64,000 nt of DNA from an uncultured bacterium (GTDB lineage: Bacteria; Zixibacteria; MSB-5A5; CAIYYT01). Made by a program: the position numbers and the translations under genes. Shown piece after piece: positions 1-64,000 of the stretch. Within the stretch, counting starts at the first letter, position 1, and each line of letters begins with the position of its first letter. The stretch is taken from contig CAVSCK010000003.1 in NCBI GenBank assembly GCA_963726455.1, forward strand, positions 32,001-96,000, read 5' to 3'. Below the pieces are notes generated by a model. That model did no database searches. It saw nothing but the letters and a program-made list of their open reading frames with translations, and was not told the DNA's origin.

Positions 1-336
1 TGCGCACCGCTGATTATGGCTTTCAAGGACAATCCGTTTGACAAACCCCGGCGCTTCTTCCCTGTCGACTTTGCCTACCCTCGAACCTACATGGATGTAG
101 TCGACATCGTCTGCGATGATGGCTTGACTCTGGCGGCGCTTCCTCAGAATGTCAGGGAAACGTTCGACGGCATCACCTTCACGCGAAATTCATTATCGGC
201 CGGCGGTAGCGCTCGTATCATGACTCAGTTGATTATCGGCAAGTCCATCTATCCACCGGCATCCTATGCGAATGTCCGCGGCGTGTTCACCAAGATCGCC
301 GACGCCGCACTCGAACAGACTACGATTACTTACTGA
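1..336 (+). CDS. C-terminal fragment of a DUF3857/transglutaminase-associated protein (truncated by window edge)
   Basis: ORF 16-336 has FKDNPF..RRFFPVDFAYP and a terminal beta-rich segment typical of DUF3857-TGase C-termini. A paralog follows immediately. Confidence 0.7.
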   Translation, partial: CAPLIMAFKDNPFDKPRRFFPVDFAYPRTYMDVVDIVCDDGLTLAALPQNVRETFDGITFTRNSLSAGGSARIMTQLIIGKSIYPPASYANVRGVFTKIADAALEQTTITY

Positions 337-346
337 CGGCGGAACC

Positions 347-2269
347 ATGAGTAATCATAGCTTCGGAACAAACGTGTCGTCACGCAGCTTGCCGGTCTTC
401 CTGTTGGTGGCGTCGCTACTCCTGTTTGCCGCACCCGCAACAGCGGCACCGGCAGGCGCTGCCTCCGACTCCGTAGACGCGCGAGTGCTGGCGGAATCAA
501 CTACGATGAAGATTCATGACGACGGTACTGCCGAATTCTCTTTCAGGCGCCGCGTCCAGATCTGGAACGAGAACGGACAGAAATATGGTACCATGATCTT
601 TGAGGATTCTCGTTTCGTAAAGACGACCGAGGCAAATGCCCAGGTTTACAACTCCTCCGGCAATTTGATCCAGAAGAAGTCCAAGAAAGACGCGGTCAAA
701 GTCTGCGGTTATGGAGAGTATGCGCTTTACACCGACGACTGCGAATATGTTTTGCAGCTCGGAGCCGGCAACTTTCCTTTCATCGTCGACTATGAATATC
801 AGCAGAAAATCTCAACGCTCTTTTCCTGGCCATTTTGGCATCCTCAGCGGACGATCCCTGTCGACACCTCTTCCTATGTTCTCACGGTTCCGGCTGCATT
901 TGCCTTCAGAACCAAAGTCTTCGGCAACGTCGCTGACCCTCAAGTCGAACAAGTCGGCGACAATAAGATCTTCACCTGGAAAGCCGTTGATCTCCCGGCA
1001 TACGAATCGGAATCGTATATGCCGCCGGCACAATTGTTCCTTCCCGGCCTGATTTTCAACGCCGACAATTTCAAATTCGGCAAATTCCAAATCTCCGGAG
1101 CCGACTGGTCGTCGATATCGCGCAGCATCGACGACATAAATCAGGATGCCTACGAAATGAGCAAAGAGCAGCAGCAAACGCTCGACGAGATGTTTCCCGG
1201 CAAGAGTGCTGATCAAGCGGGACTTGATAGATTACACCGATTCCTGAGTTCACGGTCGCGTTACGTAGCCGTGAAAGTGGGACTGGGCGGCTGGCAAGCG
1301 CATCCCTCCCAGTTGACCTATAGCCATAGCTACGGTGACTGCAAGGATTTGTCGGCCATGTACGCCTCGATGTTCCGTTATATCGGCGCCCCGACTCGGC
1401 TCGCGCTGGCGATGACCAGGGATGATGGCCGGGTTGACCCGCGGTTTCCGATGATGAATTTCAACCATGTGTTCGTCTTCTACCTGAACGGCGCCGACAC
1501 AGTCTGGGCGGATCCGACGTGCTTTACCTGCGCCCTGGGCGATCTGCCCTGGACGGACGAGAACATTTTCGTACTGGCTGTGTCCTCCGATGGCGGCGCC
1601 TTGCTGCGAACACCGGCGTCTACGCCAGAGGAAAACGTCATTGAGCGTACTGCAACTTTGACGTTGGGTGCTGATCTCGGGCTGTCGATTGTCGGGAAAA
1701 TTCATGCCCGGGGCAATCCGGGAGCCGGCCTGAAGCAGTTGTCCAAAGAGGCGACGACCGGCTCACAGACCGAAATACTGAAATATTTCCCGCAAATTGT
1801 CAGCGACAATCTGCAAATCACTGAGTGCAAGGCCGATCCTGCCGTGGATAGGTTGTCGGAAGTCGTACTGAATTTCAAGGGAACGACCGCACGTTACCAG
1901 AGGCGCGTCAACGGCAAACTCTATCTCGATCTGTCTGCGCTTCCTATCATGAGCGGCCCGGAAGAGGTTGATCTTGTCGACCGAAAGTTTCCAGTCAACT
2001 GCCGCTATCCGCTGGGATTGGTCGACTCAATCACCGTTGTTGCACCGGCCGGATATTATTTCAGCGACGTGCCCGTTGACACGTCCGTCACCGACGACTT
2101 TGGGATTTTCCGCTACGCCAGCAATATCAGTTCCGACACACTTGTCGTAACAAGATACAAGACCTTCAATCTCTATGAGATTGACACTGCATCAATCCAG
2201 CCATTTATAGAACATCGTTACAAACTACGCACTCTGTCCAGACGCAGTCTGGTACTCGACAAACGCTGA
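347..2269 (+). CDS. DUF3857 and transglutaminase-like domain secreted protein
   Basis: Signal peptide after ATG347. Transglutaminase core motifs YGDCKDLS, FNHV and WADPT, with RYVAVKVGLGGWQAHP upstream. Confidence 0.85.
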   Translation: MSNHSFGTNVSSRSLPVFLLVASLLLFAAPATAAPAGAASDSVDARVLAESTTMKIHDDGTAEFSFRRRVQIWNENGQKYGTMIFEDSRFVKTTEANAQVYNSSGNLIQKKSKKDAVKVCGYGEYALYTDDCEYVLQLGAGNFPFIVDYEYQQKISTLFSWPFWHPQRTIPVDTSSYVLTVPAAFAFRTKVFGNVADPQVEQVGDNKIFTWKAVDLPAYESESYMPPAQLFLPGLIFNADNFKFGKFQISGADWSSISRSIDDINQDAYEMSKEQQQTLDEMFPGKSADQAGLDRLHRFLSSRSRYVAVKVGLGGWQAHPSQLTYSHSYGDCKDLSAMYASMFRYIGAPTRLALAMTRDDGRVDPRFPMMNFNHVFVFYLNGADTVWADPTCFTCALGDLPWTDENIFVLAVSSDGGALLRTPASTPEENVIERTATLTLGADLGLSIVGKIHARGNPGAGLKQLSKEATTGSQTEILKYFPQIVSDNLQITECKADPAVDRLSEVVLNFKGTTARYQRRVNGKLYLDLSALPIMSGPEEVDLVDRKFPVNCRYPLGLVDSITVVAPAGYYFSDVPVDTSVTDDFGIFRYASNISSDTLVVTRYKTFNLYEIDTASIQPFIEHRYKLRTLSRRSLVLDKR

Positions 2270-2643
2270 CTCCGCCTTTGCTTGCGCCGTCAGGAACCCC
2301 GAGGTTGTCCCTACAAGTCAGCAGTTCAAGTTGTTACGCCGGTTCCTGATTTCCGCGGAGGTCTCCTTCGCGCTAGCCATCTTATACAACTGATCTCCCA
2401 GACGCGAAATTGTGCAACCGGCGGCATCTCAAAACTGAATGTAACGAGTTTTGGGACAACCGCTCGCGTTTTCCGACGGACCGAAACCTCCTCCTCCCCG
2501 TTGTGGCAGGTACTGATCCCGCGCGGCACCGTTATTTCCTTGACTCATGTCCAACCGCCGGCGCGGGATTGTGACCTGCCACCCAAACCCATTTTTGTAG
2601 TGCCGAACACCAAAAATCTCAGTCAGCCCTATAAGTAGAGGGC

Positions 2644-2922
2644 GTTGTCGCCGACTTAGGCGCCGGCACGGTTTCCACCCGCGCCGACGACGGAGTCCGA
2701 CAGTGGCCAACTTGGTACCAAGAGTTGCCGTGCCCGTGGTGTGTCTACAACGCATCGCGTGGTGGCCTCCCGAGCTATCCCCAATCCGGGGCACGGCAAT
2801 AGTAAATGGCTTCGGGTCTGTTAGGGCTGCGTTCGCTTGTGCAGCGCATCCGGGAAGCATACATCTAGTGGTGTCTGCGACCATGATGCGCCAGGGTTTC
2901 CGCACCGGCGTTCGGCGACATC
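2644..2922 (+). ncRNA. Candidate structured non-coding RNA (unassigned)
   Basis: Nested long-range stems 2646-2654/2912-2920, 2660-2666/2905-2911 and 2725-2735/2789-2799, plus hairpin 2826-2845. G-U pairs favour the + strand. No credible ORF. Confidence 0.4.
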
Positions 2923-2947
2923 AATAGCGTAGCGCTACGCGCCCATT

Positions 2948-2992
2948 TATAAAAAGATTCCGCCAAGCCGCGAAAAGCGACCTGGCGGAAAA
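2948..2992 (-). terminator. Intrinsic terminator of the 3023-4419 gene
   Basis: Imperfect hairpin TTCCGCCA...TGGCGGAA followed by TCTTTTTAT on the minus strand, about 30 nt after the stop codon. Confidence 0.7.
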
Positions 2993-3022
2993 GAAAGGAG
3001 AAATTTATGATCGACTAATTAG

Positions 3023-4419
3023 CTAGGAGGCGCAGTGCGGAGTCGCTCCGCCGGCGAAAATATACTGAATCAGGAATACGGCATCGGAAATATCAACGGC
3101 GCTGTCGCCATTGGCGTCGCCGGCTCCGTTACCCGTGCCGCTGCAACTACATGCTCCCGGCTGCGCGCCGCCGGCAAATATGTATTGAATCAGGAATACG
3201 GCATCCGAGATGTCCACGGCGCCGTCATAGTTGGCATCTCCGCAGTGGCAAATTCCGACGTGGACTACCAGCGGACTCGACCAACCGGCCGACTGTTGCC
3301 ATTTGTCCCTGGTTAGTACCTTGACATTATATGTTCCGTCGTTCAACCAGCGATGCCCTATCATGCAGGTATCACCGGAAGTGTACGGGCCGCGCCAGGC
3401 AGAAGAATCGCCTTCGCCGAATACCCATCTGTAGTATACCTGGTCGAGGTCAGGATCAGTTGCCGACGTCGACATTTGGTAAAGTTGATTTGGAGTAAAC
3501 ATCACGCAGGATGACGACGGCTGCGCTGCCGCACCTGGAAGCGCATTGGTCAATTCGTTGTTGCTTACCACAAATTCCATCTTCAATTGCGTGGAACTGA
3601 GATAGGTCAGCGACACTTGCAGGAATACATCTTGCGTTGGACGAACCTTGCAGGAATCGATCTTGGGTGTGTAATAGGACAGTGCCGAATAACCGCCCTG
3701 TTGAACCTGATACCCGCCATCAAAGAGTGCCGTCGGCGTGCCCCAGTAGTTGTATGTCGCCGCCGCGTAGTCGTGTGCTTCCTGAAGCTCGTCGACGACT
3801 CAAGGCCGCGTAACGAAATTGGTATGTACCCATTGACCAGATTTGATGCAATGCAGACCGCATTGCCGGACAGGACGTTCAGGTATGGTCGGTAACTTCT
3901 TCGAGAAAGACAGTATGTGTGTACCCTCCCGAAGCAGTGTCCGTGGCAACCTGACCCGGATTCGCCGACAGCTACGGCATCCACCCAGTGAGCCATAAAC
4001 GGATTCCACGGCCCCGGCGGGTACGCGTAGGCCGGGTGGTCATCCGAGTTGAACAACACCGCAATCACCTGAATATTTCCCTGCGCCAAGCCGGTTCCAC
4101 TCCAGGAAACCGTTTCGTGAATCGTGTCCCGGTAGTTCAGAGTGATCATCTGATTGTACGCGAAACCGAGAAATCCAAAATCGTAGTTGGCACCGTCGGC
4201 ATCCGTGTACCGGGACGTCGGTTCGACAACATACAATCGCAGGTATCCCTTGTATTGATGTGTCTGCGCGTCACGCAGATTGCCTTCCTGTGTATTGGCA
4301 GGCGAAACCGGCAACTGAATTGTTCCCCCGCTATCGCCTGCTGTGGCAGACCCCACCATTGCGACAAGCAAGCACAACAGGATGCTCGTATACCTGAACA
4401 GTGCTTTAACCTTGGTCAT
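3023..4419 (-). CDS. Secreted Omp28/thioredoxin-like (UxxC) + PKD + dockerin-like protein; candidate selenoprotein (two apparent +1 frameshifts near 3955 and 3800)
   Basis: Joining three frames gives a full-length match to paralog 4606-5997. The middle frame reads HTVFLEEVTDHT*TSCPAMRSAL with TGA at 3879-3881. The C-terminus has two GDANxDxAVDISDAVFLIQYIFAGG repeats. Confidence 0.8.
3848..3881 (-). promoter_or_regulatory. Putative Sec UGA codon plus bacterial SECIS-like hairpin
   Basis: UGA, 12 nt, then GCAAUGC-GGUCU-GCAUUGC (7-bp perfect stem, loop starting with G). The hairpin is absent at the same position in the Cys paralog. Confidence 0.65.
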
Positions 4420-4552
4420 TGACCGGAATTCCTTTCTTCAGAGGACACAACGTTTGTATCGACACCTGGTATTATCTCATGAACTTACTAGCTAGTCAAC
4501 CTCGTTCTATATCAGAACTTTGTAGACCGCATATTCCATATCCGTGCGACAA

Positions 4553-4591
4553 CCACAAACAGAAGGGCATCCGCATACACGGATGCCCTTC
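4553..4591 (-). terminator. Intrinsic terminator between the two dockerin paralogs
   Basis: 12-bp inverted repeat GAAGGGCATCCG/CGGATGCCCTTC (4562-4591) followed by TGTTTGT on the minus strand. Confidence 0.7.
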
Positions 4592-4605
4592 GTTATCGAA
4601 TCGAC

Positions 4606-5997
4606 TTACATTCCAGAGCAGTGTGGGCTGGCGCCGCCCGCAAAGATGTATTGAATGAGGAAGACAGCGTCGGAGATGTCAACCACGCCATCACCGTTGG
4701 CGTCGCCTGCGCCATTGCCGAAGCCCGAACAGTTGCAACTGCCCGGCGTAGCTCCACCGGCGAAGATGTATTGAATCAGGAACACGGCATCGGAAATATC
4801 AATTGTGATATCGCTATTGGCGTCACCGCATTGACAATTGGACACAGTCACCTGCACCGGAGCCGACCAGCCATTGGACGTCTGGTAGGTGTCCTTCACC
4901 AGTGCCTTGACATCGTAAGTTCCCGGATCAGTCCAGCGGTATGTAATCATTGCCGTATCACCTGCGGGATACGGACCGATCCAGTCAGTCGTGTCACCGT
5001 TACCGAAAGTCCATTTGTACATAAGCGGATCGTTCTCAACGTCCGTCGCGCTGGTGACGAAATTGCGGAACTGATTGGTCTGGAACATAACGCAATCAGT
5101 CGTCGGTTGCGTTAACACCGGCCTCTTGTTGAGGTCGCGGTCGTACACTTTCACGGTAATGTTCAACTGGGTCGCACTGACGAACTCCACGGAAGTCCAA
5201 AGATAGAAATCGTCGACCGTTCTTGCTCCCGCCGCCAAAATGCTGGGCGTGTAAGCGCTGATGGCCGAATATCCCCCTACGACGTTGGCAAAGCCGCCAT
5301 CGAAGAATGCCGTTGGATATCCCGCGATATTGTAGTCGCCGACAATGCGGTTGTAAGCATCCGGAATCAGTGTTCCGTAGCTATAGTTCTGGGTGATCAT
5401 TGCCGCAAAACGGAATTGATAGGTTCCCATTTGCCAGATCTGTTCTAGCGCCGAACTCATGGCCGGGCAATACTGGCACCATTGTGCGGTACCCTCTTCC
5501 AAGAATACCGTATGCGTGTAGGCGCCACTCGCCGTGTCCTCGCCCGGAACGCCGGGAATTGCCGATGCCGTCGCATCACAGTAGTACGCCGTGAAGGGAT
5601 TGCCGCCGGTGTTCGCCGAATGGGGTGTTCCGTTAAACACAGTGGCAATAACCATGATGTTGCTTGAGGACATCGCCGTGCTGTTGAACGTGACGTTCTT
5701 TGTCAATGTGTCGCCGATGTTCAGAGAGAGCGCCTGATTAACGGCAAAACCCAGAAAGCCGAAATGGTACGGGACGTTGCTAAAGTCCCGGAAACGGGAT
5801 GTCGGCTCGACGACGTACACTTTCAATGTGCCATTGTAAGCATTAGCATCCCGGGTGTCGGCAACCGGCTGGACGCTTTGGGATACAATTTGATGATCGA
5901 CCTTGCAGACGTTCTCCGCATTGGCGCCGACGGCTGTAAGCATCAACAGACACAACAGAGCGCCGGAAAATCTGAGAATTCCTCTGGCAGTGATCAT
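4606..5997 (-). CDS. Secreted Omp28/thioredoxin-like (CxxC) + PKD + dockerin-like protein
   Basis: Signal peptide, EEGTAQWCQYCP, cis-Pro-like GYPTAFFDG, PKD-like YKWTFGNGD...PGTYDVK, and paired GDAN..DISDAVFLIQYIF repeats. Confidence 0.85.
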   Translation of the reverse strand: MITARGILRFSGALLCLLMLTAVGANAENVCKVDHQIVSQSVQPVADTRDANAYNGTLKVYVVEPTSRFRDFSNVPYHFGFLGFAVNQALSLNIGDTLTKNVTFNSTAMSSSNIMVIATVFNGTPHSANTGGNPFTAYYCDATASAIPGVPGEDTASGAYTHTVFLEEGTAQWCQYCPAMSSALEQIWQMGTYQFRFAAMITQNYSYGTLIPDAYNRIVGDYNIAGYPTAFFDGGFANVVGGYSAISAYTPSILAAGARTVDDFYLWTSVEFVSATQLNITVKVYDRDLNKRPVLTQPTTDCVMFQTNQFRNFVTSATDVENDPLMYKWTFGNGDTTDWIGPYPAGDTAMITYRWTDPGTYDVKALVKDTYQTSNGWSAPVQVTVSNCQCGDANSDITIDISDAVFLIQYIFAGGATPGSCNCSGFGNGAGDANGDGVVDISDAVFLIQYIFAGGASPHCSGM

Positions 5998-6055
5998 TGA
6001 CTGGGGTCTCCTTTCTACAAAGGTGCACTAAATTTGTTTGAGAGGCATTTACTGT

Positions 6056-7235
6056 TCAAAATTGAAAACTGGTTCCTAACTCCACAGAAAATCCGGAATA
6101 CTTGAAAAGGCCATTAGTCGATTTGTTATGAAAATAATCAATCTGCAGCTTCGGCTGCAGCACCCGATCGCGGGCAACGGTTACCGATCTTGTGATCTGA
6201 ATGTAGGCGCGCGACAAATCATCGCTGCGGGTGATCTTGTTTCTGAAACTGACGAAGAATGGGAACTGGTAAGACCGCGGATCATTGGTGTTGAGAAACG
6301 TCTTGTTCCAGTAACCCGCGCCGGAAGTAATCGTAAAATTCGTCAACAGGTACGTCTTAATCGTCACGGTCACTGACGATGCCCTCCCACACAGATGTCC
6401 AGGGAGATAACAGCCCATTGGCGCTGGTAGCGGAAGCGAAAACCATAGTCGACTGCGTATTGCCAAAATGCCGGTAAAGAAACGTTGCGTTAATGCCGGT
6501 TTTTGATCCTAGTGGCCGAGACCAGCGCGGCGAAATGTAGAACGATGGAATCGTGCCACTCTTGAGAAGACTGTCAACCGGGAGCTGGGGTAACTCCATC
6601 AATCGATCGATTACGAAGCCGTCGCTCTTGACCTTGGAAAGATCGATGCTCCTATAATCCGCCCAGCCGAAACCCCACTCGACGTCAAGACTATTGCTTC
6701 CAAACGGAGTCGAGTTGAATCCTGCAAACACTTCAGTTGCCTGCTTGTCACCGCTCTCGGTAGCCAGGTAGGAAGTTGTCTGGAAAGTGCCGCCCAATCT
6801 CAGTGAGAGTCTGGGCATCAGTCGGTATCCGACGGCAACTCGACTGTTGAAATCATCACTGTCATACTTTGAAAAAGCCCGGCGGTAGCGGCGACCGTCG
6901 AATGAACCTGAGAGCGAAAGTGAGAAGCGGGAATTCTGCCCGATCGGAACTGCGGTAATTCCGACGCGGCCAAGACGGCTGGACAGATTCGGAACTTCCC
7001 CGTAGGTCGAAATATCGCCGGAGAGACTTGCCTCCAGCCAGGACAGCGGATAGTACTTTACCGCCCCGGTGCTGATGACATGGCGGTCGAGAGCGTCGGT
7101 AGAATCCAGAAATGAATTGCTGGTGTAACCGCTGCTGAATCCCATATCGAATTTCAGGTTGGCGTCGGCGCGCGACGCAAACAACAGCGCCAGTGTGGCA
7201 GCGGAGATCAGACTGACGAGGGAACGCGTTAGCAA
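6056..7235 (-). CDS. Putative outer-membrane beta-barrel protein (frameshift near 6370)
   Basis: Signal peptide, alternating amphipathic strands and a C-terminal ELGTSFQF. ORFs 6357-7235 and 6056-6466 overlap in different frames. Confidence 0.65.
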
Positions 7236-7243
7236 ATTAGTTC

Positions 7244-7700
7244 TCAGCGGCAGATCCCTCCCACACAGCAGCCCCCAACCATAGACCCCGCGGCAACATC
7301 GGTCGTTGATCCGCCGAAATCATTTCCTGAACCAAATCCGCCGCGGCTTGCCATACCGCAAAACATGCGCTGTTTAATGGCAAGAAACGCGCTGCTGTTG
7401 TTCAGAAAGAGTTCCTTCTGCGGAACCAAACTTTTGTCAAAGTCGAAGAAACCGCCGCTGATGGTAGTGCCTACTGCCGCGCTATCCGTGCCGGCTTCGG
7501 TACTATTCAGCTTTGGGCTGATCGAGAGGGGCACTGGTTGACTGGGAGGTGAGATCATCAAAGCCGTCACCATCCAAGTCAACAAAGACTGGCTTATTCG
7601 GCTGTTCCTTGGTTTTGTCCGCCGCGTAAGAAGATTGGTGCGCCAGGACAACGCCCAGGAAGATAGCCAAGATGCCAATCACCGTGAAAAATTTCTTCAT
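7244..7700 (-). CDS. Small secreted protein with EF-hand-like DLDGDGFDD motif and Cys-rich tail (frameshift near 7510)
   Basis: ORF 7503-7700 has a signal peptide and FVDLDGDGFDD. It continues in ORF 7244-7678, ending GGCCVGGICR. Confidence 0.55.
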
Positions 7701-7898
7701 TGGCAGACTCCGGCGTTTATGCTGCTAAGAACGCAATATATCGTATGCAAGATATGCGTATTTTGTCAAAATCGCAACACAAATTTCGCCCTAAGGCAAA
7801 GAACGGCATACAAATCTACCTCATCGGGGCGATTGTCATTATTCCGCGTGACAAGTGTGATTATTGGGGCCGCGACTTTCTCGGTATTCCTGCGCCCC

Positions 7899-7931
7899 AA
7901 AAAGGAGAGGCGCCGGGTCAGCCCGGCGCCT
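7899..7931 (-). terminator. Intrinsic terminator of the large surface protein gene
   Basis: AGGCGCCGGG-TCAG-CCCGGCGCCT hairpin, then CTCCTTTTT on the minus strand. Confidence 0.75.
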
Positions 7932-7974
7932 AGAGTAGAATGTGAATGTGATTCTATGACTTATGTAGTATGTC

Positions 7975-10900
7975 TTACTTCATCAACACCATCTTGCGAG
8001 TCTCGCTCAGCCCGGCAGCATCCAGACGGTAGAAATAGACGCCCGTCGCCACGGCCTGGCCGCTCTGGTCGGTTGCATCCCAGGTTACGGTCATTGTGCC
8101 TGCGCCGAAACCGGTGTAATGCTTCACGACCTGGCCGCTCACGTTAATGACGCTTAGCGTCCACTCCGTCGGGGTCGGAAGCGCAAAGCTAATGTTCGTT
8201 GTCGGATTAAACGGATTCGGGAAGTTCTGTCCGAGGACAAAATCAGTCGGCAATCCAACCTTGTTGACGCGCGTATCGAGCATGTTACCGTAGTAGTCGC
8301 TGGCTTCCAAATGGGTTACTTCGCAGTTACCCGGAACACTGAACAGCTCAACGCTGCCGGCCGGAATGACCGCGCCCTTGGAAATGGAACTGATAAGGAT
8401 GCTCATCCGGTCGCCGTCAATTGACGTCTTGACGTCCATGTCGGCCAGACTCAAGCCCTTGAGTAATTCGGTGGCCGCCATGCCGTTTGTCTTCAGTTGC
8501 AGGTACAGACCGCCGATTTGCGTTGGAGATTCAGCAGTAATCCTGGTCATGCCATCGGTCTCCTGCACCCGGAAACTCGCTTGATCTCCAAACGGGGACA
8601 GCTTGGGAATCGGCAACGCGTCGCCGGTGATAATGCGCAGCATGTAGACCAAATCGCCTACTGTCAGGGTGCGGCCGTCATTGTTGATGTCGGACGCCGC
8701 GGTCTGCGCCGGGATCGAAAGCGTGAAAACGGAAATACCTTTCAAGAAGTAGTTGGTGTATAGCACCGCATCGGAAATCTCGTTGGCGACGCCGTTTAGG
8801 TTCATATCTCCGCGGGCATCGATAGAGTCATTGGCGATGATACAGATGAACCCGTTATGATAGTCGACGCAGCGAATCGGCACTTCCTTGCCGCCGATCA
8901 AGCATTCGTCGGGGGCGCCTACGCCCGGATAACGGCCCGTCTCCGGGTAGTTGATTTCATCAAACTCATCCCAGAGTACGTGTTCAGGATTGTAAATCAC
9001 CTTGTCGATCAGAAGCGTGTCACCGGTGACGGTCGAGACGGCGTTATCGCCGCAGTCGAGCCAGTAGAATTCCACCGGATAGGTCAGACCGGCAAAACTC
9101 GAATTCTGCGTGACGCGGAACGTCAACACGGCCACGGTACCTGTCGGACGGAACTGCGAGGCCGGAGGATGCGCGGCGCCGTTGTTCATGTCAGCGAGGG
9201 CAACGATTCGCACCATTCCGGACGGACAACCTCCGCCGCAATTGCCAAACGGTCCCAGGCGATATGTGAAATATTCCCAGCCATTGATCGCAGAGCCGAG
9301 ACTGGCCTGGATAAATGTGAAGGCCGTGACATCGTAGCCGATCAACATATCAAAGCCACCGATAGCAACCTTGCCCTGCTCGACGTTGATGTCGACTTGC
9401 ACCTGAGAACCGAGCGTGATACAAGGAGTCTGCTCGATGCTAACCACCATGCAGGCCGAATCGCAGCGGTCATATGTGACGTCGTAACTGTAAACACTGG
9501 TTGCGGTGTCATTGCATTGATTCACGCGATAGAAAGTAAAGTCATATTTCCGGCTTACATCAACGCGCGGCGAGAAGCAAAGCTGTCCGGTGCCACCGTT
9601 GTAGCCGAATGACCAGGATATTCCGGCGTCGCTCGGGACGACCGTGATCGTCGTGTTCAACTGAGGATCGGAGTAAGTAACATCCTTGCAGATGTTGCCG
9701 ATGGTATCACCGAAACAGACCACCGTATCCCCTGCCGGTGGCAGCACCACCGCAGGCGGTTCACTGATAAAATTCACCTGCCAGTTAACGGTGCCTGTGT
9801 CGGCTTTGCCGCAACTGTCGGAGACAATGATGTTCCAGGTGAAAGTACCGCCCGATTGCGGAGTAAAGCAGAGCTGGCCGGTCGCCGGATTGAGAACGCC
9901 GGGGCCGCTTTGCAGCGCATAAGTCAACCGGGCCATGATCGAATCTATGGCGGTTACGGTAAAGCAGAGTTGAGTCGGTCCGCAGACGTTTTGTGGAGTC
10001 AGCGTCGGCATCTGGATGATCGGAGTTTGATTGACAAGGACGTTGATAAGGTAGAGCGCCGTGTCTTTCGCTCCGCACGGATCGGCGGCTATGACGTTCA
10101 CCGCCCATTGACGGCGTCCTTCGCCACCCGACCAAACGCACAGGGTTCTTCCGACAATTTTGCCCATCGTAGAAGTGAACGTCAGATTGTCGTTATCCGG
10201 ATCGCTGACGTTAATCGGAACGCAAACCGTTTCGGGCGCGCAAAGCGTGAAGTTGCCGCCACCGGTTGTGATATCCGGAGGATGGTTCACGGTGACGACG
10301 GCTGTGCCGGTATCATAAGCGACCGCGCCGCAGGCGTCGGTTGCTTTGAGCACGAATTGATAGGTTCCCGAAGCGGGAGGCGTGAAGCAGATGCTAGTGC
10401 CATTATAGGTACCCGGGCCGGAAACCAAGATGCATGAACTTAAATCGCCGTCAGGATCGCTGCAAGATGCAGGCAGACAAATCTGAGAGGTTGTGCAGCC
10501 GCTAACAACGGTATCGCGAACCTGCGCCACCGGCGGGCGATTCAGATGAACGTTGATGAATGCCGTGTCGTAGGCGCTGACGCCGCAAAGGTCGGTTGCT
10601 TTCATAACAAATTGGAAGTTTCCGGTGGCCGTGGGCGTGAAGCAAATCTGGGTGCCGTTGAAGGTGCCCAGGCCGGATATCAACTGGCAGGACTCCAGAT
10701 CGTTATCCGGATCGGCGCAACCCGCAGGCCAGCAGATCTGAGTCGGCGCGCACAAGGTTAACGATGAATCGCGGCCGGCATAGGCAATCGGCGGTCGATT
10801 CAACACGATATTCACTACGACCGTGTCGCGCACGACACCGCCGCAATCATTGTTGGCATAGAAACAGAATATGTACTGACCGGCTCCCGTCGGTGTGAAA

Positions 10901-12219
10901 CAAAGTTTGTTGGCGGCGATGGAGCCCGGACCGCAATCCTGATAAACAGGAACGGGGCCGGAAGGCGTGCTCGCCGTCACCGGGAAACAAACCGGTTCAA
11001 GTTGGCAAATTTTGATCGTGGTGTCGGGAATCGTAACGATTGTCGGCGCGACATGCCAACGCACACGGTAGATGATGGTGTCGCGCGGGCAAGGCAGTTG
11101 CTCTCGCGGCAGCGGCAGCGAGTAACAGCACGAGTCGGACGCCATCACGATGAATCGGTACTCGGCGGAATCGACGGCATTAGGCAGGAAACAAATCCGG
11201 CCGGTCGCGGAATCGATTATGCCGGGGCCGCTCAAGAGAGTGTACTTGACGGCATCGCCATCGGGATCGGTGGCATTGACGACATCAAAGCAGAGCGTGT
11301 CGATGGTGCAGAGTAACGTATCGAGAAAGTCGGGATTGACTGTAAGAGTCGGAAGATTCTGGAAGACCAGATGCACATCAAACGTGTCGACCAGCGAATT
11401 GCCACCCTGATCGGTCAGACTGAATATGAAACGATAGTCGGTGATAGCATAAGAAGTCGGCAGGAAACAATAGCGATAAGACAACGGAGACGGACCGGAG
11501 GTCAGAGTGCTCGGCGTGCCGCTGATGATCTCGGCCAGAGTGAGATTTCCCACCCCGCCGGCTGCATGAATTTGGAAACAGATCGAATCGGGATTGCAGA
11601 CGCTGACATTGCTGGAGCCGTCGAAGCTGAGGAACAACTGGTTGGGATCCTGGAAGCGGACTTCCGCAATGTAGTCCTGGTAATCCTGATCACCGCCGTT
11701 CGGCAAGTCTTCCCACGCTAGCAAGTACTTGCCGGGAGTTCCGGTAGAGAACACCTTGACGTGATTGAACAGGTCCCAGTTGAGCGCTGCCTGGCTGAGC
11801 CAGGTGTCGTCGTACAGAGTTGGTCCCTCGTAGAAACCGATCGAATCGCCCAGCGGAGTAGTGAAGGTGGTCATCGAGCCGATGAGCGCACTTCCCCCGA
11901 ACAGTTGATTCTTGATATTCGGCGTCGCTTTGGAATACCAACCGAAAGCCGGGCTGGATGCCGAACTCCGGTATTTTAGCGTCACTTCTCCCGATGCTCC
12001 CCCTACCGTGGGGGCGAGCACCTGTAAAGGTACCTCGTCGGTGGCGACATTGATTGTGTAGCCAAGACTGTCTAACGCATTTTGCAGGGTGGGGCCACCG
12101 TTAAGTGCGGTCGCTTTCAGCGAATCGCTCCAGGGCGTCGCACCACCTGCGGCAAAAGCACTAGCGGTGGACAGCGCCAAGATCAGGGTTAGACTGGCGA
12201 GGGTCGATAAAACTTTCAC
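7975..12219 (-). CDS. Large Cys-rich secreted protein: DUF4114-like, cadherin/Ig-like repeats, cohesin-like, dockerin-like and FlgD/T9SS-like C-terminal domain
   Basis: GTG12219 follows GGAGAG and precedes a signal peptide. Motifs include LAWEDLPNGGDQDYQD, repeated DPDxD...ICFTP units, GGFDMLIGYD, RGDMNLNG..ISDAV/SDINNDG..TVGDLV and QNFPNPFNPTT...ATGVYFYRL...KMVLMK. Confidence 0.85.
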   Translation of the reverse strand: MKVLSTLASLTLILALSTASAFAAGGATPWSDSLKATALNGGPTLQNALDSLGYTINVATDEVPLQVLAPTVGGASGEVTLKYRSSASSPAFGWYSKATPNIKNQLFGGSALIGSMTTFTTPLGDSIGFYEGPTLYDDTWLSQAALNWDLFNHVKVFSTGTPGKYLLAWEDLPNGGDQDYQDYIAEVRFQDPNQLFLSFDGSSNVSVCNPDSICFQIHAAGGVGNLTLAEIISGTPSTLTSGPSPLSYRYCFLPTSYAITDYRFIFSLTDQGGNSLVDTFDVHLVFQNLPTLTVNPDFLDTLLCTIDTLCFDVVNATDPDGDAVKYTLLSGPGIIDSATGRICFLPNAVDSAEYRFIVMASDSCCYSLPLPREQLPCPRDTIIYRVRWHVAPTIVTIPDTTIKICQLEPVCFPVTASTPSGPVPVYQDCGPGSIAANKLCFTPTGAGQYIFCFYANNDCGGVVRDTVVVNIVLNRPPIAYAGRDSSLTLCAPTQICWPAGCADPDNDLESCQLISGLGTFNGTQICFTPTATGNFQFVMKATDLCGVSAYDTAFINVHLNRPPVAQVRDTVVSGCTTSQICLPASCSDPDGDLSSCILVSGPGTYNGTSICFTPPASGTYQFVLKATDACGAVAYDTGTAVVTVNHPPDITTGGGNFTLCAPETVCVPINVSDPDNDNLTFTSTMGKIVGRTLCVWSGGEGRRQWAVNVIAADPCGAKDTALYLINVLVNQTPIIQMPTLTPQNVCGPTQLCFTVTAIDSIMARLTYALQSGPGVLNPATGQLCFTPQSGGTFTWNIIVSDSCGKADTGTVNWQVNFISEPPAVVLPPAGDTVVCFGDTIGNICKDVTYSDPQLNTTITVVPSDAGISWSFGYNGGTGQLCFSPRVDVSRKYDFTFYRVNQCNDTATSVYSYDVTYDRCDSACMVVSIEQTPCITLGSQVQVDINVEQGKVAIGGFDMLIGYDVTAFTFIQASLGSAINGWEYFTYRLGPFGNCGGGCPSGMVRIVALADMNNGAAHPPASQFRPTGTVAVLTFRVTQNSSFAGLTYPVEFYWLDCGDNAVSTVTGDTLLIDKVIYNPEHVLWDEFDEINYPETGRYPGVGAPDECLIGGKEVPIRCVDYHNGFICIIANDSIDARGDMNLNGVANEISDAVLYTNYFLKGISVFTLSIPAQTAASDINNDGRTLTVGDLVYMLRIITGDALPIPKLSPFGDQASFRVQETDGMTRITAESPTQIGGLYLQLKTNGMAATELLKGLSLADMDVKTSIDGDRMSILISSISKGAVIPAGSVELFSVPGNCEVTHLEASDYYGNMLDTRVNKVGLPTDFVLGQNFPNPFNPTTNISFALPTPTEWTLSVINVSGQVVKHYTGFGAGTMTVTWDATDQSGQAVATGVYFYRLDAAGLSETRKMVLMK

Positions 12220-12556
12220 ATTCACTCTCCGGAAAGCGTGGGGTTCTTCTTTGCTCGCGCCATGCTCCAAAGCGTGCGCAGTTATAGCGTACTCAGGTAA
12301 GAGTTGGGCCTCGTTCGAGTAAAAGTTCACTTTAACTTCAGCCGCAAAAGCACAGCGAGAAGTACACTTACGCAGACGTGGCTAATATATGTATGGGGTG
12401 CTACAAAGTCAAGGTCTTTCGGGTGTTCGGGAATGTACTAAAACTATACATAACTTAAGGTTATGGATTGCAAGGGGTTCTCGTTCGGATAAATGCGCAG
12501 GCCCAGTGCGAATTGGGAGGGAGCGTGAAGGAGGTGCTGTCAAGAATGGAGGCGCA

Positions 12557-12594
12557 CCCTCACCCCCTGCCCCTCTCCCAAAGGGCGAGGGGAG
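12557..12594 (+). repeat. REP-like palindrome (CCCTCACCC..CCCTCTCCC-NNN-GGG(A/C)GAGGG family)
   Basis: The same motif recurs at 15892, 30806-31190, 32563-32932 and 34789. Confidence 0.8.
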
Positions 12595-12623
12595 AACCTA
12601 GATGCGTGTGAGCCGTCAGGAAA

Positions 12624-12773
12624 GGATTCCCGACGGCGCAATGTGATAGATATTCAGACGGCGCGGCATGATAGATTTTCTGACGGGTCGATGCGAATTG
12701 TTTTCTGGCGGCGCGAAGTGAATTGTTTTCTGAAGGTGCAATTCGAAAGATTTTCTGACGGCGTGACTTTGAA
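12624..12773. repeat. Degenerate 25-bp tandem repeat, 6 copies
   Basis: Core (GA)TTTTCTGACGGCG recurs with anchor positions 12632, 12657, 12682, 12707, 12732 and 12757. Confidence 0.8.
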
Positions 12774-12799
12774 GGTGTTGGATGCAAAAGACTGAAGCG

Positions 12800-14068
12800 T
12801 CAGCCCTCGAAGTTTTCGTCGTAGTCGTCTTTACGTTTCGAAGGGTAGATGCGGCGATCGGTTTTGGGAGAAAGGAAGCGTTCGATCTGAGTGCGGACGA
12901 ATTGAGGCAGCTCGCCGCTTTCAAATAATTTAACCAGACGCGCGCCGTTGAGTTGCGACACCTGCTCCCAGAAGTTCGCGCGCTTGAGCAGGAGTTCAAG
13001 TTGATCGCGCATTTCCTGTTCGGCCTTGTTGGTTGATGACGGCGGGCGCAGCGTGTCGCGGATGACCACTTTGAGCTGACGGTCAGAACCGATCAAGCGT
13101 TCGGCGCCGAATTGTTTGGCGAATTGGAAGATCAGTTCCTCCAGTTCGGTGAGTTGCTCATCGAGATTCTTCAGTTCGAGATTAATGCGGCTCCTTTCAT
13201 CGAGCAACTTCGCGTAGCCGTCGACAAGCTGCACTCCCTCATCCTGCTTGAATTCGCGCGGCTCCAGCTTGCGCACCTGTGCCAGATGCTTTTTGGCCGG
13301 ACAGATGTCGAAGTAATCGCACCAGTCGCACAGCCGCGATTCGCGGTACGGGAAGTTATTTTCATCGATGGCCTTCTCAACTTCCTGAATCAGGTGAATG
13401 ATTTCGATCTTGAGTCGTTCGAGGTCGCTCTTCTCGCGGGTGGATTTGATTTCTTCATCGAACAAGAGATAGTGCCAGATCAGTTCGACCTTCTCCGTGC
13501 CGTCCCACATGTTTTGCAGGCCGATCTGATACAGCGCAAGCTGGCGGTCGAGGTGCGCCTCCTGCAAGGTCGGCAGCGAGCGTTTGGTTTTGTAGTCGCG
13601 AATCTGCCAGACACCGTCCTCGGTTTTGGAGATGCGATCGATGTAACCCTGCAGTTTGTATTGTTTGGCATCGTCGAGATAGAGTTCGATGCGCTGTTCG
13701 AGGGCGATGGTCTTCTCGGTGTCGAACGGATGGAAATGATTCCAATAATCATCGAGGGCTTTCACACCTTGCCGATAGTAGTCATCCAGGGAGTATTGCT
13801 TGTTGACGATGAAGATGTCATCCGTCTTTTCCTTCGCCCAGGCATTGGCGAAGTACTTTAGGAATTTTTCCTTAGTCCACATCTTCCCCATGAGTTTGTT
13901 ATGATACAATTCCTCGAGAGTCTCGTGGACGATCACGCCAAGCAAGGCCTCAACCGAAGTGCGGCGTTCGATGTCCACCTTGTCGATGTACTGGAATTTG
14001 AATTTGAGCGCGCAGTTTTCAAAGGTTTCCAGCCGCGAATGCGAAAAGGTCATACGTGATTTGGCCAT
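12800..14068 (-). CDS. PD-(D/E)XK nuclease, RecB/AddB/Cas4-like, with 4-Cys Fe-S staple and C-terminal coiled coil
   Basis: SHSRLETFENC, G.IVHETLE, LEQRI...GYIDRI...IRDYKT, QLALYQ and C-terminal CDWCDYFDICP. Confidence 0.85.
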   Translation of the reverse strand: MAKSRMTFSHSRLETFENCALKFKFQYIDKVDIERRTSVEALLGVIVHETLEELYHNKLMGKMWTKEKFLKYFANAWAKEKTDDIFIVNKQYSLDDYYRQGVKALDDYWNHFHPFDTEKTIALEQRIELYLDDAKQYKLQGYIDRISKTEDGVWQIRDYKTKRSLPTLQEAHLDRQLALYQIGLQNMWDGTEKVELIWHYLLFDEEIKSTREKSDLERLKIEIIHLIQEVEKAIDENNFPYRESRLCDWCDYFDICPAKKHLAQVRKLEPREFKQDEGVQLVDGYAKLLDERSRINLELKNLDEQLTELEELIFQFAKQFGAERLIGSDRQLKVVIRDTLRPPSSTNKAEQEMRDQLELLLKRANFWEQVSQLNGARLVKLFESGELPQFVRTQIERFLSPKTDRRIYPSKRKDDYDENFEG

Positions 14069-14069
14069 G

Positions 14070-15753
14070 TCAGAGCTTTCCGGAGCGGAGAATAGCGATC
14101 ACCAGCCAGATGCCGAGCACACCCGCGGTGACAAAGCCAACCAGCCCCAACACTGGTACGCCGTAGACGCTCCAGCCGAAGGGACGGGTCATGATCAGTG
14201 AAGACGCCACAATCAGCGCGGCGATAATGAGTGCGAAGGCCAATCGATTCGAGGCCTTTTCCAATTCGAGGATGAACTGTTCGAGCCCTTTGTGATGGAA
14301 GGCAATCGACAATTCACCTTTGCGCAGATTACGCGCGATGCGGCGCGCCTCAAAGGGAAGGTTGATCAGCACATCGCGCAGATCGACCATATAGCTGGAA
14401 ATATCCGAGACAATGCTGCCGGGCTGGAATTTGCGCGTCGAGAGCTTCTTGATTGAAGGGAGCAGCTCGGTCACGAAATCATATTCGGGATACAGGAGAC
14501 GCGCAACTTCTTCATAGGTCATCAGCGCTTTGCCGAGCATCATGAGTTCGGGAGGAAACTTAATTTGATGCGTGGTCATGATATCGAAAGCATCCCCCAT
14601 CAACGCGCGGACATTCAATTTAGAAAGCGGGACGCCGTGATAGCGATTCAAGAAGAGCGCCAGATCACCCTCGAGCGCAGCCGGACGGACCTCATCGCCG
14701 AAGAGTTCATGGTTTTGCAGTACGCGCACCAGACGGCGAGTGTCGTCGGAGGTCGCAGCAACCAGCAGGTCGGCAACCAATTCCAGCGAGCCGTGCGAAA
14801 GTTTGCCCATCATGCCGAAGTCGACCGGCGCAATGCGATTGCCGGGGAGCACGAAGAGATTGCCCGGATGCGGGTCGGCATGGAAGAAACCAAATTCGAA
14901 AATCTGGCGGGCAAGCAGTTGACCACCCGCGCGAGTTACCGCGACAGGATCAATGCCGGCTGCGCGCAGCTTGTCAACCTCGGATATCTTTATGCCATCG
15001 ATAAAATTCATCGTCAAAACGCGCGAGGTGGAAAGATCCCAACGTACCTTCGGGAGATAGATGCGGGGATCATCGGCGAAGTTGCGGGCGAAGACCTCGA
15101 GATTGCGCGCTTCGTACATGAAGTCAACTTCCTGCTTGGCGGATTTCGCGACCTCATCGATAATTCCGACCGGATCAAACGGACGCGTTTCCACGACATA
15201 GCGGTCAAGCAGAACGGCGAGGTCGCGCAAGATCGACAGATCCTTTTCCATGATCTGTTTGACATTGGGGCGCTGAATCTTGACGGCGACATCTTCGCCG
15301 GCGAGTGTGGTGGCGCGATGCACTTGCGACAGCGACGCCGAGGCGACCGGTTCGGCGGAGAACGTTTGGAACAGCTCGTCAACCGGTTTGCCGAGTTCCT
15401 TTTCGATGATGCGGTCAACCTCATCACGCGCGAATGGAGCGACTTGATCCTGCAATTTCGATAGTTCGATGACAAGTTCGGCGGGAATCAGGAATGGGCG
15501 CGTTGACATGATCTGCCCCATCTTGACGAATGTCGGGACCGAGTTCCTCGAGCGCGAGACGGATACGCTCCGCATAACTGAGAGCGGCGATTTCCTGCTG
15601 GCGCGCGAAAAGCTTCCGGCTACCGATCTTGAGGTAAGACGCCATGTTCATGCGATCGAGGATTTCGCCGAATCCATACTTGATCAGGACGGCGATGACC
15701 TGACGATAGCGTCCGATGTTGCGGTAGGTTTTTTGAATTTCCAGGTACGGCAT
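14070..15753 (-). CDS. ubiB: UbiB/AarF/ABC1 kinase family protein (frameshift near 15545)
   Basis: RLALEELGP/TFVKMGQ, ASASLSQVH, VAVKIQRP, FFHADPHPGN, DFGMMG and two C-terminal TM helices. Confidence 0.85.
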
Positions 15754-15815
15754 AATTCCACAATGGCGCACCCGCGCCGGTTGACCTTTTATCCGGTAAA
15801 GCTACGCAGATTGAC

Positions 15816-15929
15816 GCGAGGGCACAATGGAAAAGTGCATGTTCACCCCCGGCCGTTCTCTCAAAAGGCGAGGGCACAATGGAAAAGTGCACCCTCACCC
15901 CCTGCCCCTCTCCCAAAGGGCGAGGGGAG
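15816..15929 (+). repeat. REP-like element with a degenerate 52-bp tandem copy
   Basis: GCGAGGGCACAATGGAAAAGTGCA occurs at 15816 and 15868, followed by an intact REP at 15892. Confidence 0.7.
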
Positions 15930-15942
15930 ATTGTAGGCGCGG

Positions 15943-15974
15943 AAAGAAAGAGGGCGGATGTTTGGCATCCGCCC
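15943..15974 (-). terminator. Intrinsic terminator of the beta-barrel gene
   Basis: GGGCGGATG-N5-CATCCGCCC hairpin, then TCTTTCTTT on the minus strand. Confidence 0.75.
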
Positions 15975-16002
15975 GGATGAAATCGTCTGGTCGATTAGGC
16001 AG

Positions 16003-16605
16003 CTACGGCAGGTTGAAGATTACGCCGCCGCAGAGAATCGTGTACTTGGTGGCATCGCCGGAGGAATTGACGCGGCCGATTTTGCCTTCGACAAAGAGAT
16101 CGAACGGGAAAGCCGGGATCGCGGTCTTGGCGCCGACGACGACATGATATCCAAAGTAGGTTTTGTCATCCGGAATCTTGATTTCGACGTTATTGAAGCC
16201 GCCGAGACTGCCGGTGTAGGAATAAGTGAATTTGTGCGCACCAACGCCGGCGCCGACGAACGGCTGTATGATTGGGAATTTGAAATAGAACTTACCGGTA
16301 GCGGTCAGAGCCATATCGCGGGCTTTGACGTCAACATCGTTACCAAGCAGATTGAAGGTCTTCTTGTTCCAAAAGGTCTCGACACCGGCTTCGAGAGTCA
16401 TCCCCTGCCCGCCGAATTTGACAAAGCCGCCATAATACTTGAGGTCGTCCATCTTGTAGGTGGACAGTTTGAGATTCGGGTTGTCGTAGTTGGTGACGAC
16501 GCCGGCCTTGAGGCCAAGTCCCAGCCCGGTGATAGCGCCGGCGGAAGTTGTAAGCGCCAGCAATGCCACGAGCGTGAACAGACTGATTGTGGTTATCCTA
16601 TTCAT
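16003..16605 (-). CDS. Outer-membrane beta-barrel domain protein (8-stranded OmpA/OmpW-like)
   Basis: Signal peptide, GLKAG, PFVGAGVGAH, FVEGK and a terminal GVIFNLP. Confidence 0.75.
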   Translation of the reverse strand: MNRITTISLFTLVALLALTTSAGAITGLGLGLKAGVVTNYDNPNLKLSTYKMDDLKYYGGFVKFGGQGMTLEAGVETFWNKKTFNLLGNDVDVKARDMALTATGKFYFKFPIIQPFVGAGVGAHKFTYSYTGSLGGFNNVEIKIPDDKTYFGYHVVVGAKTAIPAFPFDLFVEGKIGRVNSSGDATKYTILCGGVIFNLP

Positions 16606-16669
16606 TGCGTCCTCCATCTTCTATTGTTGGACTAATATCCCTGAGCGTCTGCGAAGGCAGACTACAAGA

Positions 16670-16707
16670 ACCCGTTCGAGGACGCGGCATGTCGTCCTCG
16701 AACGGGT
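16670..16707 (-). terminator. Hairpin after the FN3-repeat hydrolase gene
   Basis: 15-bp perfect inverted repeat ACCCGTTCGAGGACG/CGTCCTCGAACGGGT, 30 nt after the stop codon. Confidence 0.7.
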
Positions 16708-16737
16708 GGTACGTTTCGGAAAGCTATCTAATTGAAA

Positions 16738-19700
16738 TTATCTGACAACGATGAATTTGTCAGAGTAGGTTTTGTCGGAAAACCGGACATAGTACAGGTA
16801 GACGCCGGAGCCGAGCTTCTCCCCGTTCTCATTGAGCCCGTTCCAGTTATAGTCACCTTCGATATTCCTGATTTCAATTACCCTGTCGCCGGACGAAGTA
16901 AATACCTCAAACCGCGCGTCAGGAGGGAGATTATGAATAGTGATCTGTCCGTCAAGATACGAGAACGGATTGGGCGACACGAATACGGGCGCAGAGACGG
17001 TAAAGCTCGAGCCGGCGGAGTAACCGCCACCCTCACGCTTGGCTCGCCAGTGATAGGTGACTCCGTTTTCAAGTGGACGCGTCGGAGTCCAGGTAGCCGT
17101 GCCGTTCTCCCCTACCACGGTGCCGCCATCGATGATCGTGACAAAACCGCTGTCAGTCGCGAGCTCGAACTGGCAGTTTGAAGTTCCGGAACCGGACCAG
17201 GCGATCGTGAGCGCCGGCTGAAGATCATACTGCGTCGACAACCGCGGAGGATCAATGGCTATCGGCGATTCCAAGACATCGAGCAAGGACTCGAAGTGGG
17301 TAAATTTCAGCGGGTCGCTCCAATTGCACCAATCACCGCCATCAAAGGCGCGCACCCGCCACCAGTAAGGCTGGTTATTGGCGTACGTCGCGGTGGAAGT
17401 ATAGAGTGTGTAACTCGCTCCTTGCGGGACATCGCGGGCGGCTCCAACCACTTTGGTCAGAAGGGAGTCTGAAAAGACTACGAAATCATAGGTCAACATG
17501 TCATTGTCGGGATCAGTGGTATTGTTTGTGACCAGCACCACGAATGAGCCGGAAATAGTATCGTTAGGCAATGGCGTCCTGGGCGCCGGTGTCAGCGGCG
17601 GGCGATTGGTGCGGAAGGACGCACGTGACATCCAATTCGAGTATGCCTTGGAATCATAAGCACGCGCGCGCCAGGTGTAATAAGTCTTGACCGAAAGATT
17701 GAACGGTACGCGCCAACTGGTGTGGCCGCCGGCGCCCTCGGTAATCATCGGGGATTGCGCCAAGAGAGTCGAAAAAGTGCCGTTGTACAATTCAAACTGA
17801 TATGTCAGGGGATCGCCGTTGGTATCGGCTGAATTGTTGACCGTCAGGTCAGGAGTCATGTTGGAGACCTTGGCATTGTTTAATGGATTGTCGACTAACG
17901 GTATGCTGGGCGGCGAATTGGTAATGGTTTGATTTACGTAAATCGATCTGTAGGCGCTCCAGCCGGAATAGGCAGTGCCATCATAGGCGCGGACGCGCCA
18001 GTAGTAAGTTGTCAGATTGGTCAGCGCCGGCGTTACTTGCCAGACCGTGGTGCCGCCGACACCCTGAGCGACGGACAAATTCTCCACTGCGATTGAAGAG
18101 AAGGTTGAGGACGTGGACAACTGGAAGTGATAGGATGGTGTCGCTCCCTCGGGATCGGTGGAATTGTTTGTCGTCAAGCTAGGTTGCATCGAATTGACAA
18201 TGGTGCCGTTGGCCGGAAGGGAAAGTATCGGCACCGACGGCGGCTGGTTGGCGCCGGGTTGATTGACATAGAATGATCGCGATGAACTCCAGTTGGAGTA
18301 TGCCTGGCCGTCGAAAGCGCGTACTCGCCAATAGTAAGTCGTCAAATTTGCGAGGGCCGGGGTAACATTCCAAGTCGTGGTAGTACCCACGCCCTGCACA
18401 ACCGAGGTATTTTCAACGGTGATTGTCGTGAAGGCCGAAGAAGTCGAGACCTGGAAATGATATGTCGGAGTCACGCCTTCGGGATCGGCGGAATTGTTGG
18501 TGGTGAGCGCCGGCTGCAAGGTTGTGAGCGTCGCGGCGTTTGCAGGTGATGACAGCACCGGCACCGACGGCGGTTGATTTGAGGCCGGCTGATTCACATA
18601 AAGGGAACGAGAGGCGCTCCAGCCGGAATAGGCGATGCCGTCATAAGCACGCACACGCCAGTAGTAGGTCGTGAGATTGGCCAGCGCCGGTGTAACAGTC
18701 CAGGTGGTGCCGCCGGTTCCCTGTGGTACCGAAGTATTTTCCACGGCAATTGTCGTAAAGGCGGATGTCGTGGAGAGCTGGAAATGATAGGTCGGGGTGG
18801 TACCGTCGGAATCGGTGGAATTGGTAATTGCCAGTGCTGGCTGCAGAATCGTAACCGTGGCGCCGTTTGCCGGCGAAGATAGCGCCGGAACAGTCGGTAC
18901 CGAATTCGGTGTCATGAAACGGCGCGTGGCAGACCAGGCAGACATGGCGGTGCCGTTCGTCGCGCGGACGCGCCAGTAATAGAGCACTCCCGGATTGAGA
19001 TTGGAGGGCACTGTCCAGCAGGTCGTGCCGGTTCCCTGAGTAACTGCCGCGTTCTCGGCGGCGATGGTGCTGAAGCTGGCGCTCAAAGAAACCTGAAAAT
19101 CGTAGACGATCGCTTGCGTACAGGTCGGATCCTGAGTCGAATTGGCCAGACACAAAGTCGGAGTGCGCGATGCTACGGAAGCGCTGTCAGCCGGGCTGGA
19201 AAGAGTCGGGACAGTCGGCGGCGTGCTGCAGGCGCCGGAAGTAGCCGGAACTACGATCGCACCCTCAGCTGAATGAAGTGAAAGCGAGGTTATGACCGGA
19301 CCGAAAGTGCCGTCGGTATTGAGTTGCTTGTAGGAGCCGCCAAGATTGACCGTGACCGGAGTTGAGGTCGAGCCCCAGACCGATGCATCGAGGTCATCCT
19401 TCGGTCGTGTAAAGACGCGGCCGCCCTGATAGTCCCGCACCCAGACTTTGTATAGTGCGCCCACCCGATCCGGTGATGGTCCGCTTGTTGCGAGCTGATA
19501 GTGCCCGACTGGAGCGCCCAGATCAAAGCCCATGGCTGGTATCCAAGAAAGAGTATCAAAGCCTGGGCCATAAAAAGCACCATACGCGGTCCCGGTTCGG
19601 GGCGCATATAGATCCATGTTGAGTCAGTGCGCGCGGCGTAGTAGAAGGAGAGATTATTGTAGATCGCTTGCTGCTTCGTGAACAATCCGTTGTCGGCGCG

Positions 19701-20801
19701 TGGGCGGGAACACCAGAAGAACGTGGCGCCGTTAAGTGTGGCTATTGAATCGCGCGTGTAGAGATTTTCCAATCGGTAGAAACTGTTGTTGGCGCAGGCC
19801 ACCGGATCGAATGCAAATTCGTAGTTGAGGGCGTCGGCTCCCGTAGAGTCAGGATACATATATTCGTTCCGGAAACTTATGCCGACGTTATAAGCAAGCA
19901 CCTTCTTCTTGCCGTCGGCAGACCATTGTGCCGAGGTGCGCAATGTGTCACGCACTTCGCGGCCGAAAATTTTCATCCAGCCCCAGCCCCAGGCGCCATA
20001 AGCGGCGGTGCCAAAAGTAAGCAGATTCGTGGGACTGGTGCCTGACTCGACAACGAGACCTCCTGAGGCAAGGTGACTTCCCTGCAGGGCCAATGGACTA
20101 TAGTTGTCAAAGTACATACCATCCCAGTAGCCCGTCATCGTCGGCCAGTGCGTCAGCCGTTGCGCATTGAAGGCCTGGGTGATGAATTCCTTATACGCCA
20201 GCCGGAGCTTGGAATTTGTGAAGTTCGGCGCAAGTCGCGTCGCGCCCGAGTAGGTATTCTTGGAAATGAAGAGAGCGCTAACATATGAATTGGGCACGCG
20301 GCTCACGGAATCCTTGGCTGTAATCATCATTGAGTTGGTACCGTGTATCAGTACTGTATCCCACGCAGTCCCGGTCCAGTTGACCAATTTCGTGTCATTG
20401 TAGAAGTGAAGGTAAGCATTTTCCTCGATTTCGCCCAATTGCGCCATGCGATCACGGATGTAGGTTGGCTTTTGCCCAGATCCGTACGAATTCGAACTGT
20501 AAAGCTTGTAAGGGGGTAAGTCGGAACCGCTCGTATACAGAACGATACGACAGCCGGGGGATTTGGCCCGCCATTCAGCGATACTATTAGCGCAGTCGGC
20601 ATATCCCATGAGATAAGAGAACCGCCCGAACACCCAATCGGGGTCGCCTGGCTTGTACCAAAGGCAGGTGCCGTCAGTACCGCAGAAGTAAGCTCCCGAC
20701 CGGAGCGACTGAGTCGGCGCTCCCTGCACTTCAGTTAGAGTGGCGATTAGCAGTAACGTTGCGGCAGCAGCCGCAAGCTTTATGCTCAAGTTCCTTGACA
20801 T
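16738..20801 (-). CDS. Secreted putative glycoside hydrolase (GHL15-like) with about 7 FN3/Ig repeats and T9SS-like C-terminal domain (frameshift near 19600)
   Basis: Signal peptide at ATG20801, YWDGMYFDN, DLGAPVG...VWVRDYQGGRVFTRP, about 100-aa repeats containing YYWRVRA, and SPNPF...LGSGVYLYYV. Confidence 0.7.
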
Positions 20802-20882
20802 GCAATCCTCCAGGGTCGCCTTGGCAACCGTGCACACTTAACTATATTAGTTTAATAACGACACAATAACCCTAAGGGGCTC

Positions 20883-20898
20883 TGCAAACTTTGTGCCC
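20883..20898 (-). promoter_or_regulatory. Putative sigma-54 promoter
   Basis: GGGCACAAAGTTTGCA has the exact GG-N10-GC spacing and lies about 80 nt upstream of ATG20801. Confidence 0.5.
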
Positions 20899-21407
20899 TT
20901 TTCGGATCCAACGAAAAACGGCGTAACCTGTTGGAAAGCCAGGAATCCTCAACGCAAATAATCGTCCTCAATCCTCCTAAATGAATGGCAATTGAACAGG
21001 CGACCGGGCAGACCTTTCAAAGACTCAGCGCGCAATTGACTTGCGACGATTGTTCATACCTCACACAATCTCTTCAAATTAGACAGGTTCAATTCCTGTT
21101 GACAAGTAAACTCTCGGTCTGAAAAGCCACTCACCCACATGGCCTACTTAAAAGGATGTCGGCAACGGTCCTACTTTTGTTTAAAAATTGACTTGTTCAG
21201 GTAATCAATCCAACATTAAATATAGGAGTAGAATACATCGGAATTAGCGGAGTTCCGATTGATTGTGTCGAGTAGAGAGTAAATTCGGGCGGCAAATCTA
21301 GCTGGCGGAGCACTGTTTAGCTAGCTGCAAAACACGAACGAGGCAGGTTAATCCAGTCTTTCCTCGAAATCGCAGCGCCTGGTCACATCGGGAGGCATGC
21401 AGTGGAG

Positions 21408-21630
21408 CACAGTAGGCTTAGTCCTCGGGAGAGCAGGCTTGTATCGCCGACTTGTAGGTCTACAGAGAGGAAACGTAGGCGCACAGGGGGCAATTGTAAG
21501 CCTACATTGAGCGATCGCAAGCTTACAAGGAGGAATTGTAAGCCTGTGTCGAGCAATTGCAAGCTTACGAGTAGGAAGTGGAAGCCTACATCGAGGCGAT
21601 GTAAGTGTGAAACTACACATTGTAAACGAT
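21408..21630. repeat. Degenerate 21-bp tandem array, about 10.5 copies
   Basis: Units keep a strict 21-nt register with consensus near AATTGTAAGCCTACAnnnAGG. Confidence 0.75.
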
Positions 21631-21673
21631 AGGAGAGGGGGTTTAAGTCATTTAACCACATGGAGGTAACCCT

Positions 21674-22282
21674 ATGGCAAGGTTCCCGAGAACCGAATCG
21701 GAAATTCTGGCGTTGGTGCAGACGGTGTCTGCCGGTCTGGCCGCCAACGACGCAGTTTATCCGACCCCACCAGTGGCGGCCCTGGCGTTGGCGCCACTGA
21801 TCGCAGCTTATGTAACAGCCAGAAGCAACTCCGTTGCTGCCCAAGCGGCATCGGAACTGGCAATCGCGACCAAGGACGAAGCGCTTCAGGCGATGGTTGA
21901 CGCTGTCAAGAGCGACATCCGTTACGCCGAGACAACCGTTAATTTCAACGATGACCAGCTGAAGTTGATTGGTTGGGGGGGACACGCTGCGAAAACGTCG
22001 CTGCAGATGCCAGGCCAGCCACGCTCTCTTGAGGCTCCAAAGGAGGGCGAGGGTTGGATATTCTTGGACTGGAAAGAGCCTGTAGATGGTGGCGCAGTTG
22101 CGGCTTACAAAATCCAACGGCGCCCGCGTCCGGACGGTCCGTGGTCGGATGTCGGTCTGGCCATCGAAAGCGAAATCACTCTGACCGCTCAGGAACGCGG
22201 TAAGGAATGGGAATACCGTGTCCTTGCCGTCAATAGGACCGGCGAGAGTGAGCCCAGCAACACCGTCATGGCGGTGCTGTAG
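21674..22282 (+). CDS. Cytoplasmic protein with helical N-terminus and C-terminal fibronectin type III domain
   Basis: Strong RBS GGAGGT. PGQPRSL...LDWKEPVDGG...YKIQRR...EYRVLAVNRTGESEPSN. No signal peptide. Confidence 0.85.
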   Translation: MARFPRTESEILALVQTVSAGLAANDAVYPTPPVAALALAPLIAAYVTARSNSVAAQAASELAIATKDEALQAMVDAVKSDIRYAETTVNFNDDQLKLIGWGGHAAKTSLQMPGQPRSLEAPKEGEGWIFLDWKEPVDGGAVAAYKIQRRPRPDGPWSDVGLAIESEITLTAQERGKEWEYRVLAVNRTGESEPSNTVMAVL

Positions 22283-22295
22283 AGATAGGTCGGTG

Positions 22296-22327
22296 AGTCG
22301 GAACCCAAAAGGTTCCGACTTCTGTTC
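22296..22327 (+). terminator. Intrinsic terminator
   Basis: AGTCGGAACC-CAAAA-GGTTCCGACT followed by TCTGTT. Confidence 0.7.
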
Positions 22328-22600
22328 ACCATACGGTCCGAGCCGTAGCGAATGGGCCCGCCATCCCGTGGAATATGCGGTTTAGAATTGCGAATTATGT
22401 GTTGCTTGCGTAGCGAGGTCTCAAGAACCACAGAGTCTCGATCATCATTCCAGCTACAAGGCCAAAGGGCTGCGAGTTTTTTGACGTTGACTTTTGGCAT
22501 TTCTTGTCGCATTGATTTCCCGTTCGGGGTAAGATATGAATTGCGTTGCCGATACAGTAATTGTGGTATTGACCGTAGTTGCTGATGACTGAATGGAGCA

Positions 22601-23290
22601 GTGGGAACGGTGATTTCATCTAGACTGAAGCATATGCGTGAGAGATACCGTGTTGAGGGTGTCGACTGCTTGCTCTATTCGATATCGTGGCGCATGCCCC
22701 GATGGCTTTTCCAATACTCTCATGCATATTTGGTCACGGCACACGATCTCGAAGTGACCGCGCCCCCAACGGAGATCTTCAAATTCAGACTTGCGGGACC
22801 ATGCGATGCGGAGAAGTTTGCAAGCTTGGGACTGAGTGTTCTAGCAGTCAATGAACGTTTTGCCAGCGGCGATATTTGCGGCATAGCTGAGCGCAAAGAC
22901 GGGTCCATGTGTTCAATGGTTTGGGTTTCTACGGGTCGCCTTTACTTGGACACCGCAGGAGCAGTATTGGACGTCGATCCGGAAGGAGTCTATTTTTACA
23001 ACGCATTCACCCTTGCGCAAGATCGCGGACTCGGTCTTTATCGGGGATGCTGCAGTGTGTATTGCGACTGGTTCCGGAGACAGGGCCGTAGCGCTCGATA
23101 TGGGCTAATAGATAAGCTCAACTACACTTCGATAGTTGCACATGGTCGCATGAATCTAAAACCTACAGGAGAAGCGCGCCACTTTCACATTCTCTTCTTC
23201 TGGATCACTCAACTGGCCAACTGGCCAAAGTCAAGAAGGAGACTCATAGTCTCTATCGGGAAACATACTCATGGGGCACGTGTTGTCTGA
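22601..23290 (+). CDS. GNAT-like N-acetyltransferase
   Basis: YFYNAFT..DRGLGLY acetyl-CoA loop-like motif and N.TS motif. First gene of an overlapping operon. Confidence 0.65.
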   Translation: MGTVISSRLKHMRERYRVEGVDCLLYSISWRMPRWLFQYSHAYLVTAHDLEVTAPPTEIFKFRLAGPCDAEKFASLGLSVLAVNERFASGDICGIAERKDGSMCSMVWVSTGRLYLDTAGAVLDVDPEGVYFYNAFTLAQDRGLGLYRGCCSVYCDWFRRQGRSARYGLIDKLNYTSIVAHGRMNLKPTGEARHFHILFFWITQLANWPKSRRRLIVSIGKHTHGARVV

Positions 23291-24485
23291 AGAACGCTCC
23301 TCTAAGTATGGGTGCAGTGGAGGAGTGGAAGCGACCTTCGACGTGAAGATTATCTGCGATTATCAAGAGTTCCAACTACTGAAAGGTCCATGGGACAGCC
23401 TGCTTCAGGGCGACAATGCCAAGGCAGTCTGGCTTCGCCACGAGTGGTATGATTGCTGGTGGCAGGCGTTCGGGACGGATGCGAAAATGTTCGTGGTCGC
23501 TTCCTACGAGTGCGGCTGCTTGATTGGTGTAATTCCGCTGATGATTGTGCCGATGAGGATCAAGCGAATTCGTCAACGCGTCTTGCGGTTTATCGAAAAT
23601 GGTATCACTCCTAGATCGAGCCTGCTATTCCCTGGAGTCTCCGTCGATAGGCTGAAGGTCGTTTGGGACAAGGTTTTCCAGCACTCTTTTCTCTGGGACC
23701 TAGCGATTCTTGCTAATCTCGAACAGGGCAACCGTGTCTACGACTACTGGCGAACGTATCTGCAAGAGAACAAGATCCGGTATATCGAATTGCCAGAACG
23801 CATCTCACCCTATGTTGAGCTGACTGATGGTTGGGAGGAGGTTAAGAAATCATTTGGCCGGAATCTGCGCCGCAATATTAACCGCGCTAAGTCGCGGCTA
23901 GAGAAAGAGGCACCGTTCGAATTGGTGGAGTGCGTATCTGCAAGCGACGTTACCGCCGCTCTTACGCATTGCTTCCGGATCAGTAAGTTGAGTTGGAAGG
24001 GCAAGGAGGGAGCGAACATGGGCGGAAATGAGCAGCGGTCAATATTCTATGATCTCCTGACAAAGGTAGCAATCAATAACGGCTGGATCAATATCTGGTT
24101 ACTGAAATTTCGCGATCAATACATAGCTTTCGAATACGTGCTCCAATTGAACGGTTACGCAATCCCAATTGCTGCTGACTATGACCAGGAGTTTAAGGAG
24201 TATTCGCCCGGAGTGGTGCTTCGATCGCTTGTGCTCGAACGACTTATTGGACGCGGCACGACCACTTACGACTTTGCCGGAACAGTTTACGATTACAAGC
24301 TTTATTGGACCAAGACGCTGCGGCCACATTCACAGTTTTGGTTATTCCATGACGGCATGAAATCGAGAGTGCTCTACTTGGTGAAAGCCAGAGTGCTCCC
24401 CGCTATCGAACGGCTAAAGTCGAAACCTACTTCATCAAAAGAAACACAGGTCGATAGTGAAGATTCATTCCATTCCATCCTCTGA
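23271..24485 (+). CDS. GNAT family acetyltransferase, CelD/BcsL-like
   Basis: WDSLL...EWYDCWWQAFG, SPYVEL..GWEE, YDQEFKEYSPG and YDFAG..YDYKLYWT. Confidence 0.85.
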   Translation: MGHVLSEERSSKYGCSGGVEATFDVKIICDYQEFQLLKGPWDSLLQGDNAKAVWLRHEWYDCWWQAFGTDAKMFVVASYECGCLIGVIPLMIVPMRIKRIRQRVLRFIENGITPRSSLLFPGVSVDRLKVVWDKVFQHSFLWDLAILANLEQGNRVYDYWRTYLQENKIRYIELPERISPYVELTDGWEEVKKSFGRNLRRNINRAKSRLEKEAPFELVECVSASDVTAALTHCFRISKLSWKGKEGANMGGNEQRSIFYDLLTKVAINNGWINIWLLKFRDQYIAFEYVLQLNGYAIPIAADYDQEFKEYSPGVVLRSLVLERLIGRGTTTYDFAGTVYDYKLYWTKTLRPHSQFWLFHDGMKSRVLYLVKARVLPAIERLKSKPTSSKETQVDSEDSFHSIL

Positions 24486-24515
24486 TTCGGACACTGGTGT
24501 CCCCCGTCGGCAAGC

Positions 24516-26081
24516 ATGACGAAGAAACCTGCCTCTTTCATTTCTCAAATTCTTATATATGGTTCCGGTTTGGCGCTGAATTACGGCATCGGATTTATTC
24601 TGCTACCGATATACAGCCGCCTAATGCCGACCGCTCAATACGGAATCCTTGAAATTCTCAACCGCACTATCGAAATCGTCTCATTGCTGCTGCTTACTCA
24701 GTATGGAATTACCTATATCAGATTCTTTCGCGATAAGGCCGACGAGGAATATCGCCGACGCGTGACTTCGACATCAATCTATGTTGTAACTCTGATTGCA
24801 GGCGCGACCGCAATAGGAATGATACTTCTAAGGACACCCTTGTCGCAATTGCTATTTACCACACCCGAACATGGTGACTATGTAGTGCTTGTGGCGGTCC
24901 GGTATGTCTTTGATATGAGCTTCATCGTACCCCTGCTGTATTATCAAGCCTCGGAGCAACCAGCCAAGTATATAATCATTTCAACTGCTCGATTTGCCAC
25001 CACTCTTGTTCTCAACATCGCGCTCCTGACTGTCATGGACGACAAAGTAGCTGCTGTTCTATGGGCGCAAATAGTCAGCGTGGCGATTTTTGCACTTACC
25101 GTTGGCGTCTGGGTGTTTTTCCGCTCGGCTCGTGCATTTGACGCTTTGCTTACCAAGCAGATACTAAAGTTTACCTGGTCCTTTTCGTTTCTCGGACTGT
25201 ATGGGTTTGTCATCTCGTCAGGGGACCGATTTGTTCTCAACAGATACTGCGGGGAGTCCGCGGTGGGAGTGTACTCGGCAGGATATCGCGTCGCCCAGAT
25301 GCTAAGCGTGGTTGTGTTCAGTCCAATCGTTCGCGCTTGGAGTCCGCGCCTAGTCGAACAACTGCGCAGTGCGGACGGTCCACGGCAACTGGCAAGGCTA
25401 ACGACCAGTTCTATGCTGCTTTACTGCGGACTGGGTCTGGCACTTAGTATATACGCTCGCGAACTAGTGTCCCTCTTTCTCGGGCCGAATTACTACCCAT
25501 GCTATAGCATGGTGCCGATAATTGTGCTTGCGTATTTCTTCCAGGGGTTCTCTGTCTTTGTGGACGGCGGCATCTTTTACAGCAAAAAGACACACCTCAA
25601 GATTTGGCATTGGGTAACTACGGCGGTATGCATCGGCCTATACTTTCTGCTCATTCCCCGCTATTGCAGCATCGGCGCGGCCTGGGCTGTAGTGGGCGCC
25701 AACGTTGTACTGGCTGGCATCAACTGGTATATCGCGGTACGCGTTTACCCTATGAGATACGAATTTGGCAAGCTTTCCAAGATGCTAGTTGCGGCCGCCG
25801 CGTTGTACATGGCCAATTACGTGTTGGAGATATTACAGTTGAAGTACCTTGCGGACGTGACAGTTGTCCTTGAATTGTGCTCCTCCTGGTGGTATCTCAT
25901 AGTGGTCTGTTTCTTTAAGTTACCCTTGCTGGTCGCGTTCGTCGGCATTATTCATTGGCTTGGTTTGATCGAGCCGGAGGACCGCAACCGACTCAAGGAC
26001 TTCATCCGGCACATTGCTAGAAAATTCGCCTCTGGAACGAGGAATTGGCTCAGATTGAAAATGGACAGCGACAATGCGTAA
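24516..26081 (+). CDS. Wzx-like oligosaccharide flippase
   Basis: About 14 TM helices, LPIYSRLM...YG, DRFVLN...VGVYSAGY and LLIPRY..IGAAWA. Confidence 0.88.
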   Translation: MTKKPASFISQILIYGSGLALNYGIGFILLPIYSRLMPTAQYGILEILNRTIEIVSLLLLTQYGITYIRFFRDKADEEYRRRVTSTSIYVVTLIAGATAIGMILLRTPLSQLLFTTPEHGDYVVLVAVRYVFDMSFIVPLLYYQASEQPAKYIIISTARFATTLVLNIALLTVMDDKVAAVLWAQIVSVAIFALTVGVWVFFRSARAFDALLTKQILKFTWSFSFLGLYGFVISSGDRFVLNRYCGESAVGVYSAGYRVAQMLSVVVFSPIVRAWSPRLVEQLRSADGPRQLARLTTSSMLLYCGLGLALSIYARELVSLFLGPNYYPCYSMVPIIVLAYFFQGFSVFVDGGIFYSKKTHLKIWHWVTTAVCIGLYFLLIPRYCSIGAAWAVVGANVVLAGINWYIAVRVYPMRYEFGKLSKMLVAAAALYMANYVLEILQLKYLADVTVVLELCSSWWYLIVVCFFKLPLLVAFVGIIHWLGLIEPEDRNRLKDFIRHIARKFASGTRNWLRLKMDSDNA

Positions 26082-27153
26082 AGCTCTAAGAACCGCGATC
26101 GGATTCCTGAACTATTACCTTGGGCTTACTTCTGTGTTCCTATTTCTCACGGAGCTTCTCAGAAGAGAGAAGACTCTCGTTGCGTTTAAATATCATCGGA
26201 TCACCGACAGGAGCAAGGGCGACCTTGGGTATCTGATATACGACGTGGGTGATGATTATCGATCATTTGAAGTGCATGTGGCCGCAATCAAGGGTCACTT
26301 TCGGATTGTAGGACTACCAGAGTATATGGATTTCATTAGCGGCAGAAGAAAGCCGAATAGACGCTCAGCGCTGTTAACGTTCGATGATGCTGATTCAGAG
26401 TTTGTCGAACACGCGCTACCAGTCTTGATTAAGTACGGTTGCCGATCGGTTGTGTTTGCTCCCACGGCCTTCATTTCCACTGATCGGCGCTTCTGGCATC
26501 TTCGAGTGACCAGCCTAGTATCTTCTGTCGGCCCCGAAGAGTGGTCGAGTCTTCAGAAACAGTCGGGTCAATTTCCCATCGAGGTTGGACAAGCGATTCG
26601 CCAATCGTTTGTTTCTACGGAGAGCCGCAGAGCCAATTCTTGTCGCGTGCTAGTACAAGTTCTCGACCGCCTAAAAGCTGATAAGACGGAGGCGATTGTG
26701 GCTAGAATGGAGCAAATCACTCATACGTCGTATTCCCTTGGAGTGCACTGTATGACATGGGAGGAGTTGGAAACAATTGCCCGCCAAGGTGCGTCAATCG
26801 AATCCCACACAGTCACGCATCGCAAGTTAGCTTTCCTCGACGAGCAGACAGTCCGTAGTGAATTGGTCGAATCCAAGCACCTGCTGGAGGAGAAGCTGCG
26901 AAATACCGTCACGGCAGTCTGCTATCCCGCTGGCTCCTTCAACGACAAGGTTGTTGCCGCGGCTATGCAGGCAGGCTATCAAGCGGCTTTCACCACGAAG
27001 GCCGGCCTAGGGTCATTCGGGTTACCTCGCGAAGAACGGTTCCGACTGCGCCGTGCAAGCATGCATGGCGACTCCAAATATGAGGCTGACTTACATATTG
27101 CGAAGATGATGTTGAAATCGATATTGTTCGGCAACAACTGGGATCGAGACTAG
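26074..27153 (+). CDS. Polysaccharide deacetylase (CE4/NodB-like)
   Basis: YHRI, LLTFDDA, SHTVTH and CYPAG motifs. Confidence 0.88.
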   Translation: MRKALRTAIGFLNYYLGLTSVFLFLTELLRREKTLVAFKYHRITDRSKGDLGYLIYDVGDDYRSFEVHVAAIKGHFRIVGLPEYMDFISGRRKPNRRSALLTFDDADSEFVEHALPVLIKYGCRSVVFAPTAFISTDRRFWHLRVTSLVSSVGPEEWSSLQKQSGQFPIEVGQAIRQSFVSTESRRANSCRVLVQVLDRLKADKTEAIVARMEQITHTSYSLGVHCMTWEELETIARQGASIESHTVTHRKLAFLDEQTVRSELVESKHLLEEKLRNTVTAVCYPAGSFNDKVVAAAMQAGYQAAFTTKAGLGSFGLPREERFRLRRASMHGDSKYEADLHIAKMMLKSILFGNNWDRD

Positions 27154-27318
27154 CCCTTCCCTCTCCAATTGATCAAGTGTAACAGTTTGGGCGACTCAAT
27201 GGACTGCCCCTCGCGTACGATCATTTACGAACCACGCTTGACAAACACAATACGCTTTATCATCGAGAGTGTTTTGTATTGGAACCGGCTCTCGTTATCA
27301 CCTGACGCATCGGAGTGA

Positions 27319-28872
27319 TCAGGAGGAACCAACTGCATAAAGGCAATAGATACCTCTACGCGACACGAGGTGATATCCTACTCCAGCCGCAACAACGGTT
27401 GCGGAACCATTCGGAGCATCGAAGATCTGTTTGTCGGGGCGCGGGAAGTCCGTCCTAACCATAAATGGAGGATGAGTCAAACTGACGAAACTCAAGAGTG
27501 AGTCGGTTGAAGTCCAGAAATAGTCGATTTGATCTCGGTAGTCATATAGATCGAGATAGAGCAGGCGATGGTTGTAGTTTCGCGTATCGAGCAGCAAGCG
27601 GTCGCCGCCCGCGAGCGTCCTCCGACAGTCGTTCACGAAGTCGAAATAGTAAGTTGGCGGATTGGTCACCGGACTGATTGCGCGCAGCTTCTCGGCGATA
27701 GCATTCTCGCTAGGTCGGGAAAAGAACCCGAGACCTACCGGAACCAGTATCATCATCAGCGTCAGCGCCGGAATCACCCGGCGTCTCCATGAATTAGGGA
27801 TATGATCTAGCACAAACGCGACACCAACGCCAGAGAAACAGACGAAGAGGATCGTCGGTATCGTCGTGAATCGCGCCAAAGGGTAGCGCGACAGGGTAAT
27901 CACGAAGGTCAGCAGGTAATAGAAGATCATGACCGCAAACAGCCAGAACAAGACGTTAAATCTGCGCGATCTAACAACGAGATAGAAACCTAACAGTGCA
28001 AAGACAAACGCTATCGGCGCGCTCAGAAACATGATGCCTGGCAGGAAAGCGAAATGGTAAACATACACCATAAGCCCTCCGTATTGTTCGACGTTCTTGG
28101 CGATCTGCGGCGCATCGAGGTCATTGGCCATCATATACATGGGATTGCCGAACTTGATCCATTGTGCCCCCAGCCAGATAAAGACGAATTGGTGGCTGAC
28201 GAAACCGAAAAGGACAGCCTTGAGGCTGGCTGAGAGACGAACTCGCGGGACAGCCCCGCCGGTATCGCTGACCGCGAAAATCAACGCCAGTAGCGCCAAC
28301 ATGGAGACGAACGGCCAGCTGTCAAAACGCATCATATCTGCCCCCAATGCTGCAAAGGCGGAAAGCAACATATCTCTCCAACGGGACGACGCGCGATAGC
28401 GCAGGAAGAAATAGAGGGATGTAAAGAGGAAGAACAAGTTGATCCCCTCACTCGCTCCAATGGCGGAGGGATGGACAAAAAGTGTGCAGAAGCAAACCAG
28501 AAACGATGAATAAAATGCTGCACGCTTTTCGAAGAGGAGTCTCACTGACCAATAGAAAGGCAATATGGTCAAGCTCGTCAGGATCAGTGAGAGCACCCGA
28601 GTGGTTAGTGTCGGGTCGTTCCAGATGGTGAGAGCGATTGCATTCAGATAGCAGTGCATTGGGCCAAAGACCCAGGTCACGTCATTGGGGAGATAGATGA
28701 AGAACGGATGTTTCAACCACAGCAGCGCATGAAACGCACGGGAATGCGTGTCCCCGTCAAGGTAATTATGCGACAATGCCAGTGCGACGCCGTTGATCAG
28801 GAAGGCCAAGAGGACAATCACATATGGCTTATCATGCCATCTTCGCTCCACCGCAGTGATTGCATCGATCAT
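27319..28872 (-). CDS. GT-C fold glycosyltransferase (PMT/ArnT, GT39-like)
   Basis: Multi-TM protein with an N-terminal loop DGD, a SEG motif and RFD/ARF motifs. Confidence 0.7.
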   Translation of the reverse strand: MIDAITAVERRWHDKPYVIVLLAFLINGVALALSHNYLDGDTHSRAFHALLWLKHPFFIYLPNDVTWVFGPMHCYLNAIALTIWNDPTLTTRVLSLILTSLTILPFYWSVRLLFEKRAAFYSSFLVCFCTLFVHPSAIGASEGINLFFLFTSLYFFLRYRASSRWRDMLLSAFAALGADMMRFDSWPFVSMLALLALIFAVSDTGGAVPRVRLSASLKAVLFGFVSHQFVFIWLGAQWIKFGNPMYMMANDLDAPQIAKNVEQYGGLMVYVYHFAFLPGIMFLSAPIAFVFALLGFYLVVRSRRFNVLFWLFAVMIFYYLLTFVITLSRYPLARFTTIPTILFVCFSGVGVAFVLDHIPNSWRRRVIPALTLMMILVPVGLGFFSRPSENAIAEKLRAISPVTNPPTYYFDFVNDCRRTLAGGDRLLLDTRNYNHRLLYLDLYDYRDQIDYFWTSTDSLLSFVSLTHPPFMVRTDFPRPDKQIFDAPNGSATVVAAGVGYHLVSRRGIYCLYAVGSS

Positions 28873-28940
28873 GGTGTTAGTTTAATCCAAGTCAGAGTTT
28901 CTGTCAATAGATGTGTCGACGGTCTTCTGCAACTGCGAGA

Positions 28941-30799
28941 TCAATGCAACTGAAAAACAATATTCCCATCGTATTCGCAGATCTTGATGTACTCGCGCAA
29001 ATAGGCATCCAGTCTGATGGGATTGGCGCTCAAGAAATCCTTATGGACCACTATATATTTTACCTGACTCGCCACGAGTTGCCGGTTCTGAATTTCTAGA
29101 TTCGTGACGTTGAGCGTGTCGATCAATGAGCGTCCGATCTTGCGAGTTATCGCGCCGTTGACGATGGGAATTCCATGCAGCGTCTGGTACATCATGTAAC
29201 GGCAAGATTCGTCGTAACCTTCGGGCAGTTCGAGAATGCCGAAGTTTGTAGTGTCGGCTTTGATCGAATCATAACACTTCGGTAGCGAAACCTCGGTCGT
29301 ATTCGTGCAGACGATGGAATAATCGACGACCAGCAGAGCGGGCAAGATGATCATTAGAGCCATGCGGTTTCTTGCCGAAGCTCCGGATCTCACGAGACGC
29401 TGAACGGCCAGGACCACGATGATACTCCAGAACAGGTAAACGTACGACATGAAGCGCACCGGACAGCGCAGGTTGGCCAGGAACGGAAGCTGTGAGAGTA
29501 CCTGATCGGGGAGTCGCGCCGGTATGATGACGCCGGCAAAGTGAGGATTGATTCCCATTGCCATCAAGAGAAATGCGAAACCGCCGAGAAGATATGGCGC
29601 GACCGGCCGAATAGAATGTCGGAAGGCGATTATGACGACAACAATCGCCGCGAGTCCGAGGTAGGATACGGTCTCCCAGGGATTGCCGGTGAACATGCCG
29701 TTAAGACGGTTGACCAAAGGAATACCGCCGAGCCAATGCAGACTATTGGGAACGAACAACCCGAGCAGGTCGGTGACAAAACTGTTGTGGCCGGGGAGAT
29801 TCACATCGGCGCCGGCCATGCCAATCCGCATCATCGGTACCAACCAGGGAGACAGGATTAGCAGAGGTACGCCAATGATGACGGCCGATTTCTTTATGAC
29901 ATTACGAGTAGCAGCCAGCGGCGACGCCTGATTGCGAGATAGATGTAGCTAAAGAGTATGAAGTAACTAGCGAAGAAGAGATAGTTCCAGTCGCTCAGCG
30001 CGTTGAGAAGGAAGAAAAGAGTCGCCAGAACAAGATTTCGCGCGGTGCCTTCGCGAATGGCACGGATATAGTAAAGCACGAAGAAGGGCACAAATTGCAG
30101 CGTGTTGATGTGAAAATGGTGTTGAGCGCGCGCAAAATGGAATGGCGAAAAGGCGAACAGAAATCCGCCCAGTAGCGCCAGCCACGAGTTACGCGTGAGG
30201 TACTTGATCAGCAGGAATGCGCCGATGCCTGCCAGCGGAAAGCTATGGAGGATGATGAGATTGTAGGCGGCGACATTGCCCATTAGCAGTCGCAGCGGGA
30301 AAGTCAGCAGCAGATTGTAGAATGACCAGGCCACGTAGTACAGCGAGCTGCCATTCGGAAAGAAAAGAAAATTCGTGAAAGTCAGCGATTGTCCGCCCTG
30401 AAGCACTTTGTCGTTAGCCCACCAGATGTCCCAGTAGCCGACGATGTTGTCCTCGGGCGGGCCGATCAGGTGAGTGTTCAGCGTCGACAATGTGGGATAA
30501 AAATAGATCACGGTCAGTAAGCAGTAAATGCCGAGCGCCAGCCAGAGATCGTGTTTGATAAGCACTGGCGGATCGTTGGCAGGGCTTACGGAAGAATCGA
30601 TTTTGAGAAAGAGGTAGCGCAGCAGCCAGAAGACCAAGATTGCCATGATGAGAGTCAGCGGGAAGCCGACGATGCGAAGCCAGAAGGTTTCGGCAAAGGC
30701 GACCGGATATTGGTCTCCGAAGACCAGATAGAGCGGGATGGCGATGGCGACGAAGATGCAGAGGGAGAGGAAGACGATGAGGAGGAGTTTATTTTTCAT
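28941..30799 (-). CDS. YfhO-like multi-TM GT-C glycosyltransferase (frameshift near 29890)
   Basis: WDIWW, FFPNG, FAFSPFH, YLG, LRCPVRF and YQTLHGIPIVNG across ORFs 29894-30802 and 28941-29843. Confidence 0.65.
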
Positions 30800-30805
30800 C
30801 AACGA

Positions 30806-31187
30806 CCCTCACCCTCGGTCCCTCTCCCAAAGGGAGAGGGAGGGAACAAAACTTTGCGAAACAAGGAGCGACGCGGCGCACGAGGAAAATCTGCCGGACT
30901 GGAATATCCCTCACCCTCGGTCCCTCTCCCAAAGGGAGAGGGAGGGAACAAGACTTTGCGCAACGAGGAGCGACGCGGCGCACGAGGAAGATCTGCCGGA
31001 CTGGAATATCCCTCACCCTCGGTCCCTCTCCCAAAGGGAGAGGGAGGAAACAAGACTTTGCGAAACAAGGAGCGACGCGGCGCACGGGGAAATTTCCGGA
31101 CTGGAATATCCCTCACTCTCGGTCCCTCTCCCAAAGGGAGAGGGAGGGAACAAGACTTTGCGATACAAGGAGCGACGCGGCGCACGG
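30806..31187 (+). repeat. Tandem array of 4 REP-like palindromes (102/102/100-bp units)
   Basis: REP starts at 30806, 30908, 31010 and 31110, with near-identical linkers. Confidence 0.9.
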
Positions 31188-31244
31188 GTTCGGGAGTGAG
31201 AGTGCGGGGATGACAAAGTAGCGGATGGCATTGCATGGGAGTGG

Positions 31245-32415
31245 TTAGAGATTAGAGGCAAGGTAGGGTTTGACGATGAAATTGCGATAGTCTTCGGGGT
31301 TGCCGGTCTTCCCTGCCTCGGCGGCCTTGATGATGTTGTACGCCTCGCGCACGGTGGCATAGTGGAGCACGAATTTGGCGCCATCGTTGTACTGCGTTTC
31401 CAGGGCGGTCAAAGTCTGATCAAACGTAGTCCCGGTGAGCGCATCCAGATCGGAACCGCGACAACCGTGCGCATGAAGTTTGACGAACACCCAGTTGGGT
31501 TGACCGATAACGTGAACGTTCGCCTTGAGCCAGAGAGGAATACGTTTGGGCGACAGCGGATAGCCCTTCCAGATATCGCCATTTTCGACCGTGGGATGCG
31601 TCAGGTGCCGCCAATCAGTCCAATCGAACAGCAACGGACCTTGCAGCAGCATGAGGTCGCCACTGGGTGCTTTGCCAACCTGAACCGGTATGCCGTCATC
31701 GTACGATTTGGGCACGGCGGGATCATCGGTGACATAGTAGATCGAGTTGATGCGATGCGGCTGTGATGGCGTCAGCACGGCGGAAAAGGTGACGTCAACA
31801 AAACAGCCGAGCGACGCCAGAATTTTGATTTCGTCGTTTACGCCACAGGGATTTGGAGATTGGCTACGATGCGGAATTGTCGAGCGCCCAGTTGCCATGA
31901 ACGAAGGCAAAGCGCGTTTGCGGCGGGTCGTCGGTGGTGCGGCAGATTCCGAAGCGGGCGAAGTCAGCGAGGCCCTGCTGATACTTGGCGAGAACGGATT
32001 GTGAGGTGTCGTCAAAGTGGTGCAGTTGCATTTCGATTTCGACTAGCTTCTCGCGGCAGAGCGGCAGGAGCATTTCGATCTGGCTGTAGTGAAACTGCTC
32101 AATGGGATAATGCATGGTGCGGCGCACGGAATTGCCGAAACTGTCATGGTGGCCGTTGATCACAGTTCGATAGCGCGTAATCCAATCGGCGAGAAAGCGG
32201 GTGGAACTGCCCGGCTCGAAATGATCGGCGATCACGAGGACAATGTGCAAGGGACCGCTGCGCAGGTTTCGGTCGGGAGCGTGACGATAGTCACCCTTGA
32301 TATATGACGGGATCCAGAGGGCGTAGTAGCCCTTGCGGTAGATATACGCGAGGCGAATGATCAGTGCGAGGATCAGTGCGGCGATGGCCAGTATGATTAC
32401 CAGAACGACGGTCAC
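31245..32415 (-). CDS. Membrane-anchored hypothetical protein with His/Asp metal-binding motifs (frameshift near 31865)
   Basis: N-terminal TM helix, DHFEP, EMQLHH, FVHGNWALDNS, WVFVKLHAHG and REAYNIIKAAEAG. Confidence 0.65.
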
Positions 32416-32562
32416 AGAGTCAGCGCTCCGTTCTTCATTAAGTGCATACTGCGGCAATTATATTGTCGTCCGATTTAATGTACAAGGGTAATGTCGCTCG
32501 ACGAGTTGGTGAGTTTTAGTTGATTCAGTCAGGGGAAAAAGATAGCGTGAAATTGTCGAAAG

Positions 32563-32932
32563 CCCTCACCCTCAGTCCCTCTCCCGGGGGGAGAGGGAGG
32601 AAACAGAGTCGTAGCGAGGATGGAAGCGGTTCGCGAAATGAAAGACCCTCACCCTCAGTACCTCTCCCAGAGGGAGAGGGAAGAAACAGAGTCGTAGCGA
32701 GGATGGAAGCGGTTCGCGAAATGAACGACCCTCACCCTCAGTCCCTCTCCCACAGGGAGAGGGAAGAAACAGAGTCGCAGCGAGGATGGAAGCGGTACAC
32801 GAAATGAATGACCCTCACCCTCAATCCCTCTCCCACAGGGAGAGGGAAGAAACAGAGTCGCAGCGAGGATGGAAGCGGTTCACGAAATGAATGACCCTCA
32901 CCCTCAATCCCTCTCCCACAGGGAGAGGGAAG
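32563..32932 (+). repeat. Tandem array of 5 REP-like palindromes (83-bp units)
   Basis: REP starts at 32563, 32646, 32729, 32812 and 32895, with near-identical linkers. Confidence 0.9.
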
Positions 32933-33038
32933 AGAGCCCGGACCCCAGTCGGATAAGCGAATTCAGGATGGGTGACAGGAGAAGCCGGAGACCAAGAGAC
33001 TATCATTTCTTAACCAGATTCTGATTTACGGACTCGGG

Positions 33039-34541
33039 ATGGGGCTCAACTATGGAATAGGATATATCCTCCTCCCCGTCTACACGCGGCTTATGCCGGA
33101 GGCGGACTATGGGCGTCTGGAAGTGCTCGGCCGGACGATGGAGATTATCTCGCTGTTGTTCCTGACGCAATACGGAATCACCTACATTCGATTTTACAGG
33201 GACAAGACCGACGAAGAGCATCGGCGGCTGGTAACGTCGACGTGCATCTTCGTGGTAATTGCAGTCGCTGGCCTGATGGCGGCGGTAATCAGCGCGATGA
33301 GCGTGAATCTGTCGAAGGTGATGTTTGAGTCGCCCGTGTATTCGCACTATTTCGTGTTGTGTGCGGTGCGGTATCTGTTTCAGATGGCGTTCGTAGTACC
33401 GTTCCTGTATTTCCAGGCGACGGAGCAGCCGACCAAGTACATCATCATTTCCTCCGCCAGTTTCGCGACGACTTTGGGGCTGAATATTCTGCTGTTGTAC
33501 ACGATGAAGGATCCGGTCGCGGCAGTGCTCTGGGCGGGAGTGATCGGCAGCGGGCTGTTTGCGCTGGCGGTCGGAATACCCGTGTTCTGGCGGTCGGCAA
33601 GGAAACTGGATTTGGGAATCAGTTGGCAGATCGTAAAGTTCTCGTGGTCATTCACGTTTCTGGGATTCATGAGTTTCGTGATGAATAGCGGAGATCGGTT
33701 CGTGATCAATCGTTACTGCGGTGCAGCAGAAGTCGGGTTGTATTCGGCGGGATACAAAATCGCGCAGGTGCTGAATACATTCGTGTTCAGCCCGACGATC
33801 CGCGCCTGGACTGCGAAGATGGTGGATGTACTGCGCAAGCCGGAAGGCGTGAAGATGCTGGCGCGACTGACGACCTATGCGCTGTTGCAGTACACAACAT
33901 TGGGATTGATTGTGTCGGTTTACAGCCGGGAAATCGTGTCGGTGATGATGGATCCGCGCTACCTGGCTTGCTACACGATCATACCGATCATCATTCTGGC
34001 CTACGGCGCGGACGGCGTGCAGATGTTTATGGATAGCGCGTTTTACTATACGAAGAAGACGTATCTGAAGATGTGGCATGTTATCAGCACGACGGTCTGC
34101 CTGGTGTTGTATTTTCTTTTGATCCCGAAGTATTGCATGTCCGGGGCGGCCTGGGCAACGGCGGGCGCCTACGCCTGTTTTGTAATGGTGACGTGGTATC
34201 TGAGTAACCGGGCATTACCGGCGCCGTATGAGATCGGCAAGATGTTCAAGATCGTCGCGGCGGCAGTGGCCGTTTATCTCATCAACTATGGATTGGAAAG
34301 CTACGAGACGAATCACTATCTGTATATTCGAGTCGCTGGGGAACTGGCATATCCGTGGACATATTTGTTCATCGTGGCAGCGTTCAAGGCGCCGCTAATA
34401 TGGCTGTATGCGGTTCTGATACACGTAATGAGGATTCTGGAGCCGGACGACAAGGCGAAATTGCGGGAATTTGTCGATAGTTTGCGGAGTCGATTGCCAT
34501 GGGGCGCTGCTCCGCCAGTGGTGCCAAGGAGGATGGAGTAA
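33039..34541 (+). CDS. Wzx-like flippase, paralog of 24516-26081 (true start probably near 32968, obscured by a frameshift)
   Basis: TQYGITYIRF..DK.DEE.RR.VTST is shared with the paralog. The in-frame upstream sequence SFLNQILIYG matches the paralog N-terminus. Confidence 0.88.
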   Translation: MGLNYGIGYILLPVYTRLMPEADYGRLEVLGRTMEIISLLFLTQYGITYIRFYRDKTDEEHRRLVTSTCIFVVIAVAGLMAAVISAMSVNLSKVMFESPVYSHYFVLCAVRYLFQMAFVVPFLYFQATEQPTKYIIISSASFATTLGLNILLLYTMKDPVAAVLWAGVIGSGLFALAVGIPVFWRSARKLDLGISWQIVKFSWSFTFLGFMSFVMNSGDRFVINRYCGAAEVGLYSAGYKIAQVLNTFVFSPTIRAWTAKMVDVLRKPEGVKMLARLTTYALLQYTTLGLIVSVYSREIVSVMMDPRYLACYTIIPIIILAYGADGVQMFMDSAFYYTKKTYLKMWHVISTTVCLVLYFLLIPKYCMSGAAWATAGAYACFVMVTWYLSNRALPAPYEIGKMFKIVAAAVAVYLINYGLESYETNHYLYIRVAGELAYPWTYLFIVAAFKAPLIWLYAVLIHVMRILEPDDKAKLREFVDSLRSRLPWGAAPPVVPRRME

Positions 34542-34550
34542 GCGAACGAA

Positions 34551-34826
34551 CACACCCCTTTAGTTCCCCTCTCAAGAGGGGAATGAACACCTAAATGTTA
34601 AGAGTGCCGTGTTGTATGGCGCGCGACTTGACACACCCCTTGTGTTCCCCTCTCACGAGGCGGATGAGTTAACATAGGCATCAAACCCACCGCAAGCGGA
34701 TGGGGTACCCGTGAGGTTGAGAGTACTGCCGTGAGGAAAGGGTTTCGGACGACACGAAAAACCAAGGATGGACACGGACACAGGCGCACCCTCACCCCCG
34801 GCCCCTCTCCCAAAGGGAGAGGGGGA
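34551..34826 (+). repeat. Cluster of REP-like palindromes between convergent genes
   Basis: ACACACCCCTT.GTTCCCCTCTCA.GAGG at about 34550 and 34631, GCCGTGAGGAAAGG at about 34728 and a canonical REP at 34789. Confidence 0.7.
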
Positions 34827-34871
34827 GAACTAGGAATATCAATCGAGAATCGAGCGCAGTTGCGAGTCGGA

Positions 34872-35992
34872 TCAGGATTGCGCAATGAGATCTGCGTAGT
34901 AGGATTCGTGGTTGCGGATCATGGTTTCAAGTGAGAAGTCGCGTTCGACGCGGGCGCGGCCGACAGCGCCGAGGCGGCGGGACAACTCGGGATTTCTTCA
35001 GCAAGTCGATGAGCTTGGCGGCGAGTGCGGATGGATCGGACGGTGGAATCAAATAGCCGGTGGCGTCGGTGACGGATTCGCGGTTGCCACCGACATTGGT
35101 GGCGATGACAGGGAGTCCAGCGCACATGTATTCGAGGATGGCGTTGGAAAAGCCCTCGGAGGTCGAGGTCAATACGCCGATTCCGGCAGTGGCCAGAAGT
35201 GCGTGAACGTCCTGTGTGCTGCCGACGAATTTAATGTGATCGGTTAAGGAAAGATCAGAGGTCAGTTTCAGAAGCGGGTCGCGCAACGGGCCATCGCCGA
35301 CGATGACAAATCTGGCATCGGGAATGTCCCGGACGACTATTGCGGCGGCGCGAATCAGGGTGTCAACGGATTTGACAGGACGGAGGTTTGCGACCATGAT
35401 GATCGTCTTGTTGCTATTCTCTTCAACCTCTCCCCTATCGTGATCGTGTAGACGGAATCGGAACTCCGTTGTAGATAACGTCAAAGCGCGCGCGATCAAC
35501 TCCCTCCAATTTTGAGACGACATCGGCGACGGCTTGCGAATTCGCCAGAAACCTGTCGGGATAGCGATTGGCAATTCTGAGCAGCAGTTTCTCTTTGAGG
35601 GAGTAACTGTATCCCAGATTGCGGCGCGAGGAAATGATCGCGTTCACTCCGGCCATGCGCGCGGCTTTGGCGGCAACAATATGGGCTTCGATAAAGAATG
35701 TCTGGACGATATCAATTTTGAGCTCCCTCATTCGCTGAGCAAGCAGGCGGCGCTGTTGGAACATCGCGGGAGTGTAAAGACGATAGAGGTTGAGACAGGT
35801 GGTGTCGCAGACGAATTTGCCGCGCTGGATATATTCGCAATCTTGCAGACTGACGAGAAAGGGTTCGAAGCGTGAGCGGTCGAGATGTTCGGCGATGGTC
35901 AACAGATTTCGCTCGGTGCCGGCGCGGCCGTGTCCGAGCGAGCCGATGACGAACATGATCTTGATTTTCGATTTGGCGGAGTTCAAGATCAT
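34872..35992 (-). CDS. Glycosyltransferase family 4 (frameshifts near 35440 and 34995)
   Basis: AGTER, SSRRN, ANSQAV, IYNGV, VANLRPVK and EGFSNAILEYM..GLPVIATNVGG. The repaired end reads RDFSLETMIRNHESYY. Confidence 0.85.
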
Positions 35993-35998
35993 GCGCCC

Positions 35999-37006
35999 CT
36001 ATCGCTGTGAGCGCAGTGCGGCGACGATAAATCCCAATCCGTAGGCGACATGGACCGTCACGTAAATAAATGGCATGACTAACACCAGGGGTTTGCTATT
36101 CTTGCCAGCCAGAACAATCGAGGCGGCTGTTATCGCAATCAAGTAGATGGCGTAAGGTACGGAGACGATCATACCGGCTTTCCTGGACATCAGCCAAAGA
36201 AACGGAAGTGCACCCAACCCGAGAACGAAGAAGACTGGAATCAGTGTGCCGACACCGAGAGTTGACGGGTGCTTCCGGAAAAGCTTCCAACGGCCGTACC
36301 CGTAGCGATGGAGTTGTCGAAAGAGACCCGCAAGATTTTCTCGCGGAGCGCTCTTGATTGTCAGCCTGGGCGAAATCACCGATTTGAGCCCGGCTTTGTC
36401 GATTCGTGTATTAAATTCAACGTCTTCACAAGCATCAAAACTTTCGTCAAAGTCTCCGACCTTATCGAATACCCGCCGCCGGTATGCGGCCCCCGATGAG
36501 GAGGCTGGGACTACGCAATCACGGTCGAAATAGATGGTGGAGTCGAGCGCATGCCCCAAATTCGAGGAACGCACGAGCGAGACGGCTCGTTGAAAGTAAG
36601 TTTGTGGTTCGGCGGTCTGCGGCCCTGGACGACATAGGGCATCGGCGTTGTATCGTCGAAAGAGATCAACGGTATCCGCAATTAGCCGTCTTGAAGGGAT
36701 GCTACAGTGGCCATCTATGAAGAAAATGAACTCCCCACTTGATGCCCTCAATCCAATGTTACGTGCGGCAGAGGACAATAACCTCGGATTCTCCAAGATC
36801 ATGAGCCGCTCGAATTTGTTGCTAAACTCAGAAGCGATGGCCCTCGTGTCATCAGTAGATTGCCCATCTACCACGACGACCTCAAAATCCTCGCGCGGAA
36901 AGTCCTGATCGGCTAAATCCTGTAACACCTGACCGATGTATTTGCTCTCGTTCCGAACGGGAAGAACGATCGATATAACGGGTGCGGTCTTACCAGCAGA
37001 TTCCAT
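35999..37006 (-). CDS. Glycosyltransferase family 2 (ExoA-like)
   Basis: ISIVLPVRNE, VVDGQSTDDT, IDGH, CEDVEF and RYGYGR. Confidence 0.9.
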   Translation of the reverse strand: MESAGKTAPVISIVLPVRNESKYIGQVLQDLADQDFPREDFEVVVVDGQSTDDTRAIASEFSNKFERLMILENPRLLSSAARNIGLRASSGEFIFFIDGHCSIPSRRLIADTVDLFRRYNADALCRPGPQTAEPQTYFQRAVSLVRSSNLGHALDSTIYFDRDCVVPASSSGAAYRRRVFDKVGDFDESFDACEDVEFNTRIDKAGLKSVISPRLTIKSAPRENLAGLFRQLHRYGYGRWKLFRKHPSTLGVGTLIPVFFVLGLGALPFLWLMSRKAGMIVSVPYAIYLIAITAASIVLAGKNSKPLVLVMPFIYVTVHVAYGLGFIVAALRSQR

Positions 37007-38303
37007 GGTAATTGTCTCCTAATTGCGCCGGATGATCGCCGAAGCGCACGAAGTCGACGATTTCGCGATCCTTGACGCCCTTTAACGCGGAGAGATATTC
37101 CGGATCGTGATTGCCGATGATGATAACCTCGGAATTATAGACGACGTCCTCCACCGATGTGGCAAACAGCTTTTCGATGTGCGGAATCTCGCGCTCGATA
37201 TAGGCCTTGTTGGAGCCGAAGATGCGCGCGATGTTGACGTTGCGATCATAAATCAGGAGTTCGAAACCCTTGCCCAGCAGCCGTTCCGCCAGCATTACCA
37301 GCGGCGATTCGCGCAAGTCATCGGTGCCGCCCTTGAAAGCCAGGCCGAGGAAGCCGATTTTCTTGTGCTTAAACGATGTGACGATTTTGTAACCCTCTTC
37401 GAGTTGGCGCTCGTTGGAACCGGGTATGGCCGACAATAGCGGAGCATCGTAATCGACGCGTTTGGCCTGATACAGCAGACCGCGCACATCTTTCGGAAGG
37501 CACGAGCCACCATAGGCAAAACCGGGTTTGAGGTACATGCCGGAGAGGTTCTGTTTCGTATCGAGCATAAAGAGGCGCATAACTTCGTAGCCGTCGATGC
37601 CGAAACGCCGCGACAGAGTGCCGATTTCATTGCCGAAACAGACTTTCAGGGCGTGCCAGGTGTTGCAGACGTACTTGACCATCTCGGCGGTGCGAATCGT
37701 AGTGGTTTCAAACGGCGCCTGCAGAAATGAGAAGATGCGACGGACGACCTCGGCTGCACCCTCGGATTGGGTGCCGACGACAGTAAATGGCGGATTGTAG
37801 AAATCGTCAACCGAGGAACCTTCGCGCAGAAATTCGGGATTGAAGCAAACGTCAAAGTCGATGTAGACTTTCTTGACGGAGGATTCCTCCAGCATGGGAA
37901 TGACTTTTTCCTCAGTGGTACCTGGAGGAATTGTCGAACGGTATATCAGAGTGTGAAATCCGGACTTGTTCTTGAGTATCTGACCGATCTTCTCAGTGAC
38001 GCGCAGGACATAGGTCAGGTCGATGTCGCCGTTGTCGCGCGACGGCGTGCCGACACAAATGATGGAGGCCTCGGTTTCATTGATCGCGGCTTTGGCATCA
38101 AGGGTAGCGCGAAGGGCGCCACTGCCGACGGTATCGGCAATGATTTCGGCAATCTTCTCTTCGACGATAGGGCTCTTCCCGGCGCCGAGCTGCTCAATCT
38201 TCTCGCGATTGATGTCGACTCCGATGACTTGATGTCCCTGTTTTGCCAGGCAAGCGGCAGTCACCGCACCGACATAGCCAAGTCCGAATATAGAAATCTT
38301 CAT
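36990..38303 (-). CDS. GDP-mannose/UDP-glucose 6-dehydrogenase (AlgD-like)
   Basis: GLGYVG, CVGTPS, NPEFLREG, GFAYGGSCLPKD and FKGGTDDLRESP. Confidence 0.92.
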   Translation of the reverse strand: MKISIFGLGYVGAVTAACLAKQGHQVIGVDINREKIEQLGAGKSPIVEEKIAEIIADTVGSGALRATLDAKAAINETEASIICVGTPSRDNGDIDLTYVLRVTEKIGQILKNKSGFHTLIYRSTIPPGTTEEKVIPMLEESSVKKVYIDFDVCFNPEFLREGSSVDDFYNPPFTVVGTQSEGAAEVVRRIFSFLQAPFETTTIRTAEMVKYVCNTWHALKVCFGNEIGTLSRRFGIDGYEVMRLFMLDTKQNLSGMYLKPGFAYGGSCLPKDVRGLLYQAKRVDYDAPLLSAIPGSNERQLEEGYKIVTSFKHKKIGFLGLAFKGGTDDLRESPLVMLAERLLGKGFELLIYDRNVNIARIFGSNKAYIEREIPHIEKLFATSVEDVVYNSEVIIIGNHDPEYLSALKGVKDREIVDFVRFGDHPAQLGDNYHGICW

Positions 38304-38310
38304 CGTAACC

Positions 38311-39537
38311 TCAGTTTCTAACCTTCACGTCATTGCCTGCGCCGGCGACAGCCGACAGCGCCTGATACATTTTATCGGCAGCCTTGCTCCAACTATACTT
38401 TTCCGTCACCAGCCGGTATCCGGCTTCGGCAATGGTATTGCGTTTATAATCGTCGCGCAACAGTTCCTTTATTTTTTTTGCGAAATCGGCCTCGGTGTCG
38501 GCGAGAACAATATTGACGCCATCAGCGAGAGGCAGCCCTTCGGCGCCGATGGTCGTGGAGACGACGCATTTACGCATGGCCAGGGCTTCGTAGATCTTGA
38601 TGCGCGTGCCGCCACCGACGCGCAGAGGAACGATGTAAAGTTGCGCAGAGGCAACATCGGGTCGAACATCGGCGACGGTGCCGGTGATGGTAACGGATTT
38701 GTCAGAACGGCCGACCGCGACAATATCCTCGGCGGGGCGACGACCAACAACGGTGAAACTGATGTCGGGAATATCCTGCCGCAAGAGCGGGAGGATCGAA
38801 CGATAGAACCACCAGAAGCCGTCGATGTTTGGCATCCAGTCCATCGAACCGCTGAAAACCAATCGACCGCGGACTTCCCTGCCGAGTGGATGAAAATAGG
38901 ATGTATCGACGCCGGTGGGAATCGTGACGAATCGCTTCAGACCGAATTCTGAGCATAGAAGTTTGCCGTCGTTGTCGGAGACGGTCAGGACTTGCTGGAA
39001 GCGGGAGCAAGCGTCCTGTTCGAAGCGATGCATGCGTTCCTTTTCGCGAGCGAAGTAGAGCTGCTTCAGTGGATTCTTCTCGACCTCGTGATAGCGGCGC
39101 CAGATCAGGGTTTCGACGTTGTGTTCAAACAGGACGCGCGGAATATTGGCGCAATAATCGGCGCACCAGGCCATTTCGAGGAAGTCGCAGAGAACGACAT
39201 CAATTTGGGAATTGGCAATAATCTGTTTGATGCGGTCGATCATGGCAGTGGTCATGTACTTGTTGACGATGTAGGGCCGCGATGAAAACAGCTTCGAGAT
39301 CACGCGGAATTTGAAGCCAAGCCCGGATTTGTTTTCTTCGGGTAGCGGCACTGATTCGACTTTGATGCCGTAGCCACGCATTTCATTGATCCATTTGCCG
39401 TCCAGATCAGGCGGAATGTAGGACAGGAATGTGACCTCGCAACGTTTCGCCAGTTCCGAAAGCAGATGACGCGTGCGAATCTTGCCGCCGGTATCGGCCG
39501 GCAACGGGAAGTCGGATTTTATCCAAAGGACTCTCAT
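38311..39537 (-). CDS. Glycosyltransferase family 4 (PEP-CTERM/EPS-associated type)
   Basis: PADTGGKIRT, EHNVE, GSMDWMPN and PLRVGGGTRIKIYEALAM. Confidence 0.88.
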   Translation of the reverse strand: MRVLWIKSDFPLPADTGGKIRTRHLLSELAKRCEVTFLSYIPPDLDGKWINEMRGYGIKVESVPLPEENKSGLGFKFRVISKLFSSRPYIVNKYMTTAMIDRIKQIIANSQIDVVLCDFLEMAWCADYCANIPRVLFEHNVETLIWRRYHEVEKNPLKQLYFAREKERMHRFEQDACSRFQQVLTVSDNDGKLLCSEFGLKRFVTIPTGVDTSYFHPLGREVRGRLVFSGSMDWMPNIDGFWWFYRSILPLLRQDIPDISFTVVGRRPAEDIVAVGRSDKSVTITGTVADVRPDVASAQLYIVPLRVGGGTRIKIYEALAMRKCVVSTTIGAEGLPLADGVNIVLADTEADFAKKIKELLRDDYKRNTIAEAGYRLVTEKYSWSKAADKMYQALSAVAGAGNDVKVRN

Positions 39538-41463
39538 TGCGGCACCAGCTTGATGTTGTCGATCGGTTCGCGACGAATAAAGATACGGTGCCAGAGTTCG
39601 AGATTCAGGAGCGTCCAGATGCGGTCGGAATGATTGTATTTGCCGGCGCGGTGCAGATCGAAGTAATCTTCGATTTGTTTGCGATTCAGGATTTCGCCAC
39701 AGAAGGAATCTTTGCCGAGAACCAGGTTGCGGGCGAGATCGTGATATTCACCCGCGAACCAGCGACGGATCGGTACCGGAAAGCCCGCCTTGGGACGGGT
39801 CAGAATCTCGCGCGGGATATCGGCACCGAAGGCGAGACGAAGCGCGCGCTTGGTGTGGAAGCCCTTGATTTTGAGTTTGTCCGGCAGAGAGAAGGCGAAT
39901 TCTACCAGTTTATGATCGAGGAATGGCACGCGCGATTCGATAGAGGCCGCCATTGACATCTGATCCTGCTTCATGAGCAACTCGACGAGATACGTTTTCA
40001 CGTCGGCGTAAAGAAGTTTCCCCAACAACGAATCGGATTGCGAACGATTGAAGTGATCCATGAAACCGGAATAGACGCGGCACGGATCGTAACCGTTCCA
40101 ACAAGAGCCGGTAAGTAAATCGCCCAGCATGGCGCGTGAGAACGTTGAATAATTATCGAGGAAGATTGTTTCGATGGCGTTGTCAAGATAGACGGTCGTG
40201 CGGACGGCCTTGTTGCGGTATGGAAATTTGTACGGCAAGGCATCGATCAATGGCCGGAACACGTTTCGCCGCAGAGCGCGCGGCAGAATGCCGAACAAGA
40301 TGCGGTCGGCTTTGAGGTTGTACAGCGTTTGATAGTAGCGTTCGTAGCCGCCGAAAAGCTCGTCGGAACCCTCGCCGGTGAGGACAACTTTGACATGTTG
40401 CGATGCCAGATGCGATACATAATAGAGCGCCACTGACGACGGATGCGCGATCGGTTCGTCCTCGTGATAGATCATGCGTGGCAACGATGAGAAGAAATCC
40501 TCGGTGGACATGGTGATTTCGTGCTGGTCGGCGCCGGAATGTTTGGCAGCAAGACGGGCGTAATACAATTCGTTGGCCTCACGCTCGGAAAAGGCAACGG
40601 AGAAGGTGGCGATGGCGCGGTCAACCATTTTGGACATGCGCTCGGCGATGATCGTGGAGTCGACGCCACCGGACAAGAACATGCCCAGAGGCACGTCAGC
40701 CATAAGCCGGAGATTGACGGACTCATCGAGCAGTTCGCGCAGTCGGGTGACGGCATCGGATTCGGAAATCTGTGAATCGGTCGTGATGGTGTTGCAATCC
40801 CAGTAGCGGGTTACGCTGAGGACGCCGTGCTCCAGTTCAAGATAGTGGCCGGGTTCGAGTTTTTGAATGCCCACGAACATGGTCGAGTCGTCGTTGGTGT
40901 ATTTGAGCGCGAGAATCTGGAGCAGCGCGTGATAGTTGACCTCGCGCGAAATCTGCTCGAGTTGCAGCAGGGATTTGATTTCGGAAGCGAAGGCAAAGAA
41001 CTCGGGCGTGTCGATATAATAGAGCGGTTTGATGCCGAGACGGTCGCGGGCGATGAATAAGCTATCGGCACTTCTCATTGTACAGGGCGAAGGCGAACAT
41101 GCCGCGCAGGCGATGCAAACCGGCCGCACCGTACTGCTCGATGCAATGGATGATTGATTCGGTATCGGAATTGGTTCTGTAACGATGGCCCTTCGCCACG
41201 AGGTCGCGCCTGAGGTCTTGATGATTGTAGATCTCGCCGTTGTATGAGATCCACAGCGTGTCATCTTCGTTGGCGATCGGCTGATGTCCCCTGCTGAGAT
41301 CGACAATCGAGAGGCGGCGGTGACCCAGGCCGACGTTGCCGTGAAGATAGTAACCGGAATCGTCGGGGCCGCGATGCGTGAGCGTATCGGTCATCTTGAC
41401 CAGCAGGCCGCGATCGACAACGCGATTTTTGTCTTTATAAACTATTCCGCAAATACCGCACAT
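39534..41463 (-). CDS. asnB: Asparagine synthase (glutamine-hydrolysing) family amidotransferase (frameshift near 41070)
   Basis: MCGICG, HRGPD, HRRLSIVD, NGEIYN, LSGGVDS, LTGEGSDELFGGY and ESRVPFLDH. Confidence 0.92.
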
Positions 41464-41477
41464 GGTTTCGATAGTCC

Positions 41478-43814
41478 TCAGTTTCTCTCAGTTGGCGACG
41501 GCGTCATAAGATCACATTTTCCTACGCAGTTGACGTGAACGCCGCCGCGGTCATTAATGATGTCGGCGAAAACGACGGGTTTCTTCGCGCGGAAGATTTC
41601 GGTTGATTCGTGGCTAACGACGCTGCCGCCGACGATTACCGCTCGATGGAGTCGGCCTTTATCCTGTTGCAGGAACGTGAAATCGGCGTCGCTAGTGATG
41701 GAGCCGTGCTTCACGGAACCGGATGCGATGAATGTCTCCAGGCCGTTCAGCGTCAGCTTTGCCGTAGCGTTGCCGCAAGATTCGATCACATCAATCTTGT
41801 CAGGCAGCGACCTGTCAGCGTGACACGGCACAGCCATATAAATTCGCATACTGATTTCAGCAGGTGGTGGGGAAATCGTGATGCGGCGGCCGGGATAAGA
41901 TGAAAGATAGTCATTGGAAATTCCGAAGGGTTGAACCCGAATGTCGGCGGGTGTCACGCCGGAGACGCAAGGGATCAGCGCCAGTCGGCCTAACTTTCCA
42001 TTCAACAAGAGACTATTGCCGGAGCGCGAGACGTCACAGGGAGTGACGAAATTCCATTCGGGCTGCACCGGCGTGGTCGCGGACACTGTGTCGCGAATAA
42101 TCCAGAGCATATCATGAAGAAACAGCACTGCTCGCGAGATTGTCACTATGCGCCGATCTATTTTGATCTTGTAGAATGCTTCGTAGAATCCGGACGATGA
42201 AGTCCGGTGACAGACTTGCATTTGGCAGTCGGGTTTCTGTGACCAGCCAAAGGGGTCGCACGGCTTTTCCAGAGACAGACCGGCAATTGTCGGTCCATTG
42301 TGCGCGGCGGCGGATCGATAGAGATTGCGCTTCTGCGGATCGGAGGTGTACGCGAACGTTCCGGGATCGACAAGGAAATTGTCGACGCCGACGGATATGT
42401 CGAGGTGGAGCATGTCGGCATGCGAATGCGGTGAATCGAGATATCCGAATTTGCCGCACTGGAATACCGAGTACATGCCATTTTCCGAGCGCGAAATGAT
42501 CAGTCCGGAATCGCAGAGGCCGATTGACTGGGCTATGGCGACCGGTCGCCGATTTGCTTTCCGATCGCCGCAGAACCAGAATGCATCAGTGTAACCGTCG
42601 GTCGCACCGTCTTGGGTCTGCCCAAGGAATTTCCCACAAGCCTCCAATAGCGGGCGAAAGTCGCAAGCAGGGACACGGCTGAGAAAGAACAGTCGACCGC
42701 CGTCCTCATCTCCGATATGTGGCCAGGTTCCATCGGGTCGCTGCAGCGAGGCCAGTATTTCAGTTGCCTGACGCAATCGTTCCCCGAATGATGCTTCGAG
42801 CGTTATCTGCCGTTGACGACATACTGTCAGCAACGACAGCAGAAACTCGACAGCATAGCCGTGATAGGCGGTTGAAAGTTCAGCATGCATGCCGTCAGCA
42901 GTATATTGACGACCAAGTTCCATTAACAGGACATCGTGGCCAGTTTGCACCCACACGTCGGCATCATCGAACTCCGGAAAGAGCAGTCCGACCATAAAGA
43001 GCGAATAGGCCTCTCCCAGTAAGTGAGTATTGGGAGAGAAATAATATGACAAGTGGCTTCTCACGAAATCTGCGCCTGAATAAACAAGATCATACAGACC
43101 CCTGGCACATTCTTCTGTCAACAGCCGGGAGTCCTTGAAAAACCAGGCACCCCAAAGAAGGGAGTGAAGCCGAAAAGCGGACTCCAATGCCGAACAAAAG
43201 TTAATGCCGTGATAGTCACGATTGGCCGTTCTCCAATCTAGCAGCAACTCGAAAAACTTTCGAGAGTACTTTTCATCTTTCGTGAGGAGATAGGCTTGCC
43301 CCAAGTCGTACACAAACTGAAGTCGAGATAGCTCCCAAATGACCTTTGAGTCGCCAACTACCTCTGGATCCAGGTATTCGATGTCGGCATAGAAACAGTC
43401 AGGCGCGACCACACCGAGAATTGGATCATAGTCCCACCTTGGCGGATCACCGTAGGACACAAAACCTACATTGAAAACGGGAAAAAGATTGTTGCATACT
43501 TGATCGGCTGCAGCCACGATCCGATTCCGCTCTGTGGTTGAATTTGCCCCGACAAATTCTCCGAATTTATCCCGCGCGAAAAAGCCAGGCATGAACTCAG
43601 AATCAGTGTGTGATTTCAAAGCAGTCACAAAATCCAACTTCCGATTGCTCGTAACAAATCGACGATAATACTCATCACTGAACGTCGATTCTCTCCTGCA
43701 GTGAATGCGTCGCTCCTGAAGTCGGCGCCATTCTTCGAACAGGCGATACGAAAGCTCCTTGAACTCGCCTCTTCCGACCTTCTTGAAAATCTTCAACAGC
43801 TTGTCAGCGCGCAT
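41478..43814 (-). CDS. Heparinase II/III / alginate lyase-like protein
   Basis: DSKVIWELSR, SPNTHL, DGMHAELST.YH, IGDEDGG, HSHADMLH, DPGTFAY and AAHNG. Confidence 0.85.
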   Translation of the reverse strand: MRADKLLKIFKKVGRGEFKELSYRLFEEWRRLQERRIHCRRESTFSDEYYRRFVTSNRKLDFVTALKSHTDSEFMPGFFARDKFGEFVGANSTTERNRIVAAADQVCNNLFPVFNVGFVSYGDPPRWDYDPILGVVAPDCFYADIEYLDPEVVGDSKVIWELSRLQFVYDLGQAYLLTKDEKYSRKFFELLLDWRTANRDYHGINFCSALESAFRLHSLLWGAWFFKDSRLLTEECARGLYDLVYSGADFVRSHLSYYFSPNTHLLGEAYSLFMVGLLFPEFDDADVWVQTGHDVLLMELGRQYTADGMHAELSTAYHGYAVEFLLSLLTVCRQRQITLEASFGERLRQATEILASLQRPDGTWPHIGDEDGGRLFFLSRVPACDFRPLLEACGKFLGQTQDGATDGYTDAFWFCGDRKANRRPVAIAQSIGLCDSGLIISRSENGMYSVFQCGKFGYLDSPHSHADMLHLDISVGVDNFLVDPGTFAYTSDPQKRNLYRSAAAHNGPTIAGLSLEKPCDPFGWSQKPDCQMQVCHRTSSSGFYEAFYKIKIDRRIVTISRAVLFLHDMLWIIRDTVSATTPVQPEWNFVTPCDVSRSGNSLLLNGKLGRLALIPCVSGVTPADIRVQPFGISNDYLSSYPGRRITISPPPAEISMRIYMAVPCHADRSLPDKIDVIESCGNATAKLTLNGLETFIASGSVKHGSITSDADFTFLQQDKGRLHRAVIVGGSVVSHESTEIFRAKKPVVFADIINDRGGVHVNCVGKCDLMTPSPTERN

Positions 43815-44932
43815 CGGCCAACTCCCGATAGGTATGCGCCCACTGCCATTTGACGACCGGCCAACGGCATTTTTGGGCGAAATCTTTGCCGCCGGCAATA
43901 ATTGTCTGGCGCAATTCAGTATTCTCAATGACTTCAGTCAGGGCGAGAGCGAGCGCGTTGGCATCTTTCATTGGAACCAGCAGGCCGCTGACGCGATTCT
44001 GAACGATATACGGTATGCCGCCGGCATCGGTAGTAACGACAGGCAGGCCGGCATAGAAGGCCTCGATAATGGCGACAGGCATGTTGTCAATGATGGAACT
44101 ATTGAGAAAGATGTCGGCAGCGTGAAACAGTTTCGGCATTTGGGAACGCTCCACTCGGCCGGTAAACGTGATGTTGGGAACGCCGAGTTGCTGCGCAATA
44201 ATCTTGAGGCGTCGCTCGTCGGAACCATCACCGGCAATCGTGAGAGTGGCGGCATGGAAATTTGGGTTTGACCAGGGCAAACGCGCGCAATGAGGTTTCG
44301 ATGTCATACAGAGGTTCGAGATTGCGGGCGATCAGGATATGCGGCGTCACCTGCGAACGGTCGCGGCACTGGAAGGCGGCGAAGTCGGAGATATTGTAAA
44401 TCGATTCGGCGCGAAATCCGAATTTGGCGAAAACATCAACGAGATAGCCCGAGGGCACAACGATCTTATTCGCCAGACGAATGATCCAGAAGATGCGATT
44501 GCCCGAGCGGGTGAAATGATCGTCGGCCTCGCCGGAACGATAATTGAGAATCTTCTTTTTGCCGTAGAGAGTTGCGACCAGAAGTGCCGGGGTCGGCGCG
44601 AGAATAAATGAGAAGTAGCTGGCGGAGAAAATGTGAATTACATCGTAGCGCCAGACTTTGAAGAAGAGCGATGCAACATAGAATAGCGAGACAATCAGGG
44701 TACGCACATATTTGATGCGGGTCAGATATTTCAGTGGTCCCCAAGGTTCCGGATTGATCGGAAGCAGGTCGGCACGGACACCTTCGGCGCGCAGGTTGCT
44801 GAGCAACAGGTCGGCTTGCACGGCCTGGCCGCCCATAATCGCCAGGGACGGCGCGACTAGCAGGACGCGTGTGCCTTTAAGTATGTCAGCGACGGATCGG
44901 TTTTCGGTCTCGGTCGCACTCGCAGATGACAT
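43804..44932 (-). CDS. Glycosyltransferase family 4 (frameshift near 44260)
   Basis: GGQAVQA, HIFSASY, NYRSGEA, ARNLEPLY and DNMPVAIIEAFYAGLPVVTT. Confidence 0.85.
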
Positions 44933-46268
44933 AGCGATATTTTCCCGACTGTTCATAATGAAGGTGTTCAACCGGTTCATAGGTTACATCAATCGGCGCA
45001 CCGAGCGCCTCACTGATCTTCTGCTTAAATTCGCGCTGCTGATCGTCCGGGACGGGCTGTCCGATAAGGTGCCTGACCACCAGCGACGACGGCGAGGTCT
45101 GCACGACCTGCACCTGTACGCGGATGCCGGATGTCCGCAAGTTGGTGATGATTACCAGGCCTTCGACTTTGGAACCGTCGGGTCGGATGATCATGTCGAT
45201 GACGCGGCCGCCGATAGCGATGATTCGACGCCAGGTGCAACCACAGGGACATGGCGCATCAGCCAAAGTGACCATATCACCCGTGCGATAGCGGATAAGC
45301 GGCATGCCGTAGTTGTAAAGATCGGTCACGACCAGCTCGCCCATCTTTCCCAGCGGAAGTGGGTTGCCATCCCTGTCAATTACTTCAAGATAATAAGACG
45401 GCTCGAAAATGTGCATGCCGTTGTGACTCTGACATTCGGAGGCGACAGTGCCGATTTCGCGGGCGCCATAACGCTCGAAAGTTTCGGCATGGAATACCTG
45501 CTCGAACAATTTGCGCTGCCAGTCATATAGTGGTTCGGCAGTAACAATAATTCTGGGGATCGGAGTCATGGCGATACGTTGCGCCTGGGCGCGCTGCGCC
45601 ATCGCCGAAAGCATATTCGGATAGGCAATAATGGCGCGCGGATGATAGTCGTTCAACTGCCGCAGGAAATCGTCGATGCTGTCTGGCGTGGCGTCGAAGG
45701 CATAGAAATATATCGCACGTTCGGTGAGAAAATTCGCCAGACGGGCTTTGATCGACCTCATGCTGAAGGCATCGATATGCGAACCCCAGACCCAGGCGCG
45801 TTTGGTGCCGGGGAAGATGCCAAGCCGCGCATTGAACAGGTAGTCCTGGGCACGGCGGACGTTTTGTGCGCCCCGGTCACGAAAGAAAGTGAGCGACAAC
45901 CCCGACGAACCGCCGGTGGATGAAGTGATCAGATCTGACTTGGCGAAAGCCGATGACAGGAAAGCATCGATGTCGCGATTGAGTTCTTCCTTGATCAGAA
46001 ACGGGAGTCTCGACAAGTCCGCGAATGAAGTCACCTTGCGCGGATCGAGGCCGTGCCGGCGAAACAATTCGGCATAGTGAGTGGTGGTGGCGTCCGCATG
46101 TGTCAGGATCGCGACCAGCGATTTTAGGCGATGCTGCTCCAGAGCTTGGCTGTCTGCCGTTACCAGAGGAGTAAATCGGCGTTGCCGGGAGAGAATTCCA
46201 TACTCCCCTTTATATGTGAGCCAGACGCGATGGCCGAAGTGGCGGACGAAGAATTCGGCGAGACTCAA
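44886..46268 (-). CDS. Phenylacetate-CoA ligase family / CapK-like adenylate-forming enzyme
   Basis: STGGSSG, YGAREIG, MPLIRYRTGD, GRVID and SGKYR. Confidence 0.88.
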   Translation of the reverse strand: MSLAEFFVRHFGHRVWLTYKGEYGILSRQRRFTPLVTADSQALEQHRLKSLVAILTHADATTTHYAELFRRHGLDPRKVTSFADLSRLPFLIKEELNRDIDAFLSSAFAKSDLITSSTGGSSGLSLTFFRDRGAQNVRRAQDYLFNARLGIFPGTKRAWVWGSHIDAFSMRSIKARLANFLTERAIYFYAFDATPDSIDDFLRQLNDYHPRAIIAYPNMLSAMAQRAQAQRIAMTPIPRIIVTAEPLYDWQRKLFEQVFHAETFERYGAREIGTVASECQSHNGMHIFEPSYYLEVIDRDGNPLPLGKMGELVVTDLYNYGMPLIRYRTGDMVTLADAPCPCGCTWRRIIAIGGRVIDMIIRPDGSKVEGLVIITNLRTSGIRVQVQVVQTSPSSLVVRHLIGQPVPDDQQREFKQKISEALGAPIDVTYEPVEHLHYEQSGKYRYVICECDRDRKPIRR

Positions 46269-47641
46269 TTGGGCGTCCTTTCCGACTGTAATTCGCAGAT
46301 GGAGAAACGGTACTTACCGGACGCTTCTTTAGGAATGCCGTCGACATAATTGAGTTCAAATTTCATGGTCGGCCCAAAGAAGTGCGCGACCTTCTCACGG
46401 ATCAATGCCTGTGACGATTCGGTGAACTTGTCATCCACGGCGAGATTGAAGATCAACCGCGACTTTTCACGCTGAACGATCTGCGCCTGTCGGACACCGG
46501 GGATTTTCGCGGCGAGATAGATTGTGAGTGCGGCGCCGGAAACCTTGCGGCCATCCGGTGCAAGCAGGAAATCGGTCGTGCGGCCGGCAACCATCTGCAT
46601 GCGGGGAAGCGACCTGCCGCAACTGCAAGTGCCCACTTCGGGCGCGCCCATATCCCCTATTTGGTAGCGGATGAACGGGAAGGCGAGGTTGCCGAGATCG
46701 GTGACAAAAATCTCGCCGACGGTTCCGGACACTACATCCTTGCCCTGATCGAGAAATTCGAGATGCAGGTTTTCGGCATTGAGATGCAGGCCACTATGCG
46801 ATTCGCATTCGGAGGCGATTACGGACGTCTCACGCGAACCGTAGCGGTCGAATATTTCGCTGCGAAAATAGGTTTCGATCTTGAGGCGGTTGTCAGCGGT
46901 CAGAACTTCGGCAGAGGTTATGATCCCGCGCGGTGGATGCAGTTTGATACGATTGCCTTTGCAGTAGTCAACCACAAGAGCCAGTGAATTGGCATAGGCC
47001 AGAATAATTTCGGGACGGAAGCGACGATAGCGTTTGGTGAAAGCCCGTAGCGTTTCGTCGCTGAAAGTGCTGCTGTCACAGATCAATTGGCGGTCGATGA
47101 GCAGATTGCGTACGCGCGCTTTGAACGAGCGATAGAGATCGAGATCGGTCTGGTGTCCCCACAACAGGGCGACTTTGCAGCCGATATGGTAGCTGGCCCA
47201 GCGATTATGCCGCAAGGTCGCCGCCTGCCTGGAATCAAGGCGATCGGCGGCATGATAGAAGACCAGCGGTGATCCGGTAGAACCGCCGGTGCGGTTTTCG
47301 ACAAGGTCTTCGCGATGGTAAAAGGTGGAAATCAGGTCCTCACGATGCGCCTGAATGTCGGCCTTTGTCAGAACGGGAATTCTCTTAAGGTCGCCGAAAT
47401 CCTTGACGGTTTTGGGATCAAAGCCGGCTTCGGCAAATCGTCTTTGATAGAACGGCACGTAACGCGCGGCATGGTCGAGCAAAGTCAGGAGCAAACCGAG
47501 ACGAAAATCATGCAAGCGCTCCGGGCTCCAATATTGGCTCTCCTCGAGCATGGCGAGAATTCGCAATTCGCGTCCGCCACGGCGGCTGACATCGAGGGGA
47601 TAAAGCGCACGCTCGACGAATTTCTGATATAGACCGCTCAT
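46265..47641 (-). CDS. Phenylacetate-CoA ligase family / CapK-like adenylate-forming enzyme
   Basis: TGGSTGSP, YGSRE, PFIRYQIGD, GRTTD and SGKYR. Confidence 0.88.
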   Translation of the reverse strand: MSGLYQKFVERALYPLDVSRRGGRELRILAMLEESQYWSPERLHDFRLGLLLTLLDHAARYVPFYQRRFAEAGFDPKTVKDFGDLKRIPVLTKADIQAHREDLISTFYHREDLVENRTGGSTGSPLVFYHAADRLDSRQAATLRHNRWASYHIGCKVALLWGHQTDLDLYRSFKARVRNLLIDRQLICDSSTFSDETLRAFTKRYRRFRPEIILAYANSLALVVDYCKGNRIKLHPPRGIITSAEVLTADNRLKIETYFRSEIFDRYGSRETSVIASECESHSGLHLNAENLHLEFLDQGKDVVSGTVGEIFVTDLGNLAFPFIRYQIGDMGAPEVGTCSCGRSLPRMQMVAGRTTDFLLAPDGRKVSGAALTIYLAAKIPGVRQAQIVQREKSRLIFNLAVDDKFTESSQALIREKVAHFFGPTMKFELNYVDGIPKEASGKYRFSICELQSERTPN

Positions 47642-47771
47642 GTAACCCTTTACATTTCTGTACGATAGCTGGGAGGCAACAGGCCGAAGTCCTCCATTCT
47701 TATACTATCGGCTGAAACGATATAACAGCTTATTTACGCGACGAACAATAGGTTTTTGGGCTCGAAACGGC

Positions 47772-48888
47772 CTAGCTGGTGAAGCCGAATTTGATGGCTT
47801 TGCGGTTACAGGTGCTGATGCACTCACCACAAGAGGTGCAATCGGGAAGAGTCAGGTTTTTGCCCTCGACCAGCGGTTTTATTGTGGGACACGGACTCTT
47901 GATGACGCAGACCTGACAATCGTTGCAGAGCTTGCGGTCAATGCGGACGCGTCCCGGAGCGATCTTTTCAAGCAGCCAAGTGAAGGCGCCGATTGGACAC
48001 ATGGTATAGCAGAAGGGCCGGAATAGGACCAGACTCGCGAGCACCAATGCCGACGCCAGAACCCACCAGAGAATGTTGATATTGTAATGGAGCAACTCGA
48101 AGAAGTTGACCGGGTCATAAATGCTGTAAGCCGAGTAGGCGGTCAGCAGATCAGGCGGGATTTGGGGAGCTTCCTGGCCGAGGTATGAAATTGCCACTTG
48201 ACCTGGAAGATCGTGAAAAAGAACATAATCAATAGTGCGAAGCGGATGCTGTTGAAGACCGGAAAATTGATCTGTTTCCAGCGCCACTTAAAAGGAATCT
48301 TGTTGATAAGCTCCTGTATGGCTCCCAGCGGGCAGACCCAGCCGCAGAACAGCTTGCGGCCGATAATGCTTGGAATCATCATCGCCAGAAAGATCGCGAA
48401 GAAGATCGGGACGATTGATCCCTGCGTAAAGCCGAAAGTGAACAGCTTGGTGGCGCCGCACATCGGACTGGGATGAACGAAAAAGATCAAATCCGATCCA
48501 AACAGCCCGAACGCCACGACGAGTGCCCCGAGGCGCACCCAGCGATTGGTGAATTTCAGGAATAGCAGGACAATGCCGGCGACCATCAGGCCGTACCAGA
48601 CCAAATGCTTGGTCATGAACAGATAGTCGATGGTAGTCGGGGCGGGCCTTCTTCCTCGGCGACGGGTTCGCTTTCGTGGCGGCCGCCCATAGTAGCCGAC
48701 GATGCGGACGAATCTGCCGATTGATCCTGAGCAAATTCGTGCGTGTGTCCGGTTATTGCGGTGGAATCGGCAGCGGGTTCGGCGGCGATTACGAGACGGA
48801 AAACAGCGAAAACAGGCCAAATGCGGCCACGACAAGGTGCTGCGAAGAGACGCAGAGAAAACGTGCTATGCAAAGAATTTCTAATCAC
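47772..48888 (-). CDS. NapH/RdxA-like membrane 4Fe-4S binding protein (several frameshifts)
   Basis: [29 protein letters not shown]...CP and [12 protein letters not shown] across adjacent frames. Confidence 0.8.
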
Positions 48889-48973
48889 TGCGGAAACACT
48901 ATATGATCGAATGGAATTGATGTCAAGCTGATTATGGAAATTGGGAGAGTCTAAGCGGTCGTCCCGTGGCGAC

Positions 48974-49738
48974 TTATTTTACCAGCCGGATGACGATATG
49001 ACGGCAGATATATTTCATAAATGGCAGAACTTTGAGCATGGCTACGTCAATCGGGCGCAGGATTTTCGTGAGTCCCCTATTCTTCGGGAATATGCTGAAG
49101 AAGTCATAACTCTCAAAAGTGGCGGACGTGAAATAGGGTTTGAACTGTTCGAGATTGCGATAGATCATCGGGGTTTCGTAACGCGTGTGCTTGTCGGTGG
49201 TGATTTGGCGATAGAGCCACATCGCCGGATGATGACGCAGATCGTCGATAAAGGCGGCCTTGCCACCCGGCTTTAAGACGCGGGCGATTTCCGCAGGCGA
49301 CTTGTCAAGGTCAGTGTGATGCAGGGCGGCATTGCCAAAAACGAAATCGAAGGTGTTGTCGGGGTAATCCATTTTCTCGGCGGCAGTAACTTTGAACTGA
49401 CAGCGCGAGCCGACACCGTTGGCATTGGCCATTCGAGTGGCGATTTCAACGGATTTCGGCGAGATGTCGAATCCGTAGCACTCGGCGCCGGAGCGGGCCA
49501 GGTAGATGGAGATCCAGCCAGAGCCGCAGGCGAAGTCGAGAATCTTCTTGTCCTTGACAGAGCCGAAGAAATCCATAACGGCGGAATAGGTCGTAAACAG
49601 CCCGAAGTAGTCTTCGTAAGTCAACTGATTGCTGAATTTCAGGCCGCGGCCGTCCTTGAACATTTCTTCGACTTCCTGGTCGAAGAATTCAGCCTCGTTT
49701 TGGTAGCGCTCTTGGTAATCTGACAATGTCTTTTCCAT
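48974..49738 (-). CDS. Class I SAM-dependent methyltransferase
   Basis: ILDFACGSG, FDIS, FDFV, ALHH and VLKPGG. Confidence 0.9.
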   Translation of the reverse strand: MEKTLSDYQERYQNEAEFFDQEVEEMFKDGRGLKFSNQLTYEDYFGLFTTYSAVMDFFGSVKDKKILDFACGSGWISIYLARSGAECYGFDISPKSVEIATRMANANGVGSRCQFKVTAAEKMDYPDNTFDFVFGNAALHHTDLDKSPAEIARVLKPGGKAAFIDDLRHHPAMWLYRQITTDKHTRYETPMIYRNLEQFKPYFTSATFESYDFFSIFPKNRGLTKILRPIDVAMLKVLPFMKYICRHIVIRLVK

Positions 49739-51155
49739 CCGTATGTGATTCTCCAGTATTCTGTTTATCGACCAGCGCCCAGAGAACTACAGTGAGTCCC
49801 GAACACCAATACCAGTGCAGGCGGAACAGCGAGTGGCCGAAAATGCTGGTGAAGAAGAGTGCCGCTAGCGAACAGGTGATAGCGTAGGAAAGCCACTTGA
49901 CGAGGTCATCTTGAGGATTTCCTTCTCGCATTCGTTTTCGCAGCTTGAAATTCCGGCGCATCATGTAGAAGACCAGCGAGCCAGAACGCCAGCACACCAA
50001 CCATTCCTAGCTCGGCAATGAGCTGGACGTAAAGACTGTGGGCCTTGAGCCAGAGTGCCACGCGAGAATAGTCGCCGCTTGCATAGGCGACCGCGAAATT
50101 GCCGACGCCGATGCCGGTCACGGGACGCGACAGAAACATGTTGAAGCCGGCTTTCCAGGCATCAAACCGCCCCTGCGTTGAGGGATCGACCTCGCTGTTG
50201 AAGATAGATGAGTAGCGCTGTCTTGTATTGCGCTGGCAAGACAACCCAGCCGACAGCCAGCAACCAGCAGAAATATGGAGGCGGTAACCACTCCGTTTCG
50301 GCGATAGTAGCCAGATAAAGAACAGCACCAGCAGAAGGCCGATCACACCGGAACGCGAACCAGTGATGTGCGACAGTGAAGACGGAGGCCAGCGCCAACG
50401 ACCAACGGTTAGAAGTCGAGGAAATTATTCTTCGTCCAGATAAACGCAAACAGCCATGAAGGGAATCGCAAGACAAGACTGACGGCAAGCGTGTTGGGAT
50501 CGGCGCCGGACAGTGACTCGGCGCGGTCAATTCCCTGCGCGAACATCAGAGAGCCGCGGAAGTAGGCGATCGCCGAACTGATAGCATCATAACCGTTAGC
50601 AAGAATGAAGATCCAAATAAATCCTTTCAGCTTCTTCTCGTCCGTAACAATGTTGACGATCAGCAGGTAATACATGACCGTGCGGACAAAGTCGATCAGA
50701 GTACGAAACGAATTGGACGGCCAGACGGAGAGAGGGACTGACAAGGCCAGCGCCATCGTCATCAACAGCATGTGCCAGGTCATGCGCTCTCCGAGGAACA
50801 CGAATTTCTCGCCCTTTACCTTTTTGTGGATGGCCAGTGAGAACAGCAGGAATCCGGCAAGTAACGTGTCGGAATGTAAGGCCGCCAATTGCGGCCAGAC
50901 CACGCCGGGATTGACGACCAAGACCATATAGTAGACCAGCAGGCCGAAATAGGGATAGAGCATTATCAGGAGCGAAAACAGTGCGGCGATCAGTGCGCCA
51001 AAGATGATAATCGGCTCGACCAACAGAGCCACAACACCGACGCCGATTGCCAGCAGCACGAACAGGCCGATACCAATGCGGCGCGGCGTAAGCACCATGG
51101 TCGGAGCCGCGGCGCCGTAAGAATAAGAATGAGTGATTCTTGGCTCAGTATCCAT
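49689..51155 (-). CDS. O-antigen ligase/Wzy polymerase family protein (several frameshifts)
   Basis: DPNTLA, GSR motif region, STQGRFDAW, PVTGIGVGNF and AHSLYVQLIAELG across split ORFs. Confidence 0.82.
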
Positions 51156-51167
51156 CGATCTTCCCTA

Positions 51168-51830
51168 TCATACGTTTGATCGGCAGATACGCAACACAAT
51201 ATTCGTGAGCGGGCACGAAGAGTCAAGATTGAATGGATGATTGACTAGTAGCCAGTCGGTGAACTTGCGCAGCGCGGCGCCGCGATGGGAAACGGAATTT
51301 TTTTCGGCGGGAGTCATTTCGGCGAAAGTCTTGCCCAGCGGCGGATACAAGAACACGGGATCATAGCCGAACCCGTTTGCGCCACGACGTTCGGTGAGAA
51401 TAATTCCCCGCACTTCCCCTTCGAGGCAGACATCGCCACCGGCATAGGTGACGGCGATCACGGTTATGAAACGGGCGCTGCGACGATCCGGGGGCACGCC
51501 TTCAAGTTCGCGCAGGAGCTTGCGATTGTTGTCATCGAAACTGCAGCCGGGGCCGGCATAACGCGCCGAGAATACGCCGGGAGCGCCGCCAAGATACTCG
51601 ACCTCAAGGCCGGTGTCGTCGGCGACTGCCGGGATGCCGTATTTGCGAAAAATGGCGCGGGATTTTTCGAGGGCATTTTCGGCGAGAGTCACAGCGGTTT
51701 CCTCGATCTCGGGGAAATCGGGGAAGTCATTCCTGGTCAGAATCGTAATGCCACTGCCTGCAAGCATGGCGGAGAGCTCGGAAATCTTATACGGATTGTT
51801 GGTCGCGAGAATGAGTCTGGTGAATTTCAT
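51168..51830 (-). CDS. rdgB: Non-canonical purine NTP pyrophosphatase (RdgB/HAM1)
   Basis: LATNNPYK, ADDTGL, PGVFSARYA, GFGYDPVF and KNSVSHRG. Confidence 0.95.
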   Translation of the reverse strand: MKFTRLILATNNPYKISELSAMLAGSGITILTRNDFPDFPEIEETAVTLAENALEKSRAIFRKYGIPAVADDTGLEVEYLGGAPGVFSARYAGPGCSFDDNNRKLLRELEGVPPDRRSARFITVIAVTYAGGDVCLEGEVRGIILTERRGANGFGYDPVFLYPPLGKTFAEMTPAEKNSVSHRGAALRKFTDWLLVNHPFNLDSSCPLTNIVLRICRSNV

Positions 51831-52032
51831 GCTCGCTGCCCTGGAACGGTGCAAGGGTTCCGATCAGTCAACTGACAAAGGCGAAAAGATTGCATCGTCG
51901 CTTTCCCTTCACTGCCCCTTCTCCCTTCGCTCTTCGCAATGGTGGTGTCACGCGACGGAGAATCATGGCGAGGCGACACCGACATGGCAATGCTCCCCCT
52001 TCGACGCTCCAGTTGTCGGTTTGTCATATCAA

Positions 52033-52845
52033 TCAGTACTTGGTAATGTCGACGCGCATAACACCGCGGACGGTATCGCCGAGAAAATTGCGGGCGATTT
52101 GCGCAAATTGTTCCGGCAGGTCGGAGACATAGAATTTGCGTTCGCCTTCAGTGCGTTTCGGGTTGAGCGAGTCGTTCTTGAGCAAATGCTGATAGACGAC
52201 ACGGGCGGTTTCATCGGCGGAATCGATCAGGCAAACTTTGTCGCCAAGGACTTTCTTGATTACTGGCTTGAGCAACGGATAGTGCGTACAGCCAAGGATG
52301 AGCGTGTCGACGCCGTTGTTCTTGAAGGGGCTGAGGTAGTCCTCGGCAACAAGATACGTAGCGTCCTTATCGAGGTAGCCCTCCTCAACCAGCGGCACGA
52401 ACAGCGGACAGGCCATGCTGAAGACCTTGATGCCGGAATCGATGGCTTCAATGGCCTTGGCGTAGGCATTGGAATGAATCGTGCCGGTCGTGCCGATGAC
52501 ACCGATCTTGCCGTTACGGGTGGCTTGGACGGCACTGACGGCGCCCGGCTCGATGACGCCCAGGATAGTCAGGGAATATTCTTTCTTCAGCGACTCCAGG
52601 GCGATCGAAGACGCAGTGTTACAGGCGGCGACTACGATCTTGACATCCTGTTCGATCAGGAAATTCGTATCCTGCCGGGAGAATTGAATGATGATTTCCT
52701 TGGAACGCGGACCGTAAGGATAGCGGCCGACATCTCCAAAATAGACGACATCCTCCGAAGGCAGCAGCCGGAAGATTTCGCGCGCGACGGTCAGCCCGCC
52801 GAGTCCTGAATCGAAAACTCCAATAGGTCTATTGCGATCCGTCAT
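52033..52845 (-). CDS. murI: Glutamate racemase
   Basis: IGVFDSGLGGLTV, PYG, ACNTAS and LGCTHYP. Confidence 0.96.
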   Translation of the reverse strand: MTDRNRPIGVFDSGLGGLTVAREIFRLLPSEDVVYFGDVGRYPYGPRSKEIIIQFSRQDTNFLIEQDVKIVVAACNTASSIALESLKKEYSLTILGVIEPGAVSAVQATRNGKIGVIGTTGTIHSNAYAKAIEAIDSGIKVFSMACPLFVPLVEEGYLDKDATYLVAEDYLSPFKNNGVDTLILGCTHYPLLKPVIKKVLGDKVCLIDSADETARVVYQHLLKNDSLNPKRTEGERKFYVSDLPEQFAQIARNFLGDTVRGVMRVDITKY

Positions 52846-54325
52846 TCCCTTTTTTCTCCTTGTCGTAGCGGTCGGCGAACTTAACGATGCCGTTGTAAAT
52901 GGCCTCGGCGGCGGCCTGACGGAAATCCTCCTGCGCGAGCAGGCGGCTTTCAATCTTGTTGGAAATGAATGCCACTTCAACAAGCGCGGAAGGCATTTGC
53001 ACCTTGTTCAGAACGGCGAACCCGGCCTGATCGATACCGCGTGATTTGACATTAAGATCGGCAGCCAGTTCCTGCTGGATACTTTCCGCCAGTTGCCGTG
53101 ACTGGGTCAGGTATTCGGTTTGCAGGACATCCATGATAATGAAATCGAGATCTTTCTTATTGCGGTCGGTGGCGTCCGGCGCCTCGACCTTGAAGTCTTT
53201 GTTCTCCAGAAGTTCGGTGATGCGGGCATCATCGTTTTTGGCGGGAGACAGGAAGAAGGTCTGCGAACCGGTAGCGTTTTTCAGTTCGGACGAGTTCGCA
53301 TGGATCGAAACGAGCAGATCGCCGCGGGCAACATTGGCGGCCTGGGCACGCTCATCGAGCGATACGGTCTTGTCCTCGCGGCGTGTCAGCACGGGAGTAA
53401 AGCGCTTGCTCTTTTCGAGCAGAGCTTCCAGACGCAGAGCGATGTCGAGTACGACGTCTTTTTCTTTGAGGTTATTCTTGCCGACGGCGCCGTCGAAGTC
53501 ACCTCCGTGGCCTGGGTCAACAACGATGATACTAATGGGCCGGGATTCGTCATGGCGTAACAGAGCCGCTGAATCGCCGGGCTGCGGGACATACTGCGTG
53601 TTTTCGATGGAAATCTGAATTCGGTTTGGCGACGGGGCGTAGTTGTCGTGAAATTCGATGATGTTCTCGCGCACTTGGACCGACACCTGCGCCGAGTTTT
53701 CGAACTGGAAGGCGCGGATATTGATGATCTTTTCGTTGGGGTTCTTGCGGGTCAGACGCGGAACATCAACGCGCCCGCCGTGGATGGTGACATTGACCCA
53801 GTTGCCCTCACTGACGAAGACCTCATATTCCAGCTTCTTGGTGAGCATGATCTCCAACAGATCGCCGTTGACCTTGGTCTGGAAGTTGACGCCGGAGACG
53901 TTGAAGCCCTCTTTGACGGCAGAGATGATTTTGTCGCCTTCATCATAGACAAGCACGCGCTGGAACACGTCGGACAACAGGAAAAGAGTCTGCTGCAAAG
54001 GCACAAACATCTCGCCCTCACGCATGGTCGGGGGATTTACGAGATTGTAGGCGTTCCCATTGATCTGACAGAATTGTTCGCCGGATTTGAAGGTCAAGTC
54101 TTTGTGGTTGATGTCAACGTCAAGCTGGCGATTGCCCTGTTTCCAGTTGACCTTGGCTTCCATGGCCGAGAACAGGTCGGAGGCAGAGACAAAGTCGATC
54201 TTGTCAATTGTGACATGGCGGATTGGCAGGCCCTTTCCGATGCCTTTGAGCGTGATGGTGTCAGCGGACAGCCCCGCGGACATCATTATAATGAGGAGAG
54301 GAAATATCAACAACCGTCGCATCAT
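52829..54325 (-). CDS. N-acetylmuramoyl-L-alanine amidase (Amidase_3)
   Basis: Signal peptide, VDPGHGG, EKDVVL, VSIHAN and PSALVEVAFISN. Confidence 0.92.
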   Translation of the reverse strand: MMRRLLIFPLLIIMMSAGLSADTITLKGIGKGLPIRHVTIDKIDFVSASDLFSAMEAKVNWKQGNRQLDVDINHKDLTFKSGEQFCQINGNAYNLVNPPTMREGEMFVPLQQTLFLLSDVFQRVLVYDEGDKIISAVKEGFNVSGVNFQTKVNGDLLEIMLTKKLEYEVFVSEGNWVNVTIHGGRVDVPRLTRKNPNEKIINIRAFQFENSAQVSVQVRENIIEFHDNYAPSPNRIQISIENTQYVPQPGDSAALLRHDESRPISIIVVDPGHGGDFDGAVGKNNLKEKDVVLDIALRLEALLEKSKRFTPVLTRREDKTVSLDERAQAANVARGDLLVSIHANSSELKNATGSQTFFLSPAKNDDARITELLENKDFKVEAPDATDRNKKDLDFIIMDVLQTEYLTQSRQLAESIQQELAADLNVKSRGIDQAGFAVLNKVQMPSALVEVAFISNKIESRLLAQEDFRQAAAEAIYNGIVKFADRYDKEKKGNDGSQ

Positions 54326-54341
54326 GCAGTTATACCCTATG

Positions 54342-54806
54342 TTACTTACGGCGTTCCTTGAGCCGGCGATCAAGTTCGCGACGAACGTCGCGTTCGATGA
54401 TCGCTTCGCGTTTGTCATAGCTTTTCTTTCCGCGCACCAGGCCCAGTTCAAGTTTGGCGACTTTGCCCTTGAAGTAAATCTTCAAAGGCACGAGTGTCAG
54501 GCCGCGTTCGACGGCGCGGGCGTAAAGCTTGCGCAGTTCGCGCTTGTGCATCAAGAGTTTGCGGACACGGTTGGGTTCGTGGTTGTGGACATTGCCCAGA
54601 TCGTAAGGCGAGATATGGAAGTTGTGCAGAAAGAGCTCGCCATGGTCGATCACGGCGTAGCTGTCCTGCATTTGCGCCTTGCCCAGCCGCAGTGATTTGA
54701 CCTCGGTGCCGACGAGCACGATACCGACCTCGTAGGTATCAAGCACTTCGTATTCATGCCGCGCTTTGCGGTTCTGAGCGATGATTTTGAACTCAGGTGT
54801 GTCCAT
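54342..54806 (-). CDS. smpB: SsrA-binding protein SmpB
   Basis: NRKARHEY, GTEVKSLR, RKLLMHK and GKKSYDKRE. Confidence 0.97.
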   Translation of the reverse strand: MDTPEFKIIAQNRKARHEYEVLDTYEVGIVLVGTEVKSLRLGKAQMQDSYAVIDHGELFLHNFHISPYDLGNVHNHEPNRVRKLLMHKRELRKLYARAVERGLTLVPLKIYFKGKVAKLELGLVRGKKSYDKREAIIERDVRRELDRRLKERRK

Positions 54807-54971
54807 GGCTCGATGATACAATACGTAGTGACAATCTGCAATTGCTTTTGGTAAACGTGTCAACTGCGCGTGAGTTGTTAGGGTTCATAAGTTTAGCTTG
54901 ACGCAGCGTGGTCAGGAGGTTATCGTTCGGCGATTTGATATCCGCGCCTCGGGCGCGTCTTTATTTACAGA

Positions 54972-57900
54972 ATGAAAAAAACAGCTATCGCACTCTTCAT
55001 TGGCATGCTCCTCGTGTCGGCGGTCGCGGCCCGGGGCGGATCGATTAACGGCTACGCCTACGACAAATTTACGGATCAGCCGCTGAACAACGCCAAGGTC
55101 GTCGTTACCGGTACCAAGCTCCAAACGACCACGGATTCGACAGGCAATTTTCGGTTTCCGGAAATAGATGGTGGAATTTACGATCTGGAAATTTCGCTGG
55201 ATAATTATCACGAAGGTTTTCTCAAGCGCATCAGGGTGGGCACGCGACAGGATTTATCGGTTGAAGTCCGTTTGAAACCGATCACGGTCGAGGATCGCGC
55301 CAAGGGTCCGAAGGCGTTATTCCGCTATGGGAAGGTGACTGGAACGATTACCAACAAGACGACCGGTGCGGAACTTCCCGGGGCTTCAATCAAGATAGTT
55401 GAGTTGGCCACTGGCACCGTGTCACGAGTGGACGGTGGTTACAGCTTGCTGCAGATCAAGCCGGGCAGATATACTCTCGAGATATCATTGATCGGATACA
55501 TTCAAGTGAAGAATTATGGCGTTGAAGTGTATGCCGGCGATGAGTTGAAAATGGATTTCAAGCTTGAGGAAACAGTGCTTCCGCTCGGAAGCAAAGTGAT
55601 AGTTTACGGGGAAAGACCACTGATGGATCCGATGACACCGGCGGCGGTACGCTCGATCGAGCCACAGGACATCAAGCTGGGCGGTACGCGGGATTTAGGC
55701 GAAATCCTTAAGGAATTGCCGGGTGTCGTGGAGATTGACAAGGAACTGCATATTCGCGGTGGACGGACGTACGAGACGCAATACATGGTCGACGGCGTAC
55801 CGATCACTGATCCATTGATCAGGCGCGGCTATGGGTTGTCGCTTAAACGCCAATTCGATTCAGGAACTGAATCTGTACACCGGCGGCGCGGATGCTGAAT
55901 TTGCGCAGGCAACCAGCGGCGTGGTTGAAATCGCGACGAAAGAAGGACAGGAAAAATACGCAGGCGCGCTCAACTATAAGCAGGATCACTTCATGGGCGG
56001 GTCGGGTTTCAATACCGATCTGGTGGAAGCAACGTTGTCCGGGCCGGAGAAATTCACCACGGGACTCGCAAGGAAACTGGGACTGCCCGGCGAAACGTAT
56101 TTCTTCTGGGCGGGAAATTTCTCACTGAGCGACACCTACCTCCCCTATTCGCGCGATTTGTATTCATCGACATTCGGTGGGAGATCATGGTCGCCAAGAT
56201 CTGACAACCAGTATTCGACTATCCTGAAGCTATCATGGAAGCTGTCGCCACTGGTCAAAATTTCACTGTCGCATTCAGCGGCGGCCAATGTGAATCAGGA
56301 TCGCAGCATTCTGGACACGCGCGTGCGGACGATTGATTATTCCTATGGATATCCGTTCGAGTACAGCAAGATCCTGAACAGCTACAACACTTTCACGCAG
56401 CAATCAAACCAGCAGACAATGATTGTGGATTACAAGTTGTCGCCGGAGAAGCAACTGCATCTGACGGCATCGCGGTTCTTCACGACGTTACATTCCGACG
56501 TCAACGGCAAGAACTGGAAGAATTACGTCCAGCCACAGGACAACTATCCTGACACCACCATTATGGCTCCTGATAGCTCGTATTTCACGATTGTCAAAGG
56601 CGACGGGTTTTTCGACAGTGGGGACGGTGACAGTTGGTACGATCACTACATCGAGAACTACAGCGTCAAGACCACCTACGAAACCCAGGTCGAGCAAAAC
56701 TATTCGGTTAAGGTTGGCGCGGAATCGGAATTCCAGACCGTGCAGGTGCTCGATATTTATAAGCCGTGGCTCGGAGCATCGGGTTTTGGGCTGAATTATG
56801 ATGCCTACCAAGCCAAGCCGTCGACGCACGGCGTATTCGTGCAAAATCATCTGAACCTCCAGGGAATGGTCTTTGATTTCGGACTGCGCTATGACTTATG
56901 GTTTGCGGGCAAGTACGCCGAGGATGCGCTGAACAATGACAGCATCTCGCCGTTAAGTGCAGCATTGCGGAGCAAGTACAACGGCGAAACGACGCAATTG
57001 TTTGGTCGACGGGCACGGGGAATTATCTCGCCGCGTTTCGGTGTGGCCAATATGATCAGCCGCGAGTTAACGTTGTTTGCATCGTATTCAAGATTCGCCC
57101 ACGAACCATCGCCACAGTATGTCTATGCGAAACTGTACACGCCCTCAAGCGCGGCCTACCAGTTGTTCGGCAATCCGGCATTGGACTTCGAAAAAGTGAC
57201 TAATATGGAAGCGGGTGTGAAGTGGATGCCGCGTCCGCAAACGGCATTGGGAATATCGGGATATATCAAATACATTCAGGATTACATCGCCGCGACGGCG
57301 GTATCTCCTGATCCGCGCTTTCCGAGCGAAACCTATTTCATGTATTTCAACTTGGATTACGCCACCAGCCAGGGCGTGGAATTGGAATTTATCCGCAAGG
57401 CGAGCGATATCCTGACGTTGTCGGCCAACGCGTCATTCAGTAAGGCGCGCGGTGAGAGGTCATTGCCGGCGGACATTTTGCGAGGACTAAAGACGCGGTC
57501 GGAAGGCCAGATCTATAGCGACGTCGCGTTCGATTGGGACAAGCCGTGGCAGTTCGTGGTAAAGACTAATTTCACGATCCCGGCGGACAAGAATCCGAAG
57601 TTTTTGGGCGTGCCGCTGCCGCGAGACTGCAATTTCAATTTCAAGTTCTGGGGACAGGCGGGCAAACGCTACACTCCGTACAAGCAGACGACCGACAATC
57701 TGGGGTTTACAGTATTCGTGCCGACCGGTTCGACGAATTCGAAGCTGGGGCCATGGTGGAATTCGCTGGATATGTCCTTCCAGAAATATTTCCATCTTGG
57801 GAAGAATACGCTGACAGTATTCTTCGAGGGCACGAACCTGCTCGATCATAAGAATGTCACGCTGATCAATCCTCTGACAGGTAAAGCATATATGCAGGGC

Positions 57901-58029
57901 GACGTGATTCCGACGGGCGGCAATTTGTTCGAACTGCTGCCGTTGTCGTACAACCTGCCGCTGTGGGACAATCCGACGAAGTACCTGGCGCCGCGTCAAT
58001 TGAAGCTGGGACTGGGGGTAAGTTTCTGA
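54972..58029 (+). CDS. TonB-dependent receptor with two carboxypeptidase-regulatory-like domains (frameshift near 55845)
   Basis: Signal peptide, LPGVV..LHIRGGR..YMVDGVPITDP plug, GGADAEFAQATSGVV and terminal PRQLKLGLGVSF. Confidence 0.88.
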
Positions 58030-59141
58030 TGCGAGTGGTTGCAGCAATCTTCGGCGCAGTGGTGGTAATCGGCATTCTGATGGCAGTCGGTTGCGGCGAC
58101 AAAGTGACCTTGCCGAACGATCTGCCCAAGCCGAACTATCACGGCGGTGGAATTGATACATCCTACGTGCAGGTGAATCCGGTCTGGACCGAAGCGGGCG
58201 GAATTGCATTCAACAAGCCATACGACGTGTATATCGGATACGACCAGTTGATATATATATGCGACACCAAGAACAACCGGGTTGTGAAAATGTCGCCTGA
58301 CGGGACATTTCTGGGATCGGATTCAGCGACAAATCCGGTGGCGATAACGCAGGATCGCGGGCTGGATTTGCTGGTAGTTGCCGGGGATTTCCAGACTTTC
58401 ACGCGCATCGACAGCACGCACGTCGATACGACGACTTATGGCAATGCGGTCTATCGCAAACGCTATTTCGGCGGCCAGGGATTTCAGAAAGTGTTTCAAG
58501 CAGACTCCCCCTATTTTCGTTGGTATGACCAGGTGCAGCATATCTATCGGTTTGAGGAAGCCGCCTTCTACGGCATCGCCGCCTCAACCGGAATTGACAA
58601 AGAATACTTTGTGGCTGACTTCTGGAAAGGACGCATTGTCAGGTTCAACAGCGAGGATCGGGCGATACCGCCGGATCTGATCACCGAGGGGATTGAAGTA
58701 GGCAAGACAAAGTATCCGATGGATTTGTTCTATTACCAAATCGCCGGACAGGGATATCTGGCCTTTGCGCAGGGAGCGCCGAACCTGGGCGTACAGGTGA
58801 TCAGTCCGGTGAACGGAGCACCATACTTTACCAACACCGGGGAGGGGTTGCCACCGTTGGTGCGAATATCATCCGACGATGCAAAACAGGTTGTGGTTGA
58901 TGAGCTATCGAATTTCTACGTGTTGCTGTCGGCGCCCAATCCGAATCTGGGAGCACATCATTTCTTCCTCAAATTCGACCGCTACGGCCAACCACTGCTG
59001 GAGTTCGGGACGTTGGGAAGCGGTGAGCGGCAGTTCCGCAATCCGCGTGGCATGGCCTATCACAAGGGAATCATTTACATTGCCGACACGGGCAATAATC
59101 GGATCATTCGCTATCAGTTGGCAACAGATGTCCAGCAATAG
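58029..59141 (+). CDS. NHL-repeat beta-propeller lipoprotein
   Basis: Lipobox AVGC, ICDTKNNRV and QFRNPRG...IYIADTGNNRI. The start overlaps the receptor stop codon (TGATG). Confidence 0.8.
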   Translation: MRVVAAIFGAVVVIGILMAVGCGDKVTLPNDLPKPNYHGGGIDTSYVQVNPVWTEAGGIAFNKPYDVYIGYDQLIYICDTKNNRVVKMSPDGTFLGSDSATNPVAITQDRGLDLLVVAGDFQTFTRIDSTHVDTTTYGNAVYRKRYFGGQGFQKVFQADSPYFRWYDQVQHIYRFEEAAFYGIAASTGIDKEYFVADFWKGRIVRFNSEDRAIPPDLITEGIEVGKTKYPMDLFYYQIAGQGYLAFAQGAPNLGVQVISPVNGAPYFTNTGEGLPPLVRISSDDAKQVVVDELSNFYVLLSAPNPNLGAHHFFLKFDRYGQPLLEFGTLGSGERQFRNPRGMAYHKGIIYIADTGNNRIIRYQLATDVQQ

Positions 59142-59242
59142 CTGGAAGACGGTTATTTTCTGCTTGCGTTGGCGACAGCCACAAATATCTTAAGAAGCCG
59201 AGTGACAGCGGAATCGTTAGATAGCCGAGGTCACTGATTGCT

Positions 59243-59326
59243 GCCGAAGTGGTGGAACTGGTAGACGCGCTGCGTTCAGGGCGCAGTGTCCGTACGGACG
59301 TGGGGGTTCAAATCCCCCCTTCGGCA
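59243..59326 (+). tRNA. tRNA-Leu (anticodon CAG)
   Basis: Acceptor stem GCCGAAG/CTTCGGC, D-loop with TGGTA, anticodon arm CTGCG-TTCAGGG-CGCAG, long variable arm and GTTCAAATC. CCA is not encoded. Confidence 0.97.
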
Positions 59327-59374
59327 CTTTAATTTACTCCCTCGATTGACGAAAATTTCCCAGCAAGCGCCCAT

Positions 59375-60412
59375 CTACGATTCGGCGTCACCGTGATTAC
59401 GATTGTTGCGGCGCAGCGGCGTGAACATGGCAGCCCACGAACCAAGCCCGTAACAGAAGTGCAAGGACGGAAACCAGAATATCATCGGAAGTATTTGCCA
59501 GTACATCCGGCGTCTGAGACCGGCGACAACTGAGGCGATTACGTCCGTTAGGAGATAGAGTCCAGCTACGGCGATCAGAGCAATCAACGCGGGTGGAATG
59601 AATAGTGAAATTACGGCCAAAGAGACCAACAGCAGAACGAATAGCAGCGGTGTGAAGTGGCGGAGATTGAGGCCGCGCCGTCCCATCTTGGTCAGCATCA
59701 CGTTCCAGAATCCGTTTGTCCATGCCTGTTTGAGCAGCCCGGTGAATGTTTCGCGGCACAGATAGACGGGCTGTATGCTTGCGTCCATGTATGATCGCAG
59801 ACCCTGTTGGTTCATGCGTTCATGAAGGTCATTATCCTGATTCCGGGGCAAGGATTCATCGAAACCACCCGCGGCGAGAATCGCATCTTTACGGTACAGA
59901 GCCATGGTGACAGCGGGCACCCAGCCAGACTCACCGCCGATTCGATGGCGGGCATTGCCGACACCAAAGGGGCTGGAAAGAATCGTGGCGTTGATCTTGC
60001 CGACGCTTGAGTATGCCGCAGTCTCCAGCACGCCACCGACAGCCGCAGCATTGGTTTCGCGCATGACCGCAACACACTTGCGCAGGTGATCGGGTTTAAG
60101 AAGCGTGTGTCCTGAAGTCCAGAGAATCAACTCGAATCTGGCTTGCGACACGCCCAGATTCATTCCTGATGACACCAGGACGCCCGGATTCTGCAGGCAG
60201 CGTATCCGCGCATCACTTTTTGACAGACTGTGAATGATCGTGGGCGTCTCGTCCGTTGACATACCGTCGACGAGGATGATCTCAGTTCTGTCATGCGGGT
60301 AGTCGAGATTGATGATCGCATCCAAGGTACGCGCAAGCTGTTCGGCTTCGTTGCGAACGGCTAAGATTATGGAGATGCCGGGAAGTTCGCTATCTGGGAT
60401 TGACATCGGCAC
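59375..60412 (-). CDS. Glycosyltransferase family 2 (ExoA-like)
   Basis: ISIILAVRNE, VDGMSTDET, RNQDNDL and NGFWN. Paralog of 35999-37006. Confidence 0.88.
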   Translation of the reverse strand: MPMSIPDSELPGISIILAVRNEAEQLARTLDAIINLDYPHDRTEIILVDGMSTDETPTIIHSLSKSDARIRCLQNPGVLVSSGMNLGVSQARFELILWTSGHTLLKPDHLRKCVAVMRETNAAAVGGVLETAAYSSVGKINATILSSPFGVGNARHRIGGESGWVPAVTMALYRKDAILAAGGFDESLPRNQDNDLHERMNQQGLRSYMDASIQPVYLCRETFTGLLKQAWTNGFWNVMLTKMGRRGLNLRHFTPLLFVLLLVSLAVISLFIPPALIALIAVAGLYLLTDVIASVVAGLRRRMYWQILPMIFWFPSLHFCYGLGSWAAMFTPLRRNNRNHGDAES

Positions 60413-60417
60413 GGCTG

Positions 60418-61095
60418 TTATTTGTAGAATCTGGCAACGTAGTCCATGCCAGAACCCTTAATCTTGACGATTTCGCATCTGGCGAATCCAGCTTCCGTGG
60501 CAAGAGTCTGGAGCCGGCGTTCGTCATAGAAATAGACGGGACAGTTCTTGAGAAGATACCGAAATTTCCGAATCGGGGTGCGATACCACGAACGGCTCGG
60601 AAATGAGGCAATACACGAATGTTTACTGAGACGATGGAACTTGCGCAAGCAGGCAGCAGGGTCAGGCGTGTAGTCAAAGAAGCCCATCGCGACCACAACG
60701 TCGAAAGTTTCCGAGGTGTCGTACTCGTTGATGTCGGACTGTACAAATTCGAATGTGGTGCCACCGCCGGAGATTTGTGCTACATGCTGACGCGCCAGAT
60801 CAAGCATCGTACTGCTGATGTCGAGGCCGAGCACGCGCTTTACGGCAGCATCAATGTACCCCTGCGCATAGCGTGCGCCGCCGATGCCGATATCCAGCAC
60901 GCTGGAAGCGGATGACTCGCGCAGGTGATTCATGGTCAGGCGATACCTTTCGTAAATGTCGCGGCGGAAATGCTGGTTGAGAAAGTGCTGCCACGAGCTG
61001 ACGTTTTCGGTGGAATAGAGGGAATCGAATATTTCGCCGGATCTATCAAAATAGGCGGCAGCGCGCTGGTGGTCGGCCGAAGGATTCCTGTTCAT
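60418..61095 (-). CDS. Class I SAM-dependent methyltransferase
   Basis: VLDIGIGGA, GLDISSTML and FDVVVAMGFFDY. Confidence 0.85.
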   Translation of the reverse strand: MNRNPSADHQRAAAYFDRSGEIFDSLYSTENVSSWQHFLNQHFRRDIYERYRLTMNHLRESSASSVLDIGIGGARYAQGYIDAAVKRVLGLDISSTMLDLARQHVAQISGGGTTFEFVQSDINEYDTSETFDVVVAMGFFDYTPDPAACLRKFHRLSKHSCIASFPSRSWYRTPIRKFRYLLKNCPVYFYDERRLQTLATEAGFARCEIVKIKGSGMDYVARFYK

Positions 61096-61096
61096 T

Positions 61097-62017
61097 TCAG
61101 GCGCCACTCCCCTGCCCTTGCAGTATGGATGCGGCCGTCGTGAATTTGAAACCACGCGCGAAGTGCTTCAGGCGATTGTCGCCATGAGAAATGTGGTAGT
61201 AGTGGCGGAAACGCCTCGCAGCAGTCATTCCGCCGATCCGGGGAGCCAGTGGTCCGATTTCGTAGGGATGCATGTAGAGCATGCAGGATTGCCTTCGTCG
61301 GCCCGCCCGTTTCAGGAGATAACGCGTGAGCCAGATTGGATAAAGCCGCATATAACCACCACCGCCAAAAGGTATGCGTTTGCCAAGGCAACGGAAAGTG
61401 GAAATCGGAAATTCGTAAAGACCATTGGGAAGCCGGTGAATCGCCGGGGAAATCCCGCTGATTCCGTAAACGTCATGGATGTCGGTCGGAACCAGCGAGG
61501 AATCGTACGTGAACCCGGCTTCGAGGAGAGTGTCAAGCGCCCAACGATTGTCTTCGCGAATGGAAAAATCAGGGGCGCGGAAACCGATTACTCGCTGTCC
61601 GGAGATGTCTTCGAGCAGCTTCTTGGAGCGCAAAACATCCTGCCTGAACTCAGCGGCGGACTGATTGAATATGCGCTTGTGCTGGAAACTGTGCGATGCG
61701 AGTTCGTGGCCGTGGTCGGCTATTTGTCTAATGACGTTGGGTAGATGCTCAGCAATGCGCCCGAGAACGAAGAAAGTTGCCTTGACGCCCAACGAGTCGA
61801 ACAGAGCGAGCGTCGTTTCCATATTGCCGGTTATTTCGCGATCCTCTGCGTCCGAATCGAAGTACTTTGGCGGAATCGGGAAGCTTTCTACCATGCTTTC
61901 GACAAACCCCTCGACGTCGATCGACAGACAGTGAGCAACAGTTTGACTTGCGCCAGGTAATGACACTGAATGGTTATCCACGCAAATTGCCCACGGTGCA
62001 ACGGAGCGTCCAGACAC
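61097..62017 (-). CDS. Polysaccharide deacetylase, XrtA/PEP-CTERM-type with DUF3473-like C-terminus (start uncertain)
   Basis: SIDVE, ATFFVLG, HELASH, GFRAPDFS, YDSS, GGGYMRLYP and YMHPYE. Confidence 0.88.
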   Translation of the reverse strand: MSGRSVAPWAICVDNHSVSLPGASQTVAHCLSIDVEGFVESMVESFPIPPKYFDSDAEDREITGNMETTLALFDSLGVKATFFVLGRIAEHLPNVIRQIADHGHELASHSFQHKRIFNQSAAEFRQDVLRSKKLLEDISGQRVIGFRAPDFSIREDNRWALDTLLEAGFTYDSSLVPTDIHDVYGISGISPAIHRLPNGLYEFPISTFRCLGKRIPFGGGGYMRLYPIWLTRYLLKRAGRRRQSCMLYMHPYEIGPLAPRIGGMTAARRFRHYYHISHGDNRLKHFARGFKFTTAASILQGQGSGA

Positions 62018-62033
62018 GGAGACTGCGACACAT

Positions 62034-63707
62034 CTAGGTATTGATGAACCACTCGTTCGCCAGCCGTTCGGTGGCCTGGATGATTTCGCGGTCGCGTTCG
62101 TTGAAGGCGCCGCGCTCGATCAGCCCCTGAATGGCTTTGTGCAGGAGGATCATCTTGTCGCGAACGGGAATCAGCACCGGGTAGTATTCGCAGTTGAAGA
62201 AGATCTGGAAGCGACGGCGAAGTTTCTCGTCCTGCAGCATATTCGCGATACATTTTTCAAGTTCGCCCTCACAAAGCAGTTCGAGCTCTTCCTTCGGAGA
62301 GATCATCAACCGCGTGGTGTTTTCGATGCTTTCGCTGCATTTGAAGGCCATTTGCCAGCACTCGACCAAACCGAGCGAATTGACAACCAGTACGCTGACG
62401 CTGATGGTGTTGGTGGCAGCGTCGCTGCGCACACCGTACATAATCGGAACGAAGTAGTTGTCCGTGATTGCGCCAAAGGCACTGATGCCGCCGGCGAAGG
62501 GGTCATCGATGATGTCGTAAATGGTGAAGTAGGGTTTGCGCTCAAAACGAGCGTCCTGAATCATCATCAATTCCTCTTCCGAGAAATGGAACCGCTCGTT
62601 CCAGAGATCTTCCGGACTGAGATCTTTGCGAGTCAACGAAGACTGGCTGGTCAACATGCCAATGGCCTGGCCGCCACGCCAGACAAGAGGCAGAACACCG
62701 ACAGCCCATTCGGCGGAACCGCCGATTTCGCCGATCATCGAATGCAGGCCGCGGCCATCCGGGAAGGCGAGGCCTTCGAGGCCGAGAATCACGGCGGGCA
62801 ACAGGTCGCCGTCTTTGTCGAATGGCGTAAAGATGCCTGCCTTGTTAAGAGCATCCATTGCTGGATAGTGGCGCGCACGATCGAGAAAGTAGGTGCTGAG
62901 CTTGTCGACGCTCGGCAAGCCGTAGGCATACGAGATAATTTCGGCAGCTTCGGTGACACTAGTTTCGCCGGGATTGAATTCGTCGAAAGCGACGCCGGAT
63001 AGCCAGCGCTGGACGTAAATATCGGGCAGATGGCGTTTGACATTGGCTTCGGTCAGGAAGAGCGCGGTCAGACTGGAATGGGTGCCTTTGATGGACTTGC
63101 CGGTTCCGTCGATTACATCGTTACCCATCGATAGCAAAGTCACGTTCTTGGGCGTACGGAGGCCGTAGAGCGCGAGGTGTTCCTCTTTGCCAAATGCGGC
63201 GCCGACGCCGATCGTGGGATTACCACCCGCCTCGAGCCCCGGCTTAATGCGGACGCCTTCGGTGATGCGGGATTCGATCAGTACCTCTTCCCCAATCAAC
63301 AGGGATTCGGCGGTAGTCTGCAGGACTTCGGCCATAACCTGCGCGGCGGTGCGATCGTTGGCGCGTTTGAGATTGTTCTGAATTTCGGTTGTGACTTTAT
63401 CCTTGGGGACGTCGTTGAGACTTCCGCGGCCGTGGAGCCCGACGGCGATGGCTGACAGCGCCGCCGACAGGACGACCGACTGCCGAACCTTACGATTGCG
63501 CAGTGCGCCCAGGTTGGATTTGGCGTTGATGCGGTCTGACAAGGTAACGATTCTGCAGGATTCGAGCAGGATGTCGTAATTTCTGAGCACTGCGTGGTGT
63601 CTATGATTAAACTCGAGAATACGGTCTTTGTCGAAAGTAAGTTCCTTTTGCTTCCCGTGATAGGAGAGCCGTTGATCCGCCACGTTGGCTCGCAAGTTAT
63701 TCGGCAT
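62034..63707 (-). CDS. Divergent, extended class II fructose-1,6-bisphosphatase-like (GlpX-like) protein
   Basis: ANDRTAA, DVIDGT, LDRARH, DGD, IGGSAE and GAITD resemble GlpX motifs. At 557 aa it is longer than typical GlpX. Confidence 0.55.
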   Translation of the reverse strand: MPNNLRANVADQRLSYHGKQKELTFDKDRILEFNHRHHAVLRNYDILLESCRIVTLSDRINAKSNLGALRNRKVRQSVVLSAALSAIAVGLHGRGSLNDVPKDKVTTEIQNNLKRANDRTAAQVMAEVLQTTAESLLIGEEVLIESRITEGVRIKPGLEAGGNPTIGVGAAFGKEEHLALYGLRTPKNVTLLSMGNDVIDGTGKSIKGTHSSLTALFLTEANVKRHLPDIYVQRWLSGVAFDEFNPGETSVTEAAEIISYAYGLPSVDKLSTYFLDRARHYPAMDALNKAGIFTPFDKDGDLLPAVILGLEGLAFPDGRGLHSMIGEIGGSAEWAVGVLPLVWRGGQAIGMLTSQSSLTRKDLSPEDLWNERFHFSEEELMMIQDARFERKPYFTIYDIIDDPFAGGISAFGAITDNYFVPIMYGVRSDAATNTISVSVLVVNSLGLVECWQMAFKCSESIENTTRLMISPKEELELLCEGELEKCIANMLQDEKLRRRFQIFFNCEYYPVLIPVRDKMILLHKAIQGLIERGAFNERDREIIQATERLANEWFINT

Positions 63708-63883
63708 CGCGCACCTTCCTATTTCAGCCTGATTTCCACAACCATTAACAATGATCCAGAGTCATCTCAGGCCGCATTATAAACTTATCGAGGAAATTCT
63801 CAAGTAATAAGTTGAGTTGGGAATTCCGGCGGGATTGCTTCGTCGCTCCCTCTCTTCTCTCTCCGACCCCTGCGGCAAGGCAC

Positions 63884-63920
63884 AAATGCAAACCGGGAGC
63901 TGCTTGGTAACAGCTCCCGG
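63884..63920 (-). terminator. Intrinsic terminator
   Basis: CCGGGAGCTG-N8-CAGCTCCCGG hairpin, then TTTGCATTT on the minus strand. Confidence 0.7.
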
Positions 63921-63963
63921 TATCCGCGTTAGGTTGCAAAGGACGCGGAGTTGGGGGTATTCT

Positions 63964-64000
63964 CTACTTACAGGTTCCGCACGGTGCGAGTCCGCCGCCG
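63964..64000 (-). CDS. 3' end of a probable dockerin-like domain protein (truncated by window edge)
   Basis: Reads GGGLAPCGTCK*, resembling the AGGASPHC tails of the dockerin proteins, and is followed by a terminator. Confidence 0.45.
   Translation of the reverse strand, partial: GGGLAPCGTCK

Follow-up and report, generated by a model that had tools for sequence, protein, structure and literature searches.

A candidate dockerin-tailed UxxC selenoprotein gene with two frame changes in a Zixibacteria-type bacterium

Trx-like, Prx-like and DsbA-like UxxC families are recorded in the GOS and Sargasso selenoproteomes (PMC2398784, Table 2; PMC1088965). Another described family, the hypothetical protein GOS_C, corresponds to the NCBIfam model NF045500, 'Omp28-related selenoprotein' (Zhang & Gladyshev 2008, PMC2398784), and a 2026 review tabulates it under NF045500 with the motif UxxC (PMC13188914). 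The locus analyzed here lies on the minus strand at 3023-4419 of a 64,000-nt stretch of DNA, which we call the window. As described for GOS_C, its product would have a thioredoxin-like fold, a UxxC motif with selenocysteine (Sec) first, Cys homologs, a SECIS-like stem-loop right behind the UGA and a presumed thiol-redox role (PMC2398784). With thioredoxin-fold UxxC selenoproteins in general it shares the use of Sec for the N-terminal Cys of CxxC, the alternation of Sec and Cys forms, and a SECIS-like element inside the coding region with a small G-containing apical loop (PMC1088965).

The differences from GOS_C are in the rest of the protein and in habitat. The alignment is confined to about 90 residues round the active site, positions 34-124 of the 377 in the profile, and the candidate family has its own N-terminal beta-sandwich, PKD domain and dockerin. 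Whereas GOS_C came from ocean reads, the candidate family was found in sediment and soil Zixibacteria-type metagenome-assembled genomes (MAGs) and in Thermoplasmatota. None of the UxxC families listed in PMC2398784 and PMC1088965 joins this catalytic domain to PKD and dockerin. GOS_C is the nearest family known: NF045500 was the sole selenoprotein model touched by any family member (4/21 at E <= 0.01), and the Cys paralog next to the candidate scored 22.2 bits against it, with a curated cut-off of 200, and is not a member. Literature searches found nothing for an Omp28 selenoprotein, only unrelated work, by titles and abstracts, for a selenoprotein with dockerin, and nothing relevant for Zixibacteria with selenocysteine, where one paper names just the phylum. 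We concluded that the candidate's family is real and unannotated, yet of an ordinary bacterial selenoprotein type, with GOS_C (2008) as a remote relative.

Layout and domains of the candidate gene

The earlier note on this DNA had proposed a gene in a frame missing from its ORF track. We confirmed a minus-strand reading in which the coding sequence is spread over three frames and stops at 3023-3025; all features of the gene given below are on this strand. Segment A, in frame 0 (3964-4419), encodes 152 aa from the ATG at 4419 and covers most of the N-terminal beta-sandwich. Its N-terminus, MTKVKALFRYTSILLCLLVAMVGSATA, was judged by eye to be signal-peptide-like, and the segment is 40% identical to residues 4-149 of the paralog. 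Segment B, in frame 1 (3801-3959), has 53 codons, reads ...GGYTHTVFLEEVTDHT-TGA-TSCPAMRSALHQIWSMGTYQFRYAAL and contains YTHTVFLEE...U-T-S-C. The in-frame TGA at 3879-3881 (plus-strand letters 'tca') is the candidate Sec codon at the first position of UxxC, and the resolving Cys codon is at 3870-3872. A gapless alignment placed this TGA on the first Cys of the paralog motif CQYC, in agreement with the proposal that it occupies the N-terminal Cys of CxxC. Segment C, in frame 2 (3026-3799), encodes 258 aa with 56% identity to paralog residues 211-461, and carries the remaining thioredoxin-like domain, a beta-hairpin region, the PKD domain and the dockerin.

The PKD and dockerin-like domains that had been suspected from the letters both scored above the Pfam cut-offs: the PKD domain (3308-3508) matched PF00801 with 34.7 bits vs a cut-off of 23.5, and the type I dockerin-like module (3059-3241), with its two repeats DISDAVFLIQYIFAGG, matched PF00404 with 48.1 bits vs 22.9. 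The PKD domain also had a structural match to the PKD domain 4xed (TMt 0.84), and the dockerin matched PDB 3ul4, 4dh2 and 1daq. About 50 nt upstream of the ATG is a TG-extended promoter-like site, TTGACT-17-GATAAT (4471-4499), which matches the consensus at 10/12 positions; this is a consensus match only, and such sites are no commoner in the region than in its shuffles. Immediately past the stop codon is a terminator-like hairpin of 14 pairs followed by a T-run (2958-2990). A search of window positions 1-9000 with Rfam gave just three sub-threshold chance matches.

An intact homolog of 463 aa with the same architecture is located 190 nt upstream on the same strand (4606-5997), with its own terminator-like hairpin at 4562-4591. 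It carries CQYC and is 50% identical to the candidate, and is the Cys version of the candidate's enzyme. Tandem pairs of Sec and Cys forms were also present in other genomes (L064, L069, L072).

Because the frame of the candidate is broken, the fold was modelled on the Cys paralog. Residues 50-290 were folded alone, and the model had a pLDDT of 92.3 and a pTM of 0.90. It superposed on thioredoxins with Z 11.0 and an rmsd of 2.6 A over 107 aligned residues, and Foldseek gave a probability of 1.00 and TMt up to 0.69; with the model of the entire paralog, PKD matches had dominated the Foldseek output. C125 and C128 are invariant in the family, helix 128-141 begins at the CxxC motif, and the invariant P179 within a (Y/T)PT motif is what we take to be the cis-Pro of thioredoxins. 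The catalytic domain is thus predicted by this model to be a thioredoxin-like fold, as the earlier note had it. The Pfam Thioredoxin model PF00085 gave 14.8 bits, under its cut-off of 23.5, and reached E <= 0.01 in just 1 of 21 members.

Sec/Cys alternation in the family and the downstream hairpin

Homologous genes were collected from 60 related genomes. Of 21 such genes, mostly complete ORFs of about 450-490 aa with a dockerin-like tail at the end, 11 have TGA and 10 have Cys at the first Cys of CxxC. We also examined 76 loci in public MAGs, five of them without a motif match to the search pattern. Among distinct MAG genes, the Sec codon position was TGA in 26 of 47 bacterial genes and Cys in 21, and it was Cys in all 31 archaeal (Thermoplasmatota) homologs. 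The recurrent alternation of TGA and Cys that had been suggested as a check was therefore found at the same codon in both sets. Two database proteins (P0002 and P0003) terminate one residue short of the UGA position, which is a typical truncation by a gene caller. The family was not found in two of three same-genus genomes (G002 and G003). A family tree was built by a quick search with SH-aLRT support only and rooted at the midpoint; its well-supported branches forced at least four changes, and parsimony counted 11. The candidate's branch (0.58) was not longer than that of the paralog (0.66), in line with a gene that, apart from its two indels, shows no decay.

The perfect 7-bp hairpin that had been noticed 12 nt past the UGA was confirmed at 3848-3866, with the sequence GCAAUGC-GGUCU-GCAUUGC and a 5-nt loop. 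The hairpin of the E. coli fdhF SECIS starts about 11-12 nt after the UGA, and its apical loop contains GGUC. The spacing of 12 nt and the GGUCU loop of the candidate resemble that element, but the candidate stem is shorter and no bulged U was seen in its seven pairs. When the same register was imposed on the paralog, 3/7 pairs formed, compared to 7/7 in the candidate, which fits the claim that the Cys paralog lacks the hairpin.

By eye, a stem-loop was seen 12-15 nt after the TGA in 11 of 11 TGA forms of the relatives. A stem of 5 bp or more without mismatch was present in 21 of 26 TGA genes vs 13 of 52 Cys genes, and the median MFE was -8.9 kcal/mol for TGA genes vs -5.6 kcal/mol for Cys genes (one-sided Mann-Whitney p = 0.0013). 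In the fixed register, the mean number of pairs out of seven was 5.68 in TGA forms, 4.05 in bacterial Cys forms and 4.03 in archaeal Cys forms. The note had regarded UxxC with a 3'-adjacent SECIS as the signature of a bacterial selenoprotein, and the hairpin is indeed conserved at the same spacing in TGA forms and weak in Cys forms.

Covariation was analyzed in gapless alignments in codon register. A single fixed register over all 26 sequences paired only 67% of cells, and RNAalifold on this mixed-register alignment gave no consensus structure; covariation became clear only after the sequences were split by loop type into two registers, a split that was chosen post hoc. In the class with GGUCU-type loops, which has the candidate among its 14 sequences, 90.8% of cells were paired vs 21-42% when the partners were slid, both sides had changed in 6 of 7 pairs, and the covariation score was reached by 0 of 500 shuffles. 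In the class with CGUGY-type loops (12 sequences), 77.4% of cells were paired vs 33-61%, with changes on both sides in 4 of 7 pairs. The alignments omitted L064, L085, L090 and L095, in which the hairpin is further 3'. A fifth distinct gene with a shifted hairpin, L099, was dropped because its 51 nt match those of L090 exactly. The hairpin accompanies the TGA forms, with compensatory changes. The TGA at the same codon in many homologs and the covarying hairpin together amount to more than chance, and from the sequences the family appears to be a genuine Sec/Cys-alternating family of Zixibacteria-type genomes.

A search of the genome for selA, selB, selC and selD, proposed as a further check, found selA, selB and tRNA-Sec adjoining at C3:128-131 kb, together with a selD of Sec type that has an in-frame TGA and its own SECIS with a GUU loop. 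Two +1 shifts interrupt a second selD. In the class sample, 59 of 61 genomes gave a SelA, which makes its co-occurrence with the family uninformative. One genome that was 89% complete (G006) had TGA forms, and SelA was not found in it. A genome-wide pattern scan for further UGA-plus-hairpin sites gave four matches.

Frame changes of the assembly and alternative readings

The gene as deposited is not translatable, with its frame broken twice, and the two indels that had been said to need repair both proved to be +1. The first is at 3960-3963, where GAAT puts four bases in place of three; with one base removed, the stretch from AHWVD to THTVF has 29 residues, the length found in the paralog. The second is one extra base at 3800, its exact site uncertain within about 3796-3803; with one base removed, YAAL to FDGG has 29 residues vs 28 in most homologs. 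Neither site is a long homopolymer. No near-identical copy was found: as a protein query, the N-terminal 160 aa retrieved nothing beyond the product of the window itself and relatives of at most 52% identity, and the best non-self match was 47% identical. Metagenome contigs gave no relative when searched with the N-terminal piece, and the active-site peptide, searched there as an exact degenerate pattern, had no match.

Frame switches were then counted over the assembly by hexamer usage. A loose scan had given 2677 events, mainly antisense artefacts, and a strict scan used in its place gave 211 events, 154 of them of the +1 type; the strict scan misses the two shifts of the candidate, since it works with 40-codon windows, for which the middle segment is not long enough. 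All three strict events in the window are visibly split genes, for a TonB receptor, a GT4 glycosyltransferase and a NapH-like Fe-S protein. Among 20 sampled events, six cut through a single Pfam domain whose pieces are contiguous in the profile (HSP70 in dnaK, ABC_tran twice, Carboxyl_trans, DXP reductoisomerase and OPT), and three more split usual domain partners. The switches were clustered, with 29 same-strand pairs within 600 nt vs 3.7 expected, and +1 shifts 110-570 nt apart occurred in many other genes, including the second selD and dxr, of which the genome has no second copy. The earlier note had left sequencing error and pseudogene side by side; the similar frameshifts across the assembly bear on this only indirectly, and point to error. 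For the two +1 shifts of the candidate, the likeliest cause is a single base wrongly inserted at each site in the assembly.

The reading that competes most seriously takes both shifts as real, in a gene that still made a functional selenoprotein in the very recent past and whose task was then taken over by the Cys paralog. The doubly broken frame and the composition of the +1 sites, which are not long homopolymers, would fit such a pseudogene. The family is dispensable, being missing from the search results of the two same-genus genomes, and an intact Cys paralog adjoins, so that loss of one copy would be tolerable; Sec/Cys switches and losses are also frequent on the family tree. However, no other lesion was found. 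The candidate keeps 16 of 16 invariant and 42 of 43 nearly invariant family positions, none of the pieces has a stop within the 463 codons, the SECIS-like stem has no mismatch, and neither the promoter-like site nor the terminator is damaged. The 50% identity to the paralog indicates that the candidate was under long selection, and two independent indels without further damage would need a very recent double hit. Clustered +1 shifts of the same kind affect even single-copy dxr. We consider recent decay rather unlikely, though it deserves some weight.

Two other readings are much less probable. A change from TGC or TGT to TGA takes one substitution and the gene is broken anyway, so that the TGA might be a plain stop or a nonsense mutation beside a coincidental hairpin, with no Sec inserted. 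This is very improbable given that TGA recurs at this codon in homologs that are mostly otherwise complete ORFs, that the hairpin covaries and tracks the TGA, that the genome has the full Sec machinery, and that P0002 and P0003 end where truncation by a gene caller would leave them. Programmed ribosomal frameshifts regulating selenoprotein synthesis could be imagined from the common direction of the two shifts and from their position bracketing the Sec-coding segment. We hardly give this credence: by eye, neither site shows a slippery or hungry-codon motif of the prfB type, 0 of 21 homologs of the relatives require a frameshift, and identical-looking shifts occur in unrelated genes throughout the assembly. 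We therefore favor, as the probable reading, a selenoprotein gene of about 465 aa from a Zixibacteria-type bacterium, with a recoded UGA and an exported, dockerin-tailed product, that was broken by assembly errors. A practical warning follows for this assembly: it holds hundreds of clustered single-base frameshifts, and its broken genes are not to be taken as pseudogenes.

Proposed role of the enzyme and its family

In the proposed mechanism, the protein would start with a signal peptide, continue with a beta-sandwich joined to a thioredoxin fold that has U-T-S-C as its active site, and end with the PKD domain and the type I dockerin-like tail. SelB and tRNA-Sec would decode the UGA at 3879-3881 as selenocysteine under the direction of the hairpin that begins 12 nt after it, which would act as a bacterial SECIS within the coding sequence. 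After export, the enzyme would most likely serve as a selenol/thiol-disulfide oxidoreductase outside the cytoplasm.

The cohesin-dockerin system is known mainly from cellulosomes. Like cellulosomal type I dockerins (PF00404), the candidate ends in a duplicated calcium-loop/helix module at its C-terminus; unlike the cellulosomal dockerin enzymes, the cargo would be a redox selenoenzyme instead of a glycoside hydrolase. About 145 more stretches of the genome match the same dockerin tail, which suggests that the tail is a general surface-sorting tag here. Cohesin-bearing ORFs are present in the same genome, among them ORFs at C5:151.5-156.4 kb, and at least one cohesin scaffold weakly matches, at scores under the cut-off, a sorting domain of type IX secretion. 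The dockerin probably tethers the enzyme to cohesin-bearing surface proteins.

Since gene callers end the proteins of this family at the UGA and the family has no curated model, a recurrent exported selenoprotein of an uncultured phylum would be invisible in annotation. We put forward tentatively, as a possibility open to considerable doubt, that in Zixibacteria-type bacteria dockerin-tailed Sec thiol oxidoreductases plugged into cohesin scaffolds form an extracellular selenium-based redox layer, that tandem Sec and Cys copies serve selenium-replete and selenium-poor conditions, and that Thermoplasmatota acquired a Cys-only version. If the dockerin truly tethers the enzyme to cohesin scaffolds, the cohesin-dockerin system would gain a new cargo class, the redox selenoenzymes.

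An in-frame TGA and its alternation with cysteine

The candidate gene (3023-4419, minus strand) was examined by translating 4419-3023 in three frames. Frame 0, whose start is hydrophobic and resembles a signal peptide, ran from the ATG at 4419 to about 3964 (152 aa), frame 1 from 3959 to 3801 (53 codons, PGQVATDTASGGYTHTVFLEEVTDHT-TGA-TSCPAMRSALHQIWSMGTYQFRYAAL), and frame 2 from 3799 to 3026 (258 aa), the last carrying C-terminal PKD (PF00801, 34.7 bits) and dockerin (PF00404, 48.1 bits) domains. The TGA, at 3879-3881 on the minus strand, paired without gaps with the first cysteine of CQYC, the CxxC motif of the intact tandem paralog (4606-5997, minus strand, 463 aa). A hairpin on the same strand, GCAAUGC-GGUCU-GCAUUGC (3866-3848), started 12 nt past the TGA; at the same seven stem positions of the paralog, three pairs formed. 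The earlier note had described a TGA in place of the first Cys of CxxC, a 7-bp hairpin 12 nt downstream that the Cys paralog lacks, PKD and dockerin-like domains, and two +1 indels. All of these were present, the indels near 3960-3963 and 3800, and both the observation and its interpretation as a selenoprotein gene hold. No convincing ORF was seen in the roughly 750 nt (2270-3022) that separate the DUF3857/transglutaminase gene from the candidate; the 158-aa ORF there (2429-2905) had no Pfam match, and the stretch had no Rfam match.

The genome was searched for selA, selB, selC and selD, as had been suggested, and selA, selB, tRNA-SeC and selD were all present. On contig C3, selA was located at 129968-131050 with selB adjoining it, and tRNA-SeC at 131302-131395. 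The selD gene had one in-frame TGA, and a hairpin followed some 13 nt after it; the Sec-type selD at 1791814-1792734 of contig C4 was intact. SelA was found in 59 of the 61 genomes of the class sample, and the two genomes without a hit were 89% and 52% complete.

Sixty related genomes were searched with the N-terminal 300 aa of the paralog, with stops read through, and 21 homologous genes were aligned. The active-site column was TGA in 11 and Cys in 10 of them. Most were complete ORFs, about 450-490 aa long, that comprised a signal peptide, the catalytic region, PKD and a dockerin-like end, and three were shorter or extended past the locus edge. A wider scan with one genome per species gave 76 loci, of which 71 matched the active-site motif pattern. 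The bacterial MAGs were titled Zixibacteria/Zixiibacteriota, "uncultured Ignavibacteria" and similar, and the rest were Thermoplasmatota archaea. The distinct genes were 26 bacterial TGA genes, 21 bacterial Cys genes and 31 archaeal genes. The TGA/Cys alternation that the earlier note had proposed to look for thus recurs, both among the relatives (11/21) and among the bacterial MAG genes (26/47). Two database proteins, P0002 (178 aa) and P0003 (183 aa), stop one residue short of the Sec/Cys position, which is the usual truncation by gene callers. Tandem pairs were seen at other loci as well, as Sec+Sec (L070, L115), Sec+Cys (L064, L069, L072) or Cys+Cys (L084, L116).

On a quick tree, the Sec/Cys distribution required at least four changes on well-supported branches. 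The archaeal homologues of the catalytic region came from 35 loci (among L049-L113) with archaeal MAG titles, chiefly Thermoplasmatota, and all 31 distinct genes examined were Cys forms of the CPYCPAM type. When the tree was midpoint-rooted, 30 of the 31 fell in one group nested among the bacterial genes, a placement that hints at transfer between the domains, in a direction that cannot be claimed from a midpoint root.

The hairpin downstream of the TGA

By eye, a stem-loop started 12-15 nt past the TGA in all 11 TGA forms of the relatives, with GGUCU, GGUCG, GGGUC or CGUGC as the loop. Among the MAG genes, 21 of 26 TGA forms, compared with 13 of 52 Cys forms, had a perfect stem of 5 bp or more whose start lay 6-21 nt downstream of the codon. 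Folding of the 33 nt beyond position +9 had a median energy of -8.9 kcal/mol in bacterial TGA forms and -5.6 kcal/mol in bacterial Cys forms (one-sided Mann-Whitney p = 0.0013, descriptive only, as the sequences are mutually related).

The hairpin sequences were aligned gap-free by codon, and two registers, 2 nt apart, were in use. When a single register was imposed on all 26 rows, 67% of cells paired, and RNAalifold gave no consensus structure on this mixed-register alignment. The rows were then divided by loop type, a post hoc choice defined on the loop columns and not on the pairs. In the GGUCU-type class (14 rows, one of them the candidate), 90.8% of cells paired, compared with 21-42% with slid partners; six of seven pairs had changed on both sides, and the covariation score was reached by none of 500 shuffles. 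In the CGUGY-type class (12 rows), 77.4% paired compared with 33-61%, and four of seven pairs had changed on both sides. Four genes with the hairpin further 3' (L064, L085, L090, L095) were excluded from the class alignments. The hairpin was also shifted in a fifth distinct gene, L099, which was dropped because the 51 nt used did not differ from those of L090. Counted per gene in the better of the two registers (maximum 7), TGA forms had a mean of 5.68 pairs, with at least five in 23 of 25, versus 4.05 in bacterial Cys forms (7 of 21) and 4.03 in archaeal Cys forms (8 of 31). The pattern, a stem held by compensatory changes within a coding region and tied to the TGA codon, looks like a bacterial SECIS.

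Origin of the two frameshifts

At the first +1 shift, four bases (GAAT, 3963-3960) stand in place of three, and removal of one base restores the length of the paralog. The second is one extra base near 3800, after removal of which the segment has 29 residues versus 28 in most homologues. No near-identical copy of the candidate was found in the protein database or in metagenome contigs, so the assembly itself was tested for frameshifts. With a hexamer coding-potential model trained on long ORFs of the genome, positions were sought at which the coding frame switches while both frames stay open over the junction. Under strict settings, this yielded 211 events, 154 of type +1 and 57 of type -1. 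The three events within the window were all plainly split genes with a single frameshift: a TonB-dependent receptor (54939-55898 / 55819-58029, plus strand), where an extra base turns an AA run into AAA, a GT4 glycosyltransferase (44228-44983 / 43804-44331, minus strand) and a NapH-like 4Fe-4S membrane protein (48143-48865 / 47772-48287, minus strand).

The 208 events that lay outside the window were ranked; 20 were sampled evenly down the top 200, and Pfam was run on both sides of each. In six, a single domain was split and its profile coordinates carried on from one side to the other: HSP70 (1-211/203-598), ABC_tran (two events), Carboxyl_trans (92-421/423-483), DXP reductoisomerase (1-67/57-129) and OPT (1-101/98-501). 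Three split usual partners (PBP transpeptidase and PASTA, PG_binding_4 and YkuD, kinase-TPR and TPR), and 11 were uninformative, at least one of them resembling an ordinary gene boundary. The affected genes included dxr (L133), which is single-copy in this genome, one of the two dnaK genes (L117), a PBP gene (L124) and a release-factor gene (L129). In dnaK and the TonB receptor, the extra base was a doubling of the adjacent base. The events were strongly clustered, with 29 same-strand pairs within 600 nt versus 3.7 expected, and many of these pairs were +1/+1, 110-570 nt apart. A second, Cys-type selD (GLGCACK motif) at about 645330-646300 of C3, plus strand, was itself in three frames with two +1 shifts. 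Taken together, the events look like insertion errors left behind in a long-read assembly. Two further events, L119 (C4:1111811-1112300) and L127 (C4:1319713-1320289), lie in Redoxin/AhpC-type genes in which the sequence on one side of the switch was unassigned; these may be additional redox genes that are frameshifted or contain a UGA.

If the frameshifts were real, the candidate would be a very recent pseudogene. Apart from the frameshifts, it had no sign of decay. It retained 16/16 invariant and 42/43 nearly invariant positions of the family, a promoter-like site and a terminator; no piece contained a stop, and its branch on the quick tree was no longer than that of the paralog. The two genes are 50% identical, so the candidate has long been under selection. 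Because the assembly is rich in clustered +1 shifts, including those in the single-copy dxr and the second selD, and the candidate is otherwise undecayed, we consider assembly error the likely origin of both shifts, and recent pseudogenization rather unlikely.

Fold, possible surface tethering and relation to known selenoproteins

The structure model of the full paralog had a pLDDT of 84, and residues 50-290 modelled alone reached a pLDDT of 92.3 and a pTM of 0.90. In the model, this region is a beta-sandwich packed against a thioredoxin fold, with the active-site pair placed where the first helix begins. VIA-align matched it to a thioredoxin-related protein (Z 11.0, rmsd 2.6 A, 107 residues), with thioredoxins filling the list, and Foldseek gave a probability of 1.00 and TMt up to 0.69. 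The thioredoxin part was followed by PKD (structural match 4xed, TMt 0.84) and then a duplicated dockerin.

The dockerin-like tail is a general tag in this genome, matched by about 145 other stretches. In two large ORFs on contig C5 (L137, 151553-153832, and L139, 154365-156422), cohesin domains scored 46 and 50 bits (cut-off 24.1). These ORFs may serve as scaffolds for the tagged stretches, and the candidate may be tethered to them. One of the two also had a dockerin and weak, below-cut-off matches to type IX secretion tails. Within the window, a surface protein of 1451 aa (7975-12330, minus strand) contained Big_9 and cadherin-like repeats; its type IX secretion sorting domain was slightly below the Pfam cut-off, and its FlgD_ig tail passed.

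The sole selenoprotein model matched was NF045500 (Omp28-related selenoprotein), to which the paralog scored 22.2 bits over about 90 residues against a cut-off of 200; four of the 21 family members matched at E <= 0.01. The candidate's family therefore does not belong to NF045500. This model appears as "Hypothetical protein GOS_C", a UxxC protein, in a table of a 2026 review (PMC13188914), and the 2008 GOS paper (PMC2398784) describes GOS_C as a UxxC protein of unknown function with a Trx-like fold, represented by 74 Sec sequences. As described there, GOS_C shares the Trx-like fold and UxxC with the candidate's family. None of the terms Zixibacteria, Omp28, dockerin, PKD, "signal peptide" and "secreted" was found in the review, and a full-text literature search found nothing on the candidate's architecture. 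The copy in the deposited record is probably broken by assembly error. Since the mechanism is standard bacterial Sec insertion, the family and its architecture are new, but the kind of selenoprotein is a well-known one.
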